Source: an uncultured bacterium | GTDB taxonomy: Bacteria; Verrucomicrobiota; Kiritimatiellia; RFP12; UBA1067 | NCBI GenBank assembly: GCA_902761275.1 | Contig: CACWJS010000018.1 | Location: 1-61,762 of the forward strand | Reading direction: 5' to 3' | Length of the DNA stretch: 61,762 bases | Part shown: piece by piece, positions 1 to 61,762 of the stretch | Layout of the letters: every line of letters begins with the position of its first letter | Position numbering within the stretch: the first letter of the stretch is position 1 | Translations under genes and position numbers: made by a program | The notes under the pieces: generated by a model | Database searches by the model: none | The model's input: only the letters and a program-made list of their open reading frames with translations | Told to the model about the DNA's origin: nothing

Positions 1-1
1 G

Positions 2-406
2 AAGCCCGTCTACACCGAGGAGAAGTACGTGGTCGAATTCCGCACCAGGCCGGCGGCCCTTGTAAAGGCTGTCAACGCCCTTGCGACATGCGAGCGGTTC
101 ATTGTCGTCGAGGCGCTTGATTTCTCCAGAGAGGGGGACACAATCGGCAAGGCCCTCGGCGAGGGAGACAAGAGGGGTGCAGTTGCCGAGCAGCAGTCCT
201 CTCGTCCGCGGCGGAGGCGCCGCGGCGCGGCCGAGGCGGAGTTCGGGGCCGATGCCGCCGAGCAGGAGGGCGGCGCCGCGAATGCGGACAAGGGCATTGT
301 CAACGATCCTGCGAAGGAGGATCCGTTCCTCGTCCGCGCAAGCATCGCAACATATGATTTCGGATCGGCTGTGAAGGCGGCCGCAGGCGAGGCCGAGTGT
401 CGCGGG
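2..406 (+). CDS. partial CDS (C-terminal part of a protein upstream of the secretin locus); 3' end unresolved
   Basis: Frame 2 is open from the window edge. KPVYTEEKYVVEFRTRPAALVKAVNALATCERFIVVEALDF...PFLVRASIATYDFGSAVKAAAGEAE has normal protein composition up to about nt 400. After that the same frame turns into Arg/Gly-rich nonsense and only stops at 715, while frame 3 becomes coding. The end coordinate is approximate. Confidence 0.4.
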
Positions 407-407
407 C

Positions 408-1403
408 GTGGCGCTCTTCGTAATGACGGGCGGCGGCGATCCGGACGAAAACGCGGCGGCGGTCGTCAGCCGCCTCAAGTCCGCGAAGAAGGCCGATACA
501 GGCGTCAAGCCCGTGGACATGACGCCATACGAACGTGCGCTCCAGTTTGCCGTCAAGCCGCCGACAATTGCCGACGTCGCGGACGATGGCGGCAACTTCC
601 TCGTTTCCGAGCGGCGCGTCTTTTGCCAGGTGTGCAAGAAGCCGATCAAGGACGGCACGAAGGTGTGCCCGCTCTGCGGCGAGGCCCAGCCCGAGCCCGA
701 GAAGGTCGTGGTTGACTCCGACGGCGACGGGCTGCCCGACGACTGGGAGAAGAAGTACGGTCTCGATGTGGCGCGGAACGACGCAGACGAGGACAAGGAC
801 GGCGACGGTTTCACGAACGCCGAGGAGTTCGCGGCTGGTACTGACCCCGCGGACAAGCTTTCGCACCCCGACTACTTCGATTCGCTTAAAGTGGTGCTCC
901 CGCTGAAGGAGACGGTGCTTCCGTTCTACCTGCGTTCGTACATGAAGACCCCGAACGGCATGAAGCTCGAGTTCTTCGATCCGAAGCGGCGCAACGACTA
1001 CGGGAAGAACGGCTATCGCTACTCCGTGTTCGTAGGCGAGGCGATTGGCGACACGGGATTCACGGCCAAGTCGTTCGAGCAGAAGGAGAAGAAGCAGAAG
1101 ATCAAGGGCTCTAACGTGGAGCGCACCGTTGATGTCTCCGCCGTGACGATCGTGCGCAAGGAGGACAGCAAGGAGCTTGTCCTCGCGCTTGACGAAAAAC
1201 GCAAGCCCGTCGACGTGAAGGCGACACTCGAATTCAGCCGCGGCGAGACGAAGACCTTCGAAGTTCGTGCTGGCGAAACGATCGATTTGTACGGAAGCAA
1301 GTACAAGATTGTGGAAGTGAAAAGCGTCGGAAAGGGCGCAAAAGTCACCCTCGAAGATTCGCTTCGCGGAAAAATTCGTACAGTTGAAGCCCTTGAACAG
1401 TAA
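408..1403 (+). CDS. zinc-ribbon plus thrombospondin-type-3-like Ca-binding repeat protein; probable pilus/secretin accessory protein (same position as Amuc_1099 in the Akkermansia pilus-like locus)
   Basis: ORF with a GTG at 408 or an ATG at 423. It has a CxxC-x10-CxxC ribbon (CQVCKKPIKDGTKVCPLCG), acidic DxDxDG loops (DSDGDGLPDD, DEDKDGDGFTN) and a beta-rich C-terminal half. It lies directly upstream of a secretin gene. The family assignment is from memory of locus architecture only. Confidence 0.6.
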   Translation: MALFVMTGGGDPDENAAAVVSRLKSAKKADTGVKPVDMTPYERALQFAVKPPTIADVADDGGNFLVSERRVFCQVCKKPIKDGTKVCPLCGEAQPEPEKVVVDSDGDGLPDDWEKKYGLDVARNDADEDKDGDGFTNAEEFAAGTDPADKLSHPDYFDSLKVVLPLKETVLPFYLRSYMKTPNGMKLEFFDPKRRNDYGKNGYRYSVFVGEAIGDTGFTAKSFEQKEKKQKIKGSNVERTVDVSAVTIVRKEDSKELVLALDEKRKPVDVKATLEFSRGETKTFEVRAGETIDLYGSKYKIVEVKSVGKGAKVTLEDSLRGKIRTVEALEQ

Positions 1404-1415
1404 AGAGAATTAAGA

Positions 1416-1421
1416 TATAAT
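1416..1421 (+). promoter_or_regulatory. -10 box TATAAT, 5 nt upstream of the secretin ATG (leaderless-type arrangement)
   Basis: The sequence reads gaTATAATacacaATG. There is no Shine-Dalgarno sequence in between. Confidence 0.4.
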
Positions 1422-1426
1422 ACACA

Positions 1427-4400
1427 ATGCAACTCATTAGGAGCAAGTTCGATATGACGAACCTAAGGAAATATGTCGCGCTGACGGCGGTCGTCGCTTT
1501 CATTGCGCTCGCACAGAGCATGAATGCTCAGGATGACCTTGACGACCTGTTGGCCGATCTCGAGGGTGAAACCCCCGCGGCCAAGCCAGCGGCTCAAGAG
1601 CCCGCTGCCGAGGAACCCGCGCCAGCGGCTGAGGAGCCTGCTCCTGCGCCTGCTGCCGAGGAGCCCGCAGCCGAGGAACCTGCAGCCGAGGAGCCGGCGG
1701 TGGAAGAACCTGCAGCCGAAGAGCCGGCGGCGGAAGAGCCCGCAGCCGAGGAACCTGCTGCCGAAGAACCCGCGGCCGAAGAGCCTGCAGCCGAGGAACC
1801 CGCGGCCGAAGAGCCTGCAGCCGAGGAACCCGCGGCAGAGGAACCTGCTGCCGAAGAGCCCGCGGCGGAGGAGCCCGCAGCCGAGGAACCTGCTGCTGAG
1901 GAGCCTGCGCCCGTGGCAGAGGAGCCCGCAGGCAAGAAGGTTGATGACGCGCTTGGTCTCCTTGACGAGCTTGCCGGCGAAGAGGCTGACAAGACCGAGA
2001 CATCCACGGAGCAAGTAGCTGAGACTCCTGCGCCTGCTGCCGAAGAGCCCGCTGTCGCGAAGACTGCCAAGGCCGCCGATAGGAAGGATGGCAAGCTCAT
2101 CGACGAGATTCTGACGACCGAGAGACTGCGCCGCGAGGCGATGGACGTACAGGCAATGCGCGAAATCCGCGAGGCGAAGGAAGCAATGGCAAGCGGCGAG
2201 TATGTCGAAGCCGTTCGCCACTACGGCATCGCGGTCAAGCTCCTCAATGACAGCCCCACGGCGATGCGCTACAAGAGCGAGTGCACCGAAGGCATTGCCG
2301 AAGGCCTTTACAGGGCCGCAATCGAGGAAGAGCGCACTGGGCGTCGCGCACGCGCGATCAAGTATATGGAGAAGGCCGTTGACCTTCGCCACCCGAAAGC
2401 GCGCCGCCAGCTCGAGGCGTGGAACAATGCAGACGACCCTGACGCCCACAAGACGGATGTCTCTGAAATTCAGCACCGCCGCAACGATGCCGACTACAAG
2501 CAGCGCCGCGAGAACGAGCGCCGCCACTTGAAGCGCGCAAAGCAGCTTCTTGCCCAGCGCGAGATCGATCGTGCCCTTGACGAATGCGAACTCGTTCTCG
2601 ACAAGAATCCCTACAATCAGGAGGCCATCCGTCTCCGGGACTCCATCGTTCGCAAGAGCGACGTCATCCTCAGGCAGGAACGGGAGGTTGCGCGCAAGAA
2701 GTGGATGGCCGATGTCGACAAGGCGTGGCGTCCTCCCTACGCAACCGATGCCACCGGCCGCGAAGAGGAAAAAGGAGCTACGATCAAGACGAAGCCCGAC
2801 GCCAACAGCGAGCGCACGGTTGAGCAGACCATCATCCAGCGAATGAAGGAAATGCGCCTCCCTGCGATTTCGTTCAAGCCGCCGGCTACGATCATCGACG
2901 CCGTTGAGTACTTCCGCGGTGCGTCCAAGGACTTCGATCGTCCGGAGATTCCGCTTGAGCAGCGCGGCTTCAACTTTGTCCTCAAGACGCCTGAGGCCGT
3001 CCGTATGAAAGAGGCCGCGGCGGCGAGCGATGATGCCGACGACTTCTCCGACACCGGTTCCGACGACGGCGCTGCGGGTGGCGGTCCTATCGGCGTGCCG
3101 GTGATTCCGATGATCACGGCGAGCGACATCTCCTTCTACGATGCGCTGAAGCTCGTCTGCGAGTCCGTCGAGTACAAGTTCCTGGTGCAGGGCCCGATCG
3201 TCATGGTCATGCACAAGGACATGTCGGCCGAAGAGCTCGTCACGCGCTCGTTCCCTGTTCTTTCGTCCTTCACCGAGAAGATGGGCAGCGCCAAGGAAGA
3301 CATCACGACGATGCGTGCCAGTGGCAACGGCTTCGGCGGCAGTTCGCGCAAGAGCGATGAAGGCGAGGAGAACGAGGAGCGCGATTGGAAGGAGTTCTTC
3401 TCGCTCCTTGGCGTCAAGTGGCCAGAGGGCAGCTCGATCTTCTACGTAAAGACGGTCGGCCGCCTCTTCGTCAAGAACACCCAGGACAACCTCGCGGAGT
3501 TCGAGAACGTCCTTGCCCAGCTCAACCAGCAGGTCACGCTCGTCGAGATCGAGACGAGGTTCGTCGAGGTTTGCCAGGATGACCTTAACTCGCTCGGCTT
3601 CGAGTGGATTCTTAACAGCGACTACTCTATCGGTCTCAACAAGCACCTTGCCAAGGCGCTCGGCGTCCGCGGCGGAACATGGGGCGACAGGGGTTCGAAC
3701 GACAGCAACTCGCACAGCTTCAAGTCCTCTTCGTCCTACACCGGCTCCGGAACATACAATGCGTCTGGCGCGAACGGTTCTTCTTCTTCCAGCGAGTATA
3801 CTGTAGATTCGCTGACGCAGAATGGCGGCACCCCCAGCAAGCTGACCAGCAATAGGATTATAACTTCAGACACCGCTTCGTCGCTGCTAAGCTCTGGGTT
3901 CTCAGGAAGTGGGCAAAACAGCTTTTCGCGGTCTGACGCGAGAAGTCGCACGACATACGATCGCTCTACTGGCGCAGACTGGATTTCGAATCGCGGTGGT
4001 AGGCGCAATGCGGGCGTAGGTGCCATTCAAGGTGTGAACGACTTTAGCGACACGGCAAACATGAGCGGCGTCTATTCGACTGGCCAGCGCTATCTTTCGA
4101 CGCTGAACAACCATATCTCTGGGCAGAGCAACGCATATAATGACCAGTTCATGAGGTTGAACGCATTCCTCGGTTCGGCCGACCTTTCGATGATCCTCCA
4201 CATGCTCTCGCAGAGGAGCGATACCGACCTCCTATCCGCGCCGAAGGTGCTTACGCGCCCTGGCGAAGAGGCCGTCATGAAGGTCGTTACCGAGTTCATC
4301 TACCCGACCGACTACGATGTGCAGCTGCAGTCGAGCTCTTCGGGCAGCAGCGGCAGCTATGGCGGCGGCAGTCAGTCCGCGATTCTCGCAGTCGTCGAGC

Positions 4401-5068
4401 CGCAGAGCTTCACGATGCGCGAAGTCGGCGTTATCTTGCAGGTCACTCCGTCCTTGACCGACGACGGCAACGTCGTTGACCTTGAGCTCAACACGCAAGT
4501 CGTCGACGAGCCGACCTGGAAGAACTACGGCATGAGGATTCCGTTCACTGGCAACTCTTCCCAGATGCAGAACTTCTTGGGCATAGGTGATATTCTCACT
4601 GGTCTCGCCGAGGTTCTCACGTCGATTGGTTCGGGACTGTCCGCCGATATGCAGACCGACCTCGCCGGGCGCGCGAGCGATGCGGCCTACAGGGCACTCG
4701 ACAACCTCACGACAGCTGGCAACGAGAATATGACCTACTACGATGTCCCGATGGAACAGCCGTTCTTCCACGTCCGTTCCGTTGACTCGAAGGTTTCCGT
4801 CTACCCTGGTGCGACAATCGTCATGGGCGGTCTCATCACCGAGGCCCGCAAGGCGATAGACGACAAGATTCCGTTCCTTGGCGACATCCCGTTCATTGGC
4901 CGCCTCTTCCGCAGCCATTCCGAGCAGACGTCCAAGCGCAACCTCCTCATCTTTGTCACGACGCGCATTGTCGATGGACGTGGGCGTGAGATGCACAAGG
5001 ATGGCCTTGATCTTGCCGATCAGGGCGGCGACGACGCAAAGCCCGCGCCCGAAGCGCCAGCTAACTAA
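1427..5068 (+). CDS. secretin-family outer-membrane channel (type II/III secretion system secretin domain; PilQ/GspD-like, Amuc_1098-like) with a long N-terminal extension
   Basis: 1213-aa ORF with a signal-like N-terminus (MTNLRKYVALTAVVAFIALAQS). The C-terminal secretin signature is VSVYPGATIVMGGLITEARKAIDDKIPFLGDIPFIGRLFRSHSEQTSKRNLLIFVTTRIV. It also has a (PAAEE)n acidic array, a TPR-like helical region (EYVEAVRHYGIAVKLLNDSP...) and a Ser/Gly-rich insert. Confidence 0.85.
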   Translation: MQLIRSKFDMTNLRKYVALTAVVAFIALAQSMNAQDDLDDLLADLEGETPAAKPAAQEPAAEEPAPAAEEPAPAPAAEEPAAEEPAAEEPAVEEPAAEEPAAEEPAAEEPAAEEPAAEEPAAEEPAAEEPAAEEPAAEEPAAEEPAAEEPAAEEPAAEEPAPVAEEPAGKKVDDALGLLDELAGEEADKTETSTEQVAETPAPAAEEPAVAKTAKAADRKDGKLIDEILTTERLRREAMDVQAMREIREAKEAMASGEYVEAVRHYGIAVKLLNDSPTAMRYKSECTEGIAEGLYRAAIEEERTGRRARAIKYMEKAVDLRHPKARRQLEAWNNADDPDAHKTDVSEIQHRRNDADYKQRRENERRHLKRAKQLLAQREIDRALDECELVLDKNPYNQEAIRLRDSIVRKSDVILRQEREVARKKWMADVDKAWRPPYATDATGREEEKGATIKTKPDANSERTVEQTIIQRMKEMRLPAISFKPPATIIDAVEYFRGASKDFDRPEIPLEQRGFNFVLKTPEAVRMKEAAAASDDADDFSDTGSDDGAAGGGPIGVPVIPMITASDISFYDALKLVCESVEYKFLVQGPIVMVMHKDMSAEELVTRSFPVLSSFTEKMGSAKEDITTMRASGNGFGGSSRKSDEGEENEERDWKEFFSLLGVKWPEGSSIFYVKTVGRLFVKNTQDNLAEFENVLAQLNQQVTLVEIETRFVEVCQDDLNSLGFEWILNSDYSIGLNKHLAKALGVRGGTWGDRGSNDSNSHSFKSSSSYTGSGTYNASGANGSSSSSEYTVDSLTQNGGTPSKLTSNRIITSDTASSLLSSGFSGSGQNSFSRSDARSRTTYDRSTGADWISNRGGRRNAGVGAIQGVNDFSDTANMSGVYSTGQRYLSTLNNHISGQSNAYNDQFMRLNAFLGSADLSMILHMLSQRSDTDLLSAPKVLTRPGEEAVMKVVTEFIYPTDYDVQLQSSSSGSSGSYGGGSQSAILAVVEPQSFTMREVGVILQVTPSLTDDGNVVDLELNTQVVDEPTWKNYGMRIPFTGNSSQMQNFLGIGDILTGLAEVLTSIGSGLSADMQTDLAGRASDAAYRALDNLTTAGNENMTYYDVPMEQPFFHVRSVDSKVSVYPGATIVMGGLITEARKAIDDKIPFLGDIPFIGRLFRSHSEQTSKRNLLIFVTTRIVDGRGREMHKDGLDLADQGGDDAKPAPEAPAN
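1591..1930. repeat. 15-bp tandem repeat array encoding (PAAEE)n inside the secretin gene
   Basis: More than 20 units of gcc gcc gag gaa ccc type. They include an exact tandem 30-mer, gaacccgcggccgaagagcctgcagccgag, at 1766-1795 and 1796-1825. Confidence 0.9.
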
Positions 5069-5075
5069 AGGTAAA

Positions 5076-5672
5076 ATGAAAGTGGCACTAACAGGAGGGA
5101 TTGCCTGCGGCAAATCCCTCCTTTCCAAGTTTTTAAACGAACTTGGCGTCGAGACACTTGACGCCGATGATGTCGTGCATGAGCTTCTCCCCGACCCAGA
5201 AGAGCGTCGACGCATTGCCGCTGAGGTGTTTGCCGATCCCGAGAAACGTCGCGCCCTTGAGGCGAAGATACATCCAGTCGTCAAAGAGAGGATTGACCAG
5301 TGGTTTGAGGGGGCAGGAGTCAGAAGTTGGAGTTCAGAGTTGGAGTTGGAGGGTAGGGGTCAGGGGTCAGGAGTCAGTGGGGCGGGAGTAAAAATTGCTA
5401 TAATTCCGCTTTTATTCGAAGCACACTGGGAGAAAAATTTTGATATAATATGTTGCGTCGCTTCCACACGCGAGAACCAAGTAAAGCGTATGATGACGAC
5501 GAGGGGGATGACGCTTGCGGAGGCCGAGGCACGACTCGCAGCGCAGATGCCTGTCGAGGAAAAGGCCAGGCGTTCGCAGTATGTCATCCGAAACGACGGA
5601 ACAGCCGAGGAGCTCCGCGCAGAAGCGCAAAAGCTCGTCGCCTGGCTGAAAATCTCCAATTTCCAACTCTAA
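5076..5672 (+). CDS. coaE: dephospho-CoA kinase
   Basis: MKVALTGGIACGKS P-loop at the N-terminus, followed by IIPLLFE and a CoaE-like remainder. The ORF-track start at 4878 overlaps the secretin gene and is rejected. The gene contains an in-frame repeat insertion at 5316-5388. Confidence 0.85.
   Translation: MKVALTGGIACGKSLLSKFLNELGVETLDADDVVHELLPDPEERRRIAAEVFADPEKRRALEAKIHPVVKERIDQWFEGAGVRSWSSELELEGRGQGSGVSGAGVKIAIIPLLFEAHWEKNFDIICCVASTRENQVKRMMTTRGMTLAEAEARLAAQMPVEEKARRSQYVIRNDGTAEELRAEAQKLVAWLKISNFQL
5316..5388. repeat. reverse-orientation copy of the CTCCAA/TGACCCC repeat element, in frame inside coaE
   Basis: 5316-5351 is a 34/36 match to the reverse complement of the 36-mer at 5709-5744. 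GGGGTCA heptamers follow. The segment is translated as GVRSWSSELELEGRGQGSGVSGAG. Confidence 0.85.
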
Positions 5673-5838
5673 ACTCTAACTCCTGACCCCTGATCCCTGA
5701 CTCCTAAACTCCAACTCCAACTCTGAACTCCAACTACTGACCCCTGACCCCTAATTTCCACTCTCCAACTCCAACTCTGAACTCCAACTACTGACCCCTG
5801 ACCCCTAACCCCTGACCCCTAAACTCCAACTCCAACTC
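5654..5838. repeat. forward-orientation CTCCAA/TGACCCC repeat array filling the coaE 3' end and the whole coaE-rho spacer
   Basis: The exact 36-mer ctccaactccaactctgaactccaactactgacccc occurs at 5709-5744 and 5763-5798. Around it are CTCCAA hexamers and TGACCCC/TAACCCC heptamers. Confidence 0.9.
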
Positions 5839-5845
5839 AAGATTT

Positions 5846-7408
5846 ATGTCCGAAGAACTCGATGTGTTTGCGAGCGCCGTCACCAAGGGCGCCGCACCGA
5901 AGCCCCAGCAACCCCAGCCGCAGCAGCAGGCGGGCGGCAATAATGGCCAGAAAAAGCGGTTTCACAACCGCGGCGGCAAGAACTTCAACCGTGGCGGCGG
6001 CAAGCCGAACAATTCCCCGATTCGCGGCGCGAATGGCGAGGAGAGCGTAAACCCGCTTCTCAATGCCCCGCTCCCAACCGAACAGCGCGCGCAGGAGGCC
6101 GAAGTCCCCGCGAACCCGAACCGCAATCCCGATCTTCCCGAGTACCGTCTCGCCGACATCCAGACATGGCCAGCGCCGACGATTGTCGAACGCATGATGC
6201 CTGGTGCCGATCCCGAGGAACTTGGCACCTACCGCAAGCATGAGCTTATCTTTGCCGCGATCAGGATGTACCTCGCGAACGGCGGCGCCGTGCTCGCCTC
6301 TGGCTGCCTTGAGATTGTCCGCGAAGGACATGGCTTCTTGAGGTCCGCGAAGAACAACTTCCTCGCGTACCCTGAGGACGTCTTCGTCACGCAGCAGCAG
6401 ATTCGTCGCCATGCACTCAGGACGGGCGACATAGTAGAGGGCCCGATCCGCGACCCGCGCGATCGTGACCGCTTCTTCTGCCTTGGCAACGTCGCGACGG
6501 TAAATGGCAAGGAGCCGTCCGTCGCCGCGCGCGTCATCCACTTCGAGAACCTGACCGCGACCTTCCCGACGCGGCGCATAATCCTCGAGACCGATCCCAA
6601 GGAGTTTTCGACGCGCGTCGTCGACCTCTTCACGCCGATTGGCTTCGGCCAGCGCGGTCTCATCATCGCGCCGCCGCGCGTCGGCAAGACCGTTCTCCTT
6701 CAGAAGATGGCGAACGCGATTTCCAAGAACTATCCCGAGGCGATGCTCATCATCCTTCTCATCGACGAGCGCCCCGAGGAAGTCACCGACATGCAGCGCA
6801 ACACGAAGGCGATGGTGCTTTCGTCTACGTTCGACGAAGAGCCCCAGCACCACGTGAGCGTCACCGAGATGGTGCTTGAGATGTCGAAGCGCCAGGTCGA
6901 GAACGGCCGCGACGTAATCATCCTTATGGACTCGCTGACTCGTATGGCGCGCGCCTATAACACGGTACAGCCACACTCCGGCAAGATCCTCACAGGTGGC
7001 GTCGACGCGCTTGCGATGCATAGGCCAAAGAGGTTCTTCGGCGCGGCGCGCAACATCGAGGGCGGCGGCTCGCTTACGATCATCGCGACAGGCCTCGTCG
7101 ACACTGGCTCCAGGATGGACGAGGTCATCTTCGAGGAATTCAAGGGCACGGGCAACATGGAGATTGTCCTCGACCGTGGACTTGCAGACAAGCGCATCTA
7201 CCCCGCAATCGACATCGACAAGTCCGGGACGCGCAAGGAAGACCTGCTGCTCGACCCGATGGAGCTCGAGAAGACCTGGGGCATGCGCCGCATCCTTTCC
7301 GACGCCGGTCCCGAGAGCGCGATGAAGTCTGTCCTAAACTCGCTTAAGAAGACGCAGTCCAATCCCGAGTTCCTTCTTGCCCTTGACTTAAAGAACCTGG
7401 AGCGGTAA
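5846..7408 (+). CDS. rho: transcription termination factor Rho with a Q/N/G/R-rich N-terminal extension
   Basis: RecA-type ATPase core with [25 protein letters not shown] and [12 protein letters not shown]. There is an OB/RNA-binding part (GFLRS...[25 protein letters not shown]) and a Rho-like C-terminus. Confidence 0.95.
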
Positions 7409-7421
7409 AATAGTAGCAAAA

Positions 7422-7445
7422 CCGAAAGGGTCTAACCCTTTACGG
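7422..7445 (+). terminator. hairpin after rho (possible terminator or attenuator)
   Basis: ccgaaagggt-cta-accctttacgg forms a stem of about 10 bp with one bulge. No clear U-tract follows. Confidence 0.3.
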
Positions 7446-7459
7446 AAAGGAGGTTGACC

Positions 7460-10400
7460 ATGAAGAAAGCATTCGTTCTCCTTGCTCTGTCGCTGGCGGC
7501 ATTGTCATCGTTTGCCGATTATCGGCGCGTGGACTATAAAGGTTATCGAATAGGGGATACGGGAGTATTAACTGATCAAACCCGCATTTCTGAGTCATTA
7601 TTCTTTGTATATGATTCTGGCCAGCAGTCGTCCAAAGAACTTACGGCCAGTCAGATAGCAGGGCAGAAGATCGTCCAGTGGTGGGCATATAGTAGCGCAG
7701 AAAACGTTCCTGCTACACAGACCACACCCGCCTATATACAGTACAACGATGTTAAAATAGTTGCAGACAGCACATATTCTTTTGTTTGGACTTATGGCAC
7801 GGCCGAATATTCGCTGGCGTATGTTGTCGTTGACTACGATTACATAAAGTACAACCTTTCCTACGACGCAAACGGCGGGAGTTACGCGCCTTCGACGGTG
7901 AACAACATTGTCTACACAAATGGAGTCACCATCGCGACCGGCGATATGGTAACGCGCACGGGCTATACGTGGTCCGGCTGGACGAACAACTTTACGACAA
8001 CCATCTGGACGGGTGGCGAGATGGTGACTGGTGCCGGCCTGGGCCTTAATGCGATTTCCGATGGCTCCGATGTCGTCCTCCGCGCCAAGTGGACGCCTCA
8101 TACATATACCGTCAATTTCAACAAGAACACGACTGACAGCGTACGCGGCACGATGGCTCCGATGTCATTGACGTATGGTGAGCCAGCCAACTTGACGCCC
8201 AATGCATTTGCGCGTTCGGGTTGGAGGTTTGGCGGCTGGGCGACAATGTCAGGAAAGGACGCCGGAAAGGTTTACGACGACGGGGAGTCGGTGGTAAACC
8301 TGACGGGCGACAATGGGGGCGTGGTTGTTCTTTATGCCGTTTGGGAGCCGAAGAGCTTTGCAATCAGATATCATAGAAACGATGGTTCGGGAGTGACATT
8401 GATAGATAGCAGCTGTTTGTCGGGGACACCGGTCAAGATGCCTTCGCAGACGCCGTGGATCGGCTACAGTTTCCGAGGCTGGGCGACGGCTGCCGATGGC
8501 GGAGTAGAGTATGAGGAAGGCAAAGACTATTCAATCGATCCTGGCGACTCGGATGTGATCCATCTTTACGCCGTGTGGTCTCCGATTAAGTATTCGATTG
8601 CGTTTGACGCGAACGGCGGCACGGGAACGATGGATGGTGCGACTGTCGAATACGGGGCGGTCTATACGCTTCCCGACTGCAACTTTACAAAGCAGGGGTT
8701 TGAATTCATGGGCTGGGCGACGAATGCTACGGGCGGCGTAGTGTTCTCTTCTGGCGAATGCGCCCTCGACCTTACGACTACAGCCGAAGGCGCAATTACG
8801 TTCTACGCCGTATGGTCGGAGCCGAGGTATATTGCCTTTGATGGCAATGGCGCACACAATGAGGACGCGATGGCAGAAGACGTGATGTCCTTTGAGGGAA
8901 TAGAGACAAGGCCGCTTGTCCCCAACAAGTTCGAGAAGGCAGGCTATACCTTCGGCGGTTGGGCGACTAATGCGGTAGCGGCCACCAATCTTGTCGTCGC
9001 CTATGCCGATAACGCGGATGTCATCAGCACAAACCTGTGGATGGGAGTCGGCGAGACCAATGTCCTCTACGCAGTCTGGCAGACGAACACCTACACGGTA
9101 GTCTTTAATCCAAACGGCGGCAAAGGGGGGTTGGCATATCAGGAATTTGTCTATGACCAGCCGCAACCACTGCAAGCACAGGAGAAATGCGGTTTTGGGT
9201 CAGACCTTGCTTTTGTTGGCTGGGCGACTAATTCGACTGGCGAGGCGGTGTATGGCGACAATGAGGTCGTGTCTAATCTGACAGCAGAAGCCAACGGAAC
9301 GGTAACGCTTTATGCGATGTGGGACAACGGTGTCTTGTCCAAGGCAATGCATTGCGACAATCTAACCTGGGATCAACGCGCCGACAGCAGTGCTAACAAG
9401 TGGGATGTGTCCGAGGGCGATAGCGAGGGCTACGAACATAGTGGTTCGTCGGCTTACGTCACTGTTCCGAGCGATCAAAGTCGCTCGTATACACTTTATG
9501 TCTACGGGTTTTCCACCGCAAAAAGCGGCAGCATCAGCTTCTGGTACAAGACTTCCAGCGAGAATTCCGGCGACTGTTGGTTGGAATTTGCGGTGGACAA
9601 TAATACCACTGATATCAATCCGAATACCGAATGGAAGCAGTTTGGCCCGATAGCGGTGACCGAAATAACTTCCGCTGGGCTGTCTTTCTACGTTAGCTCG
9701 TTCGGTTCTTCGGAAGACAGTTACACCGTTTGGATCGACCAGATGACATGGGTGCCATCCAGTACAAGCTCTTCTAGTACGATTACCATTACGGAGGAGG
9801 GTTGGCAGCAAGTTACGTTCGATGTGCTACCCGACGATCCGTCGCCCACGAACGTTTTTGCGGCAGTTGCGGACAAGGTCGACCGCGTCGTCCATGGCGG
9901 CCAGTCCTGGGGATGGGAATCTGGCGGGCGCCTCACGTCGCTTACGGCTGGTGTGAAGTACTGGGTGCATACGAAGACAAGCAATGTGTCGTGGACGGTC
10001 GAGGGCGAATCGGTTCCTGCCGTCGAAGACGACGTCTATGGTCCCTTTGGCCGGAGTAAAGATATTAGTAAAAAGGACGACAAAGGGGATGATCTAAAGC
10101 CAACCGTCTACGGTAACGTCTTGCTGACGTTTGGCGGTGAGCCAGCCGAGGCGGGTGACTGTGTCGCTGCGTACTGCGGTGCCGACACCAATGTGCTTTG
10201 CGGACTTGGAAAGGCGTATGACTCCGGCTCCGGCGTAAAGTGTGACCTCGTCCTCTACGCGGTCGAGGGAACGAACATCCACTTCAGGGCTTGGCGAAGC
10301 AGCACTCTGGCAACTGTGGACGGCATCCGCGACGCAGATGCCGCGTGCGACATCATAGCGCCTGCGCCCGGCACCATTGACGCGACCACGCTTACCGTGA

Positions 10401-12130
10401 CGGTGCCGACCCGCGAGTTCACTGTCGCGTTCGACGGCAATGGCGGAACGGGGACGATGGCGGATCAGAAGTTTGCCGAGGGAGAGGAGAAGAATCTGAC
10501 GGCGAATGCATTTACGAAAGCTGGCTGTTTGTTCGTCGGCTGGAAGGATCGCAGTGGCATGGAATATGCGGACGGCGAGGCGATCGTCGCGACATCCGAC
10601 CTGACGCTTGTCGCGCAGTGGAAGCAAACCGTTGCGCCGCCCACAGCGGCGACGGGGCTCCTATACAGCGGGAGGGCGCAGAAAGGGGCGGACTGGGGCG
10701 TTGGTTATGTGATTGCCGGCAACATCGAGACGAATGCAGGCACCCATTACGCGAAGGCGACGGTTAGAGCTGGCTATGTCTGGGACGACGGCACGACGGG
10801 AACGAAGGAAATCCAATGGTCAATTGCCAAGGCGACATACGACATGAGCGGCGTCACTTTTGAAGACGGCATTTTCATGGCCGACGGAACGCCCAAGAGC
10901 CTCGCAGTTTCGGGCGAACTTCCCGCTGGTGTGCAGGTCTCCTACGAAGGCAACGGCCAGACGGATGCCGGGAGCTACACGGTCACCGCTAAGTTTACCG
11001 GCGATGAAGTCAATTACAAGCCTATTGCAGACATCATGACGGCGACGCTCATCATAACGGGGGGCGTCAATCCTGGTCCAGATGATTCCGGCTCGGGCGA
11101 TTCCGGCTCAGGCGATTCCGGTCCAGGAATCGCCCCGGCGCTCCTTTCCCCCGGCTCATTTCGCGAACCGGCCCGTCGTCGTGGGCTTGGGCCCTGCGGG
11201 TCTCTTCGCCAGGCGAAAGCCGGACAGGCAACTAAGTCGACAATCACCGTTATGCCTATTGGGGGGAAGAAGTACACGAGGAAGGCTTCCTTCATCCCTG
11301 GCGCAAATCCGACGGATGAATACGGCATAGTCTACGGCGTGCATGGGCTGCTTGGCACTTTTGACGGCTATGTGGTCGAAGCGAGCGCGGACGTCTACAA
11401 GTCTAAGGATCCAGCCGCGAAGGCGCTTGCATCTAAGATACCCGTCGCAGTGCATACGTTTGCCTTTGACACGGACAGTGGCTTCGCCGTCTTCTCCGCG
11501 TCCGTCGCCAAGACGGGGAAGACGAAGGTGCAGGGCTATCTCGGCAACGGCGCGAAGGTGTCGGTCTCGACGACAGGCGTACTCGGCGAAGATTACTTTG
11601 CCGTGCCGGTTGCCGTATCAAAGAAGGCCATGGAATTCGGCTTTGTCCTTTGGATTCCGCTCAATGGCGACAAACCGTTTGTCGCGAACATATTCAACTC
11701 GGCATGGAAGGCTGCGCAGACCGGGGGGGCCTATGCCCTTGCCGATGGCGTGCACGTCTTCGACTTCGTGGAACTGCCCACCTTCCGCAGCTATATTGCC
11801 GCAGTGGACGGTACGCCTGTAGCTCCCGTCGGCGAGAAGTTTACGGTATCGGGGTCGAAATGGGCTTTCTCAAAAACGTCCGGCAAGCTGAAGGTCGTTG
11901 ACGGCATTCTCGCAGTAATATCCAAGAGCGAGCCCGCAAACTTGTCTGGGCTCAAGCTCTCGTATGCGGCAAAGACCGGGCTCGTAAAGGGGTCGTTCAA
12001 GCTGTATTACATGGAAGGCGGGAAGATAAAGTCTGACAAGGTGACGATTACTGGCGTTGTGGCGGAAGGTGTCTTCATTGGCAGCGGAACGGTCAAGAAG
12101 CTTGGCTCCTTTGCCGTGTGGGCAGAATGA
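7460..12130 (+). CDS. large secreted surface protein with multiple Listeria-Bacteroides (InlB B-repeat / Flg_new-type) repeats
   Basis: A Shine-Dalgarno AAGGAGG (7447-7453) sits 6 nt before the ATG at 7460; the ORF-track TTG at 7454 is rejected. The signal peptide is [19 protein letters not shown]. The repeat pattern Y.V.F..NGG.G.M......Y......L..N.F...G..F.GW.......Y.......L......LYA.W recurs at least 8 times. Confidence 0.8.
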
Positions 12131-15100
12131 GCGACATAGTCATACACAATGCGAAGGTCCACAACCTGCGGGGAATCGACGTAACGATTCCCCGTGACTC
12201 TCTCACGGTTGTAACGGGGCTTTCGGGGAGCGGAAAGTCGTCGCTTGCGTTCGACACGCTATATGCAGAAGGGCAGCGCAGATACGTCGAGTCCCTTTCT
12301 GCGTATGCACGGCAGTTCCTCGACAGGATGCAGAAGCCCGACGTCGAGAAGATAGAAGGGCTCTCGCCTGCGATTTCCATCGAGCAGCGCACGACGAGCG
12401 GCAACCCGCGCTCCATTGTCGCGACAGTCACCGAGATTCACGACTACTTGAGAATCCTCTACGGATCGATCGCCGTCGCGCATTGCCCGAAGTGCGGCAA
12501 GCCGGTCGTCAAGCAGTCGGCGGAGCAGATCGTCGAATCGATACTGGGCAACCAGGGGGGTGCCGCGAAAATCATCATCTACGCTCCGCTGGTAAAGGGC
12601 AAGAAGGGACGCCACGAGGAGACGCTTGCTTCCGTGAAGCGCAACGGCTTTGCGCGCGTCAGGATCGACGGCACGACATACCCGATTGACGAACTTCCCG
12701 AACTGGACAAGAAAAAGGCGCACAACATAGACGTCGTGGTCGATCGTCTCGTGATTCCCGCGGCGCCCGACGCTGCTTTCAAGACGCGTCTCACCGACTC
12801 TGTCGAACTCGCCCTCAAGACCGGCAAGGGCATAATGGAAGTGGAGAGGTTGGGGGACAAGGGGTCAGGAGTCAGTACAGAGGGGGCGAGGCGCGAATCA
12901 GAAATCTTGTCTGGCGCGGAGCGGAAAGAGCCGAAGGCGAGAGACGCGGAGCGCCAGACCACCTATTCCGAACTCAACGCCTGCCCTGACTGCGGTATTT
13001 CGTTTGATGAGCTGAAGGCGCGGTCGTTCTCGTTCAATTCGCCGTTTGGCGCGTGCCCGACGTGCGCGGGGCTTGGGCAGCTCTACTACTTTGACGAAGA
13101 CCTCGTTGTGCCCGACAAGTCGCTTCCGCTCGAGGAGGCGATACACCCCTGGCGGCGCATGGGGCAGATGAACATTCTCTACCACAGAGAGCTTCTTGCG
13201 CATATCGCGAAACAGTACAAGGTGAAGCTCTCGACGCCCTACGAGAAGCTGCCGGCGAAGTTTCGGCACGGGCTCATGCACGGCTTCAAGGACGATCTCG
13301 TTCTTCCGTGGCGGCGAGTCGACCGGCCGTTCGAGGGAGTCCTCGCGTCGCTTCAGCGACGGCTCGACGAGGCGGAGGATGACGAGATGCGCGCGAAGTT
13401 CGAGGCGTACCAGAGCTTCCGCACTTGTCCCGACTGCGGCGGCTCGCGCCTGCGGCCCGAGTCGCGCGCGGCAACTGTCGCCGGGAAGTCGATCGTCGAA
13501 GTTATGGCAATGCCCGTCACCGAGGCATTGGAGTTTTTCAAAAATAAATTCCAAACTCCAACTAAAGACTCCAACTCCACTCTCCAATTCCACTCTCCAA
13601 CTCCAACTTCCAACTCCAACTCCACTCTCCAACTCCATTCTCCAACTCCAACTCCACTCTCCAACTCATCAAAGCTCGCCGGCCTCAAGGACATCATCGC
13701 CGAGATCGTGCGGCGGCTCCAGTTCCTTCTCGACGTCGGTCTTGACTACTTGACGCTCGACCGCGCGGCGTCCACTCTTTCCGGCGGCGAGATGCAGCGC
13801 ATCCGCCTCGCGACGCAAATCGGCTCTGGGCTCACAGGTGTCCTCTATGTTCTTGACGAGCCGACGATAGGGCTTCACCCGCGCGACAACGAGCGACTTA
13901 TCTCGACCCTCAAGGGTCTTCGCGACCGCGGCAACACCGTAGTCGTCGTCGAGCACGACGAAGAGATGATGAGGAGTGCCGACTACATCGTCGATCTCGG
14001 TCCAGGCGCAGGGCGCGAAGGCGGCAAGGTAATGTATCAGGGCAACTTCAAGGGACTCCTCAAGGCGAAGTCGCTCACCGCCGATTACCTGACAGGAAGA
14101 AAGAAAGTTGGAGTCCAGAGTTCGAGTTGGAGAGAAGAAGCAAAAAATTCCACTCTCCAACTCCATTCTCCAACTCCAACTCAAAACTTCAACTCAAGAC
14201 TCCAACTCAAATCTCTCACCATCTCCGGTTGTACCGAGCACAACCTCAAGAATATCACCGCCCACTTCCCCGTCGGCGCGTTCACTGTGGTGACAGGCGT
14301 CTCGGGCTCGGGCAAGTCGACGCTCGTCGACGAGACGCTCAAGCGGGCGCTTCTCCAGAAGTTCTACCACGCGAAGGACATCCCCGGCAAGTTCAAGAAG
14401 CTCACTGGCTGGGAGAACTTCGACAAGGTCGTGGAAATCGACCAGTCGCCCATCGGCCGCACGCCGCGTTCGAACCCGGCGACGTACGTCGGCTTCTTCT
14501 CCGAGATACGCGACCTCTTCGCGAAGACCGAGTCTGCGCGCGCGCGCGGCTACACTGCGGGGCGCTTTTCCTTCAATGTGAAGGGTGGTCGCTGCGAGAC
14601 GTGCGGCGGCGACGGATTGCAGAAGCTTGAGATGAGCTTCCTCCCCGATGTCTACGTCACGTGCGACCAGTGCGGCGGCAAGCGCTTCAACGCCGAGACG
14701 CTTGAAGTCACCTACGGCGGCAAGAACATCGCGGACGTCCTCGAGATGACTGTCGCGGAAGGGTGCGAGTTCTTTGCGAAGGTGCCGTCTCTCGCACGCA
14801 AGCTCCAGACGCTTCTCGACGTCGGGCTTGGCTACATCGCTCTCGGGCAGTCCGCTACGACGCTCTCAGGCGGCGAGGCCCAGCGCATCAAGCTCGCGAC
14901 TGAACTTTCCCGCCGCTCTACGGGTCGCACGCTCTACCTTCTCGACGAGCCGACGACGGGGCTTCACTTCGACGACGTGGCGAAGCTGATGAAGCTTCTC
15001 CTGCGGCTCCGCGACCAGGGGAACACCATCATCGTCATTGAGCATAACATTGATGTCATCCGTTGCGCCGATTGGATCGTAGACCTCGGGCCCGGTGGCG

Positions 15101-15186
15101 GCGACGCGGGCGGCGAACTTGTCTGCGAAGGGCCCTTGGAAACCGTAAAGGCCTGCCCTCGCTCCGTCACTGCCAAATTTCTCTGA
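12127..15186 (+). CDS. uvrA: excinuclease ABC subunit A
   Basis: [38 protein letters not shown], two ABC modules ([12 protein letters not shown] and [12 protein letters not shown]) and Zn modules (CPKCG, CPDCG...[14 protein letters not shown]...CDQCGG). The ATG at 12127 overlaps the upstream stop (ATGA). It carries three in-frame repeat insertions. Confidence 0.95.
13549..13668. repeat. forward CCACTCTCCAACTCC-type repeat array in frame in uvrA
   Basis: About 120 nt of ctccaa, ccactct and ccattct units, translated as [41 protein letters not shown]. Confidence 0.9.
14107..14208. repeat. inverted pair of the same repeat element in frame in uvrA (local hairpin potential)
   Basis: gagttggagag (14124-14134) is the exact complement of ctctccaactc (14153-14163). 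The arms extend imperfectly. The segment is translated as [33 protein letters not shown]. Confidence 0.85.
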
Positions 15187-15212
15187 TTCCTTTTGATTTT
15201 CCCGATGAAAAA

Positions 15213-15221
15213 TGGTAATAT
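15213..15221 (+). promoter_or_regulatory. possible extended -10 (TGGTAATAT) for the C10 peptidase gene
   Basis: gaaaaaTGGTAATAT resembles the recurrent A/T-tract plus TGGTATAAT motif seen elsewhere in the window. It lies 28 nt upstream of the ATG at 15250. Confidence 0.3.
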
Positions 15222-15249
15222 ATTGACTTGTAATATCGGGTAAAATACC

Positions 15250-18200
15250 ATGAAAACAAGAAAAGCACTGTCGCTCTTCTTTTGTACGGTTGCGTTTGCC
15301 GCAAGCGCGGCAACCGTTTCCGTCGATAAGGCCAAGTTTGCGGCCGGTTCCTGGGCTCTCTCGGATGCCTCGCTCGGCGTCCCGCACGGCCGCACGGTCA
15401 GCGGCGCGACGGCATACGACGTTGACGGTTCGACCGGCTTCTATGCAGTCGCCCTCGAAGGGGGTGGCACGCTCTTCCTCGCGGCGGACGACGAAATCGG
15501 CCCCGTCCTTGCGTTTACGGCGGAGTCCAATCCAGATCTTTCCAAGGGAAGTCCGCTGCGTGATCTCCTTGAGCGTGACATCAAGGCGCGTCGCGGTGTT
15601 GTAGCGGCCGCAAAGGAACTTGATAAATCCATGCCCAATGCGGCGCAAAATGCCGTGCCTTCCACTTCTTTGCAGTCTTCGGCTTCCGCTGCAGCAAAAG
15701 CGGTCTGGGCTGCATTGACGGTTTCGGTTCCCACATCGGCTTCGACTGACCTTGATCGCGCGACTGGCGCTTCGTCCGATGCCGCGCTCTCTTACGCAGC
15801 GCCGCGGTCGGCTCTTGCCGTATCGGATGTTCGCGTTGATCCGCTCGTCCAGTCGCAGTGGTCTCAGCAGGAGGCCGGCGGCGGCTATTGCTATAACTAC
15901 TATACGCCGTTACATTATCCTTGCGGCTGCGTGGCGACCGCCGCCGCCCAGATCATGCGCTACTGGAATTGGCCGCAAGGGGAACTGGCGCACTATTCTA
16001 ATGAATGCACCGTCGACGGCGATGGCCAGTTGCTTTACACTGTTGGCCATCCCGATGATCCGAATACTGTTGAAAGTCAGCGCATTTACGACTGGGGTCA
16101 CATGAAGTTGAAGCCTGCGTCTTATGCGACTGACCAGGAGCGCGAGGCCATTGGGCGGCTCACGTCTGACATAGGCGTGGCCTTGGGCGCGAGCTACGAG
16201 TCCGACGGCACCGGCGCGATGTCTATCGATGTAAGCAAGGTGTTTCGCGCTAAGTTTGCCTATCCGAGTGGCGTAGAGTTTTGGAACGTCAACTGGGAGT
16301 CGGCGCTTCAGGACGGCGGCGGTCTCCACTCGCGTGAGACGCGTAACAAGGTGATATACGCCTGTCTTGATGCGCGGCTTCCCGTACAGCTTGCCATTGC
16401 CGATGGCAACGGATACAATGGGCACGCGGTTGTCTGCGACGGGTACGGCTTTGTTACGATTGGCGACGTTGAGACCGAGTTCGCCCACATCAACATGGGC
16501 TGGGCAGGTAGTGGCGACGTGTGGTACAACATTCCCGACATTGACTCCATCGCGGGTTCGACGGCCGGGGGTGGCGGTGTGCACTTCCAGATCATAAAAG
16601 GCGCAACGTTCAATATCGCGACTAATGCATTTGGCGGGTTGCTCACTGGGCGCATAATTGACGACGGGGAGCCCGTCGCCAACGCAGTCGTTACGGCATA
16701 TAAGGGCGCGGATGCGGTCGGCACTTGCACGACGGACGAACACGGCATATACGCCTTTATGCTTCCGGCAAATACGAGCTACGACGTTAGGGTGGTGTCT
16801 GCGGACGGCGTGAAATCTGGTGCGCTTGACCATTCTGTTTATATCGCCGAGACGTGGGAAGATGCCGACTATGTCGTGTACGACGTCAATAACGTAGGCA
16901 ATTCGTGGGGCAACGATATCGACATCGTGATTCCGCATGTAAGAATCGTTGGCGAAAATAACTATCCAAGCCTGAATTCTGCGCTTGTGGCTGCCTCGAC
17001 AATGGAAAATCCTATCGTCGAGATATTTGGCCCCACTAAGCTAAAGGCCCCGGTTACCATCACGACAAACGTCACGATCCGCACCGTTCCCGCCGCGACT
17101 CTCTCTCTCGCCGACTGCGAGGTAGTCGCCACCGACGATACGATTACCAAGGAAGGATGGGTTCTGCAAGTGGCCGATGGCGTCCGCGTGGATTTTTCGA
17201 ACATCGTGATTCGTACGGAGGCGAACGCCCCTGTCCGCATTAACGTATTCGAGACCGGCAAGGTGGCGTTTTCTGGCCGTGTCGATCTTGGGACTGTGGT
17301 AACGCATGCCGCCGACGCTTTCATCCTTGCCGGGCCGCTTGAACTGGAGGGTAATGGTCTTGCCGTTTCCTGTCCTGTTGCATCTGGCTTTGGGTTGCAG
17401 TTCGGTACGTACGAGTGCTCCGACGAAGAGGCGGGGACTTGTGTACGCTTGATCGCCAACGCACTTGACGCGACGTTGACAGGCGTAGCAAGCGGCGGAG
17501 TCCTCGTCTGGGATCGGCAGCCGATCGATCCTTCCATCGCCATTGCATACGCCACGAATGATGTTTTCGGCATCAAGTACTATAGTTCGGTCGATCTGCT
17601 TTTTAGCGACTACACTAATGGTGCAGAGGTCGTTTTTCTCAAGGACTGTCCGGTGAACATGTTCACGAACGCCGTGGTCGTTGGCAAGTCGATGACCATA
17701 CGGTCCGAAGCAGACACTCCTTTTGTCGTGACAGCAGGCGAGGCGGCCGGTTTTACGGTGCAGGGCGAAGACACCGAGCTTGTTTTCACCAACATTGTGT
17801 TCAAGCGCACCGGCACTCCCTCCACGAACTTTGCCACTGTCAAGGGCGGCGCGTCGTTAGTGCTTGCCTCCGGCGCAGCCATAGCCGACTTGCAGCTTGC
17901 TGGAACGGCCAGCGCGGTGTATGTGGACAGCAGCAGTGACATGGAGATGACGAACAAGGTTACGATGCTGAAGGGCTCTGTCATCACGAATTGCGTGGCG
18001 ACGCGGTTGGCCACAGGCAGGGCGGGCGGCGTCTATCTCACAGGCGAGAATTCTTTGTTCGACTTTGCGGGCGGCTTGATAACTGGTTGTGTGGCGGGTC
18101 ATAATACCGGTGGCGGAGCCGTGTATGCCGGGAAGGGCGCGACAGTCGCAGTCTCTGGTTCGGCGACTGCGTATGGGAACAAGTCCAAAACTTATACGCG

Positions 18201-19686
18201 CAACATCTACGTCCAGAGCTTTGAAAGCCTGATTCTCGCCGATGAGCTTACTGGTGAAGTTGGCGTCTATTGCAATGGCGGCACCGCAAACGGAAAGTCG
18301 TTTGCCACGGTTGATGCGTCGACAGCTGCCGCGCTTGCGTCCAGAGAACACTTCTACAATGACTATAGCGCATCCTTGTATGCCGAGACATCCGAAGACT
18401 TCACCACGCTTGTTTGGGCGGCAGAGCCGCCAGGCCCAAAACCAGTGCCAGAAGTCGATGCCGAAGCTCGTCTCATAGTCGGCTCCGAGACGAATACGTA
18501 CGCCACCGTGGGCGATGCATTTGAGGCCGCAGGCCTCAGCGACGCGAGAATCGAGCTTGTCACGAATGCCTCCTTGTCTGCGAGCATTACGGTCTCGTCG
18601 GCAATAGTCTTTGACGGAATGGGTTGGAAGCTTGACCGTGTCGGCGATTTCTGTCTTTCTGTTCCGAATGCGGACGCGTCTTTGACGGTGACGAACATAG
18701 TCATTGATGGCGGGAGTGGTGCAGGCAGGATATTGGATGTATATGGCGGATCGCTTGTCCTTGGGGCGGATACTGTGATTTCCTGTGTTACGGGCGCAGT
18801 CAATACTATGGTCGCCCCGATAGTGGTAAATCAGAATGGAACACTTACGATGTTGCCTGGTTCGGAGATTTCGTATTGCACGAATTTGTTTGCGCGGTGG
18901 TCTGGCGGCCCGCTTGCTGCGGGTGCTGTCGTCGCGACCGGTAATAGCTGTGTGCGGATTTATGGTGGATCGATACACCACTGCTCCGGCTCTGGTGCCG
19001 GCGGTGTGTACATCGGCAACACGGCATGCGCATACGTGCAAGGGGATGTCTCGATATGCGACAATACGTCGCTTTCCGGCGAGCCAAGCAACCTGGTTGT
19101 CCATGACAAGAGTGTTCTTGTGCTCGATGACATGCTTGCTGGCTTAATCGGCTATACTGAGGGCGTGGGCGGCGACACGAACGTTTTCGGAACCGTAGAC
19201 TCCGATTTTGTCGCATCGACCACGGCGAGCAACGTAGCTGTCAGCGCACGTTGCTTCAAGCACGACCTGACGGGGGCGAAGGGCATGGTTGCCACGAACG
19301 AGACCGAGGCGATTCTCGTTTGGAGTTCCGCAGTCGGCGATTCGACCATGTTCACCAATGTGGTGGAAGGCGTGACGAACATTTACGAGGTCGTAAGAAT
19401 TGCTGGCGATGACGAGCCAGAGGTTGTCGTGTGCGAGCCCTTTGCGTTTGTCGCGATAGAGGAAGTCACGCCTGGCACGTGGAAACTTACGCTGACTAAT
19501 GGCACGGAGTATTGCATTTACACGCTATTTGGATCGGCAGACCTGAAGAACTGGTCTGAGGCTGGCAAAAAGAATCCGCTTGCTGGCGGCGACATCTCTG
19601 GCGCAGATCATGAGTTTGTCTTCGAGGTCAACGATTCGTCCGGCACGCAATTCTGGAAAGTCGAGGGCGCCGACGGAACCAAATAG
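15250..19686 (+). CDS. giant secreted C10-family (streptopain-like) cysteine peptidase fused to a CarboxypepD_reg-like domain and long beta-helix-like repeats
   Basis: Signal peptide MKTRKALSLFFCTVAFAASA. An I69-like propeptide pattern is present (FYAVALEGGGTLFLAADDEIGPVLAF). The catalytic Cys motif is CGCVATAAAQIMRYWNWP and the His motif is GHAVVCDGYG. After that come about 900 aa of Gly/Thr/Val/Ala-rich repeats typical of parallel beta-helices. Confidence 0.8.
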   Translation: MKTRKALSLFFCTVAFAASAATVSVDKAKFAAGSWALSDASLGVPHGRTVSGATAYDVDGSTGFYAVALEGGGTLFLAADDEIGPVLAFTAESNPDLSKGSPLRDLLERDIKARRGVVAAAKELDKSMPNAAQNAVPSTSLQSSASAAAKAVWAALTVSVPTSASTDLDRATGASSDAALSYAAPRSALAVSDVRVDPLVQSQWSQQEAGGGYCYNYYTPLHYPCGCVATAAAQIMRYWNWPQGELAHYSNECTVDGDGQLLYTVGHPDDPNTVESQRIYDWGHMKLKPASYATDQEREAIGRLTSDIGVALGASYESDGTGAMSIDVSKVFRAKFAYPSGVEFWNVNWESALQDGGGLHSRETRNKVIYACLDARLPVQLAIADGNGYNGHAVVCDGYGFVTIGDVETEFAHINMGWAGSGDVWYNIPDIDSIAGSTAGGGGVHFQIIKGATFNIATNAFGGLLTGRIIDDGEPVANAVVTAYKGADAVGTCTTDEHGIYAFMLPANTSYDVRVVSADGVKSGALDHSVYIAETWEDADYVVYDVNNVGNSWGNDIDIVIPHVRIVGENNYPSLNSALVAASTMENPIVEIFGPTKLKAPVTITTNVTIRTVPAATLSLADCEVVATDDTITKEGWVLQVADGVRVDFSNIVIRTEANAPVRINVFETGKVAFSGRVDLGTVVTHAADAFILAGPLELEGNGLAVSCPVASGFGLQFGTYECSDEEAGTCVRLIANALDATLTGVASGGVLVWDRQPIDPSIAIAYATNDVFGIKYYSSVDLLFSDYTNGAEVVFLKDCPVNMFTNAVVVGKSMTIRSEADTPFVVTAGEAAGFTVQGEDTELVFTNIVFKRTGTPSTNFATVKGGASLVLASGAAIADLQLAGTASAVYVDSSSDMEMTNKVTMLKGSVITNCVATRLATGRAGGVYLTGENSLFDFAGGLITGCVAGHNTGGGAVYAGKGATVAVSGSATAYGNKSKTYTRNIYVQSFESLILADELTGEVGVYCNGGTANGKSFATVDASTAAALASREHFYNDYSASLYAETSEDFTTLVWAAEPPGPKPVPEVDAEARLIVGSETNTYATVGDAFEAAGLSDARIELVTNASLSASITVSSAIVFDGMGWKLDRVGDFCLSVPNADASLTVTNIVIDGGSGAGRILDVYGGSLVLGADTVISCVTGAVNTMVAPIVVNQNGTLTMLPGSEISYCTNLFARWSGGPLAAGAVVATGNSCVRIYGGSIHHCSGSGAGGVYIGNTACAYVQGDVSICDNTSLSGEPSNLVVHDKSVLVLDDMLAGLIGYTEGVGGDTNVFGTVDSDFVASTTASNVAVSARCFKHDLTGAKGMVATNETEAILVWSSAVGDSTMFTNVVEGVTNIYEVVRIAGDDEPEVVVCEPFAFVAIEEVTPGTWKLTLTNGTEYCIYTLFGSADLKNWSEAGKKNPLAGGDISGADHEFVFEVNDSSGTQFWKVEGADGTK

Positions 19687-19732
19687 CGCTCTCTGCGTCT
19701 CTGCGCCTCTGCGTTAAAAAACAAAACAATCT

Positions 19733-20761
<1,029 letters not shown>

Positions 20762-20775
20762 GTAAGAAAGATTTT

Positions 20776-20865
20776 GGAGAGTTGGCGGAGTGGTTGAACG
20801 CGGCGGTCTTGAAAACCGTTGAGGATGCAAGTCCTCCGGGGGTTCGAATCCCTCACTCTCCGCCA
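20776..20865 (+). tRNA. tRNA-Ser (anticodon UGA)
   Basis: Hand-folded cloverleaf. The acceptor stem is GGAGAGT/ACTCTCC. The anticodon stem is GCGGT/ACCGT with loop CTTGAAA. The long variable arm is GAGGA..TCCTC. The T-arm is GGGGG-TTCGAAT-CCCTC, followed by an encoded CCA. Confidence 0.9.
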
Positions 20866-20897
20866 CTTTTGCAGGAACTTAAAAAAGGAGACAGAAA

Positions 20898-22061
20898 ATG
20901 AAGAAGACCGTAATCGTAAACGCACACGTCGTTTCCCCCGGCGTCGACATCGAAAAAGCCACGATCATCGTCGAGGGCAAGAAGATAAAGCAAGTCCTCA
21001 AGGGCTCGAAGGCAGTCAAGTCCGACGCGAACACGACCGTCGTCGACGTGCGCGGTCAGTACGTGATGCCTGGCTTCATTGACGTCCATACTCACGGTGC
21101 GCTCGGCTACGACTTCTGCGACGCCGACCCCAAGGCGATCTTCGAGTTCGCGAAGGCGAAGCTCGCGGAGGGCGTGACGACCGTGCTCCCGACGACGCTC
21201 ACAGTCTCGCACGGCGAACTGATCGCCGCCGCGAAGAACGCCAAGGCCTACGCCGACGCGGGCATGCCGTATTCCAAGGTTCCCGGCATCCACCTCGAAG
21301 GCCCGTTCATCAACGTCAAGTGCTGCGGTGCTCAGAACCCGAAATTCGTCCGCAAGCCCGCAATCAAGGAAGTTAAGGAGATCTCCAAGGTCTATCCCGT
21401 GAAGCTCATTTCCTACGCGGTCGAGACCGAGGGCGGCGCGAAGTTCGCGAAGGAGTGCTTCAAGATGGGCGTCGTGCCGAGTTGCGGCCACACGGGCGCG
21501 AAGTTCAAGGATCTCGTTCCCGCCTACAAGAACGGCCTTCGCCACATGACGCACTTCTGCAACCAGATGACGCCGCTTCACCACCGCGAGATCGGTATGG
21601 TCGGTGCTGGCTTCCTCGTCGAGGACCTCAACACCGAGGTCATCTGCGACAAGATCCACCTCTGCCCCGACATGCTGAACCTCATCTTCACGCGCCGCAG
21701 TCTCGAGCACATCCAGATGATCACCGACTCGCTCCGCTGCTCGCACTGCAAGGACGGCTACGCCTTCGAGATGGGCGGGCTCAAGGTTCTTCTCAAGGGC
21801 GGCGAGGCGCGTCTCGTCGAAGGCGGCAACCTCGCTGGTTCGACGCTCTGGATGGGCATGGGTCTCAAGAACGTCCACGACGTCACCGGCATTCCGCTCA
21901 AGGACCTCGTTCGCACGACCTCGTGGAACCAGGCGATCGAGCTCGGCTGGGGCAAGACGCTCGGCAAGGTCGAGAAGGGATACATCGCCGACCTCGTCGT
22001 GATCAACCCGCGCAGCTGGAAGCCGTCGGCCGTCTTCATTGACGGCGAACAGCGCATTTGA
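20898..22061 (+). CDS. nagA: N-acetylglucosamine-6-phosphate deacetylase
   Basis: A Shine-Dalgarno AAGGAG lies 7 nt upstream. The sequence has the motifs VMPGFIDVHTHG and GIHLEGPFIN..CCGAQ, with an amidohydrolase fold pattern. Confidence 0.85.
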   Translation: MKKTVIVNAHVVSPGVDIEKATIIVEGKKIKQVLKGSKAVKSDANTTVVDVRGQYVMPGFIDVHTHGALGYDFCDADPKAIFEFAKAKLAEGVTTVLPTTLTVSHGELIAAAKNAKAYADAGMPYSKVPGIHLEGPFINVKCCGAQNPKFVRKPAIKEVKEISKVYPVKLISYAVETEGGAKFAKECFKMGVVPSCGHTGAKFKDLVPAYKNGLRHMTHFCNQMTPLHHREIGMVGAGFLVEDLNTEVICDKIHLCPDMLNLIFTRRSLEHIQMITDSLRCSHCKDGYAFEMGGLKVLLKGGEARLVEGGNLAGSTLWMGMGLKNVHDVTGIPLKDLVRTTSWNQAIELGWGKTLGKVEKGYIADLVVINPRSWKPSAVFIDGEQRI

Positions 22062-22083
22062 TACAATACGCGCCATACGATTT

Positions 22084-22177
22084 GGAGAGATGGCCGAGTG
22101 GCTGAAGGCAACGGTTTGCTAAATCGTCGTACGGGTTAATTTCCGTACCGAGGGTTCGAATCCCTCTCTCTCCGCCA
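22084..22177 (+). tRNA. tRNA-Ser (anticodon GCU)
   Basis: The acceptor stem is GGAGAGA/TCTCTCC. The anticodon stem is ACGGT/ATCGT with loop TTGCTAA. The long variable arm is CGTACGG..CCGTACC. The T-arm is GAGGG-TTCGAAT-CCCTC, followed by CCA. Confidence 0.9.
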
Positions 22178-22194
22178 TTTTCCCGTCCGTTTTT

Positions 22195-22203
22195 TGGTAT
22201 AAT
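22195..22203 (+). promoter_or_regulatory. extended -10 promoter TGGTATAAT, 8 nt upstream of the GTG at 22212
   Basis: The sequence reads gttttTGGTATAATacggaacaGTG, with no Shine-Dalgarno sequence. The conserved KS N-terminus IAIVGMSCRF starts at codon 5, so the start cannot lie further downstream. Confidence 0.5.
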
Positions 22204-22211
22204 ACGGAACA

Positions 22212-23615
22212 GTGGAATCCTCTATCGCCATAGTCGGCATGTCGTGCCGATTCGCCGAGTGTCCTACGCTGTCGGCCTTCTGGGGCGCCGTCATGTCACG
22301 CCGCTGCTGTCTTTCGCCTCTTGGCCCAGACGCCGAGATACCGCTCGGCCAGCACAACGTATTCGAACGACCCTATCCCGTGAGGATGGGCCAGCTCGGG
22401 CCACTCTTCGCGTGCGTTCCCTCGATGCAGAACTTCCCGCGCCAGGTGAACGCCGGCGAGAACCAGGATCTATACTTTGCGACGCAGCTTGCGTTCGACG
22501 CGCTTGCCGACGCCGGGCTTCGCCCGCATTCGCCAACTCCCGTAAAGGGCAGCGTACGCGTCGGCTACGCTCCGCCGTTCAACGCGTCGACGGTCAACTG
22601 GCTTCAGCATACGGCGTTCCTTGACCAGACGATGGACATAATCCGCCGCTTCTTCCGGCACGCGCCAGAGGAGTCGCTTGAAATCGTAAAGGAGAAGCTC
22701 GTAGAGTCGCTTCCCGCGCCAAACGCCTCGTCGTTTCTTCTCGGTACCGGCTATCGCTTTGCGTCGTGGATTGCGCGCGAATGTTCCTTTGCGGGCGTCG
22801 CGACGACGATGGACGCGGGGCTTCTCACCGGCGCCGCGACGTTGCAGGACGCAATAGCCGATCTTGTTTCCGGTCAGGCGGACGTCGCTCTCGCGGGTGC
22901 GCTTACGCCGCCTATTCCGCGCGCCTATCTCGAGGGGCTTTCCGGTGAGGTGCCGTTCTCGACGCGCACCGAGCTTCATCCTTTCGCGCAAGAGCAGGAC
23001 GGCACGATTCCCGGAGAGGGCGGCGCGTTCTTCGTCTTGAAGCGCCGTGCCGATGCGCTGCGCGATCACGACAGGATATACGCGCTCGTCCGCTCCGTAG
23101 CGATAGGCCACAACCCGGAAGACGATCCGTCCACCATTTTCGCCCAGGCGACCGAGGGGAGCGGCATCCCTGTCAAGACGATCGGGCTCGTCGAGGCCGA
23201 TGGCTCTGGCATAGCCGTTTCCGAGCAGCGCGAGATCGACGCCGTCCACCGGCTTTGGGGCGAGCACCATCCTGGCGGGCCGCTCGTCGCGATGGGTTCC
23301 GTGAAAGGCAATATCGGCCACACTCTCCGCGCGGCAATGGCGGCTGGCGTCGTGAAGGCCGCGCTTGCGCTCTTCCGCCGCGTCCTTCCGCCGCAGGTTC
23401 CGCAGGAGCATCCGCACGAGTCGCTCGCTAACCTCGCGTCGAGCGCATACCTTCTTGACGAGGCGCGTCCGTGGATAACGGGCGACAGCTCAAGCCCGCG
23501 CCGCGCCGTGGTGCTTGGCGCAAACTTCGACGCGACCGATCCCGTGGGCAATACCGCGAAGGGCGGGCGCGCTGCGGCGATAGTCCTTGAAGAGGAACCG
23601 GAGGACCGGCTGTGA
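22212..23615 (+). CDS. beta-ketoacyl synthase (PKS-type KS) homologue with substituted active-site residues (KS0)
   Basis: It has a PKS KS-like N-terminus (IAIVGMSCRF....FW), then VATTMDAGLLTGAATLQDAIADLVSGQADVALAGAL where DTACSSS is expected. EADGSGIAV stands where EAHGTGT is expected. KGNIGHTLRAAMAAG is retained. Confidence 0.75.
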   Translation: MESSIAIVGMSCRFAECPTLSAFWGAVMSRRCCLSPLGPDAEIPLGQHNVFERPYPVRMGQLGPLFACVPSMQNFPRQVNAGENQDLYFATQLAFDALADAGLRPHSPTPVKGSVRVGYAPPFNASTVNWLQHTAFLDQTMDIIRRFFRHAPEESLEIVKEKLVESLPAPNASSFLLGTGYRFASWIARECSFAGVATTMDAGLLTGAATLQDAIADLVSGQADVALAGALTPPIPRAYLEGLSGEVPFSTRTELHPFAQEQDGTIPGEGGAFFVLKRRADALRDHDRIYALVRSVAIGHNPEDDPSTIFAQATEGSGIPVKTIGLVEADGSGIAVSEQREIDAVHRLWGEHHPGGPLVAMGSVKGNIGHTLRAAMAAGVVKAALALFRRVLPPQVPQEHPHESLANLASSAYLLDEARPWITGDSSSPRRAVVLGANFDATDPVGNTAKGGRAAAIVLEEEPEDRL

Positions 23616-26600
23616 CGGTTGAATTCGGAGCTACGGGAAGAAGCGAACTCGTCCTCGTGTCTGCGGCGGACGATGAGGCGCTTGTCGGCGAGATCTCCCG
23701 CCTCGTGGCGTTTCTCGACCGCCTGCCCGACGTGCCTCTTGCCGACGTCGCCTACACCTGTTCGCTCGCGAGCGGTCCTGCAGTCCTCGCGCTCGTAGTC
23801 TCGAGCGTCAGCGAACTCAGGGCGCGGCTTTTCTCCGCGCGTTCCCGCATCGCTGCAGGCGCGGCGAAGATACGCGACAAGAGCGGCACTTACTACTTCC
23901 GAGAGCATCTCGTCGGCGAAGGCGCGGGCAAGCTCGCGTTCGTCTACCCCGGCGTTATGAGCTACTACCCCGACATGCTCCGCGACATAGCGATACTCCA
24001 TTCGGAGTGCCGCTCGGCGTTCGACGAGTTGGAGGAGGCGCTTTCCGACGACCCCGAATTCACGCCGTCGAGCTTCATCTTTCCGCCTGCTCCCTACTAT
24101 CGTCATGACGCAGACATCTTCAGCTCCGGCGCATACGCGCAGGCGTTTGTCGCGTCGTTCACCGGCTGCATTGCGATGTCGCGGCTCCTCGACCGCCTCG
24201 GCATCGTCCCCGACGGAGTCGTCGGCTGTGTTGGCGGAGATCTTGCCGCCGTGATGCGCTCGGGTGCGGCGGGCGTTGGCAATCCGCGCCCAGTGAGGGT
24301 ACGCGCGATTCGTGAGATATACAAGATCGTCGACAAGGCGGTAGACCATTCGGGGCTTCCAAAGACGTCGATGATCTCCGTCCTTCTCAAGCACGAGGGC
24401 GAGGCGGACGAGGTCGTGAAGGAATTTCCGACGGACAAGGTTGCGCTCGTGCTCGACTTCTCGCCGCGCCAGCGTACGTACGCCGTAACGCCCGACTACG
24501 AGGAGACCGCGCTAAAGGCGTTTTCCGACGCCGGGATCCGCACGATGAAGCTTGCGCTTGAACGCCCCTTCAACACCTCGAAGTGTAAGCCGATAGTCTC
24601 GGGCGTAAAGAAGTTCGCGGGCGACTGGATGAAGCACGAATCGGTGTGCGACGTCTATTCGTGTGCACAGGCCGACCGTCTCCCGCGGAAGGCGCGGCCT
24701 TCGCGCAACGACACGGCCGAGCGCTGGGCGCAGCCGGTGAGGTTCCGCGAGACGATTCTCAAGATGCATGCCGACGGCTACCGCGTGTTCCTCGAAGTCG
24801 GCCCCCGCGGGCTTATGACTGCGGCTGTCTCAGAGACGTTGAAAGGTTCTGACTTCGCGGCGATTGCGCTTAACTCGATACACCGCCGCGGCATCCTGCA
24901 GGCGTGCCATGCGATTGGCCAGCTTGCCGCGTATGGCGTGAAGCTCGATTTCTCCAAGGCGTTTGAGCGCCGCCGTGTGCGGAAGCTCGACTTCGATTCC
25001 GCCATATCGCTTGAAGTGCGGCGCGACGCCGAGATGCGACTTTCGAGCGCGTTCCCTCGGCTCACGCTGCTCGGCGACGAGACGTTTCTACAGGGCGCGA
25101 ACTTCCTTTCCGAGCCGACGGGTCGCGGCGCAAAGGCCGCGCAGAGGGCGGCGGCAGTCGCGGCAAAGGCCCGCCGCCAGCGCCAGTTCGACTTCGGCGC
25201 GGCGAACCCGCTCGTTTCCGACGCCGACATCCTTGCGCAGAGCCCTGGCGTTTCAATCGAGATCTCGAAGACTTTCCGCACTGCCGATGCCCCGTTCCTT
25301 GCCGATTTCGCGCTTGGCGCGAGCCAGCTTTCCTATTCCGACCCGAACCTCAAGGGACTCGTCATGCTGTCGATTCCCGTCGCCGCCGAGATAATGGCCG
25401 AGGTAGCGCGGATGCTCGTTCCGAACAGGACGCTCGTCTCGATAGAGAACCTTGGCTGCAGGCGCATGGTCGCTTTCACCGGCGGCGAACTCAAGCTTTT
25501 CGTCAAGGCCGAGCGCGTCGCCTCGGGTGACTCGAAGCTCGCGGCAGTCAATGTGCAGATACGGGACGACTCCCCGAACTCCGCCTACACGTGGCCCGTC
25601 ATGGACGGCGTGTTTGTCATGGCAGAGCAGCATGCACCCATGGTGCCGATGTCGCCGCCTCCGATGTTCAAGCCCCGCACAGTCCACTGGTCGGATCGCG
25701 ACATATATCCAGCGCGTCTCTGTTACGGGCGGCGGCTTAGGGGCATCCGCTTCGTCGAGTCGTGGAGCGAGTCGGGGCTGGACTACGAGGTCGAGGTTTC
25801 CCCGTTCTCCGAGGCAGTCGTGTTCACGCGCTTCCCGCTGTGGATCGTAAACCCGCTGCTCCTCGGCGCCATCACGAGCGGCTTTGCGCTCTGGCGCAGT
25901 CATGAAAAATTCACCGGCGCGTTCTCGTTCCCGTTCCGCCTGAGGAAGCTTGAGTTCTTCGGTGCGCAGCCGCACGAAGGCTCGCGGCTCAAGTGCTACC
26001 TGCGGCTCACGGGCGTGACGCCGAAATCGCACGTCTGCGACATCACTGCCACGGACGGAAACGGCGTCGCCCTAATGTCTATCTCCGGTTGGGAGGAGCT
26101 CACCGAGCGCGTTCCAGCCGAATACCGCGAGCTCGTCCTTCAGCCCGCAAACGCATTTCTCACGCGGCGCGTCTCTACCGACATGCTCGGCGACCCTGCG
26201 ACGGAGGTCGCCAGCGCGTTCATCACCGACATTCCCTACCAGATCTTCGAGCGCAACGAGGAGATTTGGCTAAAGACGCTTTCGCATGTCATCCTCGGCG
26301 CGCAGGAGCGCGACGAGTTCCGCAACATGCCGGGTTCCACGTCGCGCCGCGCCGAGTGGCTGTTTGGACGCGTTGCGGCGAAGGAAGCCGTGCGCCGCTA
26401 TTTGATGGACTTCCACCAGGCGAGGTGGAGCGATGCGGACATACAGATATGGCGCGACGACTCCGGCAAGCCGCACGCGCTCGGTGCATGGGGCGATCAT
26501 CTCTCCTCGAAGATCGACATAGCGATCGCGCACACCGCGCAGTTCGTCATCGCGCTTGCGGCGGCGAACGCCCGTGTCGGCGTCGACGTCGAGTCCGTGA

Positions 26601-26938
26601 CGCGCGACCTTTCCGAGGAGTTCACGGCGGGCGTGTTCGTCCCCGAGGAGCTTGAGCTTGCCGCAAACGCGGCGAATGCGGCGCAGGCGATAATCCGCTT
26701 CTGGTGCGCGAAGGAGGCCGTTTCCAAGGCGCTTGGCACAGGCATCCGCTACAGCCCGCGCGAGATGCGCGTCGCCGACTACCAGCCGGACACCGGCAGG
26801 ATTATCGTGCGTCTCGAGGGCGCATGGCTCGACGCCTTCAAGAAGTTCCGCGGCCGCGACATAGAGGTTACGTCTCGCGTCATGCGCGAACATGCGCTTG
26901 CCTTTTGCTTCATGCCGATGACGTTGTTCGATGAATAG
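23612..26938 (+). CDS. multidomain protein: acyltransferase-like (AT0) plus PKS dehydratase-like (DH0) plus C-terminal 4'-phosphopantetheinyl transferase
   Basis: The GTG start overlaps the KS0 stop (GTGA). The AT-like region has FVYPGVMSYYPDM, GVVGCVGGDLAA in place of GHSxGE, and FLEVGPRGL. A hot-dog-like region has APFLADFALGAS where LxxHxxxG is expected. The PPTase motifs GVDVESV and FWCAKEAVSKALGTG are intact. No ACP-like DSL motif was seen. Confidence 0.7.
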   Translation: MTVEFGATGRSELVLVSAADDEALVGEISRLVAFLDRLPDVPLADVAYTCSLASGPAVLALVVSSVSELRARLFSARSRIAAGAAKIRDKSGTYYFREHLVGEGAGKLAFVYPGVMSYYPDMLRDIAILHSECRSAFDELEEALSDDPEFTPSSFIFPPAPYYRHDADIFSSGAYAQAFVASFTGCIAMSRLLDRLGIVPDGVVGCVGGDLAAVMRSGAAGVGNPRPVRVRAIREIYKIVDKAVDHSGLPKTSMISVLLKHEGEADEVVKEFPTDKVALVLDFSPRQRTYAVTPDYEETALKAFSDAGIRTMKLALERPFNTSKCKPIVSGVKKFAGDWMKHESVCDVYSCAQADRLPRKARPSRNDTAERWAQPVRFRETILKMHADGYRVFLEVGPRGLMTAAVSETLKGSDFAAIALNSIHRRGILQACHAIGQLAAYGVKLDFSKAFERRRVRKLDFDSAISLEVRRDAEMRLSSAFPRLTLLGDETFLQGANFLSEPTGRGAKAAQRAAAVAAKARRQRQFDFGAANPLVSDADILAQSPGVSIEISKTFRTADAPFLADFALGASQLSYSDPNLKGLVMLSIPVAAEIMAEVARMLVPNRTLVSIENLGCRRMVAFTGGELKLFVKAERVASGDSKLAAVNVQIRDDSPNSAYTWPVMDGVFVMAEQHAPMVPMSPPPMFKPRTVHWSDRDIYPARLCYGRRLRGIRFVESWSESGLDYEVEVSPFSEAVVFTRFPLWIVNPLLLGAITSGFALWRSHEKFTGAFSFPFRLRKLEFFGAQPHEGSRLKCYLRLTGVTPKSHVCDITATDGNGVALMSISGWEELTERVPAEYRELVLQPANAFLTRRVSTDMLGDPATEVASAFITDIPYQIFERNEEIWLKTLSHVILGAQERDEFRNMPGSTSRRAEWLFGRVAAKEAVRRYLMDFHQARWSDADIQIWRDDSGKPHALGAWGDHLSSKIDIAIAHTAQFVIALAAANARVGVDVESVTRDLSEEFTAGVFVPEELELAANAANAAQAIIRFWCAKEAVSKALGTGIRYSPREMRVADYQPDTGRIIVRLEGAWLDAFKKFRGRDIEVTSRVMREHALAFCFMPMTLFDE

Positions 26939-27701
26939 CAGGGATCCATTTGGAGAGCTCAAGCCGCATCGCGCGCTACCGTCTGGGCTGAAGCAGAGGT
27001 TTCCCGACCGCGTGCTTGTCATGACGACGGATCGCTGTTTCGGTGCTTGCCCGCACTGCACGCGAAAGTTCATTCTCGGAAAGTCTTCTGTCGTCGACTC
27101 CCCCGAACGCCTCGATGCCTGCGTCGACTACGTGAAGCGCCATCCGAAAGTGCGCGACGTGCTTCTTTCCGGCGGTGACGTCCTTACGCTGTCCGATGCG
27201 AAGGTGGCGAAGTTCGTCGAGCCATTTGCGAAGCTCGACCAGATAGAAGTCATTCGAATATGCACGCGTGCGCCGGTGTCGAAGCCTGCGCGGATTACTG
27301 CGCATCTCGCGCGGCTCTTGCGCCGCGTTGGGCGCGGCAAGGTTTGGGCGAATGTCCACATCAATACGGCAGATGAGGCGCGGCTTGCGTGCGACGCGGC
27401 GGCGCGGCTCATTGACTGCGGCATTCCTGTCTCGTCGCAGACGGTGCTTCTTCGCGGGCTAAACGACACGCCGCGCAAGATGCTGTCTCTTCTCCGCGCG
27501 CTTTCCGCCGCGAGGATCCGACCCTACTACGTCTTTCAGTGCGATCCCGTCGAGGGACTTCAGGAGCGCTTCGGCGTTCCGCTCGCCCGCGCGAAGAAGA
27601 TCGAGGCGTACTGCGCCGAGCGCATTGGCGGCCTCGCGCTCCCTCGCTTCGTCGCCGACCTTCCCGCCGCCAAGCGCAAAACCCCCCTCGACCTCCTCTA
27701 A
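26931..27701 (+). CDS. KamA-family (lysine 2,3-aminomutase-like) radical SAM protein, short form
   Basis: FPDRVLVMTTDRCFGACPHCTRK carries the CxxxCxxC motif. Other matches are VRDVLLSGGDVLTL, SQTVLLRGLNDT and IRPYYVFQCDPVEGL. At 256 aa, the Cys triad starts at residue 36. It overlaps the upstream gene by 8 nt. Confidence 0.75.
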   Translation: MNSRDPFGELKPHRALPSGLKQRFPDRVLVMTTDRCFGACPHCTRKFILGKSSVVDSPERLDACVDYVKRHPKVRDVLLSGGDVLTLSDAKVAKFVEPFAKLDQIEVIRICTRAPVSKPARITAHLARLLRRVGRGKVWANVHINTADEARLACDAAARLIDCGIPVSSQTVLLRGLNDTPRKMLSLLRALSAARIRPYYVFQCDPVEGLQERFGVPLARAKKIEAYCAERIGGLALPRFVADLPAAKRKTPLDLL

Positions 27702-27724
27702 CCACCGTATCGCCCGCAGTATGA

Positions 27725-27730
27725 TATAAT
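27725..27730 (+). promoter_or_regulatory. -10 box (TGATATAAT), 8 nt upstream of the parC-like ATG
   Basis: The sequence reads gtaTGATATAATatcccgcaATG, with no Shine-Dalgarno sequence. Confidence 0.45.
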
Positions 27731-27738
27731 ATCCCGCA

Positions 27739-29943
27739 ATGAAAAAGGGGAAAGACAACAACCAGGAGAATCTTCCGCCGAGCCTGTTCGACAACCTCGA
27801 CATCTTCGCGCCCGCTCCCGCGGAGCCGCCGAAGAGCGAGGGAAAGAAGCAGAAGGGCGCGGCGCCTGCTCCTTCGCGGCCAAAGCCGGGGCTCACCGGT
27901 CTCGGGCCGATGCAGCAGCTTTACGACTTCAACTTCCGCCAGTATTCGGCGTACGTCATCTGCTCTCGCGCGATTCCAGCGGTCGAGGACGGCCTTAAGC
28001 CAGTCCAGCGCCGCATCATGCACGCGCTCTACGAGCAGGACGACGGTCGTTACACCAAGGTCGCCAACATCGTCGGCCAGACGATGCAGTACCACCCGCA
28101 CGGCGACGCTTCCATCGGCGACGCAATCGTAGTCCTCGCCAACAAGCTGTGGGGCAAGGGCAAGGGATATCTCATCGACGGACAGGGAAACTTCGGTTCG
28201 CTCCTGACTGGCATGCCGCACGCCGCGGTCCGCTACATCGAGTGCCGCCTGACCGAACTCGCGAAGAAGGAAGTCTTCAACCGCAAGACCACCACCTACG
28301 TTCCCAACTACGACGGACGCAAGGAAGAGCCAGTCTACCTTCCAGCGAAAATTCCTCTGCTCCTGATGATGGGCGCAGACGGCATCGCGGTCGGCCTCTC
28401 GACGGCGATCCTTCCGCACAACTTCATCGAGCTTCTCGAAGCCGAAATCGCGCTCATCCAGAAAAAGCCGTTCCAGCTCTACCCCGACTTCCAGCTCGGC
28501 GGCCTTATGGACGTGAGCGAGTACCAGGACGGCCTCGGCAAGGTCAAGGTCCGCGCGAAGATCGAGAAGGACGGCAAGAACAAGCTCGTCATCACCGAGC
28601 TTCCGTGGGGCGAGACTACCGACTCGCTCGCCGAGTCGATCGAGGATGCGATCAAGAAGAAAAAAGTTCCCGTCCGCAAGCTCCACGACCTCACGAGCGA
28701 CACGGTTAGGATCGAGCTTGAGCTCCAGTCCGGCGAGAGCCAGGAGAAGGCGATAGTCGCGCTCTATGCGTTCACGAACTGCGAGAAGTCGATCTCGTCG
28801 CGTCCAGTCGTCCTCGATGGCGGCCGTCCTCGACTCATGAGCGTGACGGAGATTTTGCGGAAGAACGTCGACCGCCTGATGGAACTCACGAAGCGCGAAC
28901 AGGAGATTCGCCTCGGCGAGCTCGACGACCTCTTCCACGCGCGCACGCTCGACCGCATCTTCATCGAGGAGCGCATCTACAAGCGCATCGAGCAGGAGAA
29001 GACGATGGAGGGCGTGAGGAACGCCGTAAGGACCGGCTTCGTCCCGCACATGAAGGAACTTCGCCGCAAGGTGATAACAGACGACGACATAGAGCGTCTC
29101 CTCAAGCTCCAGATCCGCCGCATCTCGCAGTTCGACATCAACAAGAACCGCGAGGAGATCGAGGCGATCGAGAAGGAGGAGCGCGAGGTCAAGGACAACC
29201 TCGTCCATCTCCGCGCATTCGTCGTGAAGTACCTGAAGGGTCTCGTCAAGCAGTACGCGAAGAGCTACCCGCGCTGCACGAAGGTCGAATCTGGCGCATT
29301 CAAGGAAGTCGACGTCCGCGCGATCACGGCGAGCGAGCTCACGATCAAGTGGGACAAGGAGAACAACTACGTCGGTTCTGGGCTAAGGAACGGCGACGAA
29401 CTTTTCAAGTGCTCATCGCTCGACGAGCTCATCCTCGTATGGAAGAGCGGTCGTTTCCGCAAGATGCAGCCCGAGGACAAGATCTTCGTCGACAAGGACC
29501 TTCTCGCCGTCATGCGCTACAACCAGGAGAAGGACCGCGACTCGCTCGACTTCACCTGCGTGTACGAAGAGGGTTCTTACGGCTTCAGCTACATCAAGCG
29601 CTTCCGCTTCGGTGGGCTTATCCGCAACAAGGACTACTTCCTCGCGCCGGAGAAGCCGAAGTCGAAGATACTACTTCTCCAGCGCGGCTGTCCCGAGACG
29701 CTTTACGTCAAGTACAAACCCGCGAAGGGCCAGAAGATCCACCAGCAGCACTTCCTGCCACTCGAACTCGTTGACCGCGTGAACCGCGAGACTGGCAAGA
29801 CCGAGAAGCAGGAGGTCGTGCCGATCCGCTCCGCCACAGCGAAGGGCAAGCAACTTACTACAAAGCCCATCGCCCGTGTCTCCGGCGCGAAGGGCTCGTG
29901 GTGGGACGATTCCGAACCGCCGTCGAAAGGCGTCCTCGACTGA
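27739..29943 (+). CDS. parC: type IIA topoisomerase subunit A (topoisomerase IV ParC-like)
   Basis: GLKPVQRRIMHAL, VGQTMQYHPHGDASIGDAIV and AAVRYIECRLTE (catalytic Tyr) are present. At 734 aa and with no GyrA-box seen, ParC is favoured over GyrA. Confidence 0.75.
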   Translation: MKKGKDNNQENLPPSLFDNLDIFAPAPAEPPKSEGKKQKGAAPAPSRPKPGLTGLGPMQQLYDFNFRQYSAYVICSRAIPAVEDGLKPVQRRIMHALYEQDDGRYTKVANIVGQTMQYHPHGDASIGDAIVVLANKLWGKGKGYLIDGQGNFGSLLTGMPHAAVRYIECRLTELAKKEVFNRKTTTYVPNYDGRKEEPVYLPAKIPLLLMMGADGIAVGLSTAILPHNFIELLEAEIALIQKKPFQLYPDFQLGGLMDVSEYQDGLGKVKVRAKIEKDGKNKLVITELPWGETTDSLAESIEDAIKKKKVPVRKLHDLTSDTVRIELELQSGESQEKAIVALYAFTNCEKSISSRPVVLDGGRPRLMSVTEILRKNVDRLMELTKREQEIRLGELDDLFHARTLDRIFIEERIYKRIEQEKTMEGVRNAVRTGFVPHMKELRRKVITDDDIERLLKLQIRRISQFDINKNREEIEAIEKEEREVKDNLVHLRAFVVKYLKGLVKQYAKSYPRCTKVESGAFKEVDVRAITASELTIKWDKENNYVGSGLRNGDELFKCSSLDELILVWKSGRFRKMQPEDKIFVDKDLLAVMRYNQEKDRDSLDFTCVYEEGSYGFSYIKRFRFGGLIRNKDYFLAPEKPKSKILLLQRGCPETLYVKYKPAKGQKIHQQHFLPLELVDRVNRETGKTEKQEVVPIRSATAKGKQLTTKPIARVSGAKGSWWDDSEPPSKGVLD

Positions 29944-30374
29944 TTGCGCCTTGAATTGCTCCGCAGTTTGCGCGTCTTCGGCGGGGTGTTTCCGCTCTTT
30001 GTTTTGAATCGCCGCGCCGCCCGATGGCTCGCGGGGCTCTCGTTCGGCTCCAGGCTCGCGACGGCTTTCGCACATCAGACAATGCTCCGAGTTTAGCCTG
30101 CCGTGCCTCGGCGTCTATCTCTGGTTGCGTACGCAAGTCCCTCTCACGCCTGCGACCTTCCGCCTGCCTCACCCGCGACCATCGGCTCGTCGCGGCGACA
30201 GCCTTGCGGCAAAAATACCTGTCGCCGAAACGCGCCACACCGCGGACGCGCTTTAACACTATCTGACCCTAATTGACGATAGCTGTCACTAATCCATACT
30301 TGAATGCTTCGCTGCCACTTGGCGGCAGTTTCGCTGCGATCCAAAATTTTCACCGTTCACCCCCGAGCGGTTTT

Positions 30375-30383
30375 TGGTATAAT
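30375..30383 (+). promoter_or_regulatory. extended -10 promoter TGGTATAAT inside the 888-bp non-coding gap
   Basis: cggttttTGGTATAATgtttgcg has the same T-tract plus TGGTATAAT context as at 22195. It lies about 450 nt upstream of the next ATG. Confidence 0.4.
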
Positions 30384-30384
30384 G

Positions 30385-30650
30385 TTTGCGTTCCAAGGGA
30401 AACATCCTGCGGAGCGTGATCTTTGACATCGGCTGGGAAGTATCAATCCCAGCCATCGGGCCGAAGCTTTGGTAGGGGCGGCACTCCGTGCCGACCGCTC
30501 TCAAGGCCAAGGCCAAAACCTCGCAAGGAAACGCGGCAAAAGTGCCGCGTTCCAACCCGAGGAGCTGCGGAAACGCACCCTACGCCCGCAGTGCGTACGC
30601 AATCTTGCGTATTTGGCTTTGATTGGAAACCGCCAAATCTTCAATGAATA
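30385..30650 (+). ncRNA. candidate structured RNA or long 5' leader (unclassified)
   Basis: Several perfect hairpins lie downstream of the promoter-like box. They are GGCTGGGA-8nt-TCCCAGCC (30431-30454), CGGCAC-tcc-GTGCCG (30479-30493), ACGCGGCA-aaag-TGCCGCGT (30531-30550) and CTGCGG-15nt-CCGCAG (30565-30591). I could not match any known RNA family by eye. Confidence 0.2.
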
Positions 30651-30831
30651 AAGCCGGATATGTGAGATGCGCTGCGCGGCAATCCGCGTGGCGTGTCTTC
30701 TGTTCGTGTTTTATTCAGGGCGCTTGGCGGTGCCTCAATCAAGACATGGATTTAAGGTGCGCCACGTTTTCTTTTCCGCGCAGCGTGGTTATCCTTGACA
30801 ATGGGAATGCGCGGAAGAAGGAAAAGACGAG

Positions 30832-33800
30832 ATGAAAAGGTTGATATTGCTGATGGTAATGGGTCTTGTGGTTGCTTTGCCTCTTATTGCTGGCACGGAA
30901 ACGGTCGATGGAATTGAATGGACATATACCGTATTAAATGGTGAAGTTATGCTTGGAGGAAGCTACGCTGCAGCCACAGCCGTTCCAACATCTACGGCTG
31001 GGGAGTTGATGATACCATCCTTTCTCGGTGGTTATCCTGTGACGAGCATCAGGGCTCGTGCGTTCGATGGTTGCAGCGGGTTGACGAGTGTGGTAATACC
31101 AGATAGCGTGGCGAGCATCGGAGATTCTGCGTTTTCCCGGTGCAGCGGGTTGACGAACATGACTATGGGTGTCGGCGTGACGAGCATCGGGAAGTATGCG
31201 TTCCGTGATTGTAGGAGTCTAACGAGCGTGACGATCCCCGCCAGTGTGACGAACATCGGTGAGTGCGCGTTCCAAAGGTGTGGCAGGATTGAAGCCGTAT
31301 ACATAACCGACATAGACAAATGGTGCGGGATAACTTTTGGCGATATCGACGCAAACCCCCTTTACTACGCATACAATCTCTACCTAAATGGGTCAAAGAT
31401 AGCAGGAGATTTAACGATCCCTGACGGCGTGACGGCTATTTGCCCTGCCTTGTTCTATGGTTGCAGCGATCTGACGAGCGTGACAATTCCAAATAGCGTG
31501 ACGGGCATAGGAGAGGATGCGTTCTGCAACTGCAGCGGGCTGACGAGCATAACGATTCCCGGAAGTGTAACGAACATTGCGGTGAGTGCGTTCGCCAACT
31601 GCACCAACCTTACAAGCGTTTCAATTGGTGATGGCGCATTGAGCATAGGGGATTCTGCGTTTTCTGGCTGCAGCGGGCTGACGAGCGTGACGATCCCCGG
31701 CAGCGTGACGAACATCGGAGAGAACGCGTTCTATGGTTGTAGCGGAATGTTGTTATTTATCGTAGATGATGCCAATCTTAAATATGCATCCGTGAATGGG
31801 TTGTTGCTATCTAAAGACAGAAAGAATCTAATTCAAGGAGTAAATGGTAATGTAACAATCCCTGATGGTGTGACAAGCATAGGGCGCGATGCGTTCTATA
31901 ATTGCAGGGGTCTTACATGTGTTCAGATCCCTGCCAGTGTGACGAACATCGGTGATAAGGCGTTCAACGGTTGTAGAGGGCTAACTAGCGTAACTATTCC
32001 GAACAGCGTGACGAGCATTGGGAACCGCGCGTTCAACGGTTGCAGAGGGCTGACCAATGTGTCGATTCCGCAATGTGTTTGCACTAATCGGCTGCGGACT
32101 GTTTTTGAATCGTCCTATCAGTCAATTACGAATGTCGTAATCTTAGATGGTGTTACAAGCATCGGGGATGGGGCGTTCTCCGGCTGCAGCAATCTGAAGA
32201 GCATAATAATTCCAGATAGTGTGTCAAGCATAAGGCAAAGCGCATTCTCCGATTGCAGAGCGTTGACGAGCGCATCGATCCCGCAATGTGTTTGCACTAA
32301 TCGTCTGTCGTCCGTTTTTCCATCCTATCAGTCAATTACGAATATTGTTGTTTCGGATGGCGTTACGAGCATGGGAGATTCGGTGTTTGATGGTTGTAGT
32401 AGCTTGGGGAGTGTGATAATCCCCGGCTCCGTGACGGCCATGCAAGGTATCAGTACTAATCGGTTGTCATCTATATTTCCTTCGTTTTATCAGTTGATTA
32501 CAAGTGTTGTCATTCCAGATGGTGTGACGGATATCGTTGATGGGGCATTTGGTGGCTGCAGTCGCTTGGCGAATGTGACAATACCGGACAGTGTGACGTG
32601 CATCGGGAGCAGTGCGTTCGCCAATTGCACAAGCCTTACGAGCGTGACAATACCGGACAGCGTGACGAGTATCGGTGATGGGGCGTTTAAGGGGTGTCGA
32701 GGGCTTGTCGATAAAGATGGGTTTATTGTCGTTAAGAATGTTCTGTATGGATATTTTGGTGAGGCGCAAAGTGTGACCATCCCCAACAAAGTGACGGATA
32801 TTAGTGACGAAGCATTTTACGGCTGCAGCGGCCTGACGAGCGTGACGATACCTAACAGCGTGACGAGCATAGGGGATGGTGCATTCGAGTACTGCAGCGG
32901 CCTGACGAGCGTGATGATACCTAACAGCGTGACTACAATCGGGTCTTCTGCGTTCTACCGATGCGGCGGGCTGACGAGCGTGACGATCCCAGACAGCGTG
33001 ACGAGCATAGGGGATGGTGCATTCGGGTACTGCAGCGGCCTGACGAGCGTAACTATCCCCAATAGCGTGTTAAACGTCGGGTATTCTGCGTTCTATGAGT
33101 GTGAAAACTTGACGAGCATGACAATCCCGCAATGTATCTGTGAAAACCATGGTAGTGTTCACAACTTTTTTGACCCGATATCGCAGATTACGAATATTGT
33201 TGTTGCAGATGGCGTAACGAGCATAGGACCATATTTATTCGGTTACTGTCCGGGGCTGACAAGTGTGACGATCCCAGGTAGCGTTACAAATATTGATGCC
33301 TATGCATTTGAGGGTTGCAGCTCGCTTGCAAATGTGCACATCTCGCATTGTGCCTGCACCATTCCGTTGTCGGGAATTTGCCCTTCATCTATCTGTGATA
33401 TGATTACGAGCGTAGATATTTTGGATGGAGTTACGAATATTATTGTAGGAATGTTTCGCCGCTGTGGCGGGTTGACAAGCGTGTCGATCCCTGCCAGTGT
33501 GACGAGCATAGAGGGAACGGCATTTTTTAGGTGTACAAACTTGACAAGCGTGGTGTTTGCGGGAAATGCGCCAGCAGTTGCCAGAAATTCTTTTTCTGGC
33601 TTGCAGGGATGCGTCGCTTCAGTGTCGCCAAAGTCTACGGGGTGGGGCGTCAATGTCGGCGAGAAGTGGAATGGACTAACGTTGCAGTATTGGCCGGAGG
33701 TGTTGACTGCAGCGGCGAGTGATGCAGAGGTTAGCGAAATAATGTTGACATTTACTGATGCGTCCATTGTGGGTGCAGTGACGAATGTGGCTGAATACGA

Positions 33801-34200
33801 GGCATTCAGAGCTTGGGTCGACGACAAGAACCTATGTCAACCGTCAGTAGTCGCGTCGCCATATGTGGCGGCGGCGTATTTGCTGGGCGCGGAGCGGTTG
33901 TTTGAGAACGAGCCGACGGTCGAGATTGGAGAGTTGTCGATTGGCGAGGGCGAGATTGCTGGCACTACGGCGATGACTGTCGCGGTGACAGTAAAAGACG
34001 GCGAGAGTGTAGTCACGGTTGATGCCGATAAGGTCAAGGCGATGTTCGAGGCGACAAACGATCTTGGCGACTGGACTGGCGCAGCGAAACTGATGCCAAT
34101 GGTGACAACCTCTGGCACCGACGCAAGCGGCAAGATGACTTTTGTTGTCACTCCGGGCGACGGAACGGCGAGCCGCGCGTTTTTTAGAATAAGACGATAG
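30832..34200 (+). CDS. secreted BspA-type leucine-rich-repeat (LRR_5-like) surface protein
   Basis: Signal peptide MKRLILLMVMGLVVALPLIAG. There are more than 25 units of about 23 aa of the type IP.SVTSIGD.AF..CSGLTSVTIP. G+C is visibly lower than in the flanking genes. Confidence 0.85.
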   Translation: MKRLILLMVMGLVVALPLIAGTETVDGIEWTYTVLNGEVMLGGSYAAATAVPTSTAGELMIPSFLGGYPVTSIRARAFDGCSGLTSVVIPDSVASIGDSAFSRCSGLTNMTMGVGVTSIGKYAFRDCRSLTSVTIPASVTNIGECAFQRCGRIEAVYITDIDKWCGITFGDIDANPLYYAYNLYLNGSKIAGDLTIPDGVTAICPALFYGCSDLTSVTIPNSVTGIGEDAFCNCSGLTSITIPGSVTNIAVSAFANCTNLTSVSIGDGALSIGDSAFSGCSGLTSVTIPGSVTNIGENAFYGCSGMLLFIVDDANLKYASVNGLLLSKDRKNLIQGVNGNVTIPDGVTSIGRDAFYNCRGLTCVQIPASVTNIGDKAFNGCRGLTSVTIPNSVTSIGNRAFNGCRGLTNVSIPQCVCTNRLRTVFESSYQSITNVVILDGVTSIGDGAFSGCSNLKSIIIPDSVSSIRQSAFSDCRALTSASIPQCVCTNRLSSVFPSYQSITNIVVSDGVTSMGDSVFDGCSSLGSVIIPGSVTAMQGISTNRLSSIFPSFYQLITSVVIPDGVTDIVDGAFGGCSRLANVTIPDSVTCIGSSAFANCTSLTSVTIPDSVTSIGDGAFKGCRGLVDKDGFIVVKNVLYGYFGEAQSVTIPNKVTDISDEAFYGCSGLTSVTIPNSVTSIGDGAFEYCSGLTSVMIPNSVTTIGSSAFYRCGGLTSVTIPDSVTSIGDGAFGYCSGLTSVTIPNSVLNVGYSAFYECENLTSMTIPQCICENHGSVHNFFDPISQITNIVVADGVTSIGPYLFGYCPGLTSVTIPGSVTNIDAYAFEGCSSLANVHISHCACTIPLSGICPSSICDMITSVDILDGVTNIIVGMFRRCGGLTSVSIPASVTSIEGTAFFRCTNLTSVVFAGNAPAVARNSFSGLQGCVASVSPKSTGWGVNVGEKWNGLTLQYWPEVLTAAASDAEVSEIMLTFTDASIVGAVTNVAEYEAFRAWVDDKNLCQPSVVASPYVAAAYLLGAERLFENEPTVEIGELSIGEGEIAGTTAMTVAVTVKDGESVVTVDADKVKAMFEATNDLGDWTGAAKLMPMVTTSGTDASGKMTFVVTPGDGTASRAFFRIRR

Positions 34201-34272
34201 CACCGCCAGGATGGTGGCTTTTCTAGTCAGAAAAGGCAAACCGGCACAGGGCATCAACAAGGTAGCTAAAAA

Positions 34273-35403
34273 TTAGACCTTCTCCCAGCGGTTGCCGTTC
34301 TTGTTCGAACGGAGCGCCGCTTCGACGAAGCGCATAGTCCTCACGCCCTCATGGGCGCCGGGGAAGTCGTGGGCCTTGCGGTCGCGCACGGCCGCGCAGA
34401 ACTCGCGGTAGATGTTCGCGAAGCCCTCGATGAAGCCCTCGTGGTGCCCCGCCGGTATGCGCGAGAGCGCCTTGCTCGCAGGCGAGAGCTCGCCGATGTA
34501 CGGGGCGTTCCTCTTGTAGATGCGCTCTGGCGCGAAGGGATATTTCACCGAGAGGTAGTTGTTTTCCTCCTGGTTCCAGTATAGCGACGCCTTGTCGCCG
34601 TAGACCCTGAGGCGCACTCCGTTCTCTTCGCCAGTCGCAACCTTCGAGACGGTGAACATTGCCTTTGGCTGAGAAGACTTTGAGCGTGCGCCCGAGCGAG
34701 TGAGCGAAGCGGAACGAACGCCGGCGGGCGCACCCAGCCGCAGCAGCATCGACGCGTCGTCGTCGAGACGGTTCCCCGGTGCGAAGGACGAGAGATCCGC
34801 GAGAACCTCCTTGACCTCGAGTCCCGTCACATGCTCAATCAAGTGGAAGCCGTGGACGCCAATATCCGCGACGACGCAGCTCGGTCCCGCCTTCTTGGGA
34901 TCCATCTTCCAGGCATTGCGCTTGTCGAGCGGCTTCGAGAAGTCGATTTTCCTGAACGAGCCCTGGCTGTACTCCAAGACGACCTTGTCGATCTTCCCGA
35001 GCTCGCCCCTCTTGATCAGGTCGCGCGCGAGCTTTACCATCGGGAAGCCCGAGTAGGTGAAGGGGATTCCGAGGACGCGGCGTTTCCGCCGCGCGAGCCG
35101 TTCAAGTTCCGTCGCCTCTTTGAGCGTGAGCGAGAGGGGCTTTTCGCAGAGGACGTCCATTCCCGCCTCAAGCGCGGCCTTGGTGATTTCGTAGTGCGAG
35201 CTATTTGGCGTGCAGACGGCGAGGAAGTCGATCTTTCCCTTGCACCGCTCAATCAGGTCGTGCCAGTCGTCGGTATGCGAATAGCACCCGTCGACGAGGT
35301 CAGCGAGGTCGTCCATCCTTATCGCCATGCGGTGGATCGGGCCGATGAACGATCCCTTCCCCCCGCCTACCATGGCGTATTTCAGCCGTTTTTCTTCGTT
35401 CAT
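34273..35403 (-). CDS. Gfo/Idh/MocA-family NAD(P)-dependent oxidoreductase
   Basis: The sequence has KYAMVGGGKGSFIG and FLAVCTPNSSHYEITKAALEAGMDVLCEKPL. The start is placed at ATG 35403 (MNEEKRL), 7 nt downstream of TGGTATAAT, rather than at the ORF-track start of 35430. Confidence 0.8.
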   Translation of the reverse strand: MNEEKRLKYAMVGGGKGSFIGPIHRMAIRMDDLADLVDGCYSHTDDWHDLIERCKGKIDFLAVCTPNSSHYEITKAALEAGMDVLCEKPLSLTLKEATELERLARRKRRVLGIPFTYSGFPMVKLARDLIKRGELGKIDKVVLEYSQGSFRKIDFSKPLDKRNAWKMDPKKAGPSCVVADIGVHGFHLIEHVTGLEVKEVLADLSSFAPGNRLDDDASMLLRLGAPAGVRSASLTRSGARSKSSQPKAMFTVSKVATGEENGVRLRVYGDKASLYWNQEENNYLSVKYPFAPERIYKRNAPYIGELSPASKALSRIPAGHHEGFIEGFANIYREFCAAVRDRKAHDFPGAHEGVRTMRFVEAALRSNKNGNRWEKV

Positions 35404-35410
35404 GATTGCG

Positions 35411-35419
35411 ATTATACCA
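35411..35419 (-). promoter_or_regulatory. extended -10 promoter TGGTATAAT (minus strand), 7 nt from the ATG
   Basis: The minus strand reads aaaaaTGGTATAATcgcaatcATG. Confidence 0.5.
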
Positions 35420-35497
35420 TTTTTCCCCACATGCCGGCGCTAAAATATGGTAAAATACCCAGAAATTGTTTTTACTAACAGGGAGATATACCATATA

Positions 35498-36543
35498 ATG
35501 AAGACGAGCACGAAGAACGAGTACAAGTGCCAAGTCGAACTTAAGGTCGAGTTGAACGCCGAGGAAATGAAGGGAATCGTAAAGGACGTCGAAAAGGCGT
35601 TCGTCCGCGAAGCGCGGCTCCCCGGCTTTCGCCCCGGCAAGGTTCCGATTGAAATCATCCGCAGACAGTTTGCCGACGGCCTCAAGCAGGAGACCGAACA
35701 CACGATGATCCGCAAGCACTACGCGGACTCGCCGACAAGGACACTGCGGTTTCCGACGAGGCTGTCAAGGAGCAGCTTGAGCGCCTGCGTGCCGCGTACG
35801 CGAAGTACGAGGACGCGAAGGAGGGCGATACGGTCGCCGACGGCGATTTCGTGCAGATCGACTACACCGGCACCGTCGACGGCAAGCCGATTCTCGAGGT
35901 TGCGCCTGAAGCCAAGGTTGTCGCGTCCGGTACGGGCTTTTGGACTCAGGTCGAGGAAGGTCGCTTCCTCCCCGAGATTCTCGATGCCGTGAAGGGCATG
36001 AAGGTCGGCGAGACGAAGGAAGGCGTCAAGGCGAAGTTCGCGAAGGAAGGGGCGCCCGAGGGGCTTGGCGGCAAGAAGGCCGTCTACACGGTGACGCTCA
36101 AGGCGTTCCGCCGCCGCGTCCTTCCCACCGACGCCGAGTTTGCCGAGAAGGCGAAGGCCGAGTCCATTGAGAAGCTTTCCGCTACGATTCGCGAGACGCT
36201 CGAGAAGCAGGCCGTCGAGGCCGAGGCGATGCGCCGCGAGAACGAGGCCGTCGAGCTGCTTCTCAAGAAGGCCGACTTCGACGTTCCCCAGAGCCAGGTT
36301 CGCCGCGCGATGGACGGCTACCTCCAGGAGCTCGCGCAGCGTGCGCAGTACTCCGGGCTCGACGCTTCCTACTTCGAGAAGAACCGCGACAAGATCCTCA
36401 AGGACGCCGAAGACGCCGCAACGAAGCAGGTCCGCCTCTGGTACGTCCTCGAGGCGATCGCCAAGGCCGAGAACATCGAGGCCAAGGACGAGGAGCGCGG
36501 CAAGAAGGTCATCGACTTCGTCCTCGCGAACGTGAAGAAGTAA
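35498..36543 (+). pseudogene. tig: trigger factor, disrupted by a frameshift plus an apparent internal deletion
   Basis: The N-terminal 78 codons (frame 2) carry the ribosome-binding motif region LPGFRPGKVP. The PPIase and C-terminal domains (VQIDYTGTVDGKP...GMKVGE...) continue in frame 1, which is open from 35653. The frame-2 read-through to 35992 is Arg/Ser-rich nonsense. Confidence 0.7.
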
Positions 36544-36553
36544 CATTGGTGTA

Positions 36554-36614
36554 ACCTTTCAACCTTTCAACCTTTCAACTTTTCAACTTTTCAACCTTTC
36601 AACTTTTCAACTTT
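36554..36614. repeat. G-free 8-bp tandem repeat (CTTTCAAC / CTTTTCAA, about 7 units) in the tig-clpP spacer
   Basis: The array reads aacctttcaacctttcaacctttcaacttttcaacttttcaacctttcaacttttcaacttt and ends 2 nt before the clpP ATG. Confidence 0.9.
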
Positions 36615-36616
36615 AA

Positions 36617-37198
36617 ATGAAGTCATACATGATACCGTATGTCGTCGAGCAGACGGGCAAGGGCGAGCGGACGTACGACATCTACTCGCGCCTCCTCCTC
36701 GACAGGATCGTGTTCATCTCGGGTGAGGTGAACGACGAGATGGCGAACGCCGTCTGCGCCCAGCTCCTCTTCCTGCAGTCGCAGGACCCCAAGAAGGACA
36801 TCAACGTCTACATCAACTCGCCGGGCGGCAGCGTCACGGCGGGGCTTGCGATCTACGACACGATGCAGTTCGTGAAGTGCCCGGTCGCGACGTATTGCAT
36901 CGGTCAGGCCGCCTCCATGGGTGCGGTGCTGCTGACTGCTGGCGCGAAGGGCAAGCGCCACGCGCTCCCGAATTCGCGCATCATGATCCACCAGCCGTGG
37001 GGCGGTGCCGAGGGCAAGGCATCGGATATCGAGATCACGGCGAAGGAGATCCTGCGGCTCAAGGAAATCCTGAACGGCATCCTCGCGAAGCACTCCGGCA
37101 AGAAGATGGCCGACGTCGTGAAGGACACGGACCGCGACCACTTCATGTCGGCCGCCGAGGCCGTTGAGTGGGGTCTTGTCGACAAGGTCGTAGAATGA
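36617..37198 (+). CDS. clpP: ATP-dependent Clp protease proteolytic subunit
   Basis: The sequence has [32 protein letters not shown] (catalytic Ser) and MIHQP. Confidence 0.95.
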
Positions 37199-38439
37199 AA
37201 GAACTGACCTGTTCCTTTTGCGGAAGAAGTTCCAAGGAAGTCGGGATGATCCCCGGTCCCGACGCGAACATTTGCGTCGACTGCGTTCGCCACGCCAACG
37301 AGATGGTGACGCGCCACGAAAAGAGCGCGAAAGACGTTCCGCCTCTTCCGCCGACACCGACCCCGAAGGAGATAAAGGCGTTTCTCGACCAGTACGTCAT
37401 CGGCCACGACGAGGTCAAGAAAGTACTCGCCGTCGCCGTTCACAACCACTATCGCCGCCTTGAGGCAGCCGAGAAGGGCAATGGAACGGACGGGGGTTCT
37501 GGCACCCCCGCACCCCAGCCCGCGGAAAAGTTTACTGATGTTGAGATAGAGAAGTCGAACATCCTCCTTATCGGGCCGACGGGAACTGGCAAGACGCTTC
37601 TCGCGCGGACGCTTGCGAAGATGCTCGGCGTTCCGTTCGCCATTGGCGACGCGACGGTGCTCACGCAGGCGGGCTACGTTGGCGAAGACGTCGAGAACCT
37701 TGTCCGCTACCTTCTCCAGAATGCCGACGGCAACGTCGAGCTTGCAAAGCGCGGCATAATCTACGTCGACGAAATAGACAAGATCGCGTCGAAGACCGAT
37801 AACGTTTCGATCACGCGCGACGTCTCGGGCGAAGGCGTTCAGCAGGCGCTTCTCAAGATCCTCGAGGGCACGATTTGCCGTATTCCTCCGAAGGGGGGCC
37901 GCAAGCACCCCGACCAAGAGTACATCGAGGTCGATACCTCCAACATCCTCTTCATCTGCGGCGGCGCTTTCGTCGGACTCGACAAGATAGTCGGCGAGCG
38001 CACAGGCAAGCGTGCGATAGGATTTGGCGCGGCAGAGTCCTCCTCCGCCAAGGCTAAGGAGGACAAGCAGGGGAACGCAGACGTTCGCCCGGAAGACCTC
38101 GTCAAGTTCGGGCTAATCCCCGAGTTTACCGGCCGCCTTCCCGTCATCACCACGATGAAGGAGCTTTCCGAGGACGATCTCGTTCGCGTCTTGACCGAGC
38201 CGAAGAATTCGCTCGTAAAGCAGTACCAGAAGCTCCTTTCGATGGATGGCGTCGCGCTCTCGTTCGAACCCGATGCCCTTAAGTCGCTCGCAAAAACTGC
38301 GCTTGAGCGCAAGACTGGCGCGCGCGGACTACGCGCAGAGATGGAGCGTCTCATGACCGACGTTATGTACGAAGCTCCTGGCAACGCGAAGATGAAGAAA
38401 GTCGTCGTGACTAAGAAGATGGTTGAGGAGAGGAGTTAG
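37195..38439 (+). CDS. clpX: ATP-dependent Clp protease ATP-binding subunit ClpX
   Basis: The ATG overlaps the clpP stop (ATGA). It has the Zn finger CSFCGRS...CVDC, Walker [25 protein letters not shown] and IPEFTGRLP. Confidence 0.95.
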
Positions 38440-38505
38440 GGGTCAGTAGTTGGAGTTCAGAGTTGGAGTTGGAGATAGGAGTTAGTAGTCAGGGGTCGGG
38501 AGTTA
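38431..38505. repeat. reverse-orientation copy of the CTCCAA/TGACCCC element spanning the clpX stop and the clpX-panD spacer
   Basis: 38439-38474 is the exact reverse complement of the 36-mer at 5709-5744 and 5763-5798. The clpX TAG (38437-38439) overlaps the first base of that exact copy and lies within the surrounding repeat-like sequence. Confidence 0.9.
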
Positions 38506-38512
38506 GTGATAG

Positions 38513-38845
38513 ATGTTAGTTGAGATTTTAAAAGCAAAGTTGCATAGGATACGCGTAACCGAGGCGTGCCTCGATTACGAGGGCTCGCTTACGCTCGACC
38601 CCGACGATATGGAAGCGGTCGGGCTCGTCCCCTACCAGAAGATTCTTGTCGCCGACGTCGAGAACGGCAACCGCTTTGAAACCTACGCAATTGCCGGAAA
38701 GCGCGGCAGTCATGTCTGCTGCCTCAATGGTGCGGCGGCGCACAAGGGCAAGATAGGCGACCGGCTCATCGTAATGGCCTTCGCCCAGATGACTCCCGAA
38801 GAGGCCAAGGGCTGGACGCCTCTCGTCAAGCATTTCAAGAGTTAG
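38513..38845 (+). CDS. panD: aspartate 1-decarboxylase
   Basis: MLVEILKAKLHRIRVTEACLDYEGSLTLD contains the Gly-Ser self-cleavage site. The sequence also has NGAAAH, and its size of 110 aa fits. Confidence 0.9.
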   Translation: MLVEILKAKLHRIRVTEACLDYEGSLTLDPDDMEAVGLVPYQKILVADVENGNRFETYAIAGKRGSHVCCLNGAAAHKGKIGDRLIVMAFAQMTPEEAKGWTPLVKHFKS

Positions 38846-38885
38846 TGGATAGTGACATAGAAACACTGAACCTTCGGACACAGAT

Positions 38886-41222
38886 ATGAAACACGGAAAG
38901 ACTCTCTTTTTGCTGGCATTCATCTTTGCGGTGGCGGCCGCGTTCGCGGGCGAGGCGCTTCCCGCCGAGGCGGCCGACTGGCCGGCAAAGCTCGGCATGA
39001 CTCCGAAGATGCTCTTCCTCGTGCTGCAGATCGGCATAATCATCTTTGCTGCGAAAATCGGCGGGACGATTGCGACTGCGCTTAAGCTTCCGAGCGTCCT
39101 TGGCGAACTTGGCGCCGGCATCCTTATCGGCCCGTGGGCGCTTGGCGGTTTTGCGATCCCCGGCTTCGACGGCATGTTCCAGTACGGCATCTTCTACGGC
39201 AAGGCCCTGCGTGCCCAGGCCGCCGCAGGCGGCAACCCCTTTGCCGCGACGCCCGAGCTCTACGGCATTTGCACCATCGCGTCTGTCGTCTTGCTGTTCC
39301 TCTCTGGTCTCGAGACTAACCTCAAGATGTTCCTCAAGTACGCGTTTGCCGGCTCTCTCGTTGGCGTCGGCGGCGTGGTGCTCTCGTTCCTCCTCGGCGA
39401 CCTCTGCGCCGTCTACGCGACGACATACCTCCCCGATCTCCTTGGCGGCATCCAGTGCCTCGCGGAGCTCGGCGAGCTCGTGAAGGAAGGCAAAGTCATC
39501 CAGGCGGCGCTTTCGCCTGCAGCGATGTTCATGGGCATCATGTCGACCGCGACCTCCGTCGGCATCACGGCGCGCATCCTCTCCGAGAAGAAGAAGATGG
39601 ACTCCGAAGAGGGCGTGACGATCATGGCGGGCGCGGTGATCGACGACGTCCTCGGCATTATCGTGCTCGCGATCGGTATGGGCATCATCGGCTCCCAGCG
39701 CGAGGCGGCTGCGGCCGGCGAGGCAGCGGCGCAGGGCATCGACTGGGGAGCCATTGGAGCGACGGCGCTCAAGGCGTTCGGCGTGTGGCTTGTCGGCACA
39801 ATCGTTGGCGTGGTGTTCGCGAAGAAGATTTCCTGGCTCCTCAAGCTTTTCAAGGCGCATGCCGCGATCGCAACGCTTGCGTTCGGTCTTGCGCTCGTCA
39901 TCGCGGGTATGTTCGAGGCACTTGGCCTCACGCTCATCATCGGCGCATACGTGATGGGCCTTGCGCTCTCGCGCACCGACATCAAGCACCTCGTCCAGGA
40001 CAACCTCGCGAACCTCTACACCTTCCTCGTGCCGATCTTCTTCTGCGTCATGGGCATGATGGTCGACGTTACTGCGCTCTGCTCGAAGCCCGTCCTGATC
40101 TTCGGCGGCATCTACACCGCGCTCGCCGTTCTCGCAAAGATCGTGGGCTGCGCGATTCCGTCGCTCTTCTGCGGTTTCAACTTCCTTGGCGCCTTGCGCG
40201 TCGGCGCTGGCATGATTCCGCGTGGCGAAGTCGCGCTCATCATCGCAGGCATCGGCCTTTCCAACGGCTATCTCACCCAGGAGGTGTTCGGCATTGGCAT
40301 CCTCATGACGCTCGTCACGACGGTTGTCGCGCCGCCTGCGCTCGTCGGGCTCTTCCACCCGAAAGCGAAAGGCGTGCGCCACCCGAAGGCAGACTCCGAC
40401 GGCGGCCGCGAGGTCGTCTTCGAGCTCGAGACGCGCGAAGTCGCGGATCTCGTCGTCACTCGCCTCGTCGAGGAGTTCCGCAAGGAGGGCTTCTTCGTCA
40501 CGCTCCTCTCCCAGACCGACCACATCTGGGAAATCGCGATGGACGACATCGACATGTCGGTCCGCCGCATTGGCAAGAAGATTCGCTTCACCTGTACGAA
40601 GGCCGAGGAGACGATGGTCATGACGGCGTGGATGGAAGTTGCCTCGCAGATGAACGACCTCGCGCGTGCAATTGCCAAGCCCATCCGCAAGGAGGACCTT
40701 GGCAGGATGATTGCGAAGAGCGAGCCGGCGAAGCGCGGCCACGAAGGCGTCGGCCGCTACCTGCAGGGCTTTGTCATGCTGCCGAAGTTCCGCGCGTCGT
40801 CCAAGAAGGAGGCGATCGAGAAGATGGTCGCCGAAGTCGCCGCGGCCTGCCCCAACCACGTCAAGAACGCGGCGGCGGCGGCAGAGGCGGTCTTGAAGCG
40901 CGAGGAGTCAATGCCGACTGGGCTCGACCACGGCATTGCGGTTCCCCACGGCCGCAGCCCGAGCGTCCACGGCATCGCTGGCGCCGTTGCAATCGTCGAC
41001 AACGAAGGCACCGCCAACGGCTGCATCCCCGACTACGAGACGATAGACAACTCGCCGTTGAAGATCATCGTCCTTACGGTTGCGAACGACGAGGCGCAGA
41101 CGCCGTATCTCAAGCTGATGAGCTACATCTCCCGCGCGCTTCGCGCCGACAACGGCTACGAACGGCTTGCCGCGTGCAAGACGCCTGACGAGATGCGTCG
41201 CTTCTTTAGAAACGCCAAGTGA
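38886..41222 (+). CDS. cation:proton antiporter (CPA-type, about 12 TM helices) fused to a C-terminal PTS EIIA(Ntr/fructose)-type domain
   Basis: A long hydrophobic N-terminal part of about 430 aa has the [16 protein letters not shown] motif. The C-terminus has the [17 protein letters not shown]-2-type His motif. Confidence 0.7.
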
Positions 41223-42730
41223 GTCTCGGGGATACGATTGCGGCTGTTGCAACGGCTCCTGGGCGCGGAGGAGTCGCGGTCGTTCGCGTAAGCGGACCTG
41301 AAGCGTTTCAAGTCGCCAAGCGGCTTACTGGCCACACCCCCAAACCTCGTAGGGTCAGTTTAGAGTCTATTAGCGACCCTGGCTCTACCTTAATTGACAC
41401 TGCAGTTGTTCTTGCCTTCAAGGGCCCCCACTCCTACACTGGTGAGGATGTCGTAGAATTCCAGTGCCACGGTGGCTCCGTCACGCCTCGCCGCGTTCTC
41501 GAGGCTTGCCTTGCCTCAGGCGCGCGCCTCGCGAATCGCGGAGAATTCACCGAGCGCGCGTTTCTTAACGGCAAACTATCCTACGAAGAGGCGGAATCTG
41601 TTCTCAATCTCGTCGATGCCAAGACAGACCGTGCGGCCGATGCTGCGCTCCGCAGCGTGTCCGGTGAGTGTCGCAAGGCAACAAGGGAAATCTACGACGC
41701 TCTCGTCGACCTCTCTTCGACCGCCGAACACGCGCTTGACGTAAGCGAAGATGAGTTGCCCGATGGTTTTCTCGATGGGCTCGCCTCTTCTGTCGCCTCA
41801 ATCGCCTCGCGCCTCGACGATGCGATTCGCCGCGCCAAGGAGGGGAAGATCCTTCGTGACGGCGCTCTTGTAGTGATCGCGGGTCCGCCGAACGCAGGAA
41901 AAAGCTCACTTCTAAACGCTCTTCTCGGGGAAAGCCGTGCGATAGTCTCGGCGACGCCTGGCACGACGCGCGACTCTATAGAGGAGTGGCTCGACATTAG
42001 CGGCTGGCCAGTGCGTCTTGTCGACACGGCGGGGCTTCGCGAAACCACCGACGCCATCGAGGGCGAAGGCGTCACGCGTGCGCGCGACCTTATGGAAAAG
42101 GCCGACATTGTGCTAAACCTGACTCCCGCAGACGGCGATCCGACAGGTGGGATGTGTGGGACGTGTGGGACGAGCGGGACATGCAGGACAGTCGCCGTCA
42201 TCGAAGTCCTTTCCAAATGCGATCTGATAGTAAACTCCGAAGATTATGGCTCTCGTTACCACTCCGCAGTTTCACACTCGACAACCGCTGTTCACGCGAA
42301 TCCCGATAGTGGTGGTTTGGTGGCGCGAAGCGGTGGAGCGTTAGCGGGAACAACAACCATCGGTGTTTCTGTTAGCGCCAAGACAGGCGAGGGACTTGAT
42401 GCGCTCCGCGGCGCAATTGCCGCGGAACTCGAGCGCAGGGCCGCCGAACCAGGCGAGGCGGAAGGCGGGCTCGGCTGCGGCGCGTCGGCCCTGATTGAAG
42501 CGCGGTCGCTCCTCTCCCCCACTCCCCCACTCTCTCACTCCTCCACTCCCCCACTCCCCCACTCCCCCACTCCTCCACTCCTCCACTCCTCCACTCCCCC
42601 ACTTTCCGACCTAGTTCTTCTCGCCAACTGCGTCCGAGCAGCGGCCGAACGGCTGGGCGAGGCCGTCGGTGCGACCTACTCGGCCGACATGCTTGACGCC
42701 CTCTTTTCTCGTTTCTGCGTCGGGAAGTGA
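41219..42730 (+). CDS. mnmE: tRNA modification GTPase MnmE
   Basis: The GTG start overlaps the upstream stop (GTGA). The sequence has [45 protein letters not shown] and the C-terminal FCVGK motif. Extra low-complexity inserts are present. Confidence 0.9.
42147..42190. repeat. GGGAC-type G-run array in frame in mnmE
   Basis: gtgggatgtgtgggacgtgtgggacgagcgggacatgcaggac is translated as [15 protein letters not shown]. Confidence 0.7.
42511..42604. repeat. CCACTCC(C/T)C oligo-repeat array in frame in mnmE
   Basis: ...ccccactcccccactctctcactcctccactcccccactcccccactcccccactcctccactcctccactcctccactcccccact is translated as [31 protein letters not shown]. Confidence 0.9.
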
Positions 42731-42758
42731 TTTGGCGTTTGCCATAATATGCTATAAA

Positions 42759-42767
42759 TGCTATAAT
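42759..42767 (+). promoter_or_regulatory. extended -10 (TGCTATAAT) upstream of the pseudopilin operon
   Basis: The sequence reads gccataatatgctataaaTGCTATAATtg and lies 32 nt before the ATG at 42800. A GAGGAAGG element sits in between. Confidence 0.4.
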
Positions 42768-42799
42768 TGACCCAAACTTGAGGAAGGTCAATCCCTAAC

Positions 42800-44128
42800 A
42801 TGGCGACATTTCAGTATATTGCTAAGGATGCGTCGGGCAACGAGACGCGCGGACAGATCGAAGCCGGCGACCGCAACTCCGCTATTGCGGCGGTTCGCGC
42901 GCAGGGGCTTTTCCCGACGGCGCTCGGCGAGGTGAAGCGCGCGGCGTCTACGCCTGCCGCGGCTCCCAAGAAAGCTTCTCCCAAAAGGGGTGGCCCAGCC
43001 CCAGCTCCAGCGGCAAAGAAGGGCGGCGGCCTTAACGCGAGCATCAATATCAAGTTGCCGAGCTGGATGCGCGGCAGGATCAAGACCAAGGTCCTCACGC
43101 AGTTTACGCGCCAGCTTGCAACGCTTGTGAACGCCGGCCTTCCTCTTATGCGCGGCATTGAGGTCCTGAAGCGCCAGATGAAGGACGCTCAGATGAAGGA
43201 GGCCCTCGATGGCATCGGCGAGAACATCGCGGCCGGCGGTACGTTCTCCGAGTCGCTGACGGCGTATCCGAAGATCTTCGACAACCTTTACGTCAACATG
43301 GTGAAGGCCGGCGAAGCGGGCGGCGTGCTTGAAGTCGTTCTCGGCCGTCTCGCCGAGTTTGCCGAAAAGAGCGAGAAGATCAAGAACAAGGTGAAGGGTG
43401 CGATGATCTACCCGATCGTCGTCCTTGTCGCCGCAGTCGGCATCACCGCGTTCCTCCTCGTCACCGTCATCCCGAAGTTCAAGCAGGTGTTCGCCGACAT
43501 GCTTGGCGGCGCAGAACTCCCGGCGATCACGCAGTTCGTCATCGACGCGTCTGACTGGGTGCAGCACAACTACCTTGTTATCGGCGTCGGTGTCGTCGTG
43601 CTGATTGTCCTCAAGAAGATCATCGGCAAGACTGAGAAGGGCGCGACGGCGTTCGACTGGCTGTCGCTGAGAATGCCGGTTACGGGAACGCTAATCCAGC
43701 GTACCGCCGTCTCGCGCGTGACGCGCACGCTCGGCACACTCCTTTCCTCCGGCGTCCCGATCCTCCAGTCGCTGATGATCGTCCGCGACACGACCGGCAA
43801 CAGAATCGTCTCCAACGCATTGCAGAGCGTCCACGACGCCGTCAAGGAGGGCGAAGGCATGACCACGCCGCTTGCTCAGTGCTGGGTCTTCCCGCCGATG
43901 GTCGTTTCGATGGTCGAGGTCGGCGAGGAGACGGGCGCGCTTGCCGAGATGCTTACGCGAATCGCGAATACCTACGACGACGAAGTCGACAACGCGGTTG
44001 CCGGCATGACGGCCGCGATCGAACCGGCCCTCATTATCGTTCTCGCCGTCGTTGTCGGCACGATCGTCGTCGCGATGTTCCTGCCAATGATCAAGATCAT
44101 CCAGTCCGTATCGGGAGGTGGCGCCTGA
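42800..44128 (+). CDS. type II secretion / type IV pilus platform protein (GspF/PilC family)
   Basis: The N-terminus FQYIAKDASGNETRGQIEAGDRNSAIAAVRAQGLFP is typical of the family. It has two T2SSF-type repeats (FTRQLATLVNAGLPL and VTRTLGTLLSSGVPI) and 3 TM segments. Confidence 0.85.
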   Translation: MATFQYIAKDASGNETRGQIEAGDRNSAIAAVRAQGLFPTALGEVKRAASTPAAAPKKASPKRGGPAPAPAAKKGGGLNASINIKLPSWMRGRIKTKVLTQFTRQLATLVNAGLPLMRGIEVLKRQMKDAQMKEALDGIGENIAAGGTFSESLTAYPKIFDNLYVNMVKAGEAGGVLEVVLGRLAEFAEKSEKIKNKVKGAMIYPIVVLVAAVGITAFLLVTVIPKFKQVFADMLGGAELPAITQFVIDASDWVQHNYLVIGVGVVVLIVLKKIIGKTEKGATAFDWLSLRMPVTGTLIQRTAVSRVTRTLGTLLSSGVPILQSLMIVRDTTGNRIVSNALQSVHDAVKEGEGMTTPLAQCWVFPPMVVSMVEVGEETGALAEMLTRIANTYDDEVDNAVAGMTAAIEPALIIVLAVVVGTIVVAMFLPMIKIIQSVSGGGA

Positions 44129-45288
44129 TGAAGCGCGGCTTTACCCTCATCGAGCTCATGATCGTCATTGCCGTCCTCGTGACGCTGATGGCGATTACCT
44201 TCCGCATCGCGAACACGGTGTCCGATGCTGAGGCGCGAACGATGACAATTTCGCGGATGCAGCGCATCGAAAACTGTCTTTCGGGATTCCACGCCGCGTT
44301 CGGATGCTATCCCCCCGTGAAGCTCCAGGGAAACCGCAGCTTCAAGGGGCAGGAGGAATCTATCAACTGGGGGAACGAGTCGGAGGCGTGGCGATGGGTC
44401 AGGGAGATATGCCGCTCGCAGCCGGTTGGTTGCCGATTTCCCTTTTCCGAAGGAATGTCAGGCTACATTCGCGAGCTCAGCGATCTTATCGCGTCTGCGG
44501 CATCGTCGGGCGAATACGAAGAGGTGTTCAAGGACCAGGACATGCAGGAGTGGGCCGCTGCGGGCTTTGCATCCGCTGGAGACAGTGCCATTGAGGGGCG
44601 GCTTTCCTCCAAGAAGGGCGAGGTTCTGTGGAGCGAGCTAAAGCTCTTCCAGTACGGCATGATGAGCTATCTTCTGCCGCGCTACCTGGTCATGATGGGC
44701 GGCAGCTCTAAGTATTTCGAGTCGGACGGCTACGCCCAGTGGACAAAGAACAACGACAAGTCGTGCGATCCTTTCACCGGAAGGACGATAGAGTGGACGG
44801 AAGTCTACGAGTGGGCCAAGGATCATCGCAACGGCCTTAAGAACGAAAACGTCGTGAAGCTGCTGCTGATGCCGTCGCAGGCGGCCTGTGCGCGTTGGAT
44901 GCCGAATCTCGAGGGCATCTGCCGGTGCGACAGCGACCTAAATCTGTTTGGCGTGCACATCAAGAGCTCTTATGGTGGCGACGTTGGCATTTTCGACAGT
45001 ATGGAAATTGAGGCACTTGCCCCCGCGGTTCGCTCGGCGTGCTTTACGCCCGACGGCGACGGCTCATACAGGGATCAGTACCTTCTCGACGAGGTTACGG
45101 TGAATGACGGGTGGGGTAATGAATTCTACTATTACTCCCGTTCCCCTCACCAAAGCTACACGTTTTGGAGTTCAGGTCCCGACGGCAAGACGTTCCCGCC
45201 GTGGATCGCTCGCGACGAGTTGTCTGGGCAGGAGCTCGACATAGCCGCGAAGTGGACAAAGGACGACATCACGCACATGAGCAACTAA
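44128..45288 (+). CDS. prepilin-type N-terminal cleavage/methylation domain protein (386 aa, atypical pseudopilin)
   Basis: MKRGFTLIELMIVIAVLVTL. The start overlaps the gspF-family stop (TGATG). The ORF-track start at 43879 is rejected. Confidence 0.75.
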   Translation: MKRGFTLIELMIVIAVLVTLMAITFRIANTVSDAEARTMTISRMQRIENCLSGFHAAFGCYPPVKLQGNRSFKGQEESINWGNESEAWRWVREICRSQPVGCRFPFSEGMSGYIRELSDLIASAASSGEYEEVFKDQDMQEWAAAGFASAGDSAIEGRLSSKKGEVLWSELKLFQYGMMSYLLPRYLVMMGGSSKYFESDGYAQWTKNNDKSCDPFTGRTIEWTEVYEWAKDHRNGLKNENVVKLLLMPSQAACARWMPNLEGICRCDSDLNLFGVHIKSSYGGDVGIFDSMEIEALAPAVRSACFTPDGDGSYRDQYLLDEVTVNDGWGNEFYYYSRSPHQSYTFWSSGPDGKTFPPWIARDELSGQELDIAAKWTKDDITHMSN

Positions 45289-45290
45289 CC

Positions 45291-45911
45291 ATGAAAAGAC
45301 GCGGGTTTACACTTATAGAAATACTTGTCGTGATTGGAATAATCGCGACGCTTATGGGCGTTATGATTGCGTCCGTCTCGACCTTCCTCAAGTCTGCTGA
45401 CAAGGCGCGTTGCCAAGAGCTCGTCTCAAACACGGCAACGGCGCTTGCCGCCTTGTTCCAGAAAGAGGGGGCGTGGCCGAGGGCGCTCATCAAGGGGCAC
45501 AACGGCAACAACCTCCTTGATGAAAATGCGGCGCTTCCGTTAGCCAAGGGCAAGTACATGACGCTTACCCAGAATAGTACGGGGACGAAGCTGTCCGGCT
45601 ACGATCGGTTTGGCATTGTCACTCCATGGGCGTTCAAAGTCATCAAGCAACACGGCTCGTCCACTACGTTGTCTACCAAGGTGCCAGGTGGAGGCACGAT
45701 CCAGGATCACATCCTCCACTATGCGCTCGACCTTGACGGCGACGGCGTGATCGAGGGGGCGCCAATTGGCGGCGAGTCCGTCAGCATTCGCGCGACGGCT
45801 GCCGTCTGGTGCTGTGGCAAGGACGGCAAGATCGAGGCCTACGCGGCAGGTTTGAAGACGGATGACATCTACAGCTGGACCATCGGGCAGACAAGGGAGG
45901 TGCAGAAGTGA
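45291..45911 (+). CDS. prepilin-type N-terminal domain protein (pseudopilin-like)
   Basis: MKRRGFTLIEILVVIGIIATL, plus an acidic DLDGDGVIEG loop. Confidence 0.75.
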   Translation: MKRRGFTLIEILVVIGIIATLMGVMIASVSTFLKSADKARCQELVSNTATALAALFQKEGAWPRALIKGHNGNNLLDENAALPLAKGKYMTLTQNSTGTKLSGYDRFGIVTPWAFKVIKQHGSSTTLSTKVPGGGTIQDHILHYALDLDGDGVIEGAPIGGESVSIRATAAVWCCGKDGKIEAYAAGLKTDDIYSWTIGQTREVQK

Positions 45912-46531
45912 GGCGCGGCTTCACCATCATCGAACTCGTGATGGTAGTCGCGATCCTGGGGATACTTCTCGGGATCGTGACGACGGCGGCTGCGGGTGCG
46001 ATAAGGCAGGCGCGCTCGAAGAAGGCCAGCGCCTGCTGCGCAATAGTCCAGGCTGCGTTCGAGACATACTATGCGCAGAAGGGCAAATGGCCTGGCGGCA
46101 TAGAGTCTAAGATCACAGGCGACAAGACCAACAGTGAAGGCCGGCAGGATCGTTCCGACGACGACCTGTACGTGCTCGACCCCGGCGACGTCGATGACAT
46201 GATGCGCGACATCCTGAGGGAATACAAGAACGGCAATCCCTGCCTGGATATCTCTGGGCTTTTCGTGTCGCGCAGCTCTTCGGCGCCGAGGAGCGAGCGG
46301 TGTCCAATATGCGGAGGAACGCGTTATTTCCCTGCCAAAGATGCGCTGGGGCTCGATTTCATGACGGCAATCAGAGGGACGAAGAAGGATGCGAATGGCC
46401 AGAGGATGACAACATCCCAGATGCACTTTGGGTATCCGCATAAGGTGGATGGGAAATTTATGCCGTTTAAGGTTACTTACTCAAAGCCAACGGATAGAAT
46501 GACGGTCGATCAATGGCACTGGGAACCGTAA
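45908..46531 (+). CDS. prepilin-type N-terminal domain protein (pseudopilin-like)
   Basis: The GTG start overlaps the upstream stop (GTGA). The N-terminus is MRRGFTIIELVMVVAILGIL. Confidence 0.7.
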   Translation: MRRGFTIIELVMVVAILGILLGIVTTAAAGAIRQARSKKASACCAIVQAAFETYYAQKGKWPGGIESKITGDKTNSEGRQDRSDDDLYVLDPGDVDDMMRDILREYKNGNPCLDISGLFVSRSSSAPRSERCPICGGTRYFPAKDALGLDFMTAIRGTKKDANGQRMTTSQMHFGYPHKVDGKFMPFKVTYSKPTDRMTVDQWHWEP

Positions 46532-47394
46532 TGAAAAGAAGCGCATTTACGCTTGTGGAGCTGCTCATGGTCGTGATGATCATGGGGCTCCTTGGCACTG
46601 TCACCGTCGGCGGCTATCGCGCTATGCAGCGCGGCATGGAGGAGCGCGGCGTGATGGAGAACGTCAACCATTTCATCCGCGCCGCGTACCGCCGCGCTCA
46701 GATAGATCGACAGCCTGTAGCCGTATACTTCTGGAACGAGACGCTCCGCGAGGAAACCGACACCGAGCCAATCATAGTCGTCGGCAAGGCCGTTGCCGTA
46801 CGTCGCGCCGGACGTGTCTCCCGTTGCTTCGATTCGTGGCTCTATGACGAGTTCGGCGATCTTGAAAAGGATCGGCTTGTCGTGTCTGCCGACGACGAGG
46901 ACAGCGAGAACGCCAATAGCGGTTCCACCGAGAAAGACAATCTCGTACCGCTCTACAAAATGAACTCACGGACAAGCAACGGACGTTCTCTCGTCAGCCA
47001 GACGACGAAGAACGTGACGTCCAACAACAGGGACCAGCTCCTTTCCTCTGGCGAGGCGAAGGACATATCGTGTTATGCCTACGTGTTGAAAAGCGCTGGA
47101 ACCGCAGGGGAGTGGCATGTCGGAGACGCTTACGGACTTGAGTTCGCAGAGATACAGCTCCCCCATGGCTATCTCTTCGGCAGCTCCTACCACGAGCGGC
47201 CTCAGGACAAGACTTCGGCGGGTGACTACAAGACGATGTGGTTCGACGTAAGTCTCAACTCTGGCGACGGCGCTGATCAGGGAGCTTCCGGCATGTCTAC
47301 GATACAGGTATACAGCCTTCGCCCTGGAAAGTCTGGCGAAGTCGAGGCGAAGCCGGTAGCGACAACCGACAAGCCCACGGAGGGTCTGCACTGA
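46531..47394 (+). CDS. prepilin-type N-terminal domain protein (pseudopilin-like)
   Basis: MKRSAFTLVELLMVVMIMGLL, with a TAATG overlap. Confidence 0.7.
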   Translation: MKRSAFTLVELLMVVMIMGLLGTVTVGGYRAMQRGMEERGVMENVNHFIRAAYRRAQIDRQPVAVYFWNETLREETDTEPIIVVGKAVAVRRAGRVSRCFDSWLYDEFGDLEKDRLVVSADDEDSENANSGSTEKDNLVPLYKMNSRTSNGRSLVSQTTKNVTSNNRDQLLSSGEAKDISCYAYVLKSAGTAGEWHVGDAYGLEFAEIQLPHGYLFGSSYHERPQDKTSAGDYKTMWFDVSLNSGDGADQGASGMSTIQVYSLRPGKSGEVEAKPVATTDKPTEGLH

Positions 47395-47945
47395 TGAAAA
47401 GGGCCTTTACTCTCATCGAGGTCAACCTCGCCATAATGGTCATGGCGGTAGGCATCTTGGGCATAATCTCGCTTTACGCCTTCGGTTTTCGCGAGGAGCG
47501 CCAGAGCCGCGAAGATGTCGCTTCGGCCGCCTACGCCGACGCCGTAATGGGTCCGCTTGTGACGGCGCTCACCGCCACGAACGTCAAATGGTCGGCATTC
47601 AGGAAGCTTCCCAACTCTCCCGGCGAATACGGTTGGGGCCACTATCTTGAAAACCGTTCGACCGGCAAGGTGGTGTCCAATCCCGAGGGCCTTGCGCAAT
47701 CGGCATATACGCGCACCATAAGCGCCCTCAACATTGGCGAGGGCTTCCCGTCGGGGTTCCAGGTGCCCAGGCAGAAGGCAGGCAACCTAAAGGCGGCGCT
47801 CGTCGTGATGCACGACGAGGACAGCGCGATAGTCCGCATTTCGTTCAGGGCGGTTGACAAGTCTAATCTCCTCTTTGCCGCGCCGCTCTACTACACCGAG
47901 GCGAGATTCCAGGGGATCATCGACGGGGAAGGGGGCGGCGAATGA
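47394..47945 (+). CDS. prepilin-type N-terminal domain protein (minor pseudopilin-like)
   Basis: MKRAFTLIEVNLAIMVMAVGIL, with a TGATG overlap. Confidence 0.7.
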   Translation: MKRAFTLIEVNLAIMVMAVGILGIISLYAFGFREERQSREDVASAAYADAVMGPLVTALTATNVKWSAFRKLPNSPGEYGWGHYLENRSTGKVVSNPEGLAQSAYTRTISALNIGEGFPSGFQVPRQKAGNLKAALVVMHDEDSAIVRISFRAVDKSNLLFAAPLYYTEARFQGIIDGEGGGE

Positions 47946-48451
47946 GACGCGGGTTCACCATACTCGAACTCCTTGTCGCGGCGCTTCTTCTCGGAATGCT
48001 CGTGACGGTGCTTACCATGGTCTTCAATCAGTCGTCAATCGCCTGGCGCACCGGTGTTGCAGGGCTTCTCGATATGGACGAGGTGCGCGACAATGTCGCT
48101 GCCGTTCGCGACGAGGCGGACAGCATCTACATCTGGAACAACGAGCTTCATCGCACGTTGTCGATCTGGAAAGAGGATGGTTCCGGCTCGCGGCCGCAGC
48201 TTAGGAAGCGTGCCGTTGACTCTGCGGACAACTCAGACGTCGAAGAACGGTCAAAGGTGCAGTATCTCAAGGGCCAAGGCGGGCTAACGCAGGACAATCT
48301 CAAGCCAAAGGACTCTTTCGGGCCGGTGGATGTCAAGCAGAGCGAGTCACAGTCTGGCAGGAACTGGATCGTGAACGTCAAGAGCCGCGGTCCCAACGGC
48401 GTTCTCAACGACTACGACGACATTTGGAGCAATCCCGATGACTTCGAATAA
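47942..48451 (+). CDS. prepilin-type N-terminal domain protein (minor pseudopilin-like)
   Basis: MRRGFTILELLVAALLLGML, with an ATGA overlap. Confidence 0.7.
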   Translation: MRRGFTILELLVAALLLGMLVTVLTMVFNQSSIAWRTGVAGLLDMDEVRDNVAAVRDEADSIYIWNNELHRTLSIWKEDGSGSRPQLRKRAVDSADNSDVEERSKVQYLKGQGGLTQDNLKPKDSFGPVDVKQSESQSGRNWIVNVKSRGPNGVLNDYDDIWSNPDDFE

Positions 48452-48899
48452 GAGAGGTTTTACGCTTGTCGAGCTAATTGTCGTGATCGCCATGATCGCG
48501 GTGTTCATGGCATCCGTCGGCGTGGCAGTCGGCAAGACGCGCGAGCGCGCTCGCATCGAGAAAGCGAGGAGCGAGGTCAAGGTTATATCCCAGGCGATTC
48601 TCGCGTGGGAGAACTATTCCCGCAGCGGCAAGCACGAGCTTATGGAGATGAGTGACGTTGAAGCCGACTCATCCTCGCTTTCATTCCTGCTTGGCCAGGG
48701 CGAGAGCGCGACTTCCGGGAACATCCCCTCGCTTATCATGGCAGCGCTTTCTGCAGGCGGGAAGATGCGCGATCCGTGGAACAGGCCATATCTCCTGCGC
48801 ATTAAGGAAGGAAAGATAGACCGGCCCGAGAACCTTGACCTTGGGACATGCTATTTCCTTCCAAATCTCTATCGGCTTTCAGAGGAGGAACGCAGATGA
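48438..48899 (+). CDS. gspG: major pseudopilin, GspG-like
   Basis: KRGFTLVELIVVIAMIAV is followed by the RERARIEKARSEVKVISQAILAW helix and a DPWNRPY motif resembling GspG DPWGNPY. Confidence 0.6.
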   Translation: MTSNKRGFTLVELIVVIAMIAVFMASVGVAVGKTRERARIEKARSEVKVISQAILAWENYSRSGKHELMEMSDVEADSSSLSFLLGQGESATSGNIPSLIMAALSAGGKMRDPWNRPYLLRIKEGKIDRPENLDLGTCYFLPNLYRLSEEERR

Positions 48900-51800
48900 A
48901 AAGAAACGGCTCTGCTCTCCTGATAGTGCTTGGTGTCCTTTCGTTTCTCGTGGTGTCCGCCGTCGCATTCTCCGCCTACATGCGCCGTTCGCGGCTTCCC
49001 TCGAGCTACCTGCGCCGCTCCGTGGCCGCGCGTGAGCTCGCGAAGGGCGCGCTTGCCCATGTCATAGACGAGATTGACCACGCCATCGCGAACGGCGCGC
49101 ATCCCGGCATAGGCGGAACGTCCGCGAACACTTGGCGCGACCGCATCTTCTTTAGGGGAGGTGACGAGCAGGAGGTCTCCCAGACTGCGCCGACGTTGAC
49201 GTTCGAGGGTCTCGCCTACATTCCGCCGCCCCTTGTCAACGAGGCGCGCTACTGGTCTCGCAAGACCCCGACTGCGGTGTGGAAGTCTTTCGGTTACGAC
49301 ACCGGTCGATTCGCATATTGCGCAATCGACGTTTCCGACTACTTCGACGTAAATCGACTCGTTGCCGACTATCCGCGCTCCTCGGCCGCGAATCGTCGCG
49401 TCACCATCGCGCATCTTTTTGAGGATGCGAACCACAGGAGCGCTCCGTCTGGCGCCGACGCATGGGACAAGTTCATGGAGCAGTTCCGCGATATCGACGA
49501 CGAATCCCTCGAAATACGTTTTGACTCCAATTCCAAGATGCCGCTTATTTCGCTTGCCGACTTTAACCTCGCCCTTGGCGACCATGGTTCCATAGGCAGG
49601 ATCAAGAGTCCCTTCGTCGAATACCTGAAAGCGGGAACAGGTGCGTTTTATCCAGGTGACGGGACTGCGCAGAGCGAAGCATACGCCGCGATGACGTTTG
49701 TTACTGACGGCTGGTTCCCCAAGGAGGCCAGAAGGAACGGCAATGCCGCGATTGAGACATATGACCTCGCCGATAGCCGCTACCAGCCATTCAGGATGAC
49801 GGATCTCAAAAAGGGCGGTCCGCTTACGCTTTCGCGCACCACTTCGCTATATAAGACGCAAGTTGCGCCAAGCACGGAGTCCAAGACATGGTACGACCGG
49901 CTTTGCGGTCTCGGAATGACCGCCCTCGCCGACTATCTCGACGCCGATCGCATTCCGATGTCTCTTGCCGTGCCTACGGCCGAGCGTGTGCCGATGATCT
50001 GCGGGGTGGAGCCGAAGTTCGCACAACCTTTGTCGTTCGGTGTCACAAAGACCGTTGGGGATCCCACCGGCTGGAACGGCAGCTCGCTTCCTCCGGACAA
50101 CAGCCAGATTACGGAGCGCAAGGTTGAGCAGATCGTTCGCTGGTCGGTAAAGCCCGATGGCATCGCCCAGGCGTTTCAGGGCGGACGCATCCACGCGCTC
50201 GTTGCATATCCGTTTCTCCATAAGGACGAATCCGACAATTCCAATTGGACGCTTGACGGCAAGCTTGCATTGTTTTTCACTTCGGAGACAGCGGCCCCAT
50301 TCAGGACCAATAATGATTCAGATGCGCTCCATATGAAGACCGCCACGCTTCCAGACACCGGTATCGACGTGGGCACAGGCGTGATTACCGTCAAGCTCGA
50401 AGGCAAAAGTCCGAATTTTCCCGACAAGATAATTGACGAGAAGGGGGCTGTCTGGGAGGGCGATCTTGATCTTCGCGCAGGTGTCAGGATTGCCACTGAT
50501 CTTGCGAGTCCCGGCAACGAACTGCTGAAGGTGACATACCAGTGGACACAGACGCGCGAGCAGAAGCCACAGGGTGGCTTCACTGAATGGAAGCCGACGC
50601 TCGCCGAGGTGCAGGCTGACCCCGCAGGATGCGGGGCCACGCTCAAGGCGCACACCGCTCTTCCGGCGCTGAGCGGTAATGCAGGTAGCATCGGCTCTAC
50701 TGACGCGGATTTCACCGACGATGGCCTTGCGGCGAAGCTTGCTGCGGATCCGAACTGGGAAAAGAAAGTCTATCTAAATGTTGCAGTGTGGCTGCGCATA
50801 AAGGATGCCGACGGCAAGGTGGTGGACATGGTTCCGGCGAGCATTGCCGACGACGTTATACAGAATTCTGTAAACGATCCGACGCTTGGACTGTTGCTCA
50901 GGGGCTCACAGGCACTGGACGGTTCGCAGTGGCCGCTCCTCAAGTTCAAGACGGGCATCGACTTCGATTTCGGCATAGGGGGCTTGAAGAGCCTTGAGAA
51001 CACGCCTGTGGAGATGGCGCTTTCCCCGGTTGCGGTCATGGTGCCGGATCCTCGCCACAATCACGCGCCGGAGAATTGGTATGCAGTGACGGACGGCAAC
51101 ATCACAAAGGACAAGTGGCTTGAGACAAACCTTTCAGGTGACGACGATACCCGCGATGGAGACATCTTTATGGCGACGAGCGATGCCGGGTATCTCCAGT
51201 CCATCTACGAGCTTGCGTTCCTGCCTCGATTCACCGATCTCGTTACAGTTGGAAATTACGGCAACTCCGGCAACTACAATGTTCCGCAGAATGGCTGGAA
51301 CGGCAATGAATACGCAGCTGACGCGGGGCACACGCTCAACGAAAAGTTTATGTGGCGGACGTACGACCCCGTGGGCGACAACAAGGTGGCGTTCGAGAAT
51401 TTGCCTTTCACGAGCGAGGGGACTGGCATGAAGGTCAACCCATATTCCGACTCCACGAACGTTCTGATGGCGGCGTTCGCCAACACGCCGGTAGACTGGC
51501 GGCGCTCGTCAACGAACGCAATGGAAGGGGCAACAGACTACGCGACGATGTCTGTCGCGGACTTCAACAAGAAATATGCCTGGAATGAATATTCCACTGG
51601 CGGTGCGTTTGCGTGGGGGGATCTCAGGAAAGTCGCCGGGAAGTTCATGGATCTTGTGCGTCAAAATCCAGGATGGAAGGACGCCTGGAACAACATTGAC
51701 TGGTATGACTTGTGCAGTGACGGCAATGTGTTTCCCGACGTGCCGATGGATGATGGCACCGATGACCTGTGGGACGTCGACAGGAAGTTCCTCTATGGCT

Positions 51801-52015
51801 TCTGGCGCGACTGCTTTGCCGCAAGGCAGCAGCTGTTCCTTATATTCGTTCGCGCCGAGCCGCTTATGCTTGGCGGTGGAACCGCCGACCAGCTTCCGCC
51901 GCAGCTCGGTGCCCGTGCGGTTGCGCTCGTATGGCGCGACCCTGCAACGCCCGCCGCGGCTACCACAGGATATCCTCACCGTACACGAATCCTATTTTAT
52001 CGTCCACTCGACTGA
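48896..52015 (+). CDS. giant (1039 aa) GspK-like pseudopilin-tip protein
   Basis: The ATGA overlap places the start at 48896. The N-terminus MKRNGSALLIVLGVLSFLVVSAVAF lacks the Glu at +5, which is the GspK-type pattern. The remainder is unrecognised. Confidence 0.55.
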   Translation: MKRNGSALLIVLGVLSFLVVSAVAFSAYMRRSRLPSSYLRRSVAARELAKGALAHVIDEIDHAIANGAHPGIGGTSANTWRDRIFFRGGDEQEVSQTAPTLTFEGLAYIPPPLVNEARYWSRKTPTAVWKSFGYDTGRFAYCAIDVSDYFDVNRLVADYPRSSAANRRVTIAHLFEDANHRSAPSGADAWDKFMEQFRDIDDESLEIRFDSNSKMPLISLADFNLALGDHGSIGRIKSPFVEYLKAGTGAFYPGDGTAQSEAYAAMTFVTDGWFPKEARRNGNAAIETYDLADSRYQPFRMTDLKKGGPLTLSRTTSLYKTQVAPSTESKTWYDRLCGLGMTALADYLDADRIPMSLAVPTAERVPMICGVEPKFAQPLSFGVTKTVGDPTGWNGSSLPPDNSQITERKVEQIVRWSVKPDGIAQAFQGGRIHALVAYPFLHKDESDNSNWTLDGKLALFFTSETAAPFRTNNDSDALHMKTATLPDTGIDVGTGVITVKLEGKSPNFPDKIIDEKGAVWEGDLDLRAGVRIATDLASPGNELLKVTYQWTQTREQKPQGGFTEWKPTLAEVQADPAGCGATLKAHTALPALSGNAGSIGSTDADFTDDGLAAKLAADPNWEKKVYLNVAVWLRIKDADGKVVDMVPASIADDVIQNSVNDPTLGLLLRGSQALDGSQWPLLKFKTGIDFDFGIGGLKSLENTPVEMALSPVAVMVPDPRHNHAPENWYAVTDGNITKDKWLETNLSGDDDTRDGDIFMATSDAGYLQSIYELAFLPRFTDLVTVGNYGNSGNYNVPQNGWNGNEYAADAGHTLNEKFMWRTYDPVGDNKVAFENLPFTSEGTGMKVNPYSDSTNVLMAAFANTPVDWRRSSTNAMEGATDYATMSVADFNKKYAWNEYSTGGAFAWGDLRKVAGKFMDLVRQNPGWKDAWNNIDWYDLCSDGNVFPDVPMDDGTDDLWDVDRKFLYGFWRDCFAARQQLFLIFVRAEPLMLGGGTADQLPPQLGARAVALVWRDPATPAAATTGYPHRTRILFYRPLD

Positions 52016-52022
52016 CAACAAT

Positions 52023-52943
52023 ATGAAAAAGGCATTTACACTCATCGAGCTCATTGTAGTCGTAGGCATAATCGTTGTCCTAGTGGGCACGCTTGTCGCG
52101 ACAATGTCCCGTGGAACCGATGCCGCGCGTGCTGCGCGCTGCCTGACGAATCTCAAGAACCTGGCGAATGCCTGCAATTCTTACGCGATGGCAAGTTCGC
52201 ACTATCCGCTCGCTGGATCGGTTGAGACGCGTTCCCTTGATAGGAGCGGTTCCAACGCCAGCGAGGTAAAGCATCAGTTTACGGAGTCGCGTGGCTGGAT
52301 CAGCTGGAACTCGCGTGGCGCGTACCAGGGCAAGAGCTCTTCTCATGCGGCAAACGGCAGCTGGTTGACATCTTCGTATAACCAGGATTTCGATGCCCGC
52401 CAGCATGCTCTCACAAACGGAGCCGTTTGGCGGTACGTGTCTGAAAATGCAGACGTCTACATGTGTCCAGAGCATAGACGACTTATGCGTAAGCAGAATC
52501 CGCTTTGGAGCTACGTTATGAACGAACGCTTTGGATGCGACAAATCACAGGGCTCGAAGCCTATGCTACATGATCCGCACGCTCAATATGGGCACCTCTC
52601 TCGTCCTGATCGCGTTCTTATGTTTTCCGAGTTGCAGTTTCTTGACAACGACAAGGTCAAAGTCAGCACCGATCCTGGCCCTGGCATCAAGAACGACTGT
52701 ACGTTGCAGTACAGCCAGGACGAAGTAATAGGCTTCAACCACCCCAATGGCAAGCGTGGGATATTTGCCCACATGGTGTTCGCCGATGGGCACGTAGAGA
52801 AGCTTTCCATCCCCGCTTCGCCTTCTGCCAAGGGCTGGTCGGTTGCGCTTGGCAAGAACGAGCTTGAAGATTTGACTGAATGGCTGTGTACTGGCGAGGA
52901 CGTCTTTTTCAACGGTGCACGCTACGAAAAGCGCAAAGACTGA
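52023..52943 (+). CDS. prepilin-type N-terminal domain plus DUF1559 / H-X9-DG-like protein
   Basis: MKKAFTLIELIVVVGIIVVL is followed by ARAARCLTNLKNLANACNSYAM (DUF1559-like) and a C-terminal FADGHVEKL. Confidence 0.75.
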   Translation: MKKAFTLIELIVVVGIIVVLVGTLVATMSRGTDAARAARCLTNLKNLANACNSYAMASSHYPLAGSVETRSLDRSGSNASEVKHQFTESRGWISWNSRGAYQGKSSSHAANGSWLTSSYNQDFDARQHALTNGAVWRYVSENADVYMCPEHRRLMRKQNPLWSYVMNERFGCDKSQGSKPMLHDPHAQYGHLSRPDRVLMFSELQFLDNDKVKVSTDPGPGIKNDCTLQYSQDEVIGFNHPNGKRGIFAHMVFADGHVEKLSIPASPSAKGWSVALGKNELEDLTEWLCTGEDVFFNGARYEKRKD

Positions 52944-52947
52944 CGTG

Positions 52948-53547
52948 ATGATTTCGATAATGATAGTCGACGACCACCCGATGGTCAGGGAGGGCTTGGC
53001 CGCGATGCTCGAAAGCGAGCGCGACTTCAGCGTGAGCGCCCTTGCGGCGACTGGCGAGGAGGCGGTCGCCATCGCGGGGCTTTCGAAGCCGGACGTGGTC
53101 CTTAGCGACATCAGGATGCCAGGCATAGACGGCTTCGGCGTCCTTGCCAAGCTCCGAGAGCTTCATCCAGACATCCGAGTGCTTCTTATGGCGGGCATGC
53201 CGCTCAAGGAGGAGGAGTCGAGGGCGAGGGAAGAGGGCGCGAAAGGGTATCTCCCAAAGAACGTAGACCAGGACCGTCTCGTTGCCGCAATACGCGCAAT
53301 CGCCGCCGATGGGCCGGATTTTGTATGCGAAGAATTTCAAGCCGCGCCGTCGACGCTTACTGCCCGAGAACTCGACGTTCTCAAGGAAGTCGCAAGCGGA
53401 AAGCAGCGTGACGCGATTGCCGCTTCGCTTGGAATAGGCGCAGAGTCTGTGAAGACGCACTTGAAAGGCATTATGACGAAGCTCGGCTGTCCTAACGCGA
53501 CGAGCGCCGTCTCGCGGGCATACGAACTTGGCATTCTTCGGGCCTAA
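52948..53547 (+). CDS. NarL/LuxR-family response regulator (REC plus HTH)
   Basis: The REC domain has IMIVDDHPMVREGL, DVVLSDIRMPGIDG and KGYLPK. The HTH domain has LTARELDVLKEVASGKQRDAIAASLGIGAESVKTHLKGIMTKLG. The start may be 52945 (GTG), 52948 or 52960. Confidence 0.85.
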   Translation: MISIMIVDDHPMVREGLAAMLESERDFSVSALAATGEEAVAIAGLSKPDVVLSDIRMPGIDGFGVLAKLRELHPDIRVLLMAGMPLKEEESRAREEGAKGYLPKNVDQDRLVAAIRAIAADGPDFVCEEFQAAPSTLTARELDVLKEVASGKQRDAIAASLGIGAESVKTHLKGIMTKLGCPNATSAVSRAYELGILRA

Positions 53548-53561
53548 TACATAGGGAGGCT

Positions 53562-54341
53562 ATGAAAAAGGCGTTTCTCGTTCTTGTCGTACTTGTCGGC
53601 CTTTTGGTTGCCGCCGATCTCGTCATTGTCAAGTTCTGGCCTGACACGAAGGCTGGCGAATACGCCGTGGTCGGGCTCGACACCGCTGTGGCGTGGTATG
53701 GCGTTACGAAGGACTTCTGGGTCGAGCAGTGGCATCGCTTCCGTCCCGAGGAGCCCGAGGAGGCCGCTGCGGAAGAGCCCTCGGCCGCAGAGCCAGAGGA
53801 TGAGCCCGAAGAGGAGGCAAAGCCTGAAGAGCCGGAAAAGAGCGCCAAGCCGCCAAAGCCGGTCGTCGACCTCTCCAAGCCGTGGAAGGGGCTTGAGCCC
53901 GAGAACTGGTACTGCGGGAAGAAGCTTGCCGAGAGTTCGTTTGACGGGAAGATCGTCATGGTCTACGTGTTCAGCGAGTCGAGCGAGGACAGCGTGGCGC
54001 TTTTGCCGCGCATCGAGAACTTGTGGTCGGCGTACAAGTCGAAGCCGCTCGTCGTCCTTGGTTCGCATCGCGGCGGGAAATCCGCGAAGACCGAGAATCT
54101 CATAAAGAAGGCGAAGGTGACCTTCCCTGTCTACGAGGGCGCGGGGCGCACGCAGGAGCCCAGCGCTGGAGGCCGCTATCCGATTGTCTATGTAGTCGAT
54201 GACACGGGCCACATGATCTATCGCGGCCGCAGCGACCTCGAGGCGACCGAGGCAATCGTCACGGCGATTCCAAACGTCGGCAAGAGTTCCTCCATCGGCA
54301 AGAGCGCCAAGAGAGGCAAGCGCCGCAAGGGCGCGAAATGA
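53562..54341 (+). CDS. membrane-anchored thioredoxin-fold (TlpA/redoxin-like) protein lacking the CXXC motif
   Basis: A Shine-Dalgarno GGGAGG precedes the start. The protein has an N-terminal TM helix and an acidic EEP-rich linker. GKIVMVYVFSESSEDSVALLPRIENLWSAYKSKPLVVLGSH....VTFPVY matches the redoxin pattern, but the WCxxC position is SESSED. Confidence 0.6.
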   Translation: MKKAFLVLVVLVGLLVAADLVIVKFWPDTKAGEYAVVGLDTAVAWYGVTKDFWVEQWHRFRPEEPEEAAAEEPSAAEPEDEPEEEAKPEEPEKSAKPPKPVVDLSKPWKGLEPENWYCGKKLAESSFDGKIVMVYVFSESSEDSVALLPRIENLWSAYKSKPLVVLGSHRGGKSAKTENLIKKAKVTFPVYEGAGRTQEPSAGGRYPIVYVVDDTGHMIYRGRSDLEATEAIVTAIPNVGKSSSIGKSAKRGKRRKGAK

Positions 54342-55078
54342 CCGACGCACATTGCCATGTCTCCTGCGGTGACTCGTCTGTGCGCGAGTTGCTTATTGGT
54401 CGCGACTTCTTTGGCGTTCATCCCTGGGAGACGCTCGATGATGGGACAACCGGGACAGGCGGGACAACCGAGACAAGACGAGCATTAGTATCGGATGTTC
54501 CATTTCTCGCTACGCTTCGCGCTCAACTTCTCGACCACCCAAACGCTGGCGTTGGCGAGATTGGGCTTGATCGTCTGAAAAGCCGCGACATTTCACCGCG
54601 CATGCGCGAGGTCTTCGAGGCGCAGCTTGCGCTTGCTCTGGAACTTGGTCGCCCCGTTGTTCTTCACGGCGCGAAGTGCTGGGGTCAGGTCGTCACAACG
54701 GTTTGCCGCCATCTTTCCCACTCCCCCACTCCCCCACCCCCCCACTCCCCCACTCCTCCACTCCCCCACTCCCCCACTCCCTCATTCCTTTTTCATGGCT
54801 TTTCCAGATCTGACGGGCTTATTCCAGAGATTGTCAAGCTCAATGGTTTTATTTCAGTGGGACCGGCCGTTTTGAACGACCACGCCGTGAACTACCGCGA
54901 GCTCGTTAAGAAAATCCCGCTCGACCGGCTCCTCGTCGAAACCGACAGGACTTCTTCTTCAGACTCTCCGCCGATCTCCGACGTCCTTGCCAAAACGGCC
55001 GACATCCTAAATATCTCCTCTGCGGAACTCGAGCGGATTACCGACGAAAACGCCGACCGATTCCTTGGCGTCGTGTGA
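54338..55078 (+). CDS. tatD: TatD-family metal-dependent hydrolase
   Basis: The sequence has DAHCHV, GEIGLD, PVVLHG, FHGFS and LLVETD. The ATGA overlaps the upstream stop. Two low-complexity inserts are present. Confidence 0.8.
   Translation: MTDAHCHVSCGDSSVRELLIGRDFFGVHPWETLDDGTTGTGGTTETRRALVSDVPFLATLRAQLLDHPNAGVGEIGLDRLKSRDISPRMREVFEAQLALALELGRPVVLHGAKCWGQVVTTVCRHLSHSPTPPPPHSPTPPLPHSPTPSFLFHGFSRSDGLIPEIVKLNGFISVGPAVLNDHAVNYRELVKKIPLDRLLVETDRTSSSDSPPISDVLAKTADILNISSAELERITDENADRFLGVV
54443..54476. repeat. GGGACA-type G-run array in frame in tatD
   Basis: gggacaaccgggacaggcgggacaaccgagacaa is translated as GTTGTGGTTETR. Confidence 0.7.
54717..54783. repeat. CCACTCCCC oligo-repeat array in frame in tatD (same family as 42511-42604)
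   Basis: cccactcccccactcccccaccccccactcccccactcctccactcccccactcccccactccctc is translated as [23 protein letters not shown]. Confidence 0.9.
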
Positions 55079-55084
55079 TATAAT
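55079..55084 (+). promoter_or_regulatory. -10 box (TGATATAAT), 7 nt upstream of the thiD ATG
   Basis: The sequence reads gtgTGATATAATacgtgtcATG. The TGA of tatD is the TG of the extended -10. Confidence 0.45.
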
Positions 55085-55091
55085 ACGTGTC

Positions 55092-55913
55092 ATGAGCGGT
55101 GCAATATCTCCTTGCTGTCTTACAATCGCCGGAAGTGATTCTGGCGGCAACGCCGGCGTTCAGGCGGACTTGCGCGCTTTTCACGCCTACGGGCTTCACG
55201 GCTGTACTGTCTTTGCGGCGCTGACGGCGCAGAACCCGGCGGGAGTCTCTGCAATCCACGCCGTTCCGGCCGACTTTGTCGCTGCGCAGCTTGATGCGGT
55301 TCTTGGCGTTTACGAGATTCGCGCTCTTAAGACGGGGATGCTTGCCGACCCTGCGGCCATTGAAGTCGTCGCTGGCAGGATTGCTTCGCATCCTGAGATT
55401 GCAAAGGTGATAGACCCCGTGATGATTGCGACGAGCGGCGCGCGGCTCGTGTCTGACGATGCAGTTGCAGCTCTCACGAAGCGTCTTCTCCCGCTTGCCA
55501 CGCTTGTCACGCCGAACTTGCCCGAGGCCGAAGCGCTTTGCGGAGTTGCCGTTGATCCGGCAGAAGGTCGCGCGGCGGATTCTAATCATGCGAGGGAGCT
55601 TGCCGAACGGCTTTACGAAAAGTTCGGCTGTGCCGTGCTTGTGAAGGGCGGCCATGGTTCTGGTTCGATGGCGGTTGACGTTCTTTTTGACGGAAAGTCG
55701 TTTGAGGAGTTTTCGATGCCGTGGGTTGCCAATCCCGTTTCCACTCACGGCACCGGCTGTTCGCTTGCGGCTGCGCTTGCCGCAGAACTCGCGCTTGGCC
55801 ACGATCTTTCCGCTGCCGTTCGCGGCGCAAAAGCGTATGTGCATGACGCGATAGCGCGGTCGTATCTCGTCGGTGAGAATTGCGGTGTCCTGGGCTTCGC
55901 CCCGCGCGCATAG
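55092..55913 (+). CDS. thiD: hydroxymethylpyrimidine / phosphomethylpyrimidine kinase
   Basis: The sequence has CLTIAGSDSGGNAGVQADL, LKTGML, DPVMIATSG, VKGGH and THGTGCSLAAALA. Confidence 0.9.
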   Translation: MSGAISPCCLTIAGSDSGGNAGVQADLRAFHAYGLHGCTVFAALTAQNPAGVSAIHAVPADFVAAQLDAVLGVYEIRALKTGMLADPAAIEVVAGRIASHPEIAKVIDPVMIATSGARLVSDDAVAALTKRLLPLATLVTPNLPEAEALCGVAVDPAEGRAADSNHARELAERLYEKFGCAVLVKGGHGSGSMAVDVLFDGKSFEEFSMPWVANPVSTHGTGCSLAAALAAELALGHDLSAAVRGAKAYVHDAIARSYLVGENCGVLGFAPRA

Positions 55914-55960
55914 ATTTCGCGTCGAGATCCTTGCGATTGACTTCGCATTGTTGCTGGGTG

Positions 55961-55966
55961 TATAAT
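55961..55966 (+). promoter_or_regulatory. -10 box TATAAT, 7 nt upstream of the GH2 ATG
   Basis: The sequence reads gggtgTATAATctcggtcATG. Confidence 0.45.
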
Positions 55967-55973
55967 CTCGGTC

Positions 55974-57719
55974 ATGAAAGTGAAGATGATAGTGATTTGT
56001 GCCGCGCTTTTTGCCGCCGCTTTTACGGTGCGTGCGGAGCTTGAGCGGGTTTCGCTCGATGGAACATGGGACTTCGCGTTCGCGCGGGACGCAAAGCTTT
56101 CGACGGCGACGAGCGACTTTGAGGCAACCGACAGGATGGTCGTGCCTGGGTGCTTCGACCTAATGCCGAAATGGTACGCGCAGCGCGGGCTTGCGCACTA
56201 CCGCCGCACGTTCGCGCTCGGCAAGCCGGCCAAGGATGCATGGCTCGTCGTGAAGGGCATGGGATTGCAGGCGAAGTTCTTCATCGACGGACGCGAAGTC
56301 GCGGTGTCGAAGCTTCCCTATTCCATGCTTGAGATTCCGCTCGGGCCCCTCTCGGCGGGCGAACACACGCTCGTCGTCGCACTCGACAACCGGCTCGACG
56401 ACTCGAAGGATCTCGTCTTCAAGGGGTTCTACGACTTCTTTCTTTCGGGCGGTTTCTATCACGGCGTGGAGCTAAAGCTTCAGCACGAGGAAGTTGAGCT
56501 TGACCGCGTGGTCGTCAGGACTCGCGACTACAAGACTGGCGCAGTCGAGCTCGCGCTTGAGGCGAAGGGCGCTCTTCCCGCTTCCATCGACGCGGCAGTC
56601 TCGTTCGACGGCGGCACGGCAAAGACAGTCCGATTTGCCGACGGGCGCGCACGCCTTGAAGTGCCGTCGTTCAAACTGTGGAGCCCAGAGTGCCCCAACC
56701 TCCATCGCGTGACCGTCGCGGCTGGTGCATTCGGCACGGTCTCTGCGCGGTTCGGCATACGCGAGTTCGCTGCCCACGACAAGGCGCTCTGGCTCAACGG
56801 CAAGAAGGTGTGGCTAAAGGGCGTCAACCGCCACGATTCCGACCCTGAGGACGGCTACGCTACTTCGCCCTCGACGATGCTCCGCGACATTCAGCTCATA
56901 AAGTCCATCGGCTGCAACTACATTCGCGGCTCCCACTACACGCAGTGCGACGACTTCCTCTCGCTCTGCGACGAGGCGGGGCTTATGGTCTGGGAGGAGT
57001 CGCTCGGCTGGGGCAACTACGGCGAGCTCGACGACCCCGGCTTCATGGCAGCGCAGGCGGAGCAGACGCGTCTCATGGCGAAGGCGTCGATCAACCATCC
57101 GTCTGTCGTGATCAACGGCTTTCTCAACGAATTCGGGTCAAATCTTGCTAACGGGCTTGCCATCGCCAATTTGCTTGTCGACACTATTCGCGCCGAGGAC
57201 ACGGGCCATCTCGTGACTTACGCGAGCTCTCACCCGACAGACGACATCTGCGCGTCGAATCTCGACTTCATCGCGTTCAACACTTATCCCGGCTGGCATC
57301 AGGATTCCTCGCGCGCGTCCACCCCGGAGTCGCTCGACAAGACGATCAAGGACCGCTTCAATGCCTGCGTAAAATACCTTCGCAAGACCTATGGCGACGA
57401 CAAGCCGATCATAGTCGGCGAGACTGGATGCTACTCGATCTACGGCTGCCACGACCCGATGGCCGCGCAGTGGACGGAGGAATACCAGAGCGAATACCTC
57501 GACCACTGGCTCAAGATCGTCAAGGCCTCGCCAGAGATCGCCGGCTTTACTGTCTGGCAGTTCTGCGACGCGCGCACCTACTTCCGCGGCGGAAGCGACA
57601 TTCGCCTGAAGCCGCTCGCGTTCAACCTTGCGGGGCTCTACGACCGCCACCGCAACGCAAAGATGGCGGCTGAGACGGTGAAGCGGCACTACGCCGAAAA
57701 GCCGCCTACGGCAGACTGA
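55974..57719 (+). CDS. glycoside hydrolase family 2 (beta-glucuronidase / beta-galactosidase-like), secreted
   Basis: Signal peptide MKVKMIVICAALFAAAFTVRA. The sugar-binding domain pattern is present. Other matches are GVNRHDSDPEDGYA, NYIRGSHYTQCDDFLSLCDEAGLMVWEE and IVGETG. Confidence 0.8.
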   Translation: MKVKMIVICAALFAAAFTVRAELERVSLDGTWDFAFARDAKLSTATSDFEATDRMVVPGCFDLMPKWYAQRGLAHYRRTFALGKPAKDAWLVVKGMGLQAKFFIDGREVAVSKLPYSMLEIPLGPLSAGEHTLVVALDNRLDDSKDLVFKGFYDFFLSGGFYHGVELKLQHEEVELDRVVVRTRDYKTGAVELALEAKGALPASIDAAVSFDGGTAKTVRFADGRARLEVPSFKLWSPECPNLHRVTVAAGAFGTVSARFGIREFAAHDKALWLNGKKVWLKGVNRHDSDPEDGYATSPSTMLRDIQLIKSIGCNYIRGSHYTQCDDFLSLCDEAGLMVWEESLGWGNYGELDDPGFMAAQAEQTRLMAKASINHPSVVINGFLNEFGSNLANGLAIANLLVDTIRAEDTGHLVTYASSHPTDDICASNLDFIAFNTYPGWHQDSSRASTPESLDKTIKDRFNACVKYLRKTYGDDKPIIVGETGCYSIYGCHDPMAAQWTEEYQSEYLDHWLKIVKASPEIAGFTVWQFCDARTYFRGGSDIRLKPLAFNLAGLYDRHRNAKMAAETVKRHYAEKPPTAD

Positions 57720-58239
57720 TGATTTTCTTCTCGGGCTTGACGCCGGGGAGTTTCGAGTTGTTCTCGGCCTTGAGGCGCTTTATGAGCGAGGAGACGGCCG
57801 TCGTCCACTTCGCGGCGTGCGGAGGGTTGTAGCGCTTCCCGAAAGCGGCGAGGTCGCCGGTGTAGTGCTTGCGGATCGTCCCCGCGGCCCAGTATCCCTG
57901 CACGTAGAACGACTTGACGCCGTCGCGGTAGCGGTGCGCCTTGTGCCCGGAATCCATCGGCCCGCCGACGCCGAACTCGAGCCCTGGGCGGCCGTTCTCG
58001 TGGCGGCGGATCGCCGCGAGGAGCCATGTTGCCTCGTCGCTTAGGTCGTAGTTGACCGCGATCTGGCGGATCATCTTCCATTCTGAAGCCGGGATAAGCG
58101 GCTTTTTCGGCGTCTCTGCGGGCTTCGCGCTCTTCGCGGGAGTCGTCACAGGCGTCGCCACGCTCTTTGCGGGCATATTCGCGCCAAGCGCCGCCGTAGC
58201 CGCGAAAAGCGCGAAGACAGTATGCAGGCAGAATTTCAC
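57706..58239 (-). CDS. small secreted hypothetical protein
   Basis: A GTG start lies 7 nt downstream of a minus-strand TGGTATAAT. The signal-like N-terminus is (M)KFCLHTVFALFAATAALGA. A Pro/Thr/Lys linker and a globular part (AIRRHENGRPGLEFGVGGP...) follow. The rest of the 507-aa ORF-track entry is antisense shadow. Confidence 0.5.
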   Translation of the reverse strand: MKFCLHTVFALFAATAALGANMPAKSVATPVTTPAKSAKPAETPKKPLIPASEWKMIRQIAVNYDLSDEATWLLAAIRRHENGRPGLEFGVGGPMDSGHKAHRYRDGVKSFYVQGYWAAGTIRKHYTGDLAAFGKRYNPPHAAKWTTAVSSLIKRLKAENNSKLPGVKPEKKIISLP

Positions 58240-58246
58240 AGCCCAA

Positions 58247-58269
58247 ATTATACCAAAAAGTGGTATAAT
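58247..58269. promoter_or_regulatory. back-to-back divergent extended -10 promoters forming a perfect palindrome
   Basis: ATTATACCA-aaaag-TGGTATAAT. The arms are exact reverse complements. The flanking starts are at 58239 (-) and 58279 (+). Confidence 0.5.
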
Positions 58270-58278
58270 AGGTGGAAC

Positions 58279-59214
58279 ATGAAAAGGACAAATGGTTGGG
58301 TTTATTTTGGCGAAAGCGCCAAGTCGGCCATGTGCGCAATCGCGGTGCTCTTTGCCGCGATGTTGTCGTTGTCGGCAGTTGCGGCCGATCCGGTCGAATG
58401 GGAGAATATCGACCCGGCGCACTATCTCGCGGGACGCATGGCCTCCGCCGGCTACCTTCGCGGCAAGGTCGTCTTGCTCGACTACCGCGACTACGGCGAC
58501 AAGAGCGGCGTAGACGCGATGCGCCGACTGGAAGAAATATGGCAGACTTTCAAGATGAAGCCGTTCGTCCTCATTGGCAGCCATCGCGGAACGGCTGGAG
58601 CCGAGAAGATCAAGCGCATCGCCGAGGGGCTCAAGCTCACGTTCCCCATCTACAAGGAAGCCGACATCGTGCGCACGGAGGAGCAGAAGGCCACTGATTC
58701 CGAGCACATCGGCTTCATGTATGTCATCAGCGGTACGGGAAAGATACTCTATTGCGGCAAGGACGACCGCCGCATGTCGGGAGTCATAGCGAGCGCGCTC
58801 ATCTCGATGCGAAGTCCGACGACGGTTAAGCAGTGGAAGCACTACATCGACTACGACATAAAGGTCCTCCCCGGGAAGGCGTATGTCGAGATAGAGGAGT
58901 TCCGCAAGTCGCACCCGAAGGAGGCGGCGGCATATGACGAGGTCTGGGCGAAGTTCAACGAGGACAGCGAGATAAGGCGCCTTGCAAAGCTTGAGCGCAT
59001 AGCCCAGCAGGCCAAGGACTACGATTTCAAGGACGCAAATTCGAAGCGGCTCAACCTCGAGAAGGTCGAAAAGGCGATTGAGCTTTCCGCCGACCTCAAG
59101 AAGAGCGAGAATCCGTTTGTCGCCCAGGAGGCGAAGAACTGCATCGCAGACCTTACCTGGACGGCGGCAATGCTGAAGCCCGCCGAAAACTCTAAGAAAC
59201 AAGGAGAAAAATGA
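58279..59214 (+). CDS. secreted thioredoxin-fold (redoxin-like) protein lacking CXXC, with a helical C-terminal domain
   Basis: GKVVLLDYRDYGDKSGVDAMRRLEEIWQTFKMKPFVLIGSH....LTFPIY is paralogous to 53562 and 59211. The start is set at ATG 58279. Confidence 0.6.
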   Translation: MKRTNGWVYFGESAKSAMCAIAVLFAAMLSLSAVAADPVEWENIDPAHYLAGRMASAGYLRGKVVLLDYRDYGDKSGVDAMRRLEEIWQTFKMKPFVLIGSHRGTAGAEKIKRIAEGLKLTFPIYKEADIVRTEEQKATDSEHIGFMYVISGTGKILYCGKDDRRMSGVIASALISMRSPTTVKQWKHYIDYDIKVLPGKAYVEIEEFRKSHPKEAAAYDEVWAKFNEDSEIRRLAKLERIAQQAKDYDFKDANSKRLNLEKVEKAIELSADLKKSENPFVAQEAKNCIADLTWTAAMLKPAENSKKQGEK

Positions 59215-60062
59215 TGATGAAAAAGACAATCATTGTCGCCGCCTGCGCGCTTTCCACGCTTTTCGCGAGCGGCGCGGCAAAGTGGAAGAACCTCGACGAC
59301 AAGTCGCATGTGTGCGGCCCTAAGCTGACGGAGGCCGACCTGCTCGGCAAGGCCGTCCTTGTCTTCTACTGGGACGTGGCGGACGATCGCAGCGTCAAGT
59401 ATCTCCCCGAGGTGGAGAAGGTGTGGAGCGCATTCAAGACGAAGAAGTTTGTTGTCGTGGGCAACTACACCGGAGTGAAGAATGACGAAAAGATCAAGGA
59501 GGCGGTTCAGAAGAACAAGGTGACGTTCCCGGTCTACTACAAGTTCAGCCTCGATCCCGATCCTCAGACGATCAAGAGCGTTCCGTACTTCAATGTGATC
59601 AACCACCGTGGCGTCAGCGTCTACGGCGGCGTGGGAGTCAAGGACGGCACCGAAAAGGTTGTCGACTCCATTGGTGCCATCGGTATGCCTATATCGCTTT
59701 GCGGCGACGTGGATCTCAAGAAGTTCAAGGGCCTTGCCGGCCAGCTCAAGCTCGGCAAGAACCTGACTAATGTCATAAAGCAGTTGGAGAAGAAGAAGGC
59801 GGACAAGGATATAAACGTCGCAAGCGAGGCGCAGGAGCTGCTTTCTGCGGTTGAAAGCGCGAAAGACGATGTTAAGGCCGATATCGATCTCTACAAGGAG
59901 GCCGATCCCGCCGAGGCGATTAAGCTGATCCAGCTTTTTATGAAGACATGGCCGAAGGACGATTCCGTCGCCGACATGAAGGAAGCTCTGCCGGAGCTCA
60001 AGAAGGCCGCTGCCGAGAAGGCAAAGACCGACAAGGCGAAGGCGAAGGAAAAGGCAAAATAG
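59211..60062 (+). CDS. secreted thioredoxin-fold (redoxin-like) protein lacking CXXC, with a helical Lys/Glu-rich C-terminal domain
   Basis: A Shine-Dalgarno AAGGAG lies at 59201-59206. There are three consecutive ATGs (59211, 59214, 59217). The redoxin-like stretch is GKAVLVFYWDVADDRSVKYLPEVEKVWSAFKTKKFVVVGNY....VTFPVY. Confidence 0.6.
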   Translation: MMMKKTIIVAACALSTLFASGAAKWKNLDDKSHVCGPKLTEADLLGKAVLVFYWDVADDRSVKYLPEVEKVWSAFKTKKFVVVGNYTGVKNDEKIKEAVQKNKVTFPVYYKFSLDPDPQTIKSVPYFNVINHRGVSVYGGVGVKDGTEKVVDSIGAIGMPISLCGDVDLKKFKGLAGQLKLGKNLTNVIKQLEKKKADKDINVASEAQELLSAVESAKDDVKADIDLYKEADPAEAIKLIQLFMKTWPKDDSVADMKEALPELKKAAAEKAKTDKAKAKEKAK

Positions 60063-60070
60063 AAGTGAAT

Positions 60071-61729
60071 ATGAAGACTGACTTTCGCAACATAACAGAG
60101 ATACTTGAGCGCAATGCGGCGGAGTGGCCGAATGACGTCGCGCTTGTCGAGATAAACCCGCAGGAGCTTGAGGCCCGCCACACCACCTGGCGCGAATACT
60201 CGCTCATCGAAAGCTCGCCCATCGAGGCGTTCAGGAGCGAGATGACGTGGCGCGAGTTCGACGAGAAGGCGAACCGCTTCGCGAACCTCCTCTTGAGCCG
60301 AGGGTACAAGCGCGGCGAAAAGGTCGCGATACTTCTCATGAACTGCCTTGAGTGGCTGCCCGTCTACTTCGGCATCCTCAAGGCGGGCTGCATGGCCGTG
60401 CCGCTGAACTTCCGCTATACGGCTGACGAGATAAAGTACTGCCTCACGCTCTCCGACGCGGCGGCGCTTGTCTTTGGCCCAGAGTTCACCGGGCGCGTCG
60501 AGCAGATAATCGACCGCGTTCCGGCCGTGCGCGACCGCTTCTACGTCGGCGACGACTGCCCGACGTTCGCGATGTCCTATCGCGCGCTTCTCGGCTACTG
60601 CTCGTCGAAGTCGCCGACGATCCCCATGGTGCCCGAAGACGAGGCGGCGATCTATTTCTCGTCCGGCACGACCGGCTTCCCCAAAGCGATCGTCCTCCAG
60701 CACAGGTGCCTCCTGCACTCGTGTCGCGTCGAGCAGGCCCACCACGGCCAGACGAAAGACGACTGCTTCCTCTGCATCCCGCCCCTTTACCACACCGGCG
60801 CGAAGATGCATTGGTTCGGCTCCTTCCTCGTCGGCGGCAGGGCGGTGCTGCTGAAGGGCGTGAAGCCAGAGTGGATCATCCGCGCGGCGAGCGAGGAGAA
60901 GTGCACCATCGTGTGGCTTCTCGTTCCGTGGGCGCAGGACATTCTCGACGCAATCGAGCGCGGTGACGTCAAGCTCGAGGACTACCAGCTCTCGCAGTGG
61001 CGTCTCATGCATATCGGCGCGCAGCCCGTGCCGCCCGCCCTCATCAAGAGGTGGAAGACGGTGTTCCCGCACCACGACTACGACACGAACTACGGGCTTT
61101 CCGAGTCGACTGGCCCAGGAGCCGTCCATCTCGGAGTAGAGAACATCGACCACGTCGGCGCGATCGGCGTTGCTGGTTTTGGATGGCAGACGAAGATCGT
61201 CGGACCCGACGGCATCACGCCAGTGAAGCCAGGCGAGGTCGGCGAGCTTGCGCTGAAGGGCCCCGGCGTGATGAAGGAGTATTACCACAACCCCGAGGCA
61301 ACGGCCGAGATAATGAAGGAGCCGGACTGGCTTCTCACCGGCGACATGGCCGAGGAGCGTGACGGCTTCATATACCTCGTTGACCGTGCGAAGGACGTCA
61401 TCATCACCGGCGGCGAGAACCTGTACCCCGTGCAGATCGAGGACTTCATCCGTGCGAACCCCAAGGTCAAGGACGTCGCGGTCATCGGGCTTCCCGATGC
61501 GCGTCTCGGCGAAATCGCCGCGGCGATTGTGTCCGTCAAGGAAGGGATGACGCTCACCGAGCAGGAGTTCAATGACTTCTGCCTCGACCTCCCGCGCTAC
61601 AAGCGTCCGCGCAAGGTCATCTTCGCGGAAGTTCCGCGCAACCCGACGGGCAAGATCGAAAAGCCGAAGCTCCGCAAGATGTACGGAGCCGCCGGACTCG
61701 TCGCCCAGCAGAACGGCATCACGGCCTGA
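60071..61729 (+). CDS. AMP-dependent acyl-CoA synthetase/ligase
   Basis: The sequence has the AMP-binding motif IYFSSGTTGFPKAIV, then YGLSESTG, LTGDM..RDGFIYLVDRAKDVIITGGENLYP and GKIEKPKLR. The ORF-track start at 59948 overlaps the upstream gene and is rejected. Confidence 0.85.
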   Translation: MKTDFRNITEILERNAAEWPNDVALVEINPQELEARHTTWREYSLIESSPIEAFRSEMTWREFDEKANRFANLLLSRGYKRGEKVAILLMNCLEWLPVYFGILKAGCMAVPLNFRYTADEIKYCLTLSDAAALVFGPEFTGRVEQIIDRVPAVRDRFYVGDDCPTFAMSYRALLGYCSSKSPTIPMVPEDEAAIYFSSGTTGFPKAIVLQHRCLLHSCRVEQAHHGQTKDDCFLCIPPLYHTGAKMHWFGSFLVGGRAVLLKGVKPEWIIRAASEEKCTIVWLLVPWAQDILDAIERGDVKLEDYQLSQWRLMHIGAQPVPPALIKRWKTVFPHHDYDTNYGLSESTGPGAVHLGVENIDHVGAIGVAGFGWQTKIVGPDGITPVKPGEVGELALKGPGVMKEYYHNPEATAEIMKEPDWLLTGDMAEERDGFIYLVDRAKDVIITGGENLYPVQIEDFIRANPKVKDVAVIGLPDARLGEIAAAIVSVKEGMTLTEQEFNDFCLDLPRYKRPRKVIFAEVPRNPTGKIEKPKLRKMYGAAGLVAQQNGITA

Positions 61730-61762
61730 GGCCGCACCAAAGCGAGGCAACCTACATGGACC

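Follow-up and report, generated by a model that had tools for sequence, protein, structure and literature searches.

The window, by which we mean the whole stretch of 61,762 nt that was analysed, contains coaE, followed downstream by rho. The coaE product matches Pfam CoaE (E = 2.4e-33) and CoaE structures in the PDB. The gene carries an in-frame insert that is related to a repeat array in the coaE-rho spacer. The features of this region are:

5076-5672, plus strand: coaE, dephospho-CoA kinase, 198 aa, reading frame intact
5310-5320, plus strand: left copy of the flanking direct repeat, GGGGCAGGAGT, a heptamer-like seed already present in the empty allele
5321-5389, plus strand: in-frame insert in coaE, 69 nt, 23 codons, residues ~82-104
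5325-5351, minus strand: exact copy of the 27-nt dispersed core CTCCAACTCCAACTCTGAACTCCAACT in reverse orientation, read as SWSSELELE
5352-5389, plus strand: tract of GGGGTCA-type heptamers, closed by the right-hand direct-repeat copy
5379-5389: right copy of the direct repeat, GGGGCGGGAGT
5396-5404 and 5441-5449, plus strand: two TGNTATAAT extended -10-like motifs
5654-5838, plus strand: C-rich mosaic array, 54-nt period, ~3.3 copies, holding two exact 36-mers
5683-5806, plus strand: spacer arms complementary to the coaE insert
5846-7408, plus strand: rho, the next gene downstream (Pfam Rho_RNA_bind and ATP-synt_ab)

The earlier note on this DNA had described a 36-nt element with exact copies in the spacer (5709-5744 and 5763-5798, both plus strand), an exact reverse complement at 38439-38474 (minus strand) and a 34/36 reverse-complement copy within coaE (5316-5351, minus strand). 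All of these copies were found again, whereas dinucleotide shuffles give an expectation of 0 chance matches to the 36-mer. The insert is, however, no discrete element of 36 nt; it is a mosaic in which the 27-nt core is combined with heptamers. The inverted homology covers ~70 nt at 86-89% and is thus larger than the 36-mer: aligned in inverted orientation and without gaps, the insert matches the C-rich array of 54-nt period in the spacer at 62/70 positions. That array, delimited by TRF at 5654-5838, spans the spacer and, as had been noted, also the last ~6 codons of coaE and its TAA stop. In relatives with another spacer repeat the C-termini of CoaE differ. A third composite unit, made of heptamers, core and heptamers, lies in the clpX-panD spacer (38433-38510, minus strand), where it includes the clpX stop codon (38437-38439).

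The proposal that a repeat had been inserted in frame is borne out by an empty-site allele of 174 aa (L047/P0064), from which the window coaE differs in length by exactly 69 nt. At the site the empty allele reads gagggggcaggagt and then aaaaatt. The insert is bordered by an imperfect 11-nt direct repeat, GGGGCAGGAGT / GGGGCGGGAGT, and because this repeat coincides with heptamer homology, a target-site duplication and microhomology look alike. The similarity is close: AGGGGGCAGGAGT and the heptamer dimer AGGGGTCAGGAGT are identical at 12/13 positions.

The in-frame translation of the segment is GVRSWSSELELEGRGQGSGVSGAG, and the peptide predicted across the insert contains WFEGAGVRSWSSELELEGR. 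It lies, as previously described, between the helix ending in ...IDQWFEG and the strand VKIAIIPLLFE, and it has no counterpart in solved CoaE structures, alignments with which break at query residues ~72-109. AlphaFold (AF2) models the insert as a disordered surface loop between helix 55-78 and strand 106-109; the mean pLDDT is 80.8, but residues 81-102 fall below 50 and are coil. A dN/dS of 0.08-0.2 (about 0.1) against relatives indicates that coaE is under purifying selection. The segment is best read as tolerated repeat DNA and not as a functional domain. An intron or intein was rejected, since no motifs were found and the frame is kept by all alleles. That the gene is a pseudogene, or the insert an assembly artefact, is extremely improbable. 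Repeats are a well-known source of chimeric contigs, and a metagenome-derived genome is the probable origin of the window, but of the 120 best-matching protein clusters 31 carry the same insert, from four sources (ENA, JGI, NCBI and Logan) and in contigs of up to 259 kb, which argues against misassembly; the intact frame and the low dN/dS argue against a pseudogene.

Comparison of close relatives identified the coaE site as a hypervariable hotspot, with at least five different sequence types at one position. The alleles hold nothing, three or nine additional heptamers, or three other repeat families, all in frame. The heptamer-only alleles of L049 and L050 are longer by 3 units (21 nt) and 9 units (63 nt), such that the units at the site number 1.5, 4.5 and ~10.5 across relatives. 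L054 has the heptamer scaffold of the window, but it encloses a 66-nt GC-rich module instead of the 27-nt core, and L054 itself is a mosaic of two backgrounds. In L052 and L053 two unrelated hairpin elements of 63 and 126 nt occupy the site; they fold at -38 and -65 kcal/mol, and the ends of the L053 insert are TTTTAACGCAGAG and CTCTGCGTTGAAAAA. Rapid turnover is indicated by the flanking 483 nt, of which only 10 differ between L051 (insert) and L047 (empty) and only 6 between L055 (core insert) and L050 (heptamers only), whereas the inserts of L051 and L055 are identical despite 88 flanking differences (18%). The earlier note had held that equally long, unrelated loops in orthologues would speak against a mobile or expanding element. 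Such loops were found, but they belong to other repeat families, so that the reading was widened to a hypervariable hotspot rather than refuted. Among the alleles read at the DNA level every difference in length is a multiple of 3 nt, a regularity that carries an ascertainment caveat in that the alleles were found through intact proteins.

The insert itself is well conserved, with 3/69 differences between the window and L051, where coaE dS is 0.53, and 0/69 among L051, L055 and L056. By this comparison conservation is too high for a neutral loop, a point against the reading as tolerated DNA, and requires recent exchange, homogenisation or constraint. It would also fit a rival view in which the insert is an adaptive addition to CoaE or to promoter-proximal DNA, as a selected linker or interaction loop, or as a candidate G-quadruplex tract that could tune an internal rho promoter. 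The insert holds four G-runs, and related G-rich heptamers of Xanthomonas and Nostoc form G4 in vitro, although those repeats are likewise without a function found (PMC4692102). It ends 6 nt upstream of the first TGNTATAAT motif, which begins 7 nt downstream of it, and both motifs fall in a stretch of ~72 nt with almost no variation among ten alleles. The window contains 10 copies of TGNTATAAT compared with 0.22 expected, and the two downstream of the insert are possibly a candidate internal promoter for rho; a sigma-70/terminator scan of positions 4900-6000 returned no promoter. Arguing against adaptation is the finding that close relatives are empty at the site or hold unrelated sequences of 21-126 nt, together with the disorder of the AF2 loop. 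We regard an adaptive role as very unlikely.

The earlier description of the repeat as dispersed proved correct. The 27-nt core, which rather than the 36-mer is the module common across genomes, was found at 46 loci in 15 rumen/gut Kiritimatiellia species genomes, and all matches came from rumen/gut MAGs labelled Kiritimatiellia, Lentisphaerae or Verrucomicrobia. Its usual setting is an array of CTGACCC-type heptamers: at least 2 heptamer units lie within 42 nt of the core in 43 of 64 copies, where the background is 0.023 units per 42 nt. Long ORFs contain 8/54 copies (about 15%), and four representative ORFs were assigned by Pfam to DUF5107-TPR, GH92, Era and hexapeptide-transferase/AMP-ligase proteins. 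The 27-mer is identical across the 15 genomes while the directly adjoining sequences are diverse, but as the loci were chosen by exact core match, the sharp boundaries and seeming invariance follow in part from that choice. No exact copy of the core was present in IMG/VR viral contigs, on which ground a phage origin was rejected.

These properties raise the possibility that the core, alone or within a larger composite, is a non-autonomous mobile element of the MITE, REPIN or small-dispersed-repeat type, moved by an enzyme encoded elsewhere to heptamer-like GGGG motifs. In addition to the diverse flanks, the bimodal mismatch distribution in the window (4 exact copies, 0 with 1 mismatch, 4 with 2-4 mismatches) and the identical insert in divergent coaE backgrounds are consistent with mobility, as are a bare 27-nt copy in a loop of a TPR protein (L019) and hairpin forms with two inverted arms (uvrA 14106-14194, the L047 spacer, L025 and L036). 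Beside these hairpin forms, many core copies are single, and the coaE arms are 305-357 nt apart. However, terminal inverted repeats, a MITE feature seen at the ends of the L053 allele, are absent from the 69-nt insert, which alone folds at only -11 kcal/mol. The flanking repeat is not distinguishable from heptamer homology, and neither a transposase nor an IS200/IS605-like RAYT gene was detected among the ~28 window ORFs scanned. The orthologues of the L019 protein offer no clean empty site and display another hypervariable loop instead. Finally, in one scan of JGI metagenomes the coaE-type junction of core, GGTA and heptamer occurred only in coaE; the 69-nt block as a dispersed cassette was rejected because the junction was found there only in another coaE allele. 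A mobile element of this kind is unlikely.

The coaE gene is one case of a wider habit of placing repeats in housekeeping genes. The window comes from a rumen bacterium within a group of rumen/gut Kiritimatiellia, and the genomes of this group are full of mosaic arrays of 6-8-nt units (CTCCAA, CTGACCC, CTCCCCCA and others), in which small conserved modules, including the 27-nt core, are nested. Mapping repeated k-mers over the window, with k = 11 and a minimum of 3 copies, gave too much noise to be of use. Further in-frame tracts in the window are:

12859-12948, plus strand: uvrA insert 1, aa 248-277, GGGGTCAGGAGTCAG together with a small palindromic element
13546-13690, plus strand: uvrA insert 2, aa 477-524, CTCCAACTCCACT-type array with a C-rich sense strand
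14106-14215, plus strand: uvrA insert 3, aa ~668-689, hexamer arms in inverted orientation around a short loop (the family's hairpin form)
42514-42603, plus strand: mnmE octamer array (CTCCYCCA)n
54717-54781, plus strand: tatD octamer array (CCCACTCC)n

The first uvrA insert corresponds to a gap relative to PDB 2r6f and is polymorphic in L051/L047.

The opposite orientation of insert and spacer array creates extensive complementarity: positions 5308-5377 pair with 5683-5752 at 89% and 5308-5378 with 5736-5806 at 86%. The long-range stem that had been suggested is indeed predicted in silico. The minimum free energy fold of 5290-5850 (-241.8 kcal/mol, z = -12.8) contains ~88 long-range pairs between 5298-5430 and 5703-5814, and the same pairing is predicted for L051 and L056. 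If the G-rich insert and the C-rich spacer form a functional structure in a coaE-rho transcript, it could control coaE translation, processing by RNase III, or the accessibility of the rho leader to Rho or ribosomes. In favour of such a structure, no terminator-like site was found in the spacer, the sole one in 4900-6000 being on the minus strand inside rho; and L047 and L052, which lack the coaE insert, have a G-rich arm within the spacer itself. Yet L055 retains the identical insert next to an unrelated, non-complementary repeat spacer of 78 nt, for which only 5 pairs are predicted, so that a conserved function of the bracket is not supported. The spacers of close relatives are completely different, and complementarity is expected for any two arrays of one family in opposite orientation. 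Moreover, the 5' arm is translated, and if promoters lay at the two TGNTATAAT motifs (5396 and 5441), rho transcripts would lack that arm. A functional RNA structure is quite doubtful on this balance. An Rfam scan of the whole window yielded two tRNAs only, and no family overlaps the repeats. The inverted pair had also been suggested as a possible recombination substrate; the segment that it brackets was in no case inverted in the coaE loci of nine relatives compared at the DNA level.

In the most plausible model, to which we assign a probability of about 0.6, the coaE insert is repeat DNA, selfish or recombinational in origin, that is tolerated and took its start from a glycine-codon motif resembling a heptamer. 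Its anatomy, polymorphism and dispersal, the place of the loop and the selection on coaE are shown by the data; for the copying mechanism and its direction we infer the following. The codons GAG GGG GCA GGA GT of the loop between the helix and PLLFE match the heptamer dimer at 12/13 positions by chance and would thereby serve as a seed, which may permit expansion of heptamers by slippage and also the copying-in of array sequence by homology-guided recombination or template switching. The likely donor would be the inverted array 300-400 nt downstream, which is 89% complementary to the insert. Selection would keep an allele only if its length is divisible by three and it is free of stops; as three CTGACCC units give TGA in every frame, the G-rich orientation is forced. 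The insert would be translated as a disordered surface loop, with the enzyme remaining under purifying selection, and fast allele turnover would result from slippage, precise loss between the 11-nt repeats and inter-strain recombination. The predicted duplex between insert and spacer RNA would be a by-product of the inverted arrangement.

A bolder scenario supposes that in rumen Kiritimatiellia an active system, guided by sequence, puts in, exchanges and takes out modules of 27-130 nt genome-wide at heptamer-like GGGG seeds. It would be driven by a recombinase, a transposase or a template-switching activity and may reach surface loops of essential proteins as well as DNA just upstream of promoters. 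Such a system would account for an identical 69-nt cassette in backgrounds 18% apart and for different cassettes in sisters 1-2% apart. We consider it unlikely; if it exists, it could be set beside the unexplained small dispersed repeats of cyanobacteria as their bacterial counterpart, and enzyme-driven exchange would mean a new class of very small mobile DNA.

The repeat DNA in coaE has parallels in known systems. Rickettsia palindromic elements (RPEs) are dispersed repeats inserted in frame in unrelated housekeeping genes (Ogata et al. 2000, summarised in PMC10969869); they are palindromes of ~100-150 bp that encode a conserved peptide, occur as several families per genome and are tolerated through landing in surface regions. 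The likeness to RPEs drawn in the earlier note is apt for the phenomenon, that is, an in-frame insert in a conserved gene of which an orthologous allele (L047) is free, but it does not extend to the window's insert, which has 69 nt, is not palindromic, unlike the in-frame L052 and L053 alleles, and consists of 6-7-nt units and the 27-nt core. Moreover, the Kiritimatiellota concerned are free-living gut anaerobes and not organisms with reduced intracellular genomes.

The small dispersed repeats (SDR) of cyanobacteria are conserved modules of 21-27 nt present at many loci, in mosaic arrays that vary between close relatives. They are nested, as Elhai et al. reportedly described in 2008, in tandem heptamer arrays (STRR). 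The arrays studied here likewise combine a heptamer matrix of variable copy number with a 27-nt core nested at 46 loci, but they belong to another phylum, have other sequences and place 8/54 copies in frame in coding regions. By inspection, the STRR1 unit is CCCCAGT and the unit here CCCCTGA. We know of no mechanism for the cyanobacterial STRR/SDR.

In Xanthomonas and Nostoc (Rehm et al. 2015) the G-rich heptamers GGGAATC and GGGGA(C/T)T are abundant genome-wide, often near gene ends, and their function is unknown; copy number varies strongly between relatives, and inverted pairs can form hairpins (PMC4692102). The arrays here differ in being in frame in coaE and uvrA. REP/REPIN sequences are short, dispersed, mostly intergenic and near gene ends, and often form hairpins as inverted pairs (PMC3116915), whereas the present repeats are oligo-repeat mosaics with in-frame coding copies instead of a fixed ~25-nt palindrome, and no RAYT accompanies them among the ORFs scanned. 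Contingency loci share the variable copy number of a short unit within a gene, but a 7-nt unit would cause frameshifts, only changes of 3 or 9 units are seen, and the target is an essential housekeeping enzyme; among the alleles read at the DNA level there was no sign of on/off frame switching by copy number. A search of the literature for repeats in Kiritimatiellia found nothing.

In a new phylum, the locus shows likeness both to the palindromic elements of Rickettsia and to the heptamer/SDR mosaics of cyanobacteria. In-frame colonisation of housekeeping genes is thereby extended beyond Rickettsia to free-living gut anaerobes and linked with cyanobacterial-type heptamer arrays. One site of an essential enzyme provides a natural series (empty, heptamers only and four other modules) in sisters 1-2% apart, and such allele series, through which the gain and loss of short repeats in coding DNA can be studied, are rare. 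In practice, tracts of this kind inflate and split protein families, disrupt the assembly of metagenomes and can lead the annotation of Kiritimatiellia MAGs astray. At one site of uvrA, GGGGTCA is present in L047 and GGGGAAC in L051.

The coaE gene (5076-5672, 198 aa, Pfam CoaE 2.4e-33) lies between a secretin gene upstream and rho downstream, which begins at 5846. The earlier note's claim that coaE carries an in-frame repeat insertion is borne out by the empty allele of a relative (L047), which is shorter by exactly 69 nt. The inserted segment was also said to be absent from E. coli CoaE, and alignments to solved CoaE structures are interrupted between query positions ~72 and ~109. Apart from the insert the window CoaE is short, with ~16 residues of the CoA-binding region absent between residues 33 and 44 in an alignment to Thermus TT1252 (1uf9). 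Across the 120 best-matching CoaE clusters (64-96% identity), protein length ranges from 174 to 252 aa, the variation falling mostly between ...IDQWFEG and VKIAIIPLLFE and otherwise at the N- and C-terminal ends. The window-type insert is found in 31 of these 120 best clusters, heptamer-only peptides (GVRSQGS...) in six and an empty site in two (P0063, P0064); the remaining clusters carry three other repeat-derived peptides. Alleles were read as DNA in nine relatives (coaE loci L047 and L049-L056), and the reading frame is kept in every one.

Alleles at the coaE site
L047: empty, gagggggcaggagt followed by aaaaattgct
Window: L047 sequence plus exactly 69 nt (5321-5389), flanks GGGGCAGGAGT and GGGGCGGGAGT
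L051, L055, L056: 69-nt insert identical in all three, 3 nt off that of the window
L049: (GGGGTCA)4, +21 nt
L050: heptamers, +63 nt
L054: heptamer scaffold as in the window, a 66-nt GC-rich hairpin module replacing the hexamer core, +102 nt
L052: GGGACGAAC-type hairpin, +63 nt
L053: palindrome with arms CGCAGAG/CTCTGCG, +126 nt

The palindromic element of L053 is also present in the coaE-rho spacer of L049. With empty, heptamer-only, window-type and other repeat alleles at one site, orthologues show presence/absence polymorphism, and the site is a hypervariable hotspot. The coaE insert is a well-supported, real feature and its site an unusually informative allelic series.

Copies of the 36-mer CTCCAACTCCAACTCTGAACTCCAACTACTGACCCC in the window
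5709-5744 and 5763-5798, + strand: exact
38439-38474, - strand: exact
5316-5351, - strand: 34/36, in coaE

All four copies described in the earlier note are confirmed, and dinucleotide shuffles predict none. They share a 27-nt core, CTCCAACTCCAACTCTGAACTCCAACT, which is matched exactly in 46 stretches of 15 species-representative genomes, so that the element is a dispersed repeat with further copies outside the window, as had been supposed. Each of these genomes is a MAG from rumen or gut and bears the label Kiritimatiellia, Lentisphaerae or Verrucomicrobia, with 17 copies in JAZSOG01 and 10 in RUG12612; a search of viral contigs for the 27-mer returned none. The flanks vary between copies, and at least two CTGACCC-type heptamers lie within 42 nt of 43 of 64 core copies (background 0.023 units per 42 nt). 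Because the loci were picked by exact match, the core's apparent invariance is in part a product of that choice; in the window, where no such selection applied, four core copies are exact, none has one mismatch and four have 2-4.

The insert reads CAGA, the reverse-complement core (5325-5351), GGTA and GGGGTCA GGGGTCA GGAGTCA GTGGGGC GGGAGT. As a whole it matches the spacer repeating unit in inverted orientation without gaps (62/70) and is ~87% similar to the clpX-panD copy. The repeat unit is therefore a composite of ~70 nt in which heptamers lie on both sides of the core, and the 36-nt element is its best-kept part and not the whole. The empty target AGGGGGCAGGAGT is itself a 12/13 match to a heptamer dimer. 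A 54-nt-period array of 3.3 copies (5654-5838, Tandem Repeats Finder) places the final ~six coaE codons and the TAA stop inside the repeat, in agreement with the repeat origin ascribed to them. The clpX-panD copy (38433-38510) likewise supplies the last codons of clpX and its stop codon (38437-38439). There the sense strand is the G-rich strand, and hence spacer arrays may face either way with respect to transcription.

Differences in the coaE flanks (upstream 228 nt plus downstream 255 nt, 483 in total)
L051 vs L047: 10/483, insert vs empty
L055 vs L050: 6/483, core insert vs heptamers only
L051 vs L055: 88/483, 69-nt insert identical
Window vs L051: 60/483, insert 3/69 different

This allele pattern does not fit simple vertical descent followed by slow decay, and it requires recent precise loss or gain together with exchange between lineages. 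L054 is a mosaic, nearly identical to L056 upstream (4/228) and of the L050/L055 type at its 3' end, so that these lineages do undergo homologous recombination inside the 0.6-kb coaE. A scan of JGI metagenomes for the coaE-specific junction, core-GGTA-heptamers, gave no match besides a further coaE allele, so that the identical inserts more likely spread by recombination between coaE alleles than as a free 69-nt cassette inserted time and again. For such recombination, heptamers would supply the homology at one end and a nearly invariant block at the other. The mechanism by which repeat DNA was copied into coaE is inferred. The insert is more conserved than expected of a neutral loop.

This AT-rich block (5390-5461, ~72 nt) is nearly invariant, synonymous sites included, in ten alleles whose remaining sequence diverges by 10-18%. 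The extended -10-like motif TGNTATAAT occurs 10 times in the window (0.22 expected), mostly just 5' of gene starts by our reading of the ORF coordinates; two copies (5396-5404, 5441-5449) lie inside coaE directly 3' of the insert. The motif block may be an internal rho promoter with a ~400-nt C-rich leader.

An AlphaFold2 model based on 37 relatives has mean pLDDT 80.8, and its residues 81-102, a coil with pLDDT <50, connect helix 55-78 to strand 106-109. Outside the variable site, coaE dN/dS is 0.08-0.2 in all distant pairs. Heptamer-only alleles differ in length by steps of 3 or 9 units. Selection on translation predicts this pattern of frame-keeping, seen in alleles that were found via intact proteins; removal of the segment from the RNA would give no reason to expect it. 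Three CTGACCC units yield TGA in all three frames, and coding heptamer tracts are therefore possible only as GGGGTCA, the orientation in coaE and uvrA.

The long-range mRNA stem proposed in the earlier note is strongly predicted in the window (fold of 5290-5850, -241.8 kcal/mol, z = -12.8), where ~88 pairs link 5298-5430 with 5703-5814, and L051 and L056 show the same predicted pairing. However, L055 combines the identical insert with a 78-nt spacer from a different repeat family and has only 5 such pairs, and L047 and L052 possess the array without the coaE insert. The duplex is thus possible in this genome without being conserved among relatives; we treat it as a probable by-product, and a local regulatory role is unlikely. 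In the spacers of L047, L049, L050 and L052, inverted arrays of one unit type surround a short centre, as in GCAGAGTAGCGGAGTAGCAGAG ... CTCTGCGTCTCTGCGTCTCTGCG of L049. Hairpins from oligo-repeats seem to be the general architecture of these element families.

A literature search found no paper on in-frame repeat colonisation in Kiritimatiellia. In architecture the repeats match the cyanobacterial heptamer arrays in which small dispersed repeats are nested, as reportedly described by Elhai (2008, cited in PMC3116915). In unit type they match the G-rich heptamer repeats known from Xanthomonas and Nostoc (PMC4692102). The suggested likeness to Rickettsia palindromic elements (PMC10969869) holds for the outcome of the coaE-type insertion. 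The window insert is not a palindrome as those elements are, nor does it have the terminal inverted repeats of MITEs. By host, and apparently by sequence, the Kiritimatiellia repeats stand outside all three groups, and the coaE insert is best filed as a further form of in-frame repeat colonisation.

In-frame repeats in other genes of the window
12859-12948, 13546-13690 and 14106-14215: uvrA inserts
42514-42603: mnmE octamer array CTCCYCCA, ~11 copies
54717-54781: tatD octamer array CCCACTCC, ~8 copies

Compared with PDB 2r6f, UvrA (12118-15186, 1022 aa) has three insertions (aa 248-277, 477-524 and ~668-689), all repeat tracts that differ among the window, L051 and L047. A fourth site (near 12559) is without repeats in the window and holds (GGGGTCA)4 in L047 and (GGGGAAC)3-4 in L051, so that different heptamers occupy one position. 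In L051, uvrA also contains a small palindrome, GTCTGGCGCGGAGCGG...CGCGGAGCGCCAGAC, in extra copies. The mnmE and tatD arrays encode Pro/Ser/Thr/His-rich loops in two further housekeeping genes; an 8-nt unit keeps frame only in multiples of three. Outside the window, 8 of 54 core copies lie in long ORFs, four representatives of which were assigned by Pfam to DUF5107-TPR, GH92, Era and hexapeptide-transferase/AMP-ligase; the core-bearing loop of the TPR protein is hypervariable across orthologues too.

The trigger factor-clpP spacer (36553-36614) is filled by (AACYTTTC)x7 as far as the clpP start, with a G-free sense strand. A long (AAEEP)n coding repeat (1607-2052, periods 15/30/45 nt) in the N-terminal part of the secretin gene (1427-5068) is unrelated to the oligo-repeat families. 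A large protein gene (30832-34200) contains 69/138-nt tandem repeats (TRF 32823-33128); from the repeated words shared there, its product may be a leucine-rich-repeat surface protein.

Follow-up and report, generated by a model that had tools for sequence, protein, structure and literature searches.

In-frame dispersed micro-repeats as the probable source of variable UvrA segments in a ruminant-gut Kiritimatiellae bacterium

The uvrA gene of an uncultured ruminant-gut Kiritimatiellae bacterium carries extra in-frame segments at three places, and we consider it likely (with a probability of roughly 0.8) that these are translated copies of short non-coding dispersed repeats that are typical of this lineage. 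In the explanation that we favor, and hold to be just as likely, selfish micro-repeats resembling both the Rickettsia palindromic elements (RPE) and the STRR and SDR repeats of cyanobacteria would seed permissive linkers, expand there and nest in one another, with selection on the reading frame acting as a filter. The DNA that was analyzed, referred to below as the window, comprises 61,762 nucleotides of contig CACWJS010000018.1.

Results

The uvrA gene and its insert sites

The gene and the sites within it are as follows.

12118..15186, plus strand: uvrA coding sequence, GTG start at 12118, intact, 1022 aa, stop-free
12547..12567, plus strand: hot spot 4 (aa about 144-150), located in a UvrB-binding domain loop and without insert in the window (GNQGGAA)
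12853..12885, plus strand: site a, left part, G-rich and of heptamer type, containing the 16-mer GGGGTCAGGAGTCAGT at 12861-12876
12886..12945, plus strand: site a, right part, a 60-nt hairpin module outside the AACTCC/GGGGTCA family
13549..13668, plus strand: site b, C-rich and one-stranded, a 40-codon tandem array of the AACTCC/CCACTCTCCAACTCC arm
14107..14208, plus strand: site c, a palindromic family copy with the core variant GTTGGAGTCCAGAGTTCGAGTTGGAG as left arm (14107-14132) and a right arm starting with CCACTCTCCAACTCC

In the public gene call the coding sequence starts at ATG 12127 rather than at GTG 12118. The product aligned end to end with solved UvrA structures in phmmer searches (E = 0 to 2e-296 against 2r6f, 9gxk, 3zqj and 3pih), and its full-length alignments to 2r6f, 3zqj and 3pih assign it to class I, which has two ABC ATPase modules, a UvrB-binding domain, an insertion domain and zinc modules. 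The product has recorded Pfam matches to UvrA_inter and UvrA_DNA-bind, and the CxxC motifs were found to be kept when it was aligned to the structures and to E. coli UvrA. Since dN/dS outside the inserts was 0.03-0.07 in comparisons with four relatives (dS 0.29-0.60), the gene is, as far as its codons tell, functional and under strong purifying selection outside the variable sites.

Short repeats are a classical cause of misassembly, and in two assemblies (L081 and L204) gene callers split coaE at its insert, leaving fragments of 60 and 68 aa; one could thus suspect faulty assembly or binning, or else a pseudogene in decay. However, an identical uvrA (1019-aa product) was present on an independent contig from another sample (L081; ENA assembly ERZ27279954), and near-identical alleles were present in JGI and ENA assemblies, which stem from independent samples and pipelines. 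The uvrA inserts are therefore not an assembly artefact. A pseudogene is at odds with the intact ORF and a dN/dS of about 0.05, and we rejected both possibilities as having next to no probability.

The sequence-only reading had proposed that uvrA contains extra segments at three named sites, all in frame and free of stops. This was borne out: 12118-15186 is a single uninterrupted ORF, and the segments are absent from 2r6f, 9gxk and E. coli UvrA as well as from the UvrAs of Anaerolineae, Elusimicrobia, Saccharibacteria, Firmicutes and Cloacimonadota. Homologous segments in the UvrAs of unrelated phyla, which would have argued against an insertion, were not found among these, and the insertion reading stands. 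Because an AlphaFold2 model based on a 70-sequence alignment of relatives was too poor for use (mean pLDDT 39, pTM 0.25), the sites were mapped by phmmer and MAFFT alignments together with published domain limits. On this basis the insert sites are predicted to be surface loops or linkers, and from the conservation of frame and stops we infer that the inserts are translated.

Site a is placed by the alignments at the end of the UvrB-binding domain, ahead of zinc module 2, and UvrA residues 248-277 have no counterpart in 2r6f, E. coli UvrA or the outgroups. The 16-mer GGGGTCAGGAGTCAGT had 8 matches at ≤2 mismatches against 0.04 expected; the exact twin that had been reported for it in coaE does exist, but at 5363-5378 and not at 5366-5381, a difference of 3 nt. 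The idea that all inserts belong to one family holds for sites b and c, but not for site a, where only about 16-30 nt are of the family. In relatives, heptamer runs have expanded in the left part of site a (GSGVSSQGSGVST; GAGVRGQGVRSQGSGVST), and a 66-nt element is nested there. Around the right part lies a 9-bp stem, in which GTCTGGCGC (12909-12917) pairs with GCGCCAGAC (12951-12959; fold z = -2.8) and which shows a compensatory change in L001/L044 (GTCTGACGC/GCGTCAGAC). The window, L204 and L047 carry the 60-nt module of the right part, which L202 and L203 lack.

For site b, the alignments point to a loop of signature domain I, after the EALEFF helix and before the helix leading up to the LSGGE signature motif; this stretch has 48 residues in the window UvrA versus 12 in 2r6f. 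The site had been described as lying exactly between FFKNK and KLAG. There is indeed an insertion, but that placement turned out to be a coincidence of letters: E. coli UvrA does contain FFNNLKLAG, but the KLAG in it is matched in the alignment by the 'LxLT' of other UvrAs and not by the KLAG of the window. The description of 13549-13668 as a CCACTCTCCAACTCC-type array, and of how it is read, was correct, with 18 matches to the pattern in the window versus 0.11 expected. TRF returned periods of 13, 19, 32 and 45 nt. Positions 13549-13587 form an extra 39-nt unit (3 x 13) that L204, L202 and L203 are without, the arrays of the relatives P0008 and P0011 have the same length as that of the window, and relatives carry one, two or three units. 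Fold prediction gave no hairpin at site b.

Site c was confirmed to be an inverted pair with an exact 11-bp complement, 14124-14134 (GAGTTGGAGAG) being the reverse complement of 14153-14163 (CTCTCCAACTC). The core match at this site has 0 mismatches, and 14100-14215 is predicted to fold as a long hairpin (dG -19.9 kcal/mol, z = -5.6). The 2r6f structure is gapped by 22 residues here. In MtUvrA, residues 608-625, which connect NBD-I and NBD-II, are a flexible loop (PMC3167621), and by estimated numbering site c would correspond to this connecting loop. An element of the same type, in the same frame, is also carried by L005 at its site c and by other genes, GT4 and MFS among them; for hairpin copies, four independent genes showed the VGVQSSS frame.

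Hot spot 4 is filled in relatives by GGGGTCA-heptamer alleles, by a core-family hairpin (L208, about 66 nt) or by other families; the insert-free allele of the window is present in 27 of 120 relatives.

The repeat family inside and outside genes

The modules of the family are a nearly invariant 26-nt core (GTTGGAGTTCAGAGTTGGAGTTGGAG), AACTCC/CCACTCTCCAACTCC runs, and arrays of the heptamers GGGGTCA, GGAGTCA and GGGGTTA. Copies take two forms, either one-stranded arrays or hairpin-forming inverted pairs. Inverted pairs were seen at site c of both the window and L005, at hot spot 4 of L208 and in the copies within GT4, MFS and GH92 genes. The core had 7 matches in the window against 0 expected, and the family occurs there at six places, of which four are inside genes (coaE and the three uvrA sites). 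The copies elsewhere than in uvrA are listed here.

5309..5385, plus strand: family copy in coaE, G-rich orientation, core at 5326-5351, read in frame as GAGVRSWSSELELEGRGQGSGVSGAGV
5654..5838, plus strand: coaE-rho array, C-rich orientation, period about 54 nt, about 3.3 copies
38430..38510, plus strand: intergenic copy, G-rich, core at 38449-38474, running from the clpX stop codon, upstream of panD

In the window coaE, the Pfam CoaE match is broken into three stretches, and no fold was predicted for the family copy. L202, L203 and L204 have other modules at the same position, and among relatives the central modules are swapped between shared heptamer flanks. The coaE-rho array, which includes a tandem heptamer run, (CTGACCC)n at 5682-5820, provides the final codons of coaE together with its stop and takes up the coaE-rho spacer; its TGACCCC heptamers bring stops in every frame. 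In the independent assembly L081 the array lacks 56 nt, a length that is not a multiple of three, and the coaE C-terminus is variable among relatives. The orthologous clpX-panD spacer of L084 holds two cores. As a side observation, GGGGTCA arrays contain four or more G4 runs, for instance on the minus strand of 5791-5820, and sites b and c have GG runs only.

It had been proposed that only stop-free forms of the element occur inside ORFs. This is true of the window, but the rule comes close to a tautology and is not independent evidence, because the stop codons lie in the forward heptamer.

Confinement of the repeats to this contig, which the sequence-only reading had named as a point against itself, was not observed, and the uvrA carrying them recurs in an independent assembly. 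At least 120 stretches in metagenome contigs match the family, and at least 107 cores were found in the 80 loci listed, where most are intergenic and most are flanked by heptamers. Dozens of unrelated loci carry the 26-nt core without a single changed letter. Of the 107 sampled cores, 13 (about 12%) lie within long ORFs that belong to nine gene families other than uvrA, as counted by ORF span, plus Pfam for some copies only; Pfam confirms six of these families (GT4, GH92, MFS, GH127, GH123 and GT87), and a core-bearing Era-like ORF has a KH domain. When family 15-mers were sought in the uvrA loci of 80 GTDB species, L005 was the sole match, which limits the family to a narrow clade. Other species have units of their own at the same uvrA sites (GGGGAAC in L005, CCAAACA in L003), and analogous arrays are present in other housekeeping genes of the window, namely mnmE and a tatD-like gene. 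An Rfam scan of the window returned two tRNAs only, with none of the repeats matching a family, and no RAYT (Y1/HUH) gene is among the annotated neighbors of uvrA.

Variation among relatives

We compared 115 full-length UvrAs of relatives, which are 83-95% identical. Each of the four sites had 39-54 alleles, which fell into 16-20 length classes (for hot spot 4, 18 lengths and 39 alleles), whereas control 40-aa windows had one length class in 17 of 18 cases and two in the other. At least five repeat families occupy the four sites. All 115 alleles are open, and the uvrA indels between near relatives measured 6, 39, 45, 60, 66 and 108 nt, every one a multiple of three. The uvrA sites turn over fast while the remaining protein stays constrained. 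The comparison with related orthologues that had been suggested thus brought out in-frame presence or absence and length differences at the named sites, and the indel lengths, the outgroups without segments and the dN/dS values together support the earlier proposal of repeated insertion or expansion filtered for ORF integrity. A phase-variation locus was considered and rejected on the open alleles and indel lengths.

Given the strong hairpin at site c, one might take it as a signal by which the inserts are kept out of the mature protein, through an intein, RNA processing or translational bypass. Frame and stops would then vary freely, yet the alleles are open and the measured indels preserve the frame throughout; moreover, site b is unstructured, and no intein or Hint family is among the recorded Pfam domains of these proteins. 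We rejected this reading, which we regard as very improbable.

At site a, L206 differs from L205 by a clean 66-nt insertion exactly inside a heptamer (GGGGTC/A), and no target-site duplication was found at this junction. For the core family, the comparisons are between filled and different alleles, and in one pair of about 90% identity L208 is filled and the window empty (site 4). A different element, seen in L047 versus L002, lies between copies of a 5-nt repeat, CCATC, and in the GT4 gene of L128 a module is nested inside a hairpin.

These data bear on whether each insert arose purely in place, by replication slippage of sequence native to uvrA, with the sites and the intergenic arrays resembling one another through compositional convergence and nothing having moved. 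Site b does vary by whole tandem units (39, 45 nt), and the native flanks are repeat-like, with TTGGAGTT in EALEFF and AAAGTTGG in the KKVG of L011, which has no clear insert. However, a local origin is hard to reconcile with a core that is letter-perfect in unrelated loci and in nine other gene families, with a hairpin element at the fourth uvrA site of L208 that is absent there in the window, with the presence or absence of the 66-nt module at sharp junctions within a heptamer, or with central coaE modules swapped between identical flanks, and we judge it quite unlikely.

It could also be argued that the inserts are adaptive hypervariable loops that are kept because they are useful, for instance in tuning UvrB loading or escaping an inhibitor, with repeats generating the diversity. 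The extreme allelic diversity at exactly four sites in an invariant background, two of them in or beside the UvrB-binding domain, would fit this. But the same sequences lie in intergenic spacers and unrelated enzymes (CoaE, GH92, MFS, GT4), their frames and orientations differ so that no peptide is conserved, analogous arrays occur in mnmE and tatD-like genes, and empty alleles are common, as hot spot 4 illustrates. We therefore consider adaptive loops unlikely. The encoded peptides are hydrophilic and of low complexity, and are most likely tolerated passengers rather than functional modules.

Discussion

Under the preferred explanation, that of selfish micro-repeats filtered by reading-frame selection, an element would seed a permissive linker once. 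The resident repeat could subsequently serve as a substrate for slippage or unequal exchange, of which changes in multiples of three alone would survive (e.g. 39 = 3 x 13 nt), and as a landing pad on which small modules such as the 66-nt element may insert without target-site duplication. Recombination between strains would reshuffle the alleles of a site, and selection would purge variants that shift the frame or bring in stops. This purging would account for the heptamers inside genes being seen only in the stop-free GGGGTCA orientation. G-quadruplexes of the GGGGTCA arrays could drive instability.

Our literature search found no paper on in-frame repeats in Kiritimatiellae, and we compared the family with known systems. 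As summarized in PMC10969869, RPE (Ogata et al. 2000, 2002) insert in frame in genes. They are palindromes of about 100-150 bp with a conserved peptide, in a host that is an obligate intracellular alphaproteobacterium. The resemblance lies in short non-autonomous repeats that are intergenic and also, unusually often, in frame in unrelated housekeeping genes, where a peptide segment is added and the host protein still functions; in-frame copies were found here in uvrA, where dN/dS is about 0.05, in coaE, and in long ORFs of GT4, GH92, MFS, GH127, GH123, GT87 and Era-like genes. With regard to the single palindromic unit of RPE, site c is a hairpin of about 100 nt, and site b and the coaE copy are fold-less. 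The present host is a ruminant-gut member of the Kiritimatiellae, its units are modular, with one-armed arrays as well as hairpins, several frames and variable copy number, and more than one family makes use of a given set of sites. Since host phylum and unit structure differ, kinship to RPE is suggested as an analogy only.

Cyanobacterial STRR heptamer arrays and small dispersed repeats (SDR) were reportedly described by Mazel in 1990 and Elhai in 2008. Like these, the present family has tandem heptanucleotide arrays scattered over the genome, and tiny (about 20-70 nt), near-identical modules nested in repeats. The phylum differs, and the salient feature here is the heavy in-frame occupancy of housekeeping proteins. 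STRR units are CCCCAGT and others, a consensus that the units found here (GGGGTCA, GGAGTCA, GGGGTTA) do not match.

REP/REPIN elements are mobilized by RAYT transposases, and in P. fluorescens SBW25 14 of 1,067 16-mers are inside genes (PMC3116915, which also mentions SDRs). Shared with REPINs are inverted pairs of a 16-26-nt repeat that give hairpins, a mostly extragenic location, clusters arising from insertion into or beside existing copies, and one clean junction with no target-site duplication. In contrast to REPINs, which are almost exclusively extragenic, about 12% of our sampled cores are intragenic, and many copies are one-armed tandem arrays. The MITEs ERIC, BOX and Correia are likewise small, non-autonomous and sometimes fused in frame with host ORFs (PMC10969869), but the present units are much smaller and tandemly modular, and terminal inverted repeats with target-site duplication were not found, the one clean junction being that of the 66-nt insertion. 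In tandem units within ORFs that vary in number between strains, the family also resembles simple sequence repeat (SSR) contingency loci. Such loci switch genes off via frameshift, whereas only in-frame alleles occur here, in a gene under strong purifying selection.

A more speculative possibility, which we put forward tentatively, is that gut Kiritimatiellae have an active insertion system that writes the 26-nt core and the 66-nt element into heptamer landing pads in protein linkers without target-site duplication, by means of an enzyme that is HUH/RAYT-like or new. If so, the continuous production of in-frame variants of housekeeping proteins would amount to a natural insertional scan across the lineage.

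Selfish DNA within coding genes is familiar mainly from Rickettsia, and the micro-repeat explanation would add a gut phylum that is free-living and uncultured. The population data are unusually dense, one essential repair protein having dozens of natural alleles at each site. The alleles would provide a natural map of UvrA positions that tolerate insertions of 10-60 residues, and suggest that resident repeats attract further repeats. Because gene callers split genes such as coaE at these inserts, protein-length outliers in these MAGs should not be taken as errors or novel domains. Finally, the uvrA insert sites may be usable as high-resolution strain markers.

Extra segments in a conserved UvrA

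The window uvrA is a single ORF of 1022 codons (12118-15186, plus strand), the product of which aligned over its full length with solved UvrA structures (2r6f, E = 0; 9gxk, 3zqj and 3pih, E 9e-300 to 2e-296). The public gene call, which starts from ATG 12127, yields an identical 1019-aa UvrA on the independent ENA assembly ERZ27279954 of the same strain (L081), and the two contigs are 99.7-99.97% identical. The nearest genomes are Kiritimatiellae MAGs from ruminant and human gut, with the closest GTDB species representative at 87% protein identity. Relative to 2r6f, three additional stretches are present in the window UvrA: 30 residues at 248-277 (site a), 48 versus 12 residues at 477-524 (site b), and ∼22 residues within 660-690 (site c). 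All three were found where a sequence-only reading had placed them, and its view of them as insertions held, since the alignments showed them to be absent from 2r6f, E. coli UvrA and the UvrAs of five other phyla.

Repeat features in the window
5309-5385, family copy inside coaE
5654-5838, family array in the coaE-rho spacer (∼54-nt unit x 3.3)
12853-12945, 13549-13668 and 14107-14208, uvrA sites a, b and c, in-gene family copies (at site a, left part 12853-12885 only)
12861-12876, site a 16-mer GGGGTCAGGAGTCAGT, exact twin in coaE at 5363-5378
13549-13668, site b array, CCACTCTCCAACTCC-type units, periods 13, 19, 32 and 45 nt
14124-14134 and 14153-14163, site c inverted pair, exact reverse complements
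38430-38510, family copy in the clpX-panD spacer

The 16-mer GGGGTCAGGAGTCAGT had 8 matches in the window at up to 2 mismatches (0.04 expected) and the CCACTCTCCAACTCC-type pattern 18 (0.11 expected). An exact coaE twin of the 16-mer had been proposed at 5366-5381; the copy exists, but three positions earlier. The string FFNNLKLAG does occur in E. coli UvrA, as the sequence-only reading had it, but its KLAG pairs with the 'LxLT' that other UvrAs have, rather than with the window KLAG, so that the supposedly exact junction at site b is a coincidence. Site c (14100-14215) forms a long imperfect hairpin (dG -19.9 kcal/mol, z = -5.6), and the site b array showed no fold whatever.

In DNA alignments with near relatives site a was bipartite. 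Its G-rich left part (12853-12885) belongs to the heptamer component of the repeat family and is expanded in relatives (GSGVSSQGSGVST; GAGVRGQGVRSQGSGVST). The 60-nt module that follows (12886-12945) is separate, sits inside a stem of 9 bp (z = -2.8), and is present in the window and in related loci L204 and L047 but absent in L202 and L203. The proposal that one family built all three sites thus stood for sites b and c and the left part of site a, but not for this module; judged from these alignments, site a is built only partly from the core family. Lineages also differ in the site a stem (12909-12917 with 12951-12959) by a double change that is compensatory, GTCTGGCGC/GCGCCAGAC versus GTCTGACGC/GCGTCAGAC (L001 3811-3948; L001/L044), a hint that the hairpin as such is being kept.

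A dispersed repeat family, inside and outside genes

The common 26-nt core of the family is GTTGGAGTTCAGAGTTGGAGTTGGAG, with 7 window matches at up to 3 mismatches and none expected. When the core, made slightly degenerate, was scanned against metagenome contigs, at least 120 stretches matched. At least 107 cores in 80 loci were among the matches listed; in a typical listed copy the core is letter-perfect, with variable GGGGTCA/GGAGTCA/GGGGTTA heptamer runs on either side. No Rfam family resembled the repeat. The majority of listed copies had no ORF spanning them, and 13 of the 107 listed cores lay in long ORFs of nine gene families. Pfam confirmed domains spanning or flanking the insert for GT4 glycosyltransferase, GH92, MFS transporter, GH127, GH123 and GT87; it also detected a KH domain in a core-bearing Era-like GTPase ORF and confirmed the window CoaE. 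A hairpin sub-type (core, short loop, complementary arm) is read as VGVQSSS[WS]RK[ED]..FHSPTPT.NSNS in uvrA site c, GT4, MFS and one more gene. The family is therefore dispersed and lineage-specific, chiefly intergenic, and also in frame within many real genes. In the L128 GT4 gene (versus L109 and L140), an extra short module (read as RLRQGYGGQA) is nested in the hairpin's right arm, which makes this the second example of one repeat lodged within another in a coding sequence.

In coaE, a site following ERIDQWFEG is occupied by the core in the window, by the 66-nt family (family 3 below) with identical heptamers on its flanks in L202 and L203, and by a third sequence in L204. The repeat supplies the final codons and stop of coaE, and the C-terminus varies among relatives (ISNFQL, ISNFHSPTPTLNPNY or SSTLQLKTPTTDT before the stop). 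Insert-bearing coaE (window 5076-5672) was cut down by automatic gene calls to a C-terminal piece, 60 or 68 aa long, in two assemblies (L081 3334-3516; L204 3381-3587), and was called at full length in L202 and L203 (216 and 208 aa).

Other window genes also carry arrays. The tRNA-modification GTPase gene mnmE (41219-42730) has an in-frame (CTCCCCCA)x11 array at 42514-42603 and a 9-nt array, GTGGGACGT x3.8, at 42147-42180; its product is 503 aa versus 454 aa for the E. coli type, and the alignment breaks at both array regions. A TatD-like hydrolase gene (54338-55078) has an in-frame (CCCACTCC)x8 array (54717-54781) and a 9-nt array (54443-54476). Since the TatD-like and mnmE arrays are of the same octamer family, the phenomenon is not confined to uvrA in this genome. 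A (AACCTTTC/AACTTTTC)x7 array in a spacer (36553-36614), before a gene that looks like clpP, may be another, intergenic octamer family. A giant Flg_new-repeat protein has a 15-nt repeat, GATTCCGGCTCAGGC (SGSGDSG...; 11084-11127), that is 84 nt longer in L081. The 30/45-nt repeat (PAAEE...) at the N-terminus of a secretin-like protein (1648-1913) looks like an ordinary low-complexity linker unrelated to the core family. Upstream of the secretin-coaE-rho-uvrA block, L203 1-4017 holds Amuc_1100/Amuc_1102-type and PilM-like genes, which fits a PVC-superphylum pilus-associated cluster.

Four hot spots in UvrA

A protein search returned 120 UvrAs (83-95% identical, 938-1065 aa), which were near-invariant when aligned save at four places: sites a, b and c, and a site 4 (aa ∼144-150) that is empty in the window. 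Each site had 39-54 distinct sequences in 16-20 length classes among the 115 full-length UvrAs, compared with one length class in 17 of 18 control 40-aa windows elsewhere in the protein and two in the remaining one. At least five repeat families occupy these sites.

Repeat families at the four uvrA sites
Family 1, core/AACTCC
Family 2, heptamers
Family 3, 66-nt GTAACCGCC...GTGCCG element (RNRPLRVGATLGEATEPSGASAE)
Family 4, ACGCAGAG family (FNAEAQRRR...LCVSASLLLCVKN)
Family 5, GC-rich palindromic (GDASLP/GEPSLP)

Site 4 is filled by the hairpin form of the core family in L208, at ∼90% protein identity to the window, and at these sites remoter genera carry 7-9-nt repeats of their own: GGGGAAC (L005), CCAAACA (L003), CTCAAACT (L039) and GGGACGAAA (L017). 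Site alleles were found in all combinations, a pattern indicative of recombination or of recurrent events. Thus four linker sites, used by the core and other families, turn over fast amid a conserved protein. At site b, L047 (4396-4536) has a GC-rich palindrome of 42 nt, GCTGGTAGTCCGCGGACGCGTCGGAGACGCGTCCCTACCATC, that L002 (4510-4608) lacks; the element has the 5-nt direct repeat CCATC at both flanks, and the same family occupies L047 site c.

Against relatives at 89-93% DNA identity, the window differed by 60 nt at site a, by 39 nt (3 x 13; extra window unit 13549-13587) and 45 nt at site b, and by 6 nt at site c. L205 and L206 (95.4% identical) differed by 108 nt at site b and by a 66-nt element placed exactly inside a heptamer (GGGGTC|AGGAGTC), an insertion with no target-site duplication. 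Each of these uvrA indels is divisible by three. The intergenic coaE-rho array differed by 56 nt between the same strain's two assemblies. Outside the inserts, uvrA dN/dS was 0.03-0.07 at dS 0.29-0.60. Together, the four variable sites, the indel sizes and this constraint bear out the idea of repeated insertion or expansion under selection for ORF integrity. The proposed rule that only stop-free forms occur inside ORFs follows from selection leaving only such 3n variants: three units of (CTGACCC)n are enough to bring TGA into every frame, GGGGTCA is stop-free in all frames, and the 26-nt core is open in 5 of 6. That every allele is strictly open argues that the inserts would be translated and not skipped. 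A phase-variation locus was rejected for uvrA, as the alleles are all open and the indels all 3n.

We placed the sites by alignments and our own numbering estimate against the described M. tuberculosis UvrA (PMC3167621). By this estimate, site a would lie in the UvrB-binding domain (129-255) at its C-terminal edge, directly before the zinc module 2 CxxC, and site b in signature domain I, between the insertion domain (290-411) and the helix leading to the LSGGE motif. Site c would fall in the loop connecting NBD-I and NBD-II, where residues 608-625 of the M. tuberculosis protein were termed a flexible loop, and site 4 in the UvrB-binding domain, in its N-terminal part (E. coli residues ∼142-146). 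Two crystal structures are reported to have a disordered region in that domain (PMC3167621); site 4 is assigned here at the level of the domain. All sites are probably solvent-exposed.

Possible origin and related systems

These observations would best be explained if permissive linkers were seeded by a repeat element, and slippage or unequal exchange then expanded and contracted the resident repeats. Small modules would nest into these, as described for REPIN clusters (PMC3116915), recombination would reshuffle the site alleles, and purifying selection would keep only 3n, stop-free variants.

Cyanobacteria have STRR heptamers and small dispersed repeats (SDR), which the architecture of the core family recalls. 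Its hairpin form is reminiscent of REPINs (PMC3116915); REP/REPIN membership was rejected because copies lie inside genes and the class is extragenic, and MITE membership because the one clean junction lacked the TIR-plus-TSD structure. In function, the core family comes closest to the Rickettsia palindromic element (RPE), which shares in-frame insertion in many genes (PMC10969869). By sequence it is no member of the STRR/SDR or REPIN systems, and probably none of RPE either. A literature search found no account of this phenomenon in Kiritimatiellae. The phenomenon is of interest for how densely natural alleles are sampled and for hot spots that are used repeatedly.

Follow-up and report, generated by a model that had tools for sequence, protein, structure and literature searches.

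A Conserved Gene Pair from a Kiritimatiellae Bacterium of the Gut or Rumen as a Putative Remnant of a PUFA-Synthase-Like Lipid Synthase with a Retained Phosphopantetheinyl Transferase Domain

Introduction

It is well established that polyketide synthase (PKS) domains can persist without catalytic activity when they have structural or partner roles. Integration of a 4'-phosphopantetheinyl transferase (PPTase) into a megasynthase is likewise familiar from PksE, the iterative, PUFA-synthase-related enediyne PKS with the architecture KS-AT-ACP-KR-DH-PPTase. The closest described systems to the locus studied here are PUFA synthases of this integrated kind. A fused pfaDA accompanied by a pfaBC homologue with a PPTase domain has been described and likened to the Renibacterium salmoninarum cluster (PMC13291983), which is Type M according to Shulse and Allen 2011 (PMC3098273), and the pfaC of Pseudoalteromonas sp. 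DS-12 also has a PPTase incorporated (PMC3098273). Our search of the literature for a PPTase or PKS of such a kind in Kiritimatiellae returned nothing relevant.

Here, we analyze two coupled genes in a 61.8-kb stretch of DNA (the window) from a Kiritimatiellae bacterium of the gut or rumen, which sequence comparison leads us to regard as a conserved vestige of a lipid synthase related to PUFA synthases. An earlier reading made from the DNA letters only (the sequence-only reading) had found no described pathway to which the system could be assigned. Comparison with relatives allows a placement, the pair being best viewed as a degenerate, orphaned PUFA-synthase-like offshoot.

Results

Layout and coupling of the gene pair

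The pair comprises two open reading frames on the forward strand. The features discussed below are the following:

22192..22203, forward strand: promoter-like extended -10 box TTTTGGTATAAT, separated by 8 nt from the gene 1 GTG start
22212..23615, forward strand: gene 1, ketosynthase-like pseudoenzyme (KS0), 467 amino acids (Pfam, NCBIfam, residue-level alignments, dN/dS)
23600..23615, forward strand: coupling signal, with GGAGGA at 23600-23605 and the gene 2 GTG start (23612-23614) overlapping the gene 1 TGA stop (23613-23615)
23612..26938, forward strand: gene 2, encoding a KS-AT linker, AT-like and DH-like domains, and a PPTase, 1,108 amino acids (Pfam, NCBIfam, PDB alignments)
23648..23830, forward strand: KS-AT linker, residues 13-73 (PF22621 and PF22336, high pLDDT)
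23912..24976, forward strand: AT-like pseudo-domain, about residues 101-455
25229..26101, forward strand: DH-like pseudo-domain of the PKS-type double-hotdog fold, about residues 540-830
26267..26935, forward strand: PPTase domain built of two ACPS-like halves, residues ~886-1108 (PF01648, E = 3e-18; TIGR00556)
26931..27701, forward strand: short KamA-family radical SAM gene, 256 amino acids, its start overlapping the gene 2 stop by 8 nt

Translational coupling had been proposed from the GTGA at 23612-23615, where the start of gene 2 lies over the stop of gene 1, and both the reading frame coordinates and the GGAGGA upstream support it. A search for orthologous operons recovered the coupled pair in related loci, with the stop/start overlap present in 15 of the 18 examined. 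All Kiritimatiellae loci with both genes (n = 17) have a GTGA or ATGA overlap with GGAGG(A/T) or GGGGGA on its 5' side. The overlap and a signal of the same type also occur in related loci L025, L026, L028, and L034, while L030 has an ATGA overlap only.

The box motif TTTTGGTATAAT occurs four times in the window versus 0.04 expected, and a TGnTAtAAT-like box at equal spacing to the start codon is found in most related loci, distant ones included. No Shine-Dalgarno sequence was found ahead of the gene 1 GTG start. Given this and the position of the box, the gene 1 transcript probably has little or no leader. That the pair has its own promoter-like box directly upstream suggests a degree of autonomy.

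Catalytic residues of the KS-, AT-, and DH-like domains

Gene 1 matches both halves of the ketosynthase fold in Pfam (ketoacyl-synt N and C; PF00109 and PF02801), its best NCBIfam match is PfaA, and its third-best PDB match is chain 6riw, deposited as "ORF10," which we take to be the Moritella PfaC KS-CLF didomain. The protein carries TMDAGLL (residues 199-205), EADGSG (328-333), and KGNIGHT (365-371) at the three catalytic motifs. Loss of the catalytic Cys had been claimed with Gly203 (22818-22820) at its position; the loss itself holds, while the residue does not, as alignments to solved PKS ketosynthases and to active relatives all agree in placing Leu204 (22821-22823) there. The first His is replaced by Asp330 (23199-23201) and the second, His370 (23319-23321), is retained, just as first read. 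Among Kiritimatiellae loci, the Cys position is occupied by L, I, M, N, A, T, or V and never by Gln; more distant degenerate relatives have A or S or a retained Cys. KS partners in the degenerate clade as a whole form a mosaic of C/H/H, A/H/H, S/H/H, S/G/H, and x/D/H. Since the partners of two degenerate relatives (P0134 and P0125) are still Cys/His/His, a KS-type function may persist in parts of this clade.

Gene 2 matches the KS-AT linker, Acyl_transf_1, PS-DH, and ACPS in Pfam, and among NCBIfam models a generic type I PKS ranks first and PfaA second. An AF2 model of the protein is confident over the linker and AT (pLDDT of ~85 to 95) and moderately so over the DH (~60 to 88), and a Foldseek search with this model aligned ~870 columns to PKS KS-AT-DH structures (CalA3, PsoA, and MAS, among others). 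The linker matches CurL-like PF22621 just above its gathering cutoff (27.1 versus 27) and RhiE-like PF22336 below its cutoff; joined with the gene 1 product, it would complete a KS-linker-AT didomain. The Pfam match to the AT, at 28.0 bits, is also below gathering (32.7). Alignments to PDB structures and to the family agree with the earlier finding that GCVGGD (G205-C-V-G-G-D210) stands in place of GHSxGE, with Val207 (24230-24232) at the nucleophile Ser position. In the family alignment, the second catalytic His of the AT is Asn321 (24572-24574) and the GQGSQ loop reads GVMSY. The nucleophile position holds V or A in Kiritimatiellae loci and V, A, G, or S across the wider degenerate set.

The Pfam PS-DH match covers residues 702-826, seemingly at odds with the LADFALGA motif at residue 563, in which the catalytic His had been read as Phe. 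We placed the DH positions by means of a family profile aligned to the CurJ dehydratase structure and by the family alignment. The profile (A2) matches the PksJ, CurJ, CurK, and GphF DH structures in an alignment that spans both catalytic motifs, the PksJ alignment reaching the C-terminal half of the DH only. A profile of the degenerate clade alone gave no match in the PDB, while adding active relatives gave PKS DH matches. By both the CurJ and the family alignment, the catalytic His is indeed Phe566 (25307-25309), and the catalytic Asp is Gly752 (25865-25867). Phe is found at the His position throughout the Kiritimatiellae clade and F, S, Y, C, E, or R across wider degenerate relatives; the Asp position in the Kiritimatiellae clade is G, A, or E. 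Together, profile and structure alignments confirm the substitutions, with the KS Cys shifted to Leu204, and the pair lacks the intact catalytic sets of all three domains (Cys/His/His in the KS, GHSxG and His in the AT, and His and Asp in the DH).

The sequence-only reading had also raised the possibility that KS-, AT-, or DH-like domains still catalyze a reaction by means of non-canonical residues. In its favor, there is conservation of the second KS His (GNIGH), of Asp330 within the Kiritimatiellae clade, and of the surrounding motifs MDAG, GGD, and RPFNT, and all domains are under purifying selection. However, the positions at which replacement chemistry would be needed are variable within that clade (the KS Cys, AT Ser, and DH Asp sites), the replacements differ again across the wider degenerate clade, a Phe in place of the DH His is incapable of acting as a base, and no ACP substrate is encoded nearby. 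Because the replacement residues vary, we consider chemistry of this kind highly improbable.

The PPTase domain

The claim that the PPTase motifs are intact was substantiated: D992, E994, E1035, and K1039 are all present, as is H974. The domain has the two halves of an Sfp-type PPTase (a span of about 220 to 240 amino acids). Positions 4-98 of a domain profile (A3) match AcpS, and its positions 95-215 match both AcpS and the fungal FAS PPT domain. Over the N-terminal half of the PPTase, the AF2 model has low confidence, with a pLDDT below 50 for residues 925-1003. The PPTase motifs vary little or not at all across the loci; D992, E994, E1035, and K1039 are invariant in the Kiritimatiellae loci, and the D/E/E/K set is kept in 12 of 12 degenerate clusters. 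Within the degenerate clade, the PPTase is the best-conserved domain (55% identity); among active relatives, the AT is conserved best. Expressed as the ratio of degenerate-to-active to active-to-active identity, conservation is 0.93 for the PPTase, 0.68 for the AT, and 0.72 for the DH. From its motifs, we infer that the PPTase domain would transfer 4'-phosphopantetheine.

Selection and integrity

Long reading frames had been described as conserved, and they are: gene 2 keeps a length of ~1,100 amino acids in hundreds of homologues, and neither frameshifts nor internal stops were found in the translated Kiritimatiellae copies (19 of the KS and 18 of the second gene). Values of dN/dS lie between 0.04 and 0.32 in every domain, which indicates purifying selection and not decay, and are lowest in KS0 (0.05 to 0.19) and the PPTase. 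Furthermore, the pair is retained across divergence down to 31% identity, with sets of lost catalytic residues that differ between lineages. The absence of the canonical catalytic residues of three domains could in itself point to decaying pseudogenes or to mis-assembly. Against this stand the intact frames, the conserved coupling, and the confident to moderate AF2 models of the linker/AT and DH, and with the selection and conservation data refuting it, we regard the chance of either as practically negligible.

Constraint on KS0 is informative in another respect. A separate polypeptide as constrained as the PPTase is poorly explained by a purely structural role, and the match in constraint hints at a specific function beyond scaffolding.

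Active relatives and the degenerate clade

An exhaustive HMMER search recovered 778 clusters at 50% identity (E ≤ 1e-30). The best 150 of these 778 are mostly KS-AT-(ACP)-DH-PPT proteins or split versions of them, with DAACAS, GHSxGE, H...D...Q, and LGIDSI intact. The pair aligns to active relatives over its full length (E values of 1e-137 to 1e-81; 26 to 33% identity) and has the KS plus linker-AT-DH-PPTase architecture of a pfaBC-PPTase subunit. In active relatives, the KS is either fused or encoded by an upstream overlapping gene, and the order linker-AT-DH-PPTase is common to both. Substitutions in the AT and DH are confined to the 12 nearest 50%-identity clusters.

Genomic context separates the two groups. 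Three active loci (L024, L029, and L030) are preceded by a pfaDA-like or pfaA-like gene, and two others (L028 and L031) lie on short contigs in which the gene upstream is truncated. All five have a small ACP downstream with the motif G(F/L)ES or DFES, and most have some combination of phosphodiesterase, hydrolase, SDR, sulfotransferase, and methyltransferase genes nearby. Meanwhile, the eight degenerate clusters whose surroundings were read have housekeeping neighbors, and the available DNA contains neither a pfaDA-like gene nor one for an ACP. Judged by sequence, the active family appears to be a PUFA-synthase-like "secondary lipid synthase" whose product is uncharacterized. The active contexts agree with the published arrangement of a fused pfaDA and a PPTase-bearing pfaBC (PMC13291983; PMC3098273).

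Neighborhood and search for a carrier protein

In the window, the pair is surrounded by uvrA, a C10 peptidase, recA, nagA, a tRNA-Ser, the KamA-like gene, a parC/gyrA-like gene, clpX, and mnmE; given neighbors such as these, we rejected a biosynthetic gene cluster context. The KamA-like gene matches the NCBIfam models for KamA, AblA, and EpmB over the core only, with CxxxCxxC at residues 36-43. It appears to be cotranscribed with the pair here; as a constant partner it was rejected, since only loci of 75% identity or more carry it.

That no ACP or PCP is encoded nearby had been noted from the letters, and within the window this is borne out: neither a six-frame motif scan nor tblastn with three ACPs (E. 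coli AcpP and two small ACPs of active relatives) returned an ACP-like sequence in the 61.8 kb. Across related loci L001 to L031, tblastn found no ACP beyond the known ones of active loci L024 and L028. The two proteins have no Pfam PP-binding match, and the stretch between the AT and DH (residues 465-533) is low-confidence helix or coil without a DSL-type motif. The locus thus has neither an internal nor a downstream ACP, and no pfaA- or pfaDA-like gene adjoins it. More widely, the flanks of 23 Kiritimatiellae and 7 more distant degenerate loci (up to 8 to 10 kb on each side where the contig allowed) consist of variable housekeeping genes that change between lineages, and no pfaDA-like gene was seen in the flanks examined. 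These results cover the loci and their flanks; a pfaDA-like synthase, a dedicated ACP, or a separate AcpS may be encoded at another site in the genome.

These observations bear on whether the pair still serves as a secondary-lipid synthase subunit, in which KS0 would be chain-length-factor-like, the AT- and DH-like domains structural, and the pfaDA-like megasynthase and ACP supplied in trans, with the PPTase activating the ACPs of that synthase. A pfaDA-like or pfaA-like gene adjoins the subunit in three of five active contexts, a Cys-less KS (CLF) is normal in PUFA synthases, KS0 resembles 6riw, and the constraint on KS0 is strong. However, an ACP adjoins in all five active loci and a pfaDA-like gene wherever the upstream gene is identifiable, and no pfaDA-like gene was seen in the examined flanks of the 23 and 7 loci above, nor an ACP gene in the loci searched. 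The housekeeping neighbors that change between lineages and the lack of an active KS paired with KS0 at the locus also argue against this arrangement. Finally, the AT and DH are dead as well, so such a synthase would be without functions normally supplied by this subunit. We consider the arrangement improbable.

Discussion

A proposed dead scaffold kept for its PPTase

The reading that we favor, by a modest measure over even, is that the pair is a catalytically dead, orphaned KS/AT/DH scaffold kept for its PPTase. A scaffold or pseudoenzyme role, perhaps as a platform on which the PPTase recognizes its substrate, had already been suggested by the sequence-only reading. The ancestor would have consisted of a KS and an AT-(ACP)-DH-PPTase protein, encoded beside a large upstream pfaDA-like gene (ER-KS-AT-ACP-KR-DH) and a small discrete downstream ACP. 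On the way to this Kiritimatiellae bacterium, the locus would have lost both its pfaDA-like gene and its ACP. Assorted non-functional residues have taken the place of the catalytic ones in the KS, AT, and DH, and the PPTase alone has kept its Mg2+/CoA-binding and catalytic residues, while the pair has remained coupled and under strong purifying selection. We predict that KS0 joins the linker-AT0-DH0-PPTase protein at a ratio of about 1:1 to form a KS-AT-DH-like body. This dead body would serve structure only, be it folding, dimerization, or carrier-protein docking, and the PPTase would take 4'-phosphopantetheine from CoA and attach it to a carrier protein whose gene lies elsewhere, for which the ACP of fatty acid synthesis is a plausible candidate.

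Alternatively, the dead body might have gained a new non-catalytic function of its own and sense or sequester ACP, acyl-ACP, or CoA and so gate or target the PPTase, for example, according to CoA/pantothenate supply or lipid status. The constraint on KS0, which matches that on the PPTase even though KS0 is a separate and losable gene, would fit such a module, as would retention of the pair down to 31% identity with differing residue losses and the strictly conserved coupling. In two clusters that represent deep branches, with a mutual identity of only 45%, panB of the pantothenate/CoA pathway lies 9 to 11 nt upstream of KS0. This linkage is limited to two of eight degenerate contexts, however, ligand binding or regulation would have to be assumed, and the conservation could just as well arise because the PPTase depends structurally on its scaffold. 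We therefore hold a sensing role to be doubtful.

We suggest, tentatively and well short of an even chance, a broader possibility: throughout a class of PVC bacteria, Kiritimatiellae and relatives, the housekeeping holo-carrier-protein synthase may be a PPTase permanently carried on a triple pseudoenzyme from a lost PUFA-like synthase, the scaffold being an ACP/acyl-ACP binding or regulatory platform that is perhaps tied to CoA/pantothenate supply, as hinted by panB. If so, the PPTase would be targeted or controlled in a new way. Were this PPTase the main or only carrier-protein activator of the cell, bacteria abundant in the gut and rumen would have an essential enzyme with a new architecture. 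It would also offer a natural setting in which to study how non-catalytic KS/AT/DH bodies contribute to docking, stability, or regulation. The locus offers a clean, sequence-documented case in which a whole multi-domain biosynthetic module appears to have become a pseudoenzyme under strong selection, with intermediate states of decay preserved in related lineages. There is also a practical consequence, as genome-mining tools that label such loci PKS or PUFA clusters would wrongly predict a product here.

Comparison with known systems

The pair is homologous over its full length to the pfaBC-PPTase subunit of PUFA-synthase-like systems and has the same domain order. It differs from the active relatives in having none of their intact motifs (DAACAS, GHSxGE, and HxxxG...D...Q) and no internal LGIDSI ACP, which they often possess, and in that their surroundings include a pfaDA-like gene (where identified), a small ACP, and tailoring genes, whereas the pair lies among housekeeping genes. 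The "Type M" label of the active relatives rests on the descriptions in the papers cited above and not on sequence comparison.

The PPTase itself shares with Sfp-type (group II) enzymes the two ACPS-like halves and the D, E, E, and K of GxDxE and W(C/S)xKEAxxK, and its best PDB matches, the fungal FAS PPT and AcpS, relate it to the PPT integrated in the fungal FAS alpha-subunit. Unlike these, it sits behind a dead AT and DH, and neither its protein nor its operon has a carrier domain. PksE, too, has a C-terminal integrated PPTase after the DH. However, PksE is a single active polypeptide with an ACP and a KR, while the pair is split, has lost its catalytic residues, and has no detected ACP or KR; this distinction is drawn from the general architecture of PksE and not from sequence alignment. 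With no enediyne-labelled structure among the PDB matches shown either, membership in the PksE family is not supported.

KS0 resembles the chain-length factor (KS-beta) as a KS fold that is conserved without its nucleophilic Cys. A chain-length factor pairs with an active KS and often has Gln at the Cys site, whereas the position in KS0 is variable and never Gln, and KS0 has no active partner at the locus, so we do not class it as one. Compared with known CLF-, KS0-, and AT0-type domains, the pair stands apart in that KS, AT, and DH are all dead at once in an orphaned unit. As far as these comparisons go, the kind of system would be one already known, PUFA-synthase-like with an integrated PPTase, and what appears to be new is a degenerate, orphaned, triple-dead version in which the PPTase has been kept.

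Catalytic residues of the pair

Two genes, together referred to as the pair, encode a ketosynthase-like protein (KS0) and a protein in which a linker is followed by acyltransferase-like (AT0), dehydratase-like (DH0), and phosphopantetheinyl transferase (PPTase) domains.

22212-23615, + strand: gene 1 (KS0), an ORF of 467 aa
23612-26938, + strand: gene 2, an ORF of 1108 aa

The TGA stop of gene 1 is overlapped by the GTG start of gene 2, with GGAGGA at 23600-23605. Pfam searches recovered the N- and C-terminal ketoacyl-synt domains in KS0 (E = 2e-21 and 4e-18) and, in gene 2, a KS-AT linker (13-73), Acyl_transf_1 (177-416), PS-DH, and ACPS (988-1098; E = 3e-18); the AT and RhiE-like linker matches in gene 2 fell below the Pfam cutoffs, and a CurL-like linker match fell just above. 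The top NCBIfam model was PfaA of PUFA synthases for KS0 and a generic type I PKS model, followed by PfaA, for gene 2, with no score near its family cutoff. In an AlphaFold2 model of gene 2, pLDDT was about 85 to 95 for the linker and AT and about 60 to 88 for DH, with part of the PPTase poorly modeled; about 870 columns of this model aligned by Foldseek to PKS KS-AT-DH structures, e.g., CalA3, PsoA, and MAS.

Catalytic positions in the pair (canonical residue; residue here)
KS nucleophile: Cys (DAAC); Leu204 (D201-A-G-L204)
KS first His: His; Asp330
KS second His: His; His370, kept
AT motif: GHSxGE; G205-C-V-G-G-D, with Ser replaced by Val207
AT loop: GQGSQ; GVMSY
AT second His: His; Asn321
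DH His: His; Phe566
DH Asp: Asp; Gly752
PPTase D, E, E, K, H: D992, E994, E1035, K1039, H974, all kept

The sequence-only reading had proposed that catalytic residues are replaced in KS, AT, and DH and that the PPTase motifs are intact. Domain by domain, the replacements are real and all five PPTase residues are present; the KS nucleophile had been placed one residue off, at Gly203 rather than at the Cys-equivalent Leu204. DH positions were assigned with a profile that took in active relatives and that matches the PksJ, CurJ, CurK, and GphF dehydratase structures, while a DH profile from the degenerate clade only (the 12 clusters nearest gene 2 with AT/DH substitutions) returned no PDB match. 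The PPTase consists of two ACPS-like halves, with the fungal FAS PPT domain and AcpS as top PDB matches.

Selection and conservation in Kiritimatiellae

Related loci were found in MAGs of Kiritimatiellae from the rumen and gut. Scoring picked up more than 600 homologues; of the 120 listed, nearly all have a length of ~1100 aa. A GTGA/ATGA overlap behind a GGAGG-type Shine-Dalgarno box is kept in the 17 Kiritimatiellae loci with both genes. Pseudogene decay might explain the lost catalytic residues, but dN/dS (Nei-Gojobori, 12 pairs) was 0.05 to 0.19 for KS0, 0.07 to 0.25 for AT, 0.06 to 0.28 for DH, and 0.05 to 0.14 for PPTase. These values indicate the purifying selection for which the earlier reading had suggested a check; the pair is not decaying. 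Residual noncanonical catalysis is a second rival, compatible with this constraint. Replacement residues vary among the Kiritimatiellae loci, however (L/I/M/N/A/T/V at the Cys site, V/A at the AT Ser site, and G/A/E at the DH Asp site), while the PPTase motifs are invariant in the same loci, a combination that argues for KS, AT, and DH being true pseudo-domains rather than sites of alternative chemistry.

Active relatives and the degenerate clade

When 1.84 billion representatives were searched exhaustively with HMMER, 778 clusters matched at an E value of ≤1e-30. Most of the best 150 are 1100 to 1900 aa long, are organized as KS-AT-(ACP)-DH-PPT or as split KS / AT-(ACP)-DH-PPT, and carry intact DAACAS, GHSxGE, DH His/Asp/Gln, and PUFA-type LGIDSI ACP motifs. 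Three of the five active contexts examined lie behind a 2579- to 2781-aa pfaA-/pfaDA-like gene (KS-AT-KR, two with an N-terminal ER domain); the other two are short contigs in which the upstream gene is cut. An ACP of 91 to 106 aa lies directly downstream in all five (motif G(F/L)ES or DFES).

L024, 15674-15958: small ACP gene
L028, 7499-7792: small ACP gene
L029, 14873-15148: small ACP gene
L030, 13926-14216: small ACP gene
L031, 6553-6873: small ACP gene

The attachment motif of these small ACPs reads G(F/L)ES(L/V/I)D or DFESV instead of the usual GxDS, and their Pfam matches are weak or absent. Most of the five contexts have some of phosphodiesterase, hydrolase, SDR, sulfotransferase, and methyltransferase genes close by. 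The flanks of L024, L029, L030, and L031 share a type I phosphodiesterase (PF01663), an alpha/beta hydrolase, and an SDR and vary in sulfotransferases, CMAS-type methyltransferases, and a sulfatase or glycosyltransferase; this gene content hints that the uncharacterized product may be a sulfated or methylated lipid.

AT/DH substitutions occur only in the 12 closest clusters (representatives of at least 1000 aa), which share 31 to 63% identity with the window protein, and PPTase D/E/E/K is kept in 12/12. Their KS partners form a mosaic at the three catalytic positions: Cys/His/His in the partners of P0134 and P0125, Ala/His/His in that of P0126, Ser/His/His in those of P0123 and P0137, Ser/Gly/His in that of P0142, and x/Asp/His in the window's clade. 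The order of conservation flips, with PPTase at the top in the degenerate clade (55%) and AT at the top among active relatives (44%). The ratio of degenerate-to-active to active-to-active identity is 0.93 for PPTase, 0.68 for AT, and 0.72 for DH. The reverse pattern also exists: P0159, P0168, P0182, P0215, P0258, and P0268 have intact AT and DH residues and a substituted PPTase D/E/E/K.

Given its active relatives, the pair might instead act in trans as a subunit of a pfa cluster located elsewhere. In all eight degenerate lineages with surroundings examined, it stands alone amid housekeeping genes, and no pfaDA-like or ACP gene lies beside it in the available flanks. The carrier protein that the sequence-only reading found missing was also absent from a search of the window and loci L001 to L031, which gave only the active loci's own ACPs. 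In loci of two degenerate clusters, whose PPTase proteins are mutually only 45% identical, panB lies 9 to 11 nt upstream of KS0.

L025, 1970-2791: panB
L034, 5085-5867: panB

Since panB encodes ketopantoate hydroxymethyltransferase of the pantothenate/CoA pathway, this adjacency may reflect a functional link to 4′-phosphopantetheine supply.

Surroundings of the pair

The pair follows uvrA, a C10 peptidase gene, recA, tRNA-Ser, nagA, and tRNA-Ser, a housekeeping setting; a short KamA-family radical SAM gene and a parC/gyrA-like gene lie downstream, and clpX, mnmE, T2SS genes, and similar genes occur elsewhere in the window.

20776-20865: tRNA-Ser, anticodon UGA, on one side of nagA
22084-22177: tRNA-Ser, anticodon GCU, on the other side of nagA
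26931-27701: KamA-family radical SAM protein (lysine-2,3-aminomutase/EpmB-like), only 256 aa

The second tRNA-Ser, directly upstream of the promoter-like box of KS0, has its own promoter-like TTGACG-17-TACAAT at 22039-22067. The KamA-family gene, confined to relatives at least 75% identical, overlaps the PPTase gene stop by 8 nt at its start; its product keeps the core, with CxxxCxxC at 36-43, but neither terminal region of the family models. An extended -10-like box, the 12-mer TTTTGGTATAAT, has four copies in the window (0.04 expected), one of them differing at a single position: in the 22192-22214 region (KS0 start) and at 5438-5449, 30372-30383, and 58247-58258 (- strand). At KS0 it stops 8 nt before the GTG start, where there is no Shine-Dalgarno sequence, and most related loci have a similar box at equal spacing, which suggests a leaderless or near-leaderless KS0 mRNA with a GTG or ATG start.

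Other features of the window include an ORF at 38886-41222 joining an Na+/H+ exchanger membrane domain to a C-terminal PTS EIIA-2 domain (in L012, a separate EIIA-2 protein lies near the pair) and three very large putative surface proteins.

7454-12130: Listeria-Bacteroides repeats, 1558 aa
15250-19686: C10 (streptopain-like) peptidase, 1478 aa
30832-34200: BspA-type LRR, 1122 aa, in a lower-GC stretch (about 0.51 to 0.53 versus about 0.60)

Interpretation and relation to known systems

The simplest reading of these comparisons is that an ancestral PUFA-synthase-like pfaBC-PPTase subunit became orphaned, that its KS, AT, and DH chemistry was lost piecemeal, and that the unit was retained because its PPTase had become useful independently. 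This domain would plausibly act as a general holo-carrier-protein synthase on carriers encoded elsewhere, and the KS0/AT0/DH0 body may stay as a scaffold for structure or docking. KS0, encoded separately, is under strong constraint, which suggests that it adds more than ballast. A new regulatory or binding function, a further rival, could likewise account for this constraint.

The active contexts match a published arrangement of fused pfaDA and PPTase-bearing pfaBC, which has been likened to an uncharacterized Renibacterium cluster (PMC13291983) placed under Type M (PMC3098273); the active family is already noted in the literature, though uncharacterized. Integrated PPTases are already known, and so, separately, are noncatalytic KS, AT, and DH domains. 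Within the searchable library, we found no description of an orphan unit with KS, AT, and DH all dead, under purifying selection, and with the PPTase alone preserved class-wide.

Follow-up and report, generated by a model that had tools for sequence, protein, structure and literature searches.

For decades, bacteria have been known to carry dispersed repeats of heptamer and octamer units, whose origin and role are unexplained. According to Mrazek, Guo and Shah 2007, as cited in PMC4692102 (ref. 33), long simple sequence repeats (SSRs) are over-represented in prokaryotes. Dispersed G-rich heptamer SSRs were described in Xanthomonas (GGGAATC) and Nostoc (GGGGA(C/T)T) by Rehm et al. 2015, PLoS One (PMC4692102), and TAACTGA heptamer direct repeats in Beggiatoaceae, Cyanobacteria and Bacteroidetes by MacGregor 2015 (PMC4679880). 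A literature search on tandem repeats in Kiritimatiellae returned no report of such repeats for Kiritimatiellota or PVC. Here we analyzed a stretch of 61,762 nucleotides from an uncultured gut Kiritimatiellia bacterium (contig CACWJS010000018.1; hereafter the window), in which oligo-repeat inserts in the mnmE gene had been predicted from the letters alone.

The closest known class is that of the G-rich heptamer repeats of Xanthomonas and Nostoc, of which the window arrays are a coding-heavy variant. In both, tandem units of about 7 nt (a G-run plus three or four other bases) occur in many dispersed copies per genome, are found just past stop codons between co-directional genes, frequently form convergent inverted pairs, and vary widely in length and sequence at the same loci between close genomes. 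Both also have hosts from all functional classes and no demonstrated function, and some of the window arrays share the predicted G-quadruplex-forming potential. The window arrays share with long-unit SSRs the head-to-tail units of at most 9 nt, the dispersal at unlinked loci and the variation in unit number between close relatives, but not the strong non-coding bias: 8 of the 11 window arrays are inside ORFs, as compared with 7–11% in Xanthomonas, although the density per kb is nonetheless higher in the short intergenic spacers. Unlike in Xanthomonas and Nostoc, several unit families coexist here (periods 6, 7, 8 and 9, and composites) and replace each other at one site, and many families in related species have no G-runs. 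The cyanobacterial STRR heptanucleotide repeats and the TAACTGA heptamers resemble the window arrays in being lineage-characteristic, dispersed in intergenic DNA and variable in copy number, with occasional copies in ORFs and no known dispersal mechanism (PMC4679880). The TAACTGA repeats, which were proposed to be translational-regulator sites, are for the most part found immediately before start codons, whereas no such positional rule was seen here and many arrays are translated. Rickettsia palindromic elements (RPEs) likewise bring repetitive DNA in frame into unrelated housekeeping genes at positions compatible with fold and function (PMC10969869); they are discrete palindromes of about 150 bp encoding a conserved peptide, whereas the arrays described here are tandem oligo-repeats with variable unit number and no defined ends.

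The mnmE gene of the window contains three indel sites, as listed here.

41219..42730, + strand: mnmE (tRNA modification GTPase), 503 aa, catalytic motifs intact, three lineage-specific indel sites
42147..42190, + strand: mnmE array 1 (site i), about 4–5 units of GGGACNNNN, period 9, read as G-T-x
42251..42364, + strand: mnmE site ii, a 38-aa non-repetitive insertion between the GTPase motifs G4 (SKCD) and G5 (SAK)
42511..42604, + strand: mnmE array 2 (site iii), period 8, about 11 units of CTCCCCCA / CTCCTCCA, motif CCCACTCC, read as (SPTPPLxH)n

The Pfam domains (TrmE_N, 7.5e-43; MnmE_helical, 3.2e-28; MMR_HSR1, 4.1e-22) and the motifs, with G1–G5 and the C-terminal CVGK (CxGK) unbroken, agree with the assignment of the gene to mnmE in the original prediction. 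The tatD arrays lie at the coordinates that it gave, and its translations of the mnmE arrays were exact: array 1 encodes residues 310–324 (15 aa), and array 2 encodes residues 433–463 (31 aa), followed by the 16 residues that had been named. TRF placed array 1 at 42147–42180 (period 9, 3.8 copies, 88% matches, unit GTGGGACGT) and array 2 at 42514–42603 (period 8, 11.2 copies, 90% matches, unit CTCCCCCA). Site ii was overlooked in the original prediction. The window MnmE is collinear with a solved MnmE, 9hip_A, at residues 1–307, 383–400 and 467–503, and the inserts fall where this collinearity breaks, the two intervals between the collinear parts being longer by about 27 and about 21 residues. 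In an AlphaFold model of low confidence (mean pLDDT 52.7), taken for secondary-structure boundaries only, the inserts are predicted to be coil between secondary-structure elements: array 1 in a G-domain loop leading from strand IVLNL to strand VIEVLSKCD, and array 2 (pLDDT <50) in a loop of the C-terminal helical domain between H419–432 and H462–482.

We compared copy numbers among close relatives, 120 of MnmE and 120 of TatD. This protein-database sample has a bias against frameshifted alleles, since a protein search would place broken ORFs far down its ranking. In both proteins the flanks are conserved while the arrays vary, and at the same sites some of the relatives have repeats of unrelated families or sequence without repeats. 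Both mnmE arrays are lineage-specific, in-frame insertions or expansions of variable copy number: between the conserved flanks, aligned close relatives show a smaller number of units, no units at all, or unrelated sequence. These alleles uphold the insertion against the objection that the original prediction raised itself, namely that relatives might carry homologous non-repetitive sequence of equal length. At site i, relatives have no array, between about 1 and about 6 GTx units, non-repeat sequence or a LKVEKLKVE repeat. Site ii reads KCDLAANSEDFGVIPISAKTGEG in minimal relatives, and (TTCCCCR)n, encoding PSPFPVPR repeats, or STFQPSTFNLS in others, some with a further nested 22-aa insert. Site iii falls into length classes of 7/8, 15/16, 23/24 and 31 aa, that is, 8-aa or 24-nt steps; at the DNA level there are about two units in the relatives L001 and L002, about four in L003, and an AACTTTC family in L004. 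The reading frame is kept, and therefore the 8-nt unit changes in threes (24 nt = 8 aa) and the 9-nt unit one by one. Alleles of sites i and iii are combined as mosaics in relatives, and strict coupling between them was rejected. In another relative, L205, all three sites hold arrays of a single unit family, arranged convergently (duplex z = -4.7 and -6.9). The mnmE of L001 and L003 contains a nested in-frame insert, a palindrome of 66 nt; it was rejected as a dispersed element, with no second copy in any sequence examined. Unrelated units occupy the same MnmE loops in 12 species, with 18 strict arrays inside mnmE among them.

The tatD gene of the window repeats this arrangement at two sites.

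54443..54476, + strand: tatD site 1, GGGACNNNN array read as GTTGTGGTTET (TRF)
54717..54783, + strand: tatD site 2, CCCACTCC array read as (HSPTPPLP)n, with a canonical G-quadruplex motif on the template strand (TRF, quadruplex scan)

As predicted, the two motifs of mnmE are found in tatD as well and vary likewise among relatives: site 1 has 0–5 units or a KVESLKLKVE-type allele, and site 2 has length classes of 6, 14 and 22 aa, with a non-repeat allele, KRMIGDGLATGDKRQA, in more distant relatives. Searching the window for GGGACN4GGGACN4GGGAC (at most one mismatch) gave 5 matches and for CCACTCCNCCACTCCNCCACTCC gave 12, all of them in mnmE and tatD on the + strand. Neither search gave a match in 100 dinucleotide-preserving shuffles, and the recurrence is beyond chance. 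Within the window, GGGACN4 and CCACTCC arrays co-occur exclusively in these two genes, an observation for which replication slippage gives no account. That the motifs are read in the same frame in both genes, as had been noted, carries no information as a biological signal, because every frame of a period-8 array yields the same 8-aa periodic peptide. The CCCACTCC unit was considered as a lineage-specific sequence and rejected as such, since over 120 metagenome contigs with a GC content of 35–74% contain (CCCACTCC)3, mostly outside long open frames.

Further arrays of the window are located in uvrA, in coaE and in three intergenic regions.

5308..5377, + strand: G-rich composite array in coaE, GGAGTT / GGGTCAG units, in frame
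5654..5838, + strand: C-rich composite array in the coaE-rho spacer, 185 nt, AACTCC / CTGACCC units, period-54 super-unit x3.3 (TRF)
13545..13667, + strand: uvrA array, CTCCAACTCCACT-type units, periods 6, 7 and 13, in frame (TRF, translation)
14106..14215, + strand: uvrA inverted pair, G-rich arm 14106–14135 and C-rich array 14149–14215 (AACTCC family), in frame
36553..36614, + strand: (AACYTTTC)7.4 array filling the tig-clpP intergenic spacer (TRF)
38440..38500, + strand: G-rich composite intergenic array after clpX, GGGTCAG / AGTTGG units, beginning at the clpX stop codon (TRF)

The AACTCC / GGGTCAG family occupies six loci in the window (5308, 5654, 13545, 14106, 14149 and 38440). The CCACTCC motif of mnmE and tatD had been proposed to grade into the units of uvrA, and a common GGAGT / GGGGT core makes a graded kinship with the units of uvrA, coaE and the intergenic arrays plausible from the sequences. 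The coaE array is the reverse complement of the intergenic array downstream (arms 5308–5377 and 5683–5752, 70 nt, 89% complementary, z = -15), and the uvrA inverted repeat spans 28 nt with 82% complementarity (duplex z = -6.4). As oriented, the array at 5654–5838 has stops in all frames and sits directly in the leader of rho, the downstream gene. The CTGACCC orientation contains stops in every frame and is intergenic; in coaE only its stop-free complement is present. Rfam searches of the whole window at gathering thresholds found two tRNAs only, and no known RNA family at the arrays.

The intergenic arrays also change between relatives. At the tig-clpP site, L002 and L003 carry (GGGGTCA)n and L004 a third family, between flanks that are 91–97% identical; at 38440–38500, a homologous array of different composition was found in L001–L003 and another family in L004. 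Homologous intergenic arrays measured 79, 71, 64 and 73 nt, differences that are not multiples of 3, and the unit family differs as well. The density of strict arrays is 8.6 per 100 kb across 43 PVC loci, as compared with 0.56 across 36 outgroup loci. For loci other than the window, coding arrays were called by a stop-to-stop open-frame test, which over-calls in GC-rich DNA and gives an upper bound only; it placed a known intergenic array of L002 inside a frame. Each genome contains several unit families, and the SSR population is typical of this Kiritimatiellia lineage. The mnmE arrays are real, as the original prediction had it, yet they are not special to mnmE and belong to a class of long-unit SSRs that extends through the genome and the lineage and has known counterparts in other phyla.

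We also examined the nucleic acid structures that the arrays might form. By a rule of runs of at least three G and loops of 1–7 nt, four canonical G-quadruplex motifs are present in the 61.7 kb, and three of the four are at arrays: mnmE array 1 (coding strand, 42149–42178), tatD array 2 and 5795–5819, each with at least four G-tracts and short loops as judged from sequence. The original prediction of a very strong quadruplex from G5-AGT repeats on the template strand is not supported for mnmE array 2. This array is not a perfect, uninterrupted tract; it mixes CTCCCCCA units with CTCCTCCA and CTCTCTCA. With no more than three G5 runs in succession, it fails the canonical rule and would need a 19-nt loop. 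On the mRNA, array 2 is C-rich and G-poor, as had been noted, with 63 C and 0 G. The two-part arrangement, which does recur in tatD, forms no hairpin. No inverted repeats were found in 42100–42650 and 54400–54820 (seed 7), and the arrays of mnmE are not complementary. Pairing between mnmE arrays 1 and 2 was rejected, the duplex energy being that of composition-matched (mononucleotide) shuffles (z = -0.46, 91/300). Folding of the RNA of 42130–42620 gave an MFE no better than that of dinucleotide shuffles (z = +0.6), and pairing of the tatD arrays was marginal (z = -2.0).

These data suggest that the mnmE arrays are probably part of a genome-wide, hypermutable population of long-unit SSRs (6–9 nt), translated as passenger linkers and shaped by slippage and a selective filter. 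Replication slippage, with re-amplification of mutated units, would make arrays grow, shrink and diversify. New arrays may arise near existing ones, often in convergent orientation with the purine-rich array preceding the pyrimidine-rich one; neighbouring arrays showed this order seven times and the reverse order never, among pairs that are few and partly non-independent. Selection acts as a filter only: within genes, arrays are kept in loops between secondary-structure elements, only in stop-free orientation and only at frame-preserving lengths. Translation would yield low-complexity Gly/Thr or Ser/Thr/Pro linkers that are passengers outside the mechanism of MnmE, with the neutrality of these peptides being our assumption. 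Putative side effects include quadruplex formation, C-rich RNA resembling Rho-loading sites, and ribosome stalling at polyproline. Slippage covers changes in unit number but neither the spread of a unit family to unlinked genes nor the replacement of one family by another at one site within 3–9% flank divergence, and these points count against this explanation, as does the exclusive co-occurrence of the two motifs in mnmE and tatD. An active, so far undescribed copying process that spreads arrays in Kiritimatiellia, by template switching or fold-back synthesis at stalled forks or through a dedicated enzyme, would seed convergent arrays near old ones, move families between unlinked genes and overwrite families at a site. 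We regard such a process as rather unlikely.

It is scarcely conceivable that the arrays are an artefact of assembly or sequencing in low-complexity DNA. The contig is metagenome-derived and short-read assemblers can mis-size repeats, but the arrays are not an assembly artefact because identical DNA was present in independent assemblies: the mnmE DNA in ERZ27279954 and ERZ28613103 (different samples, different assembler naming) and the tatD DNA in ERZ27279954. Homologous arrays also occur in ENA, JGI, NCBI and Logan records, and lengths of 44–94 nt are below typical read lengths. Phase-variable SSR loci, such as those of Neisseria and Haemophilus, are perfect repeats of mostly 1–5-nt units in surface or restriction-modification genes, whose ON and OFF alleles coexist. 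Like these contingency loci, the window arrays include intragenic tandem repeats with unstable unit number and unit lengths, 7 and 8, that are not multiples of 3, so gain or loss of single units could reversibly frameshift mnmE, tatD and uvrA and give switchable translation-fidelity or mutator phenotypes. The instability of the arrays across short evolutionary distances fits this idea, and MnmE would lose its essential C-terminal CVGK if the frame shifted at array 2. We nevertheless consider it quite improbable: none of the 240 relatives, a sample biased to intact ORFs, and none of the DNA loci examined is out of frame, the repeat tracts contain mismatches and interruptions (90% matches), independent samples share identical alleles, the hosts are housekeeping rather than surface genes, and the same arrays lie in intergenic spacers, where frame is irrelevant. 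Two relatives that appeared broken at the N-terminus, P0011 and P0024, were rejected as frameshifted; their DNA keeps the frame throughout and carries an additional in-frame insert, and the start had been mis-called.

It is unlikely that the arrays are the ends or fragments of small non-autonomous mobile elements (MITEs, REPINs or elements like the RPEs) that insert in frame and in spacers, although several observations are of the kind that such elements would leave. The inverted pairs at coaE and uvrA are true ones, the mnmE arrays of L205 are convergent and complementary, the mnmE of L001 and L003 bears the nested palindrome, and families replace one another at given sites; insertion in frame into housekeeping ORFs at structurally permissive positions is seen here as in the palindromic elements within Rickettsia genes (PMC10969869). 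The arrays lack the fixed length and terminal inverted repeats of a discrete element, since alleles differ by whole units; the mnmE and tatD arrays are linked by no inverted repeat and by no complementarity beyond composition; the DNA between paired arrays is genuine gene sequence, including the MnmE interval from G4 to G5; and no target-site duplications are evident at aligned junctions. A selected function seems equally doubtful, whether it is sought in the peptides, as flexible linkers, S/T-P modification sites or PxxP binding sites, or in the nucleic acid, as a quadruplex, i-motif or Rho-loading signal. In-frame retention in many relatives would fit such a function, as would the concentration of canonical quadruplex motifs at arrays, the extremely C-rich, G-free mRNA of array 2, the long C-rich array in the rho leader and the four-unit preference of Rehm et al., which matches the quadruplex requirement (PMC4692102). 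Presence, length and unit family differ, however, among relatives that are 75–90% identical, some with no array or unrelated sequence, and homologous intergenic sites do not agree in orientation, the window array being pyrimidine-rich and those of L002 and L003 G-rich. Moreover, many unit families of related species have no G-runs, the DNA repeat dictates the peptide in every frame, and Rehm et al. could identify no regulatory role for the analogous repeats (PMC4692102).

The lineage is unusually informative: for single-copy essential genes, public data hold hundreds of near-identical alleles in which the gain, loss and replacement of arrays can be followed unit by unit, and the reading frame itself provides a selective filter. 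With so many alleles and this filter, the rate of array change, the spectrum of step sizes and the seeding of new copies are therefore directly measurable. The arrays inflate apparent protein divergence and can mislead gene callers, as the one mis-called start illustrates, as well as strain-level typing in gut and rumen metagenomes. This case shows how much low-complexity load the loops of MnmE, TatD, UvrA and CoaE can absorb. If arrays were spread by active copying, the loops of essential proteins would be continuously remodelled, and Kiritimatiellia would offer a bacterial counterpart to the low-complexity inserts of Plasmodium housekeeping proteins.

The mnmE gene of the window encodes an MnmE protein in which the G1-G5 motifs and the C-terminal CVGK are all intact, and TRF placed two arrays within it.

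41219..42730, + strand: mnmE open reading frame, 503-aa MnmE with TrmE_N, helical and G domains
42147-42180: mnmE array 1, period 9, unit GTGGGACGT, 3.8 copies
42514-42603: mnmE array 2, period 8, unit CTCCCCCA, 11.2 copies, 90% matches

The translations given for both arrays in the original prediction were identical to those we recomputed, and both motifs, as it had claimed, also build arrays in tatD (54443-54476 and 54717-54783). Matches to three-unit patterns of either motif were confined in the window to mnmE and tatD, all on the + strand, and 100 dinucleotide-preserving shuffles gave none.

We compared the window protein with the best 120 of thousands of MnmE homologues from a protein search (72-90% identity, 435-521 aa). 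One of them carries the label Kiritimatiellae, and Kiritimatiellia MAGs from rumen and gut are the closest genomes. The alignment showed that nearly all length variation among these 120 was confined to three sites. At site i (array 1), relatives carry from about one to about six GTx units, non-repetitive sequence (DANRESPVARHPSPSTRT, DSSCSLSDVSRKSPATKT) in some and an LKVEKLKVE repeat in others. Site ii, which the original prediction overlooked, lies between G4 (SKCD) and G5 (SAK); its minimal allele in relatives is ANSEDFGVIPISAK, the window has 38 additional non-repetitive residues (42251-42364), and other alleles are PSPFPVPR or STFQPSTFNLS repeats, at times plus a nested 22-aa insert. The segment at site iii (array 2) falls into length classes of 7/8, 15/16, 23/24 and 31 aa. 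Aligned mnmE DNA showed clean flanks and array differences of whole units: array 2 has 11 units in the window against about 4 in L003 and about 2 in the related loci L001 and L002, and in L004 site ii holds (TTCCCCG)5 and site iii an array of the AACTTTC type. In tatD, the first site has 0-5 GTx units, none, or KVESLKLKVE, and the second is 6, 14 or 22 aa long, with a non-repeat allele in more distant relatives; judged from these alignments, TatD variation is identical in behaviour to that of MnmE. The relatives lack non-repetitive sequence of equal length at the array positions, and the reading of the arrays as insertions or expansions therefore stands. The window protein is collinear with the solved MnmE 9hip_A over residues 1-307, 383-400 and 467-503, its extra residues lying only in the two intervals that contain the three sites, and in a low-confidence AlphaFold model (mean pLDDT 52.7) all three are coil between secondary-structure elements.

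Several relatives showed further inserts. A Kiritimatiellae MAG (GCA_024698055.1; L206 3601-3762) has a 162-nt array at site ii, about 23 TTCCCCG/TTCCCCA units read as (PSPFPVPR/H)n, with a long series of G4 tracts with 3-nt loops on the template strand. Nested in the site-ii insert of many relatives, not of the window, is a 66-nt in-frame insertion, GMHRSAAEGRFGVAEPAGRASVC (L001 4088-4153; L003 8748-8809), with a palindromic core and a predicted hairpin of -24 kcal/mol; no further copy was found among all sequences searched. A fourth in-frame mnmE insert, RVGLVSDRVSTPTLSDSNS, of TAGAGTC/GACTCTA units, occupies an N-terminal domain loop in L207 (2960-3060), where the public gene call begins at an internal GTG and the protein is thus truncated.

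In a period-8 array each codon phase comes round once in 24 nt, so the peptide, with its 8-aa period, is the same whichever frame is read; CCCACTCC reads PTPPLPHS in all three frames, and both its strands are stop-free. The shared frame of the mnmE and tatD arrays, which the original prediction had stressed, is thus arithmetic. Unlike it, two other features do carry information. The coding arrays were seen to change only in steps of 24 nt (three units), and intergenic arrays at homologous sites measure 79, 71, 64 and 73 nt, differences that are not multiples of 3. CTGACCC has a stop in all frames and occurs in this orientation only in the intergenic array at 5654-5838, the interior of coaE holding it solely as the stop-free complement GGGTCAG.

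The window has 11 arrays of this kind (837 nt, 1.4%). Eight lie within CoaE, UvrA (three), MnmE (two) and TatD (two), and three occupy the coaE-rho, tig-clpP and post-clpX spacers. The AACTCC/CTGACCC arrays are composite and form true inverted repeats.

5308-5377 versus 5683-5752: inverted repeat, 70 nt, 89% complementary, duplex z = -15
14106-14135 versus 14149-14215: inverted repeat, duplex z = -6.4

The tig-clpP spacer holds (AACYTTTC)n in the window but (GGGGTCA)n in L002/L003, although its flanks share 96-97% identity; in L004, where flank identity is 91-94%, it is occupied by a third family. The post-clpX array also changes composition between genomes. Counting arrays with 6-9-nt units and at least 3.5 copies, density was 8.6 per 100 kb in 43 PVC loci versus 0.56 in 36 outgroup loci from the same query. 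Each species in the PVC loci has its own set of units, and 18 strict arrays of unrelated units lie in the same few loops of mnmE in 12 species. Lineage specificity of CCCACTCC was rejected: more than 120 metagenome contigs, from varied environments and with 35-74% GC, contain perfect (CCCACTCC)3, and the octamer has therefore expanded in unrelated organisms. These copies (L085-L164) are mostly outside long open frames; several large contigs of sample Ga0335394 carry multiple copies.

By the canonical G4 rule (G3+, loop length 1-7 nt) the 61.7-kb window has only four motifs, three of which fall in arrays.

mnmE array 1, coding strand: canonical G4
tatD array 2, template strand: canonical G4
5795-5819: canonical G4

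The array predicted to be a strong G4, mnmE array 2, is non-canonical: CTCCTCCA and CTCTCTCA units break the template-strand G5 runs, leaving at most three adjacent, and a fourth requires a 19-nt loop. Its proposed rut-like composition was borne out (63 C, 0 G in 94 nt). Pairing between the G-rich and C-rich mnmE arrays was rejected, their complementarity being one of composition only (z = -0.46), and the tatD pair was marginal (z = -2.0). The mnmE array region folded no better than shuffles, and no Rfam family was found at the arrays. In the relative L205, mnmE has (GTTGAAA)n at site i and its exact complement, (TTTCAAC)n, at sites ii and iii (duplex z = -4.7 and -6.9). Across all PVC loci, neighbouring arrays ran purine-rich then pyrimidine-rich seven times and the reverse never, in a small, partly non-independent sample.

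The 185-nt C-rich array at 5654-5838 (83 C, 10 G) forms the entire spacer immediately upstream of rho (5846-7408; Rho_RNA_bind and ATP-synt_ab domains). E. coli rho is autoregulated through attenuation in its own leader. Because this C-rich, G-poor leader looks like a Rho-loading site, the array could affect rho expression. Rho itself (520 aa) carries at its N-terminus, before the RNA-binding domain, a low-complexity extension of roughly 150 aa in which Q, N, G, P and K are abundant (5846-6300). Elsewhere, a secretin-domain protein of 1213 aa (1427-5068) contains, close to its N-terminus, a period-30/45-nt repeat (1648-1913; about 6-8 copies, AEEPA-type acidic/proline), and period-69/138-nt repeats (32823-33128; 75-86% matches) in a 1122-aa ORF (30832-34200) encode units (CSGLTSVTIPNSVTSIGDGAFEY) that look like leucine-rich-repeat modules. 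The short spacer between mnmE and a T2SS-F-like gene holds about three TGCTATAATA-type units (42740-42767), also reported by TRF in L001, which look like reiterated -10-like boxes. Rfam at the gathering threshold reported, in the whole window, only two long-arm tRNA genes, at 20776-20862 (87 nt) and 22084-22174 (91 nt).

Among described repeats, the dispersed G-rich heptamer SSRs known from Xanthomonas and Nostoc (PMC4692102) come closest to the window arrays. The two resemble each other in how their units are built, in being dispersed, in lying immediately downstream of stop codons, in forming convergent pairs and in varying between close species, and neither has a known function. The convergent pairs described in Xanthomonas (PMC4692102) match the 7:0 order in PVC loci. 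Unlike those repeats, the window arrays load coding regions heavily, in housekeeping genes, with several unit families side by side and replacing one another; our literature search found none reported in the host phylum (Kiritimatiellota/PVC).

A mutational origin, as slippage-prone long-unit SSRs, is the best-supported explanation, and four others are less well supported. An artefact is opposed by independent assemblies: two others contain the mnmE sequence unchanged and one the tatD sequence, and the arrays are therefore real DNA. As to mobile palindromic elements, the in-frame colonisation of housekeeping genes recalls those of Rickettsia (PMC10969869), whose defining features the arrays lack. 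Against phase variation, none of the 240 relatives (MnmE and TatD, protein-search samples) has a frameshifted allele; in the one candidate, P0011, the frame proved to be intact, with an additional in-frame N-terminal loop insert and a mis-called start. The remaining rival is a selected linker or regulatory function. Beyond slippage, and not explained by it, are the arrival of a unit family in unlinked genes, family-by-family replacement at one site and the joint occurrence of GGGACN4 and CCACTCC arrays in exactly two genes.

Loops of 7-9 nt exceed what MutS-type mismatch repair handles efficiently. Under a mutational origin, the arrays would be long-unit SSRs prone to slippage, variant units would be amplified again, and unit families would shade into each other through a common GGAGT/GGGGT core; local template switching, a reasonable extension, may seed inverted copies nearby. 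Selection acts as a filter on loop position, stop-free orientation and reading frame, and the array peptides would be passengers.
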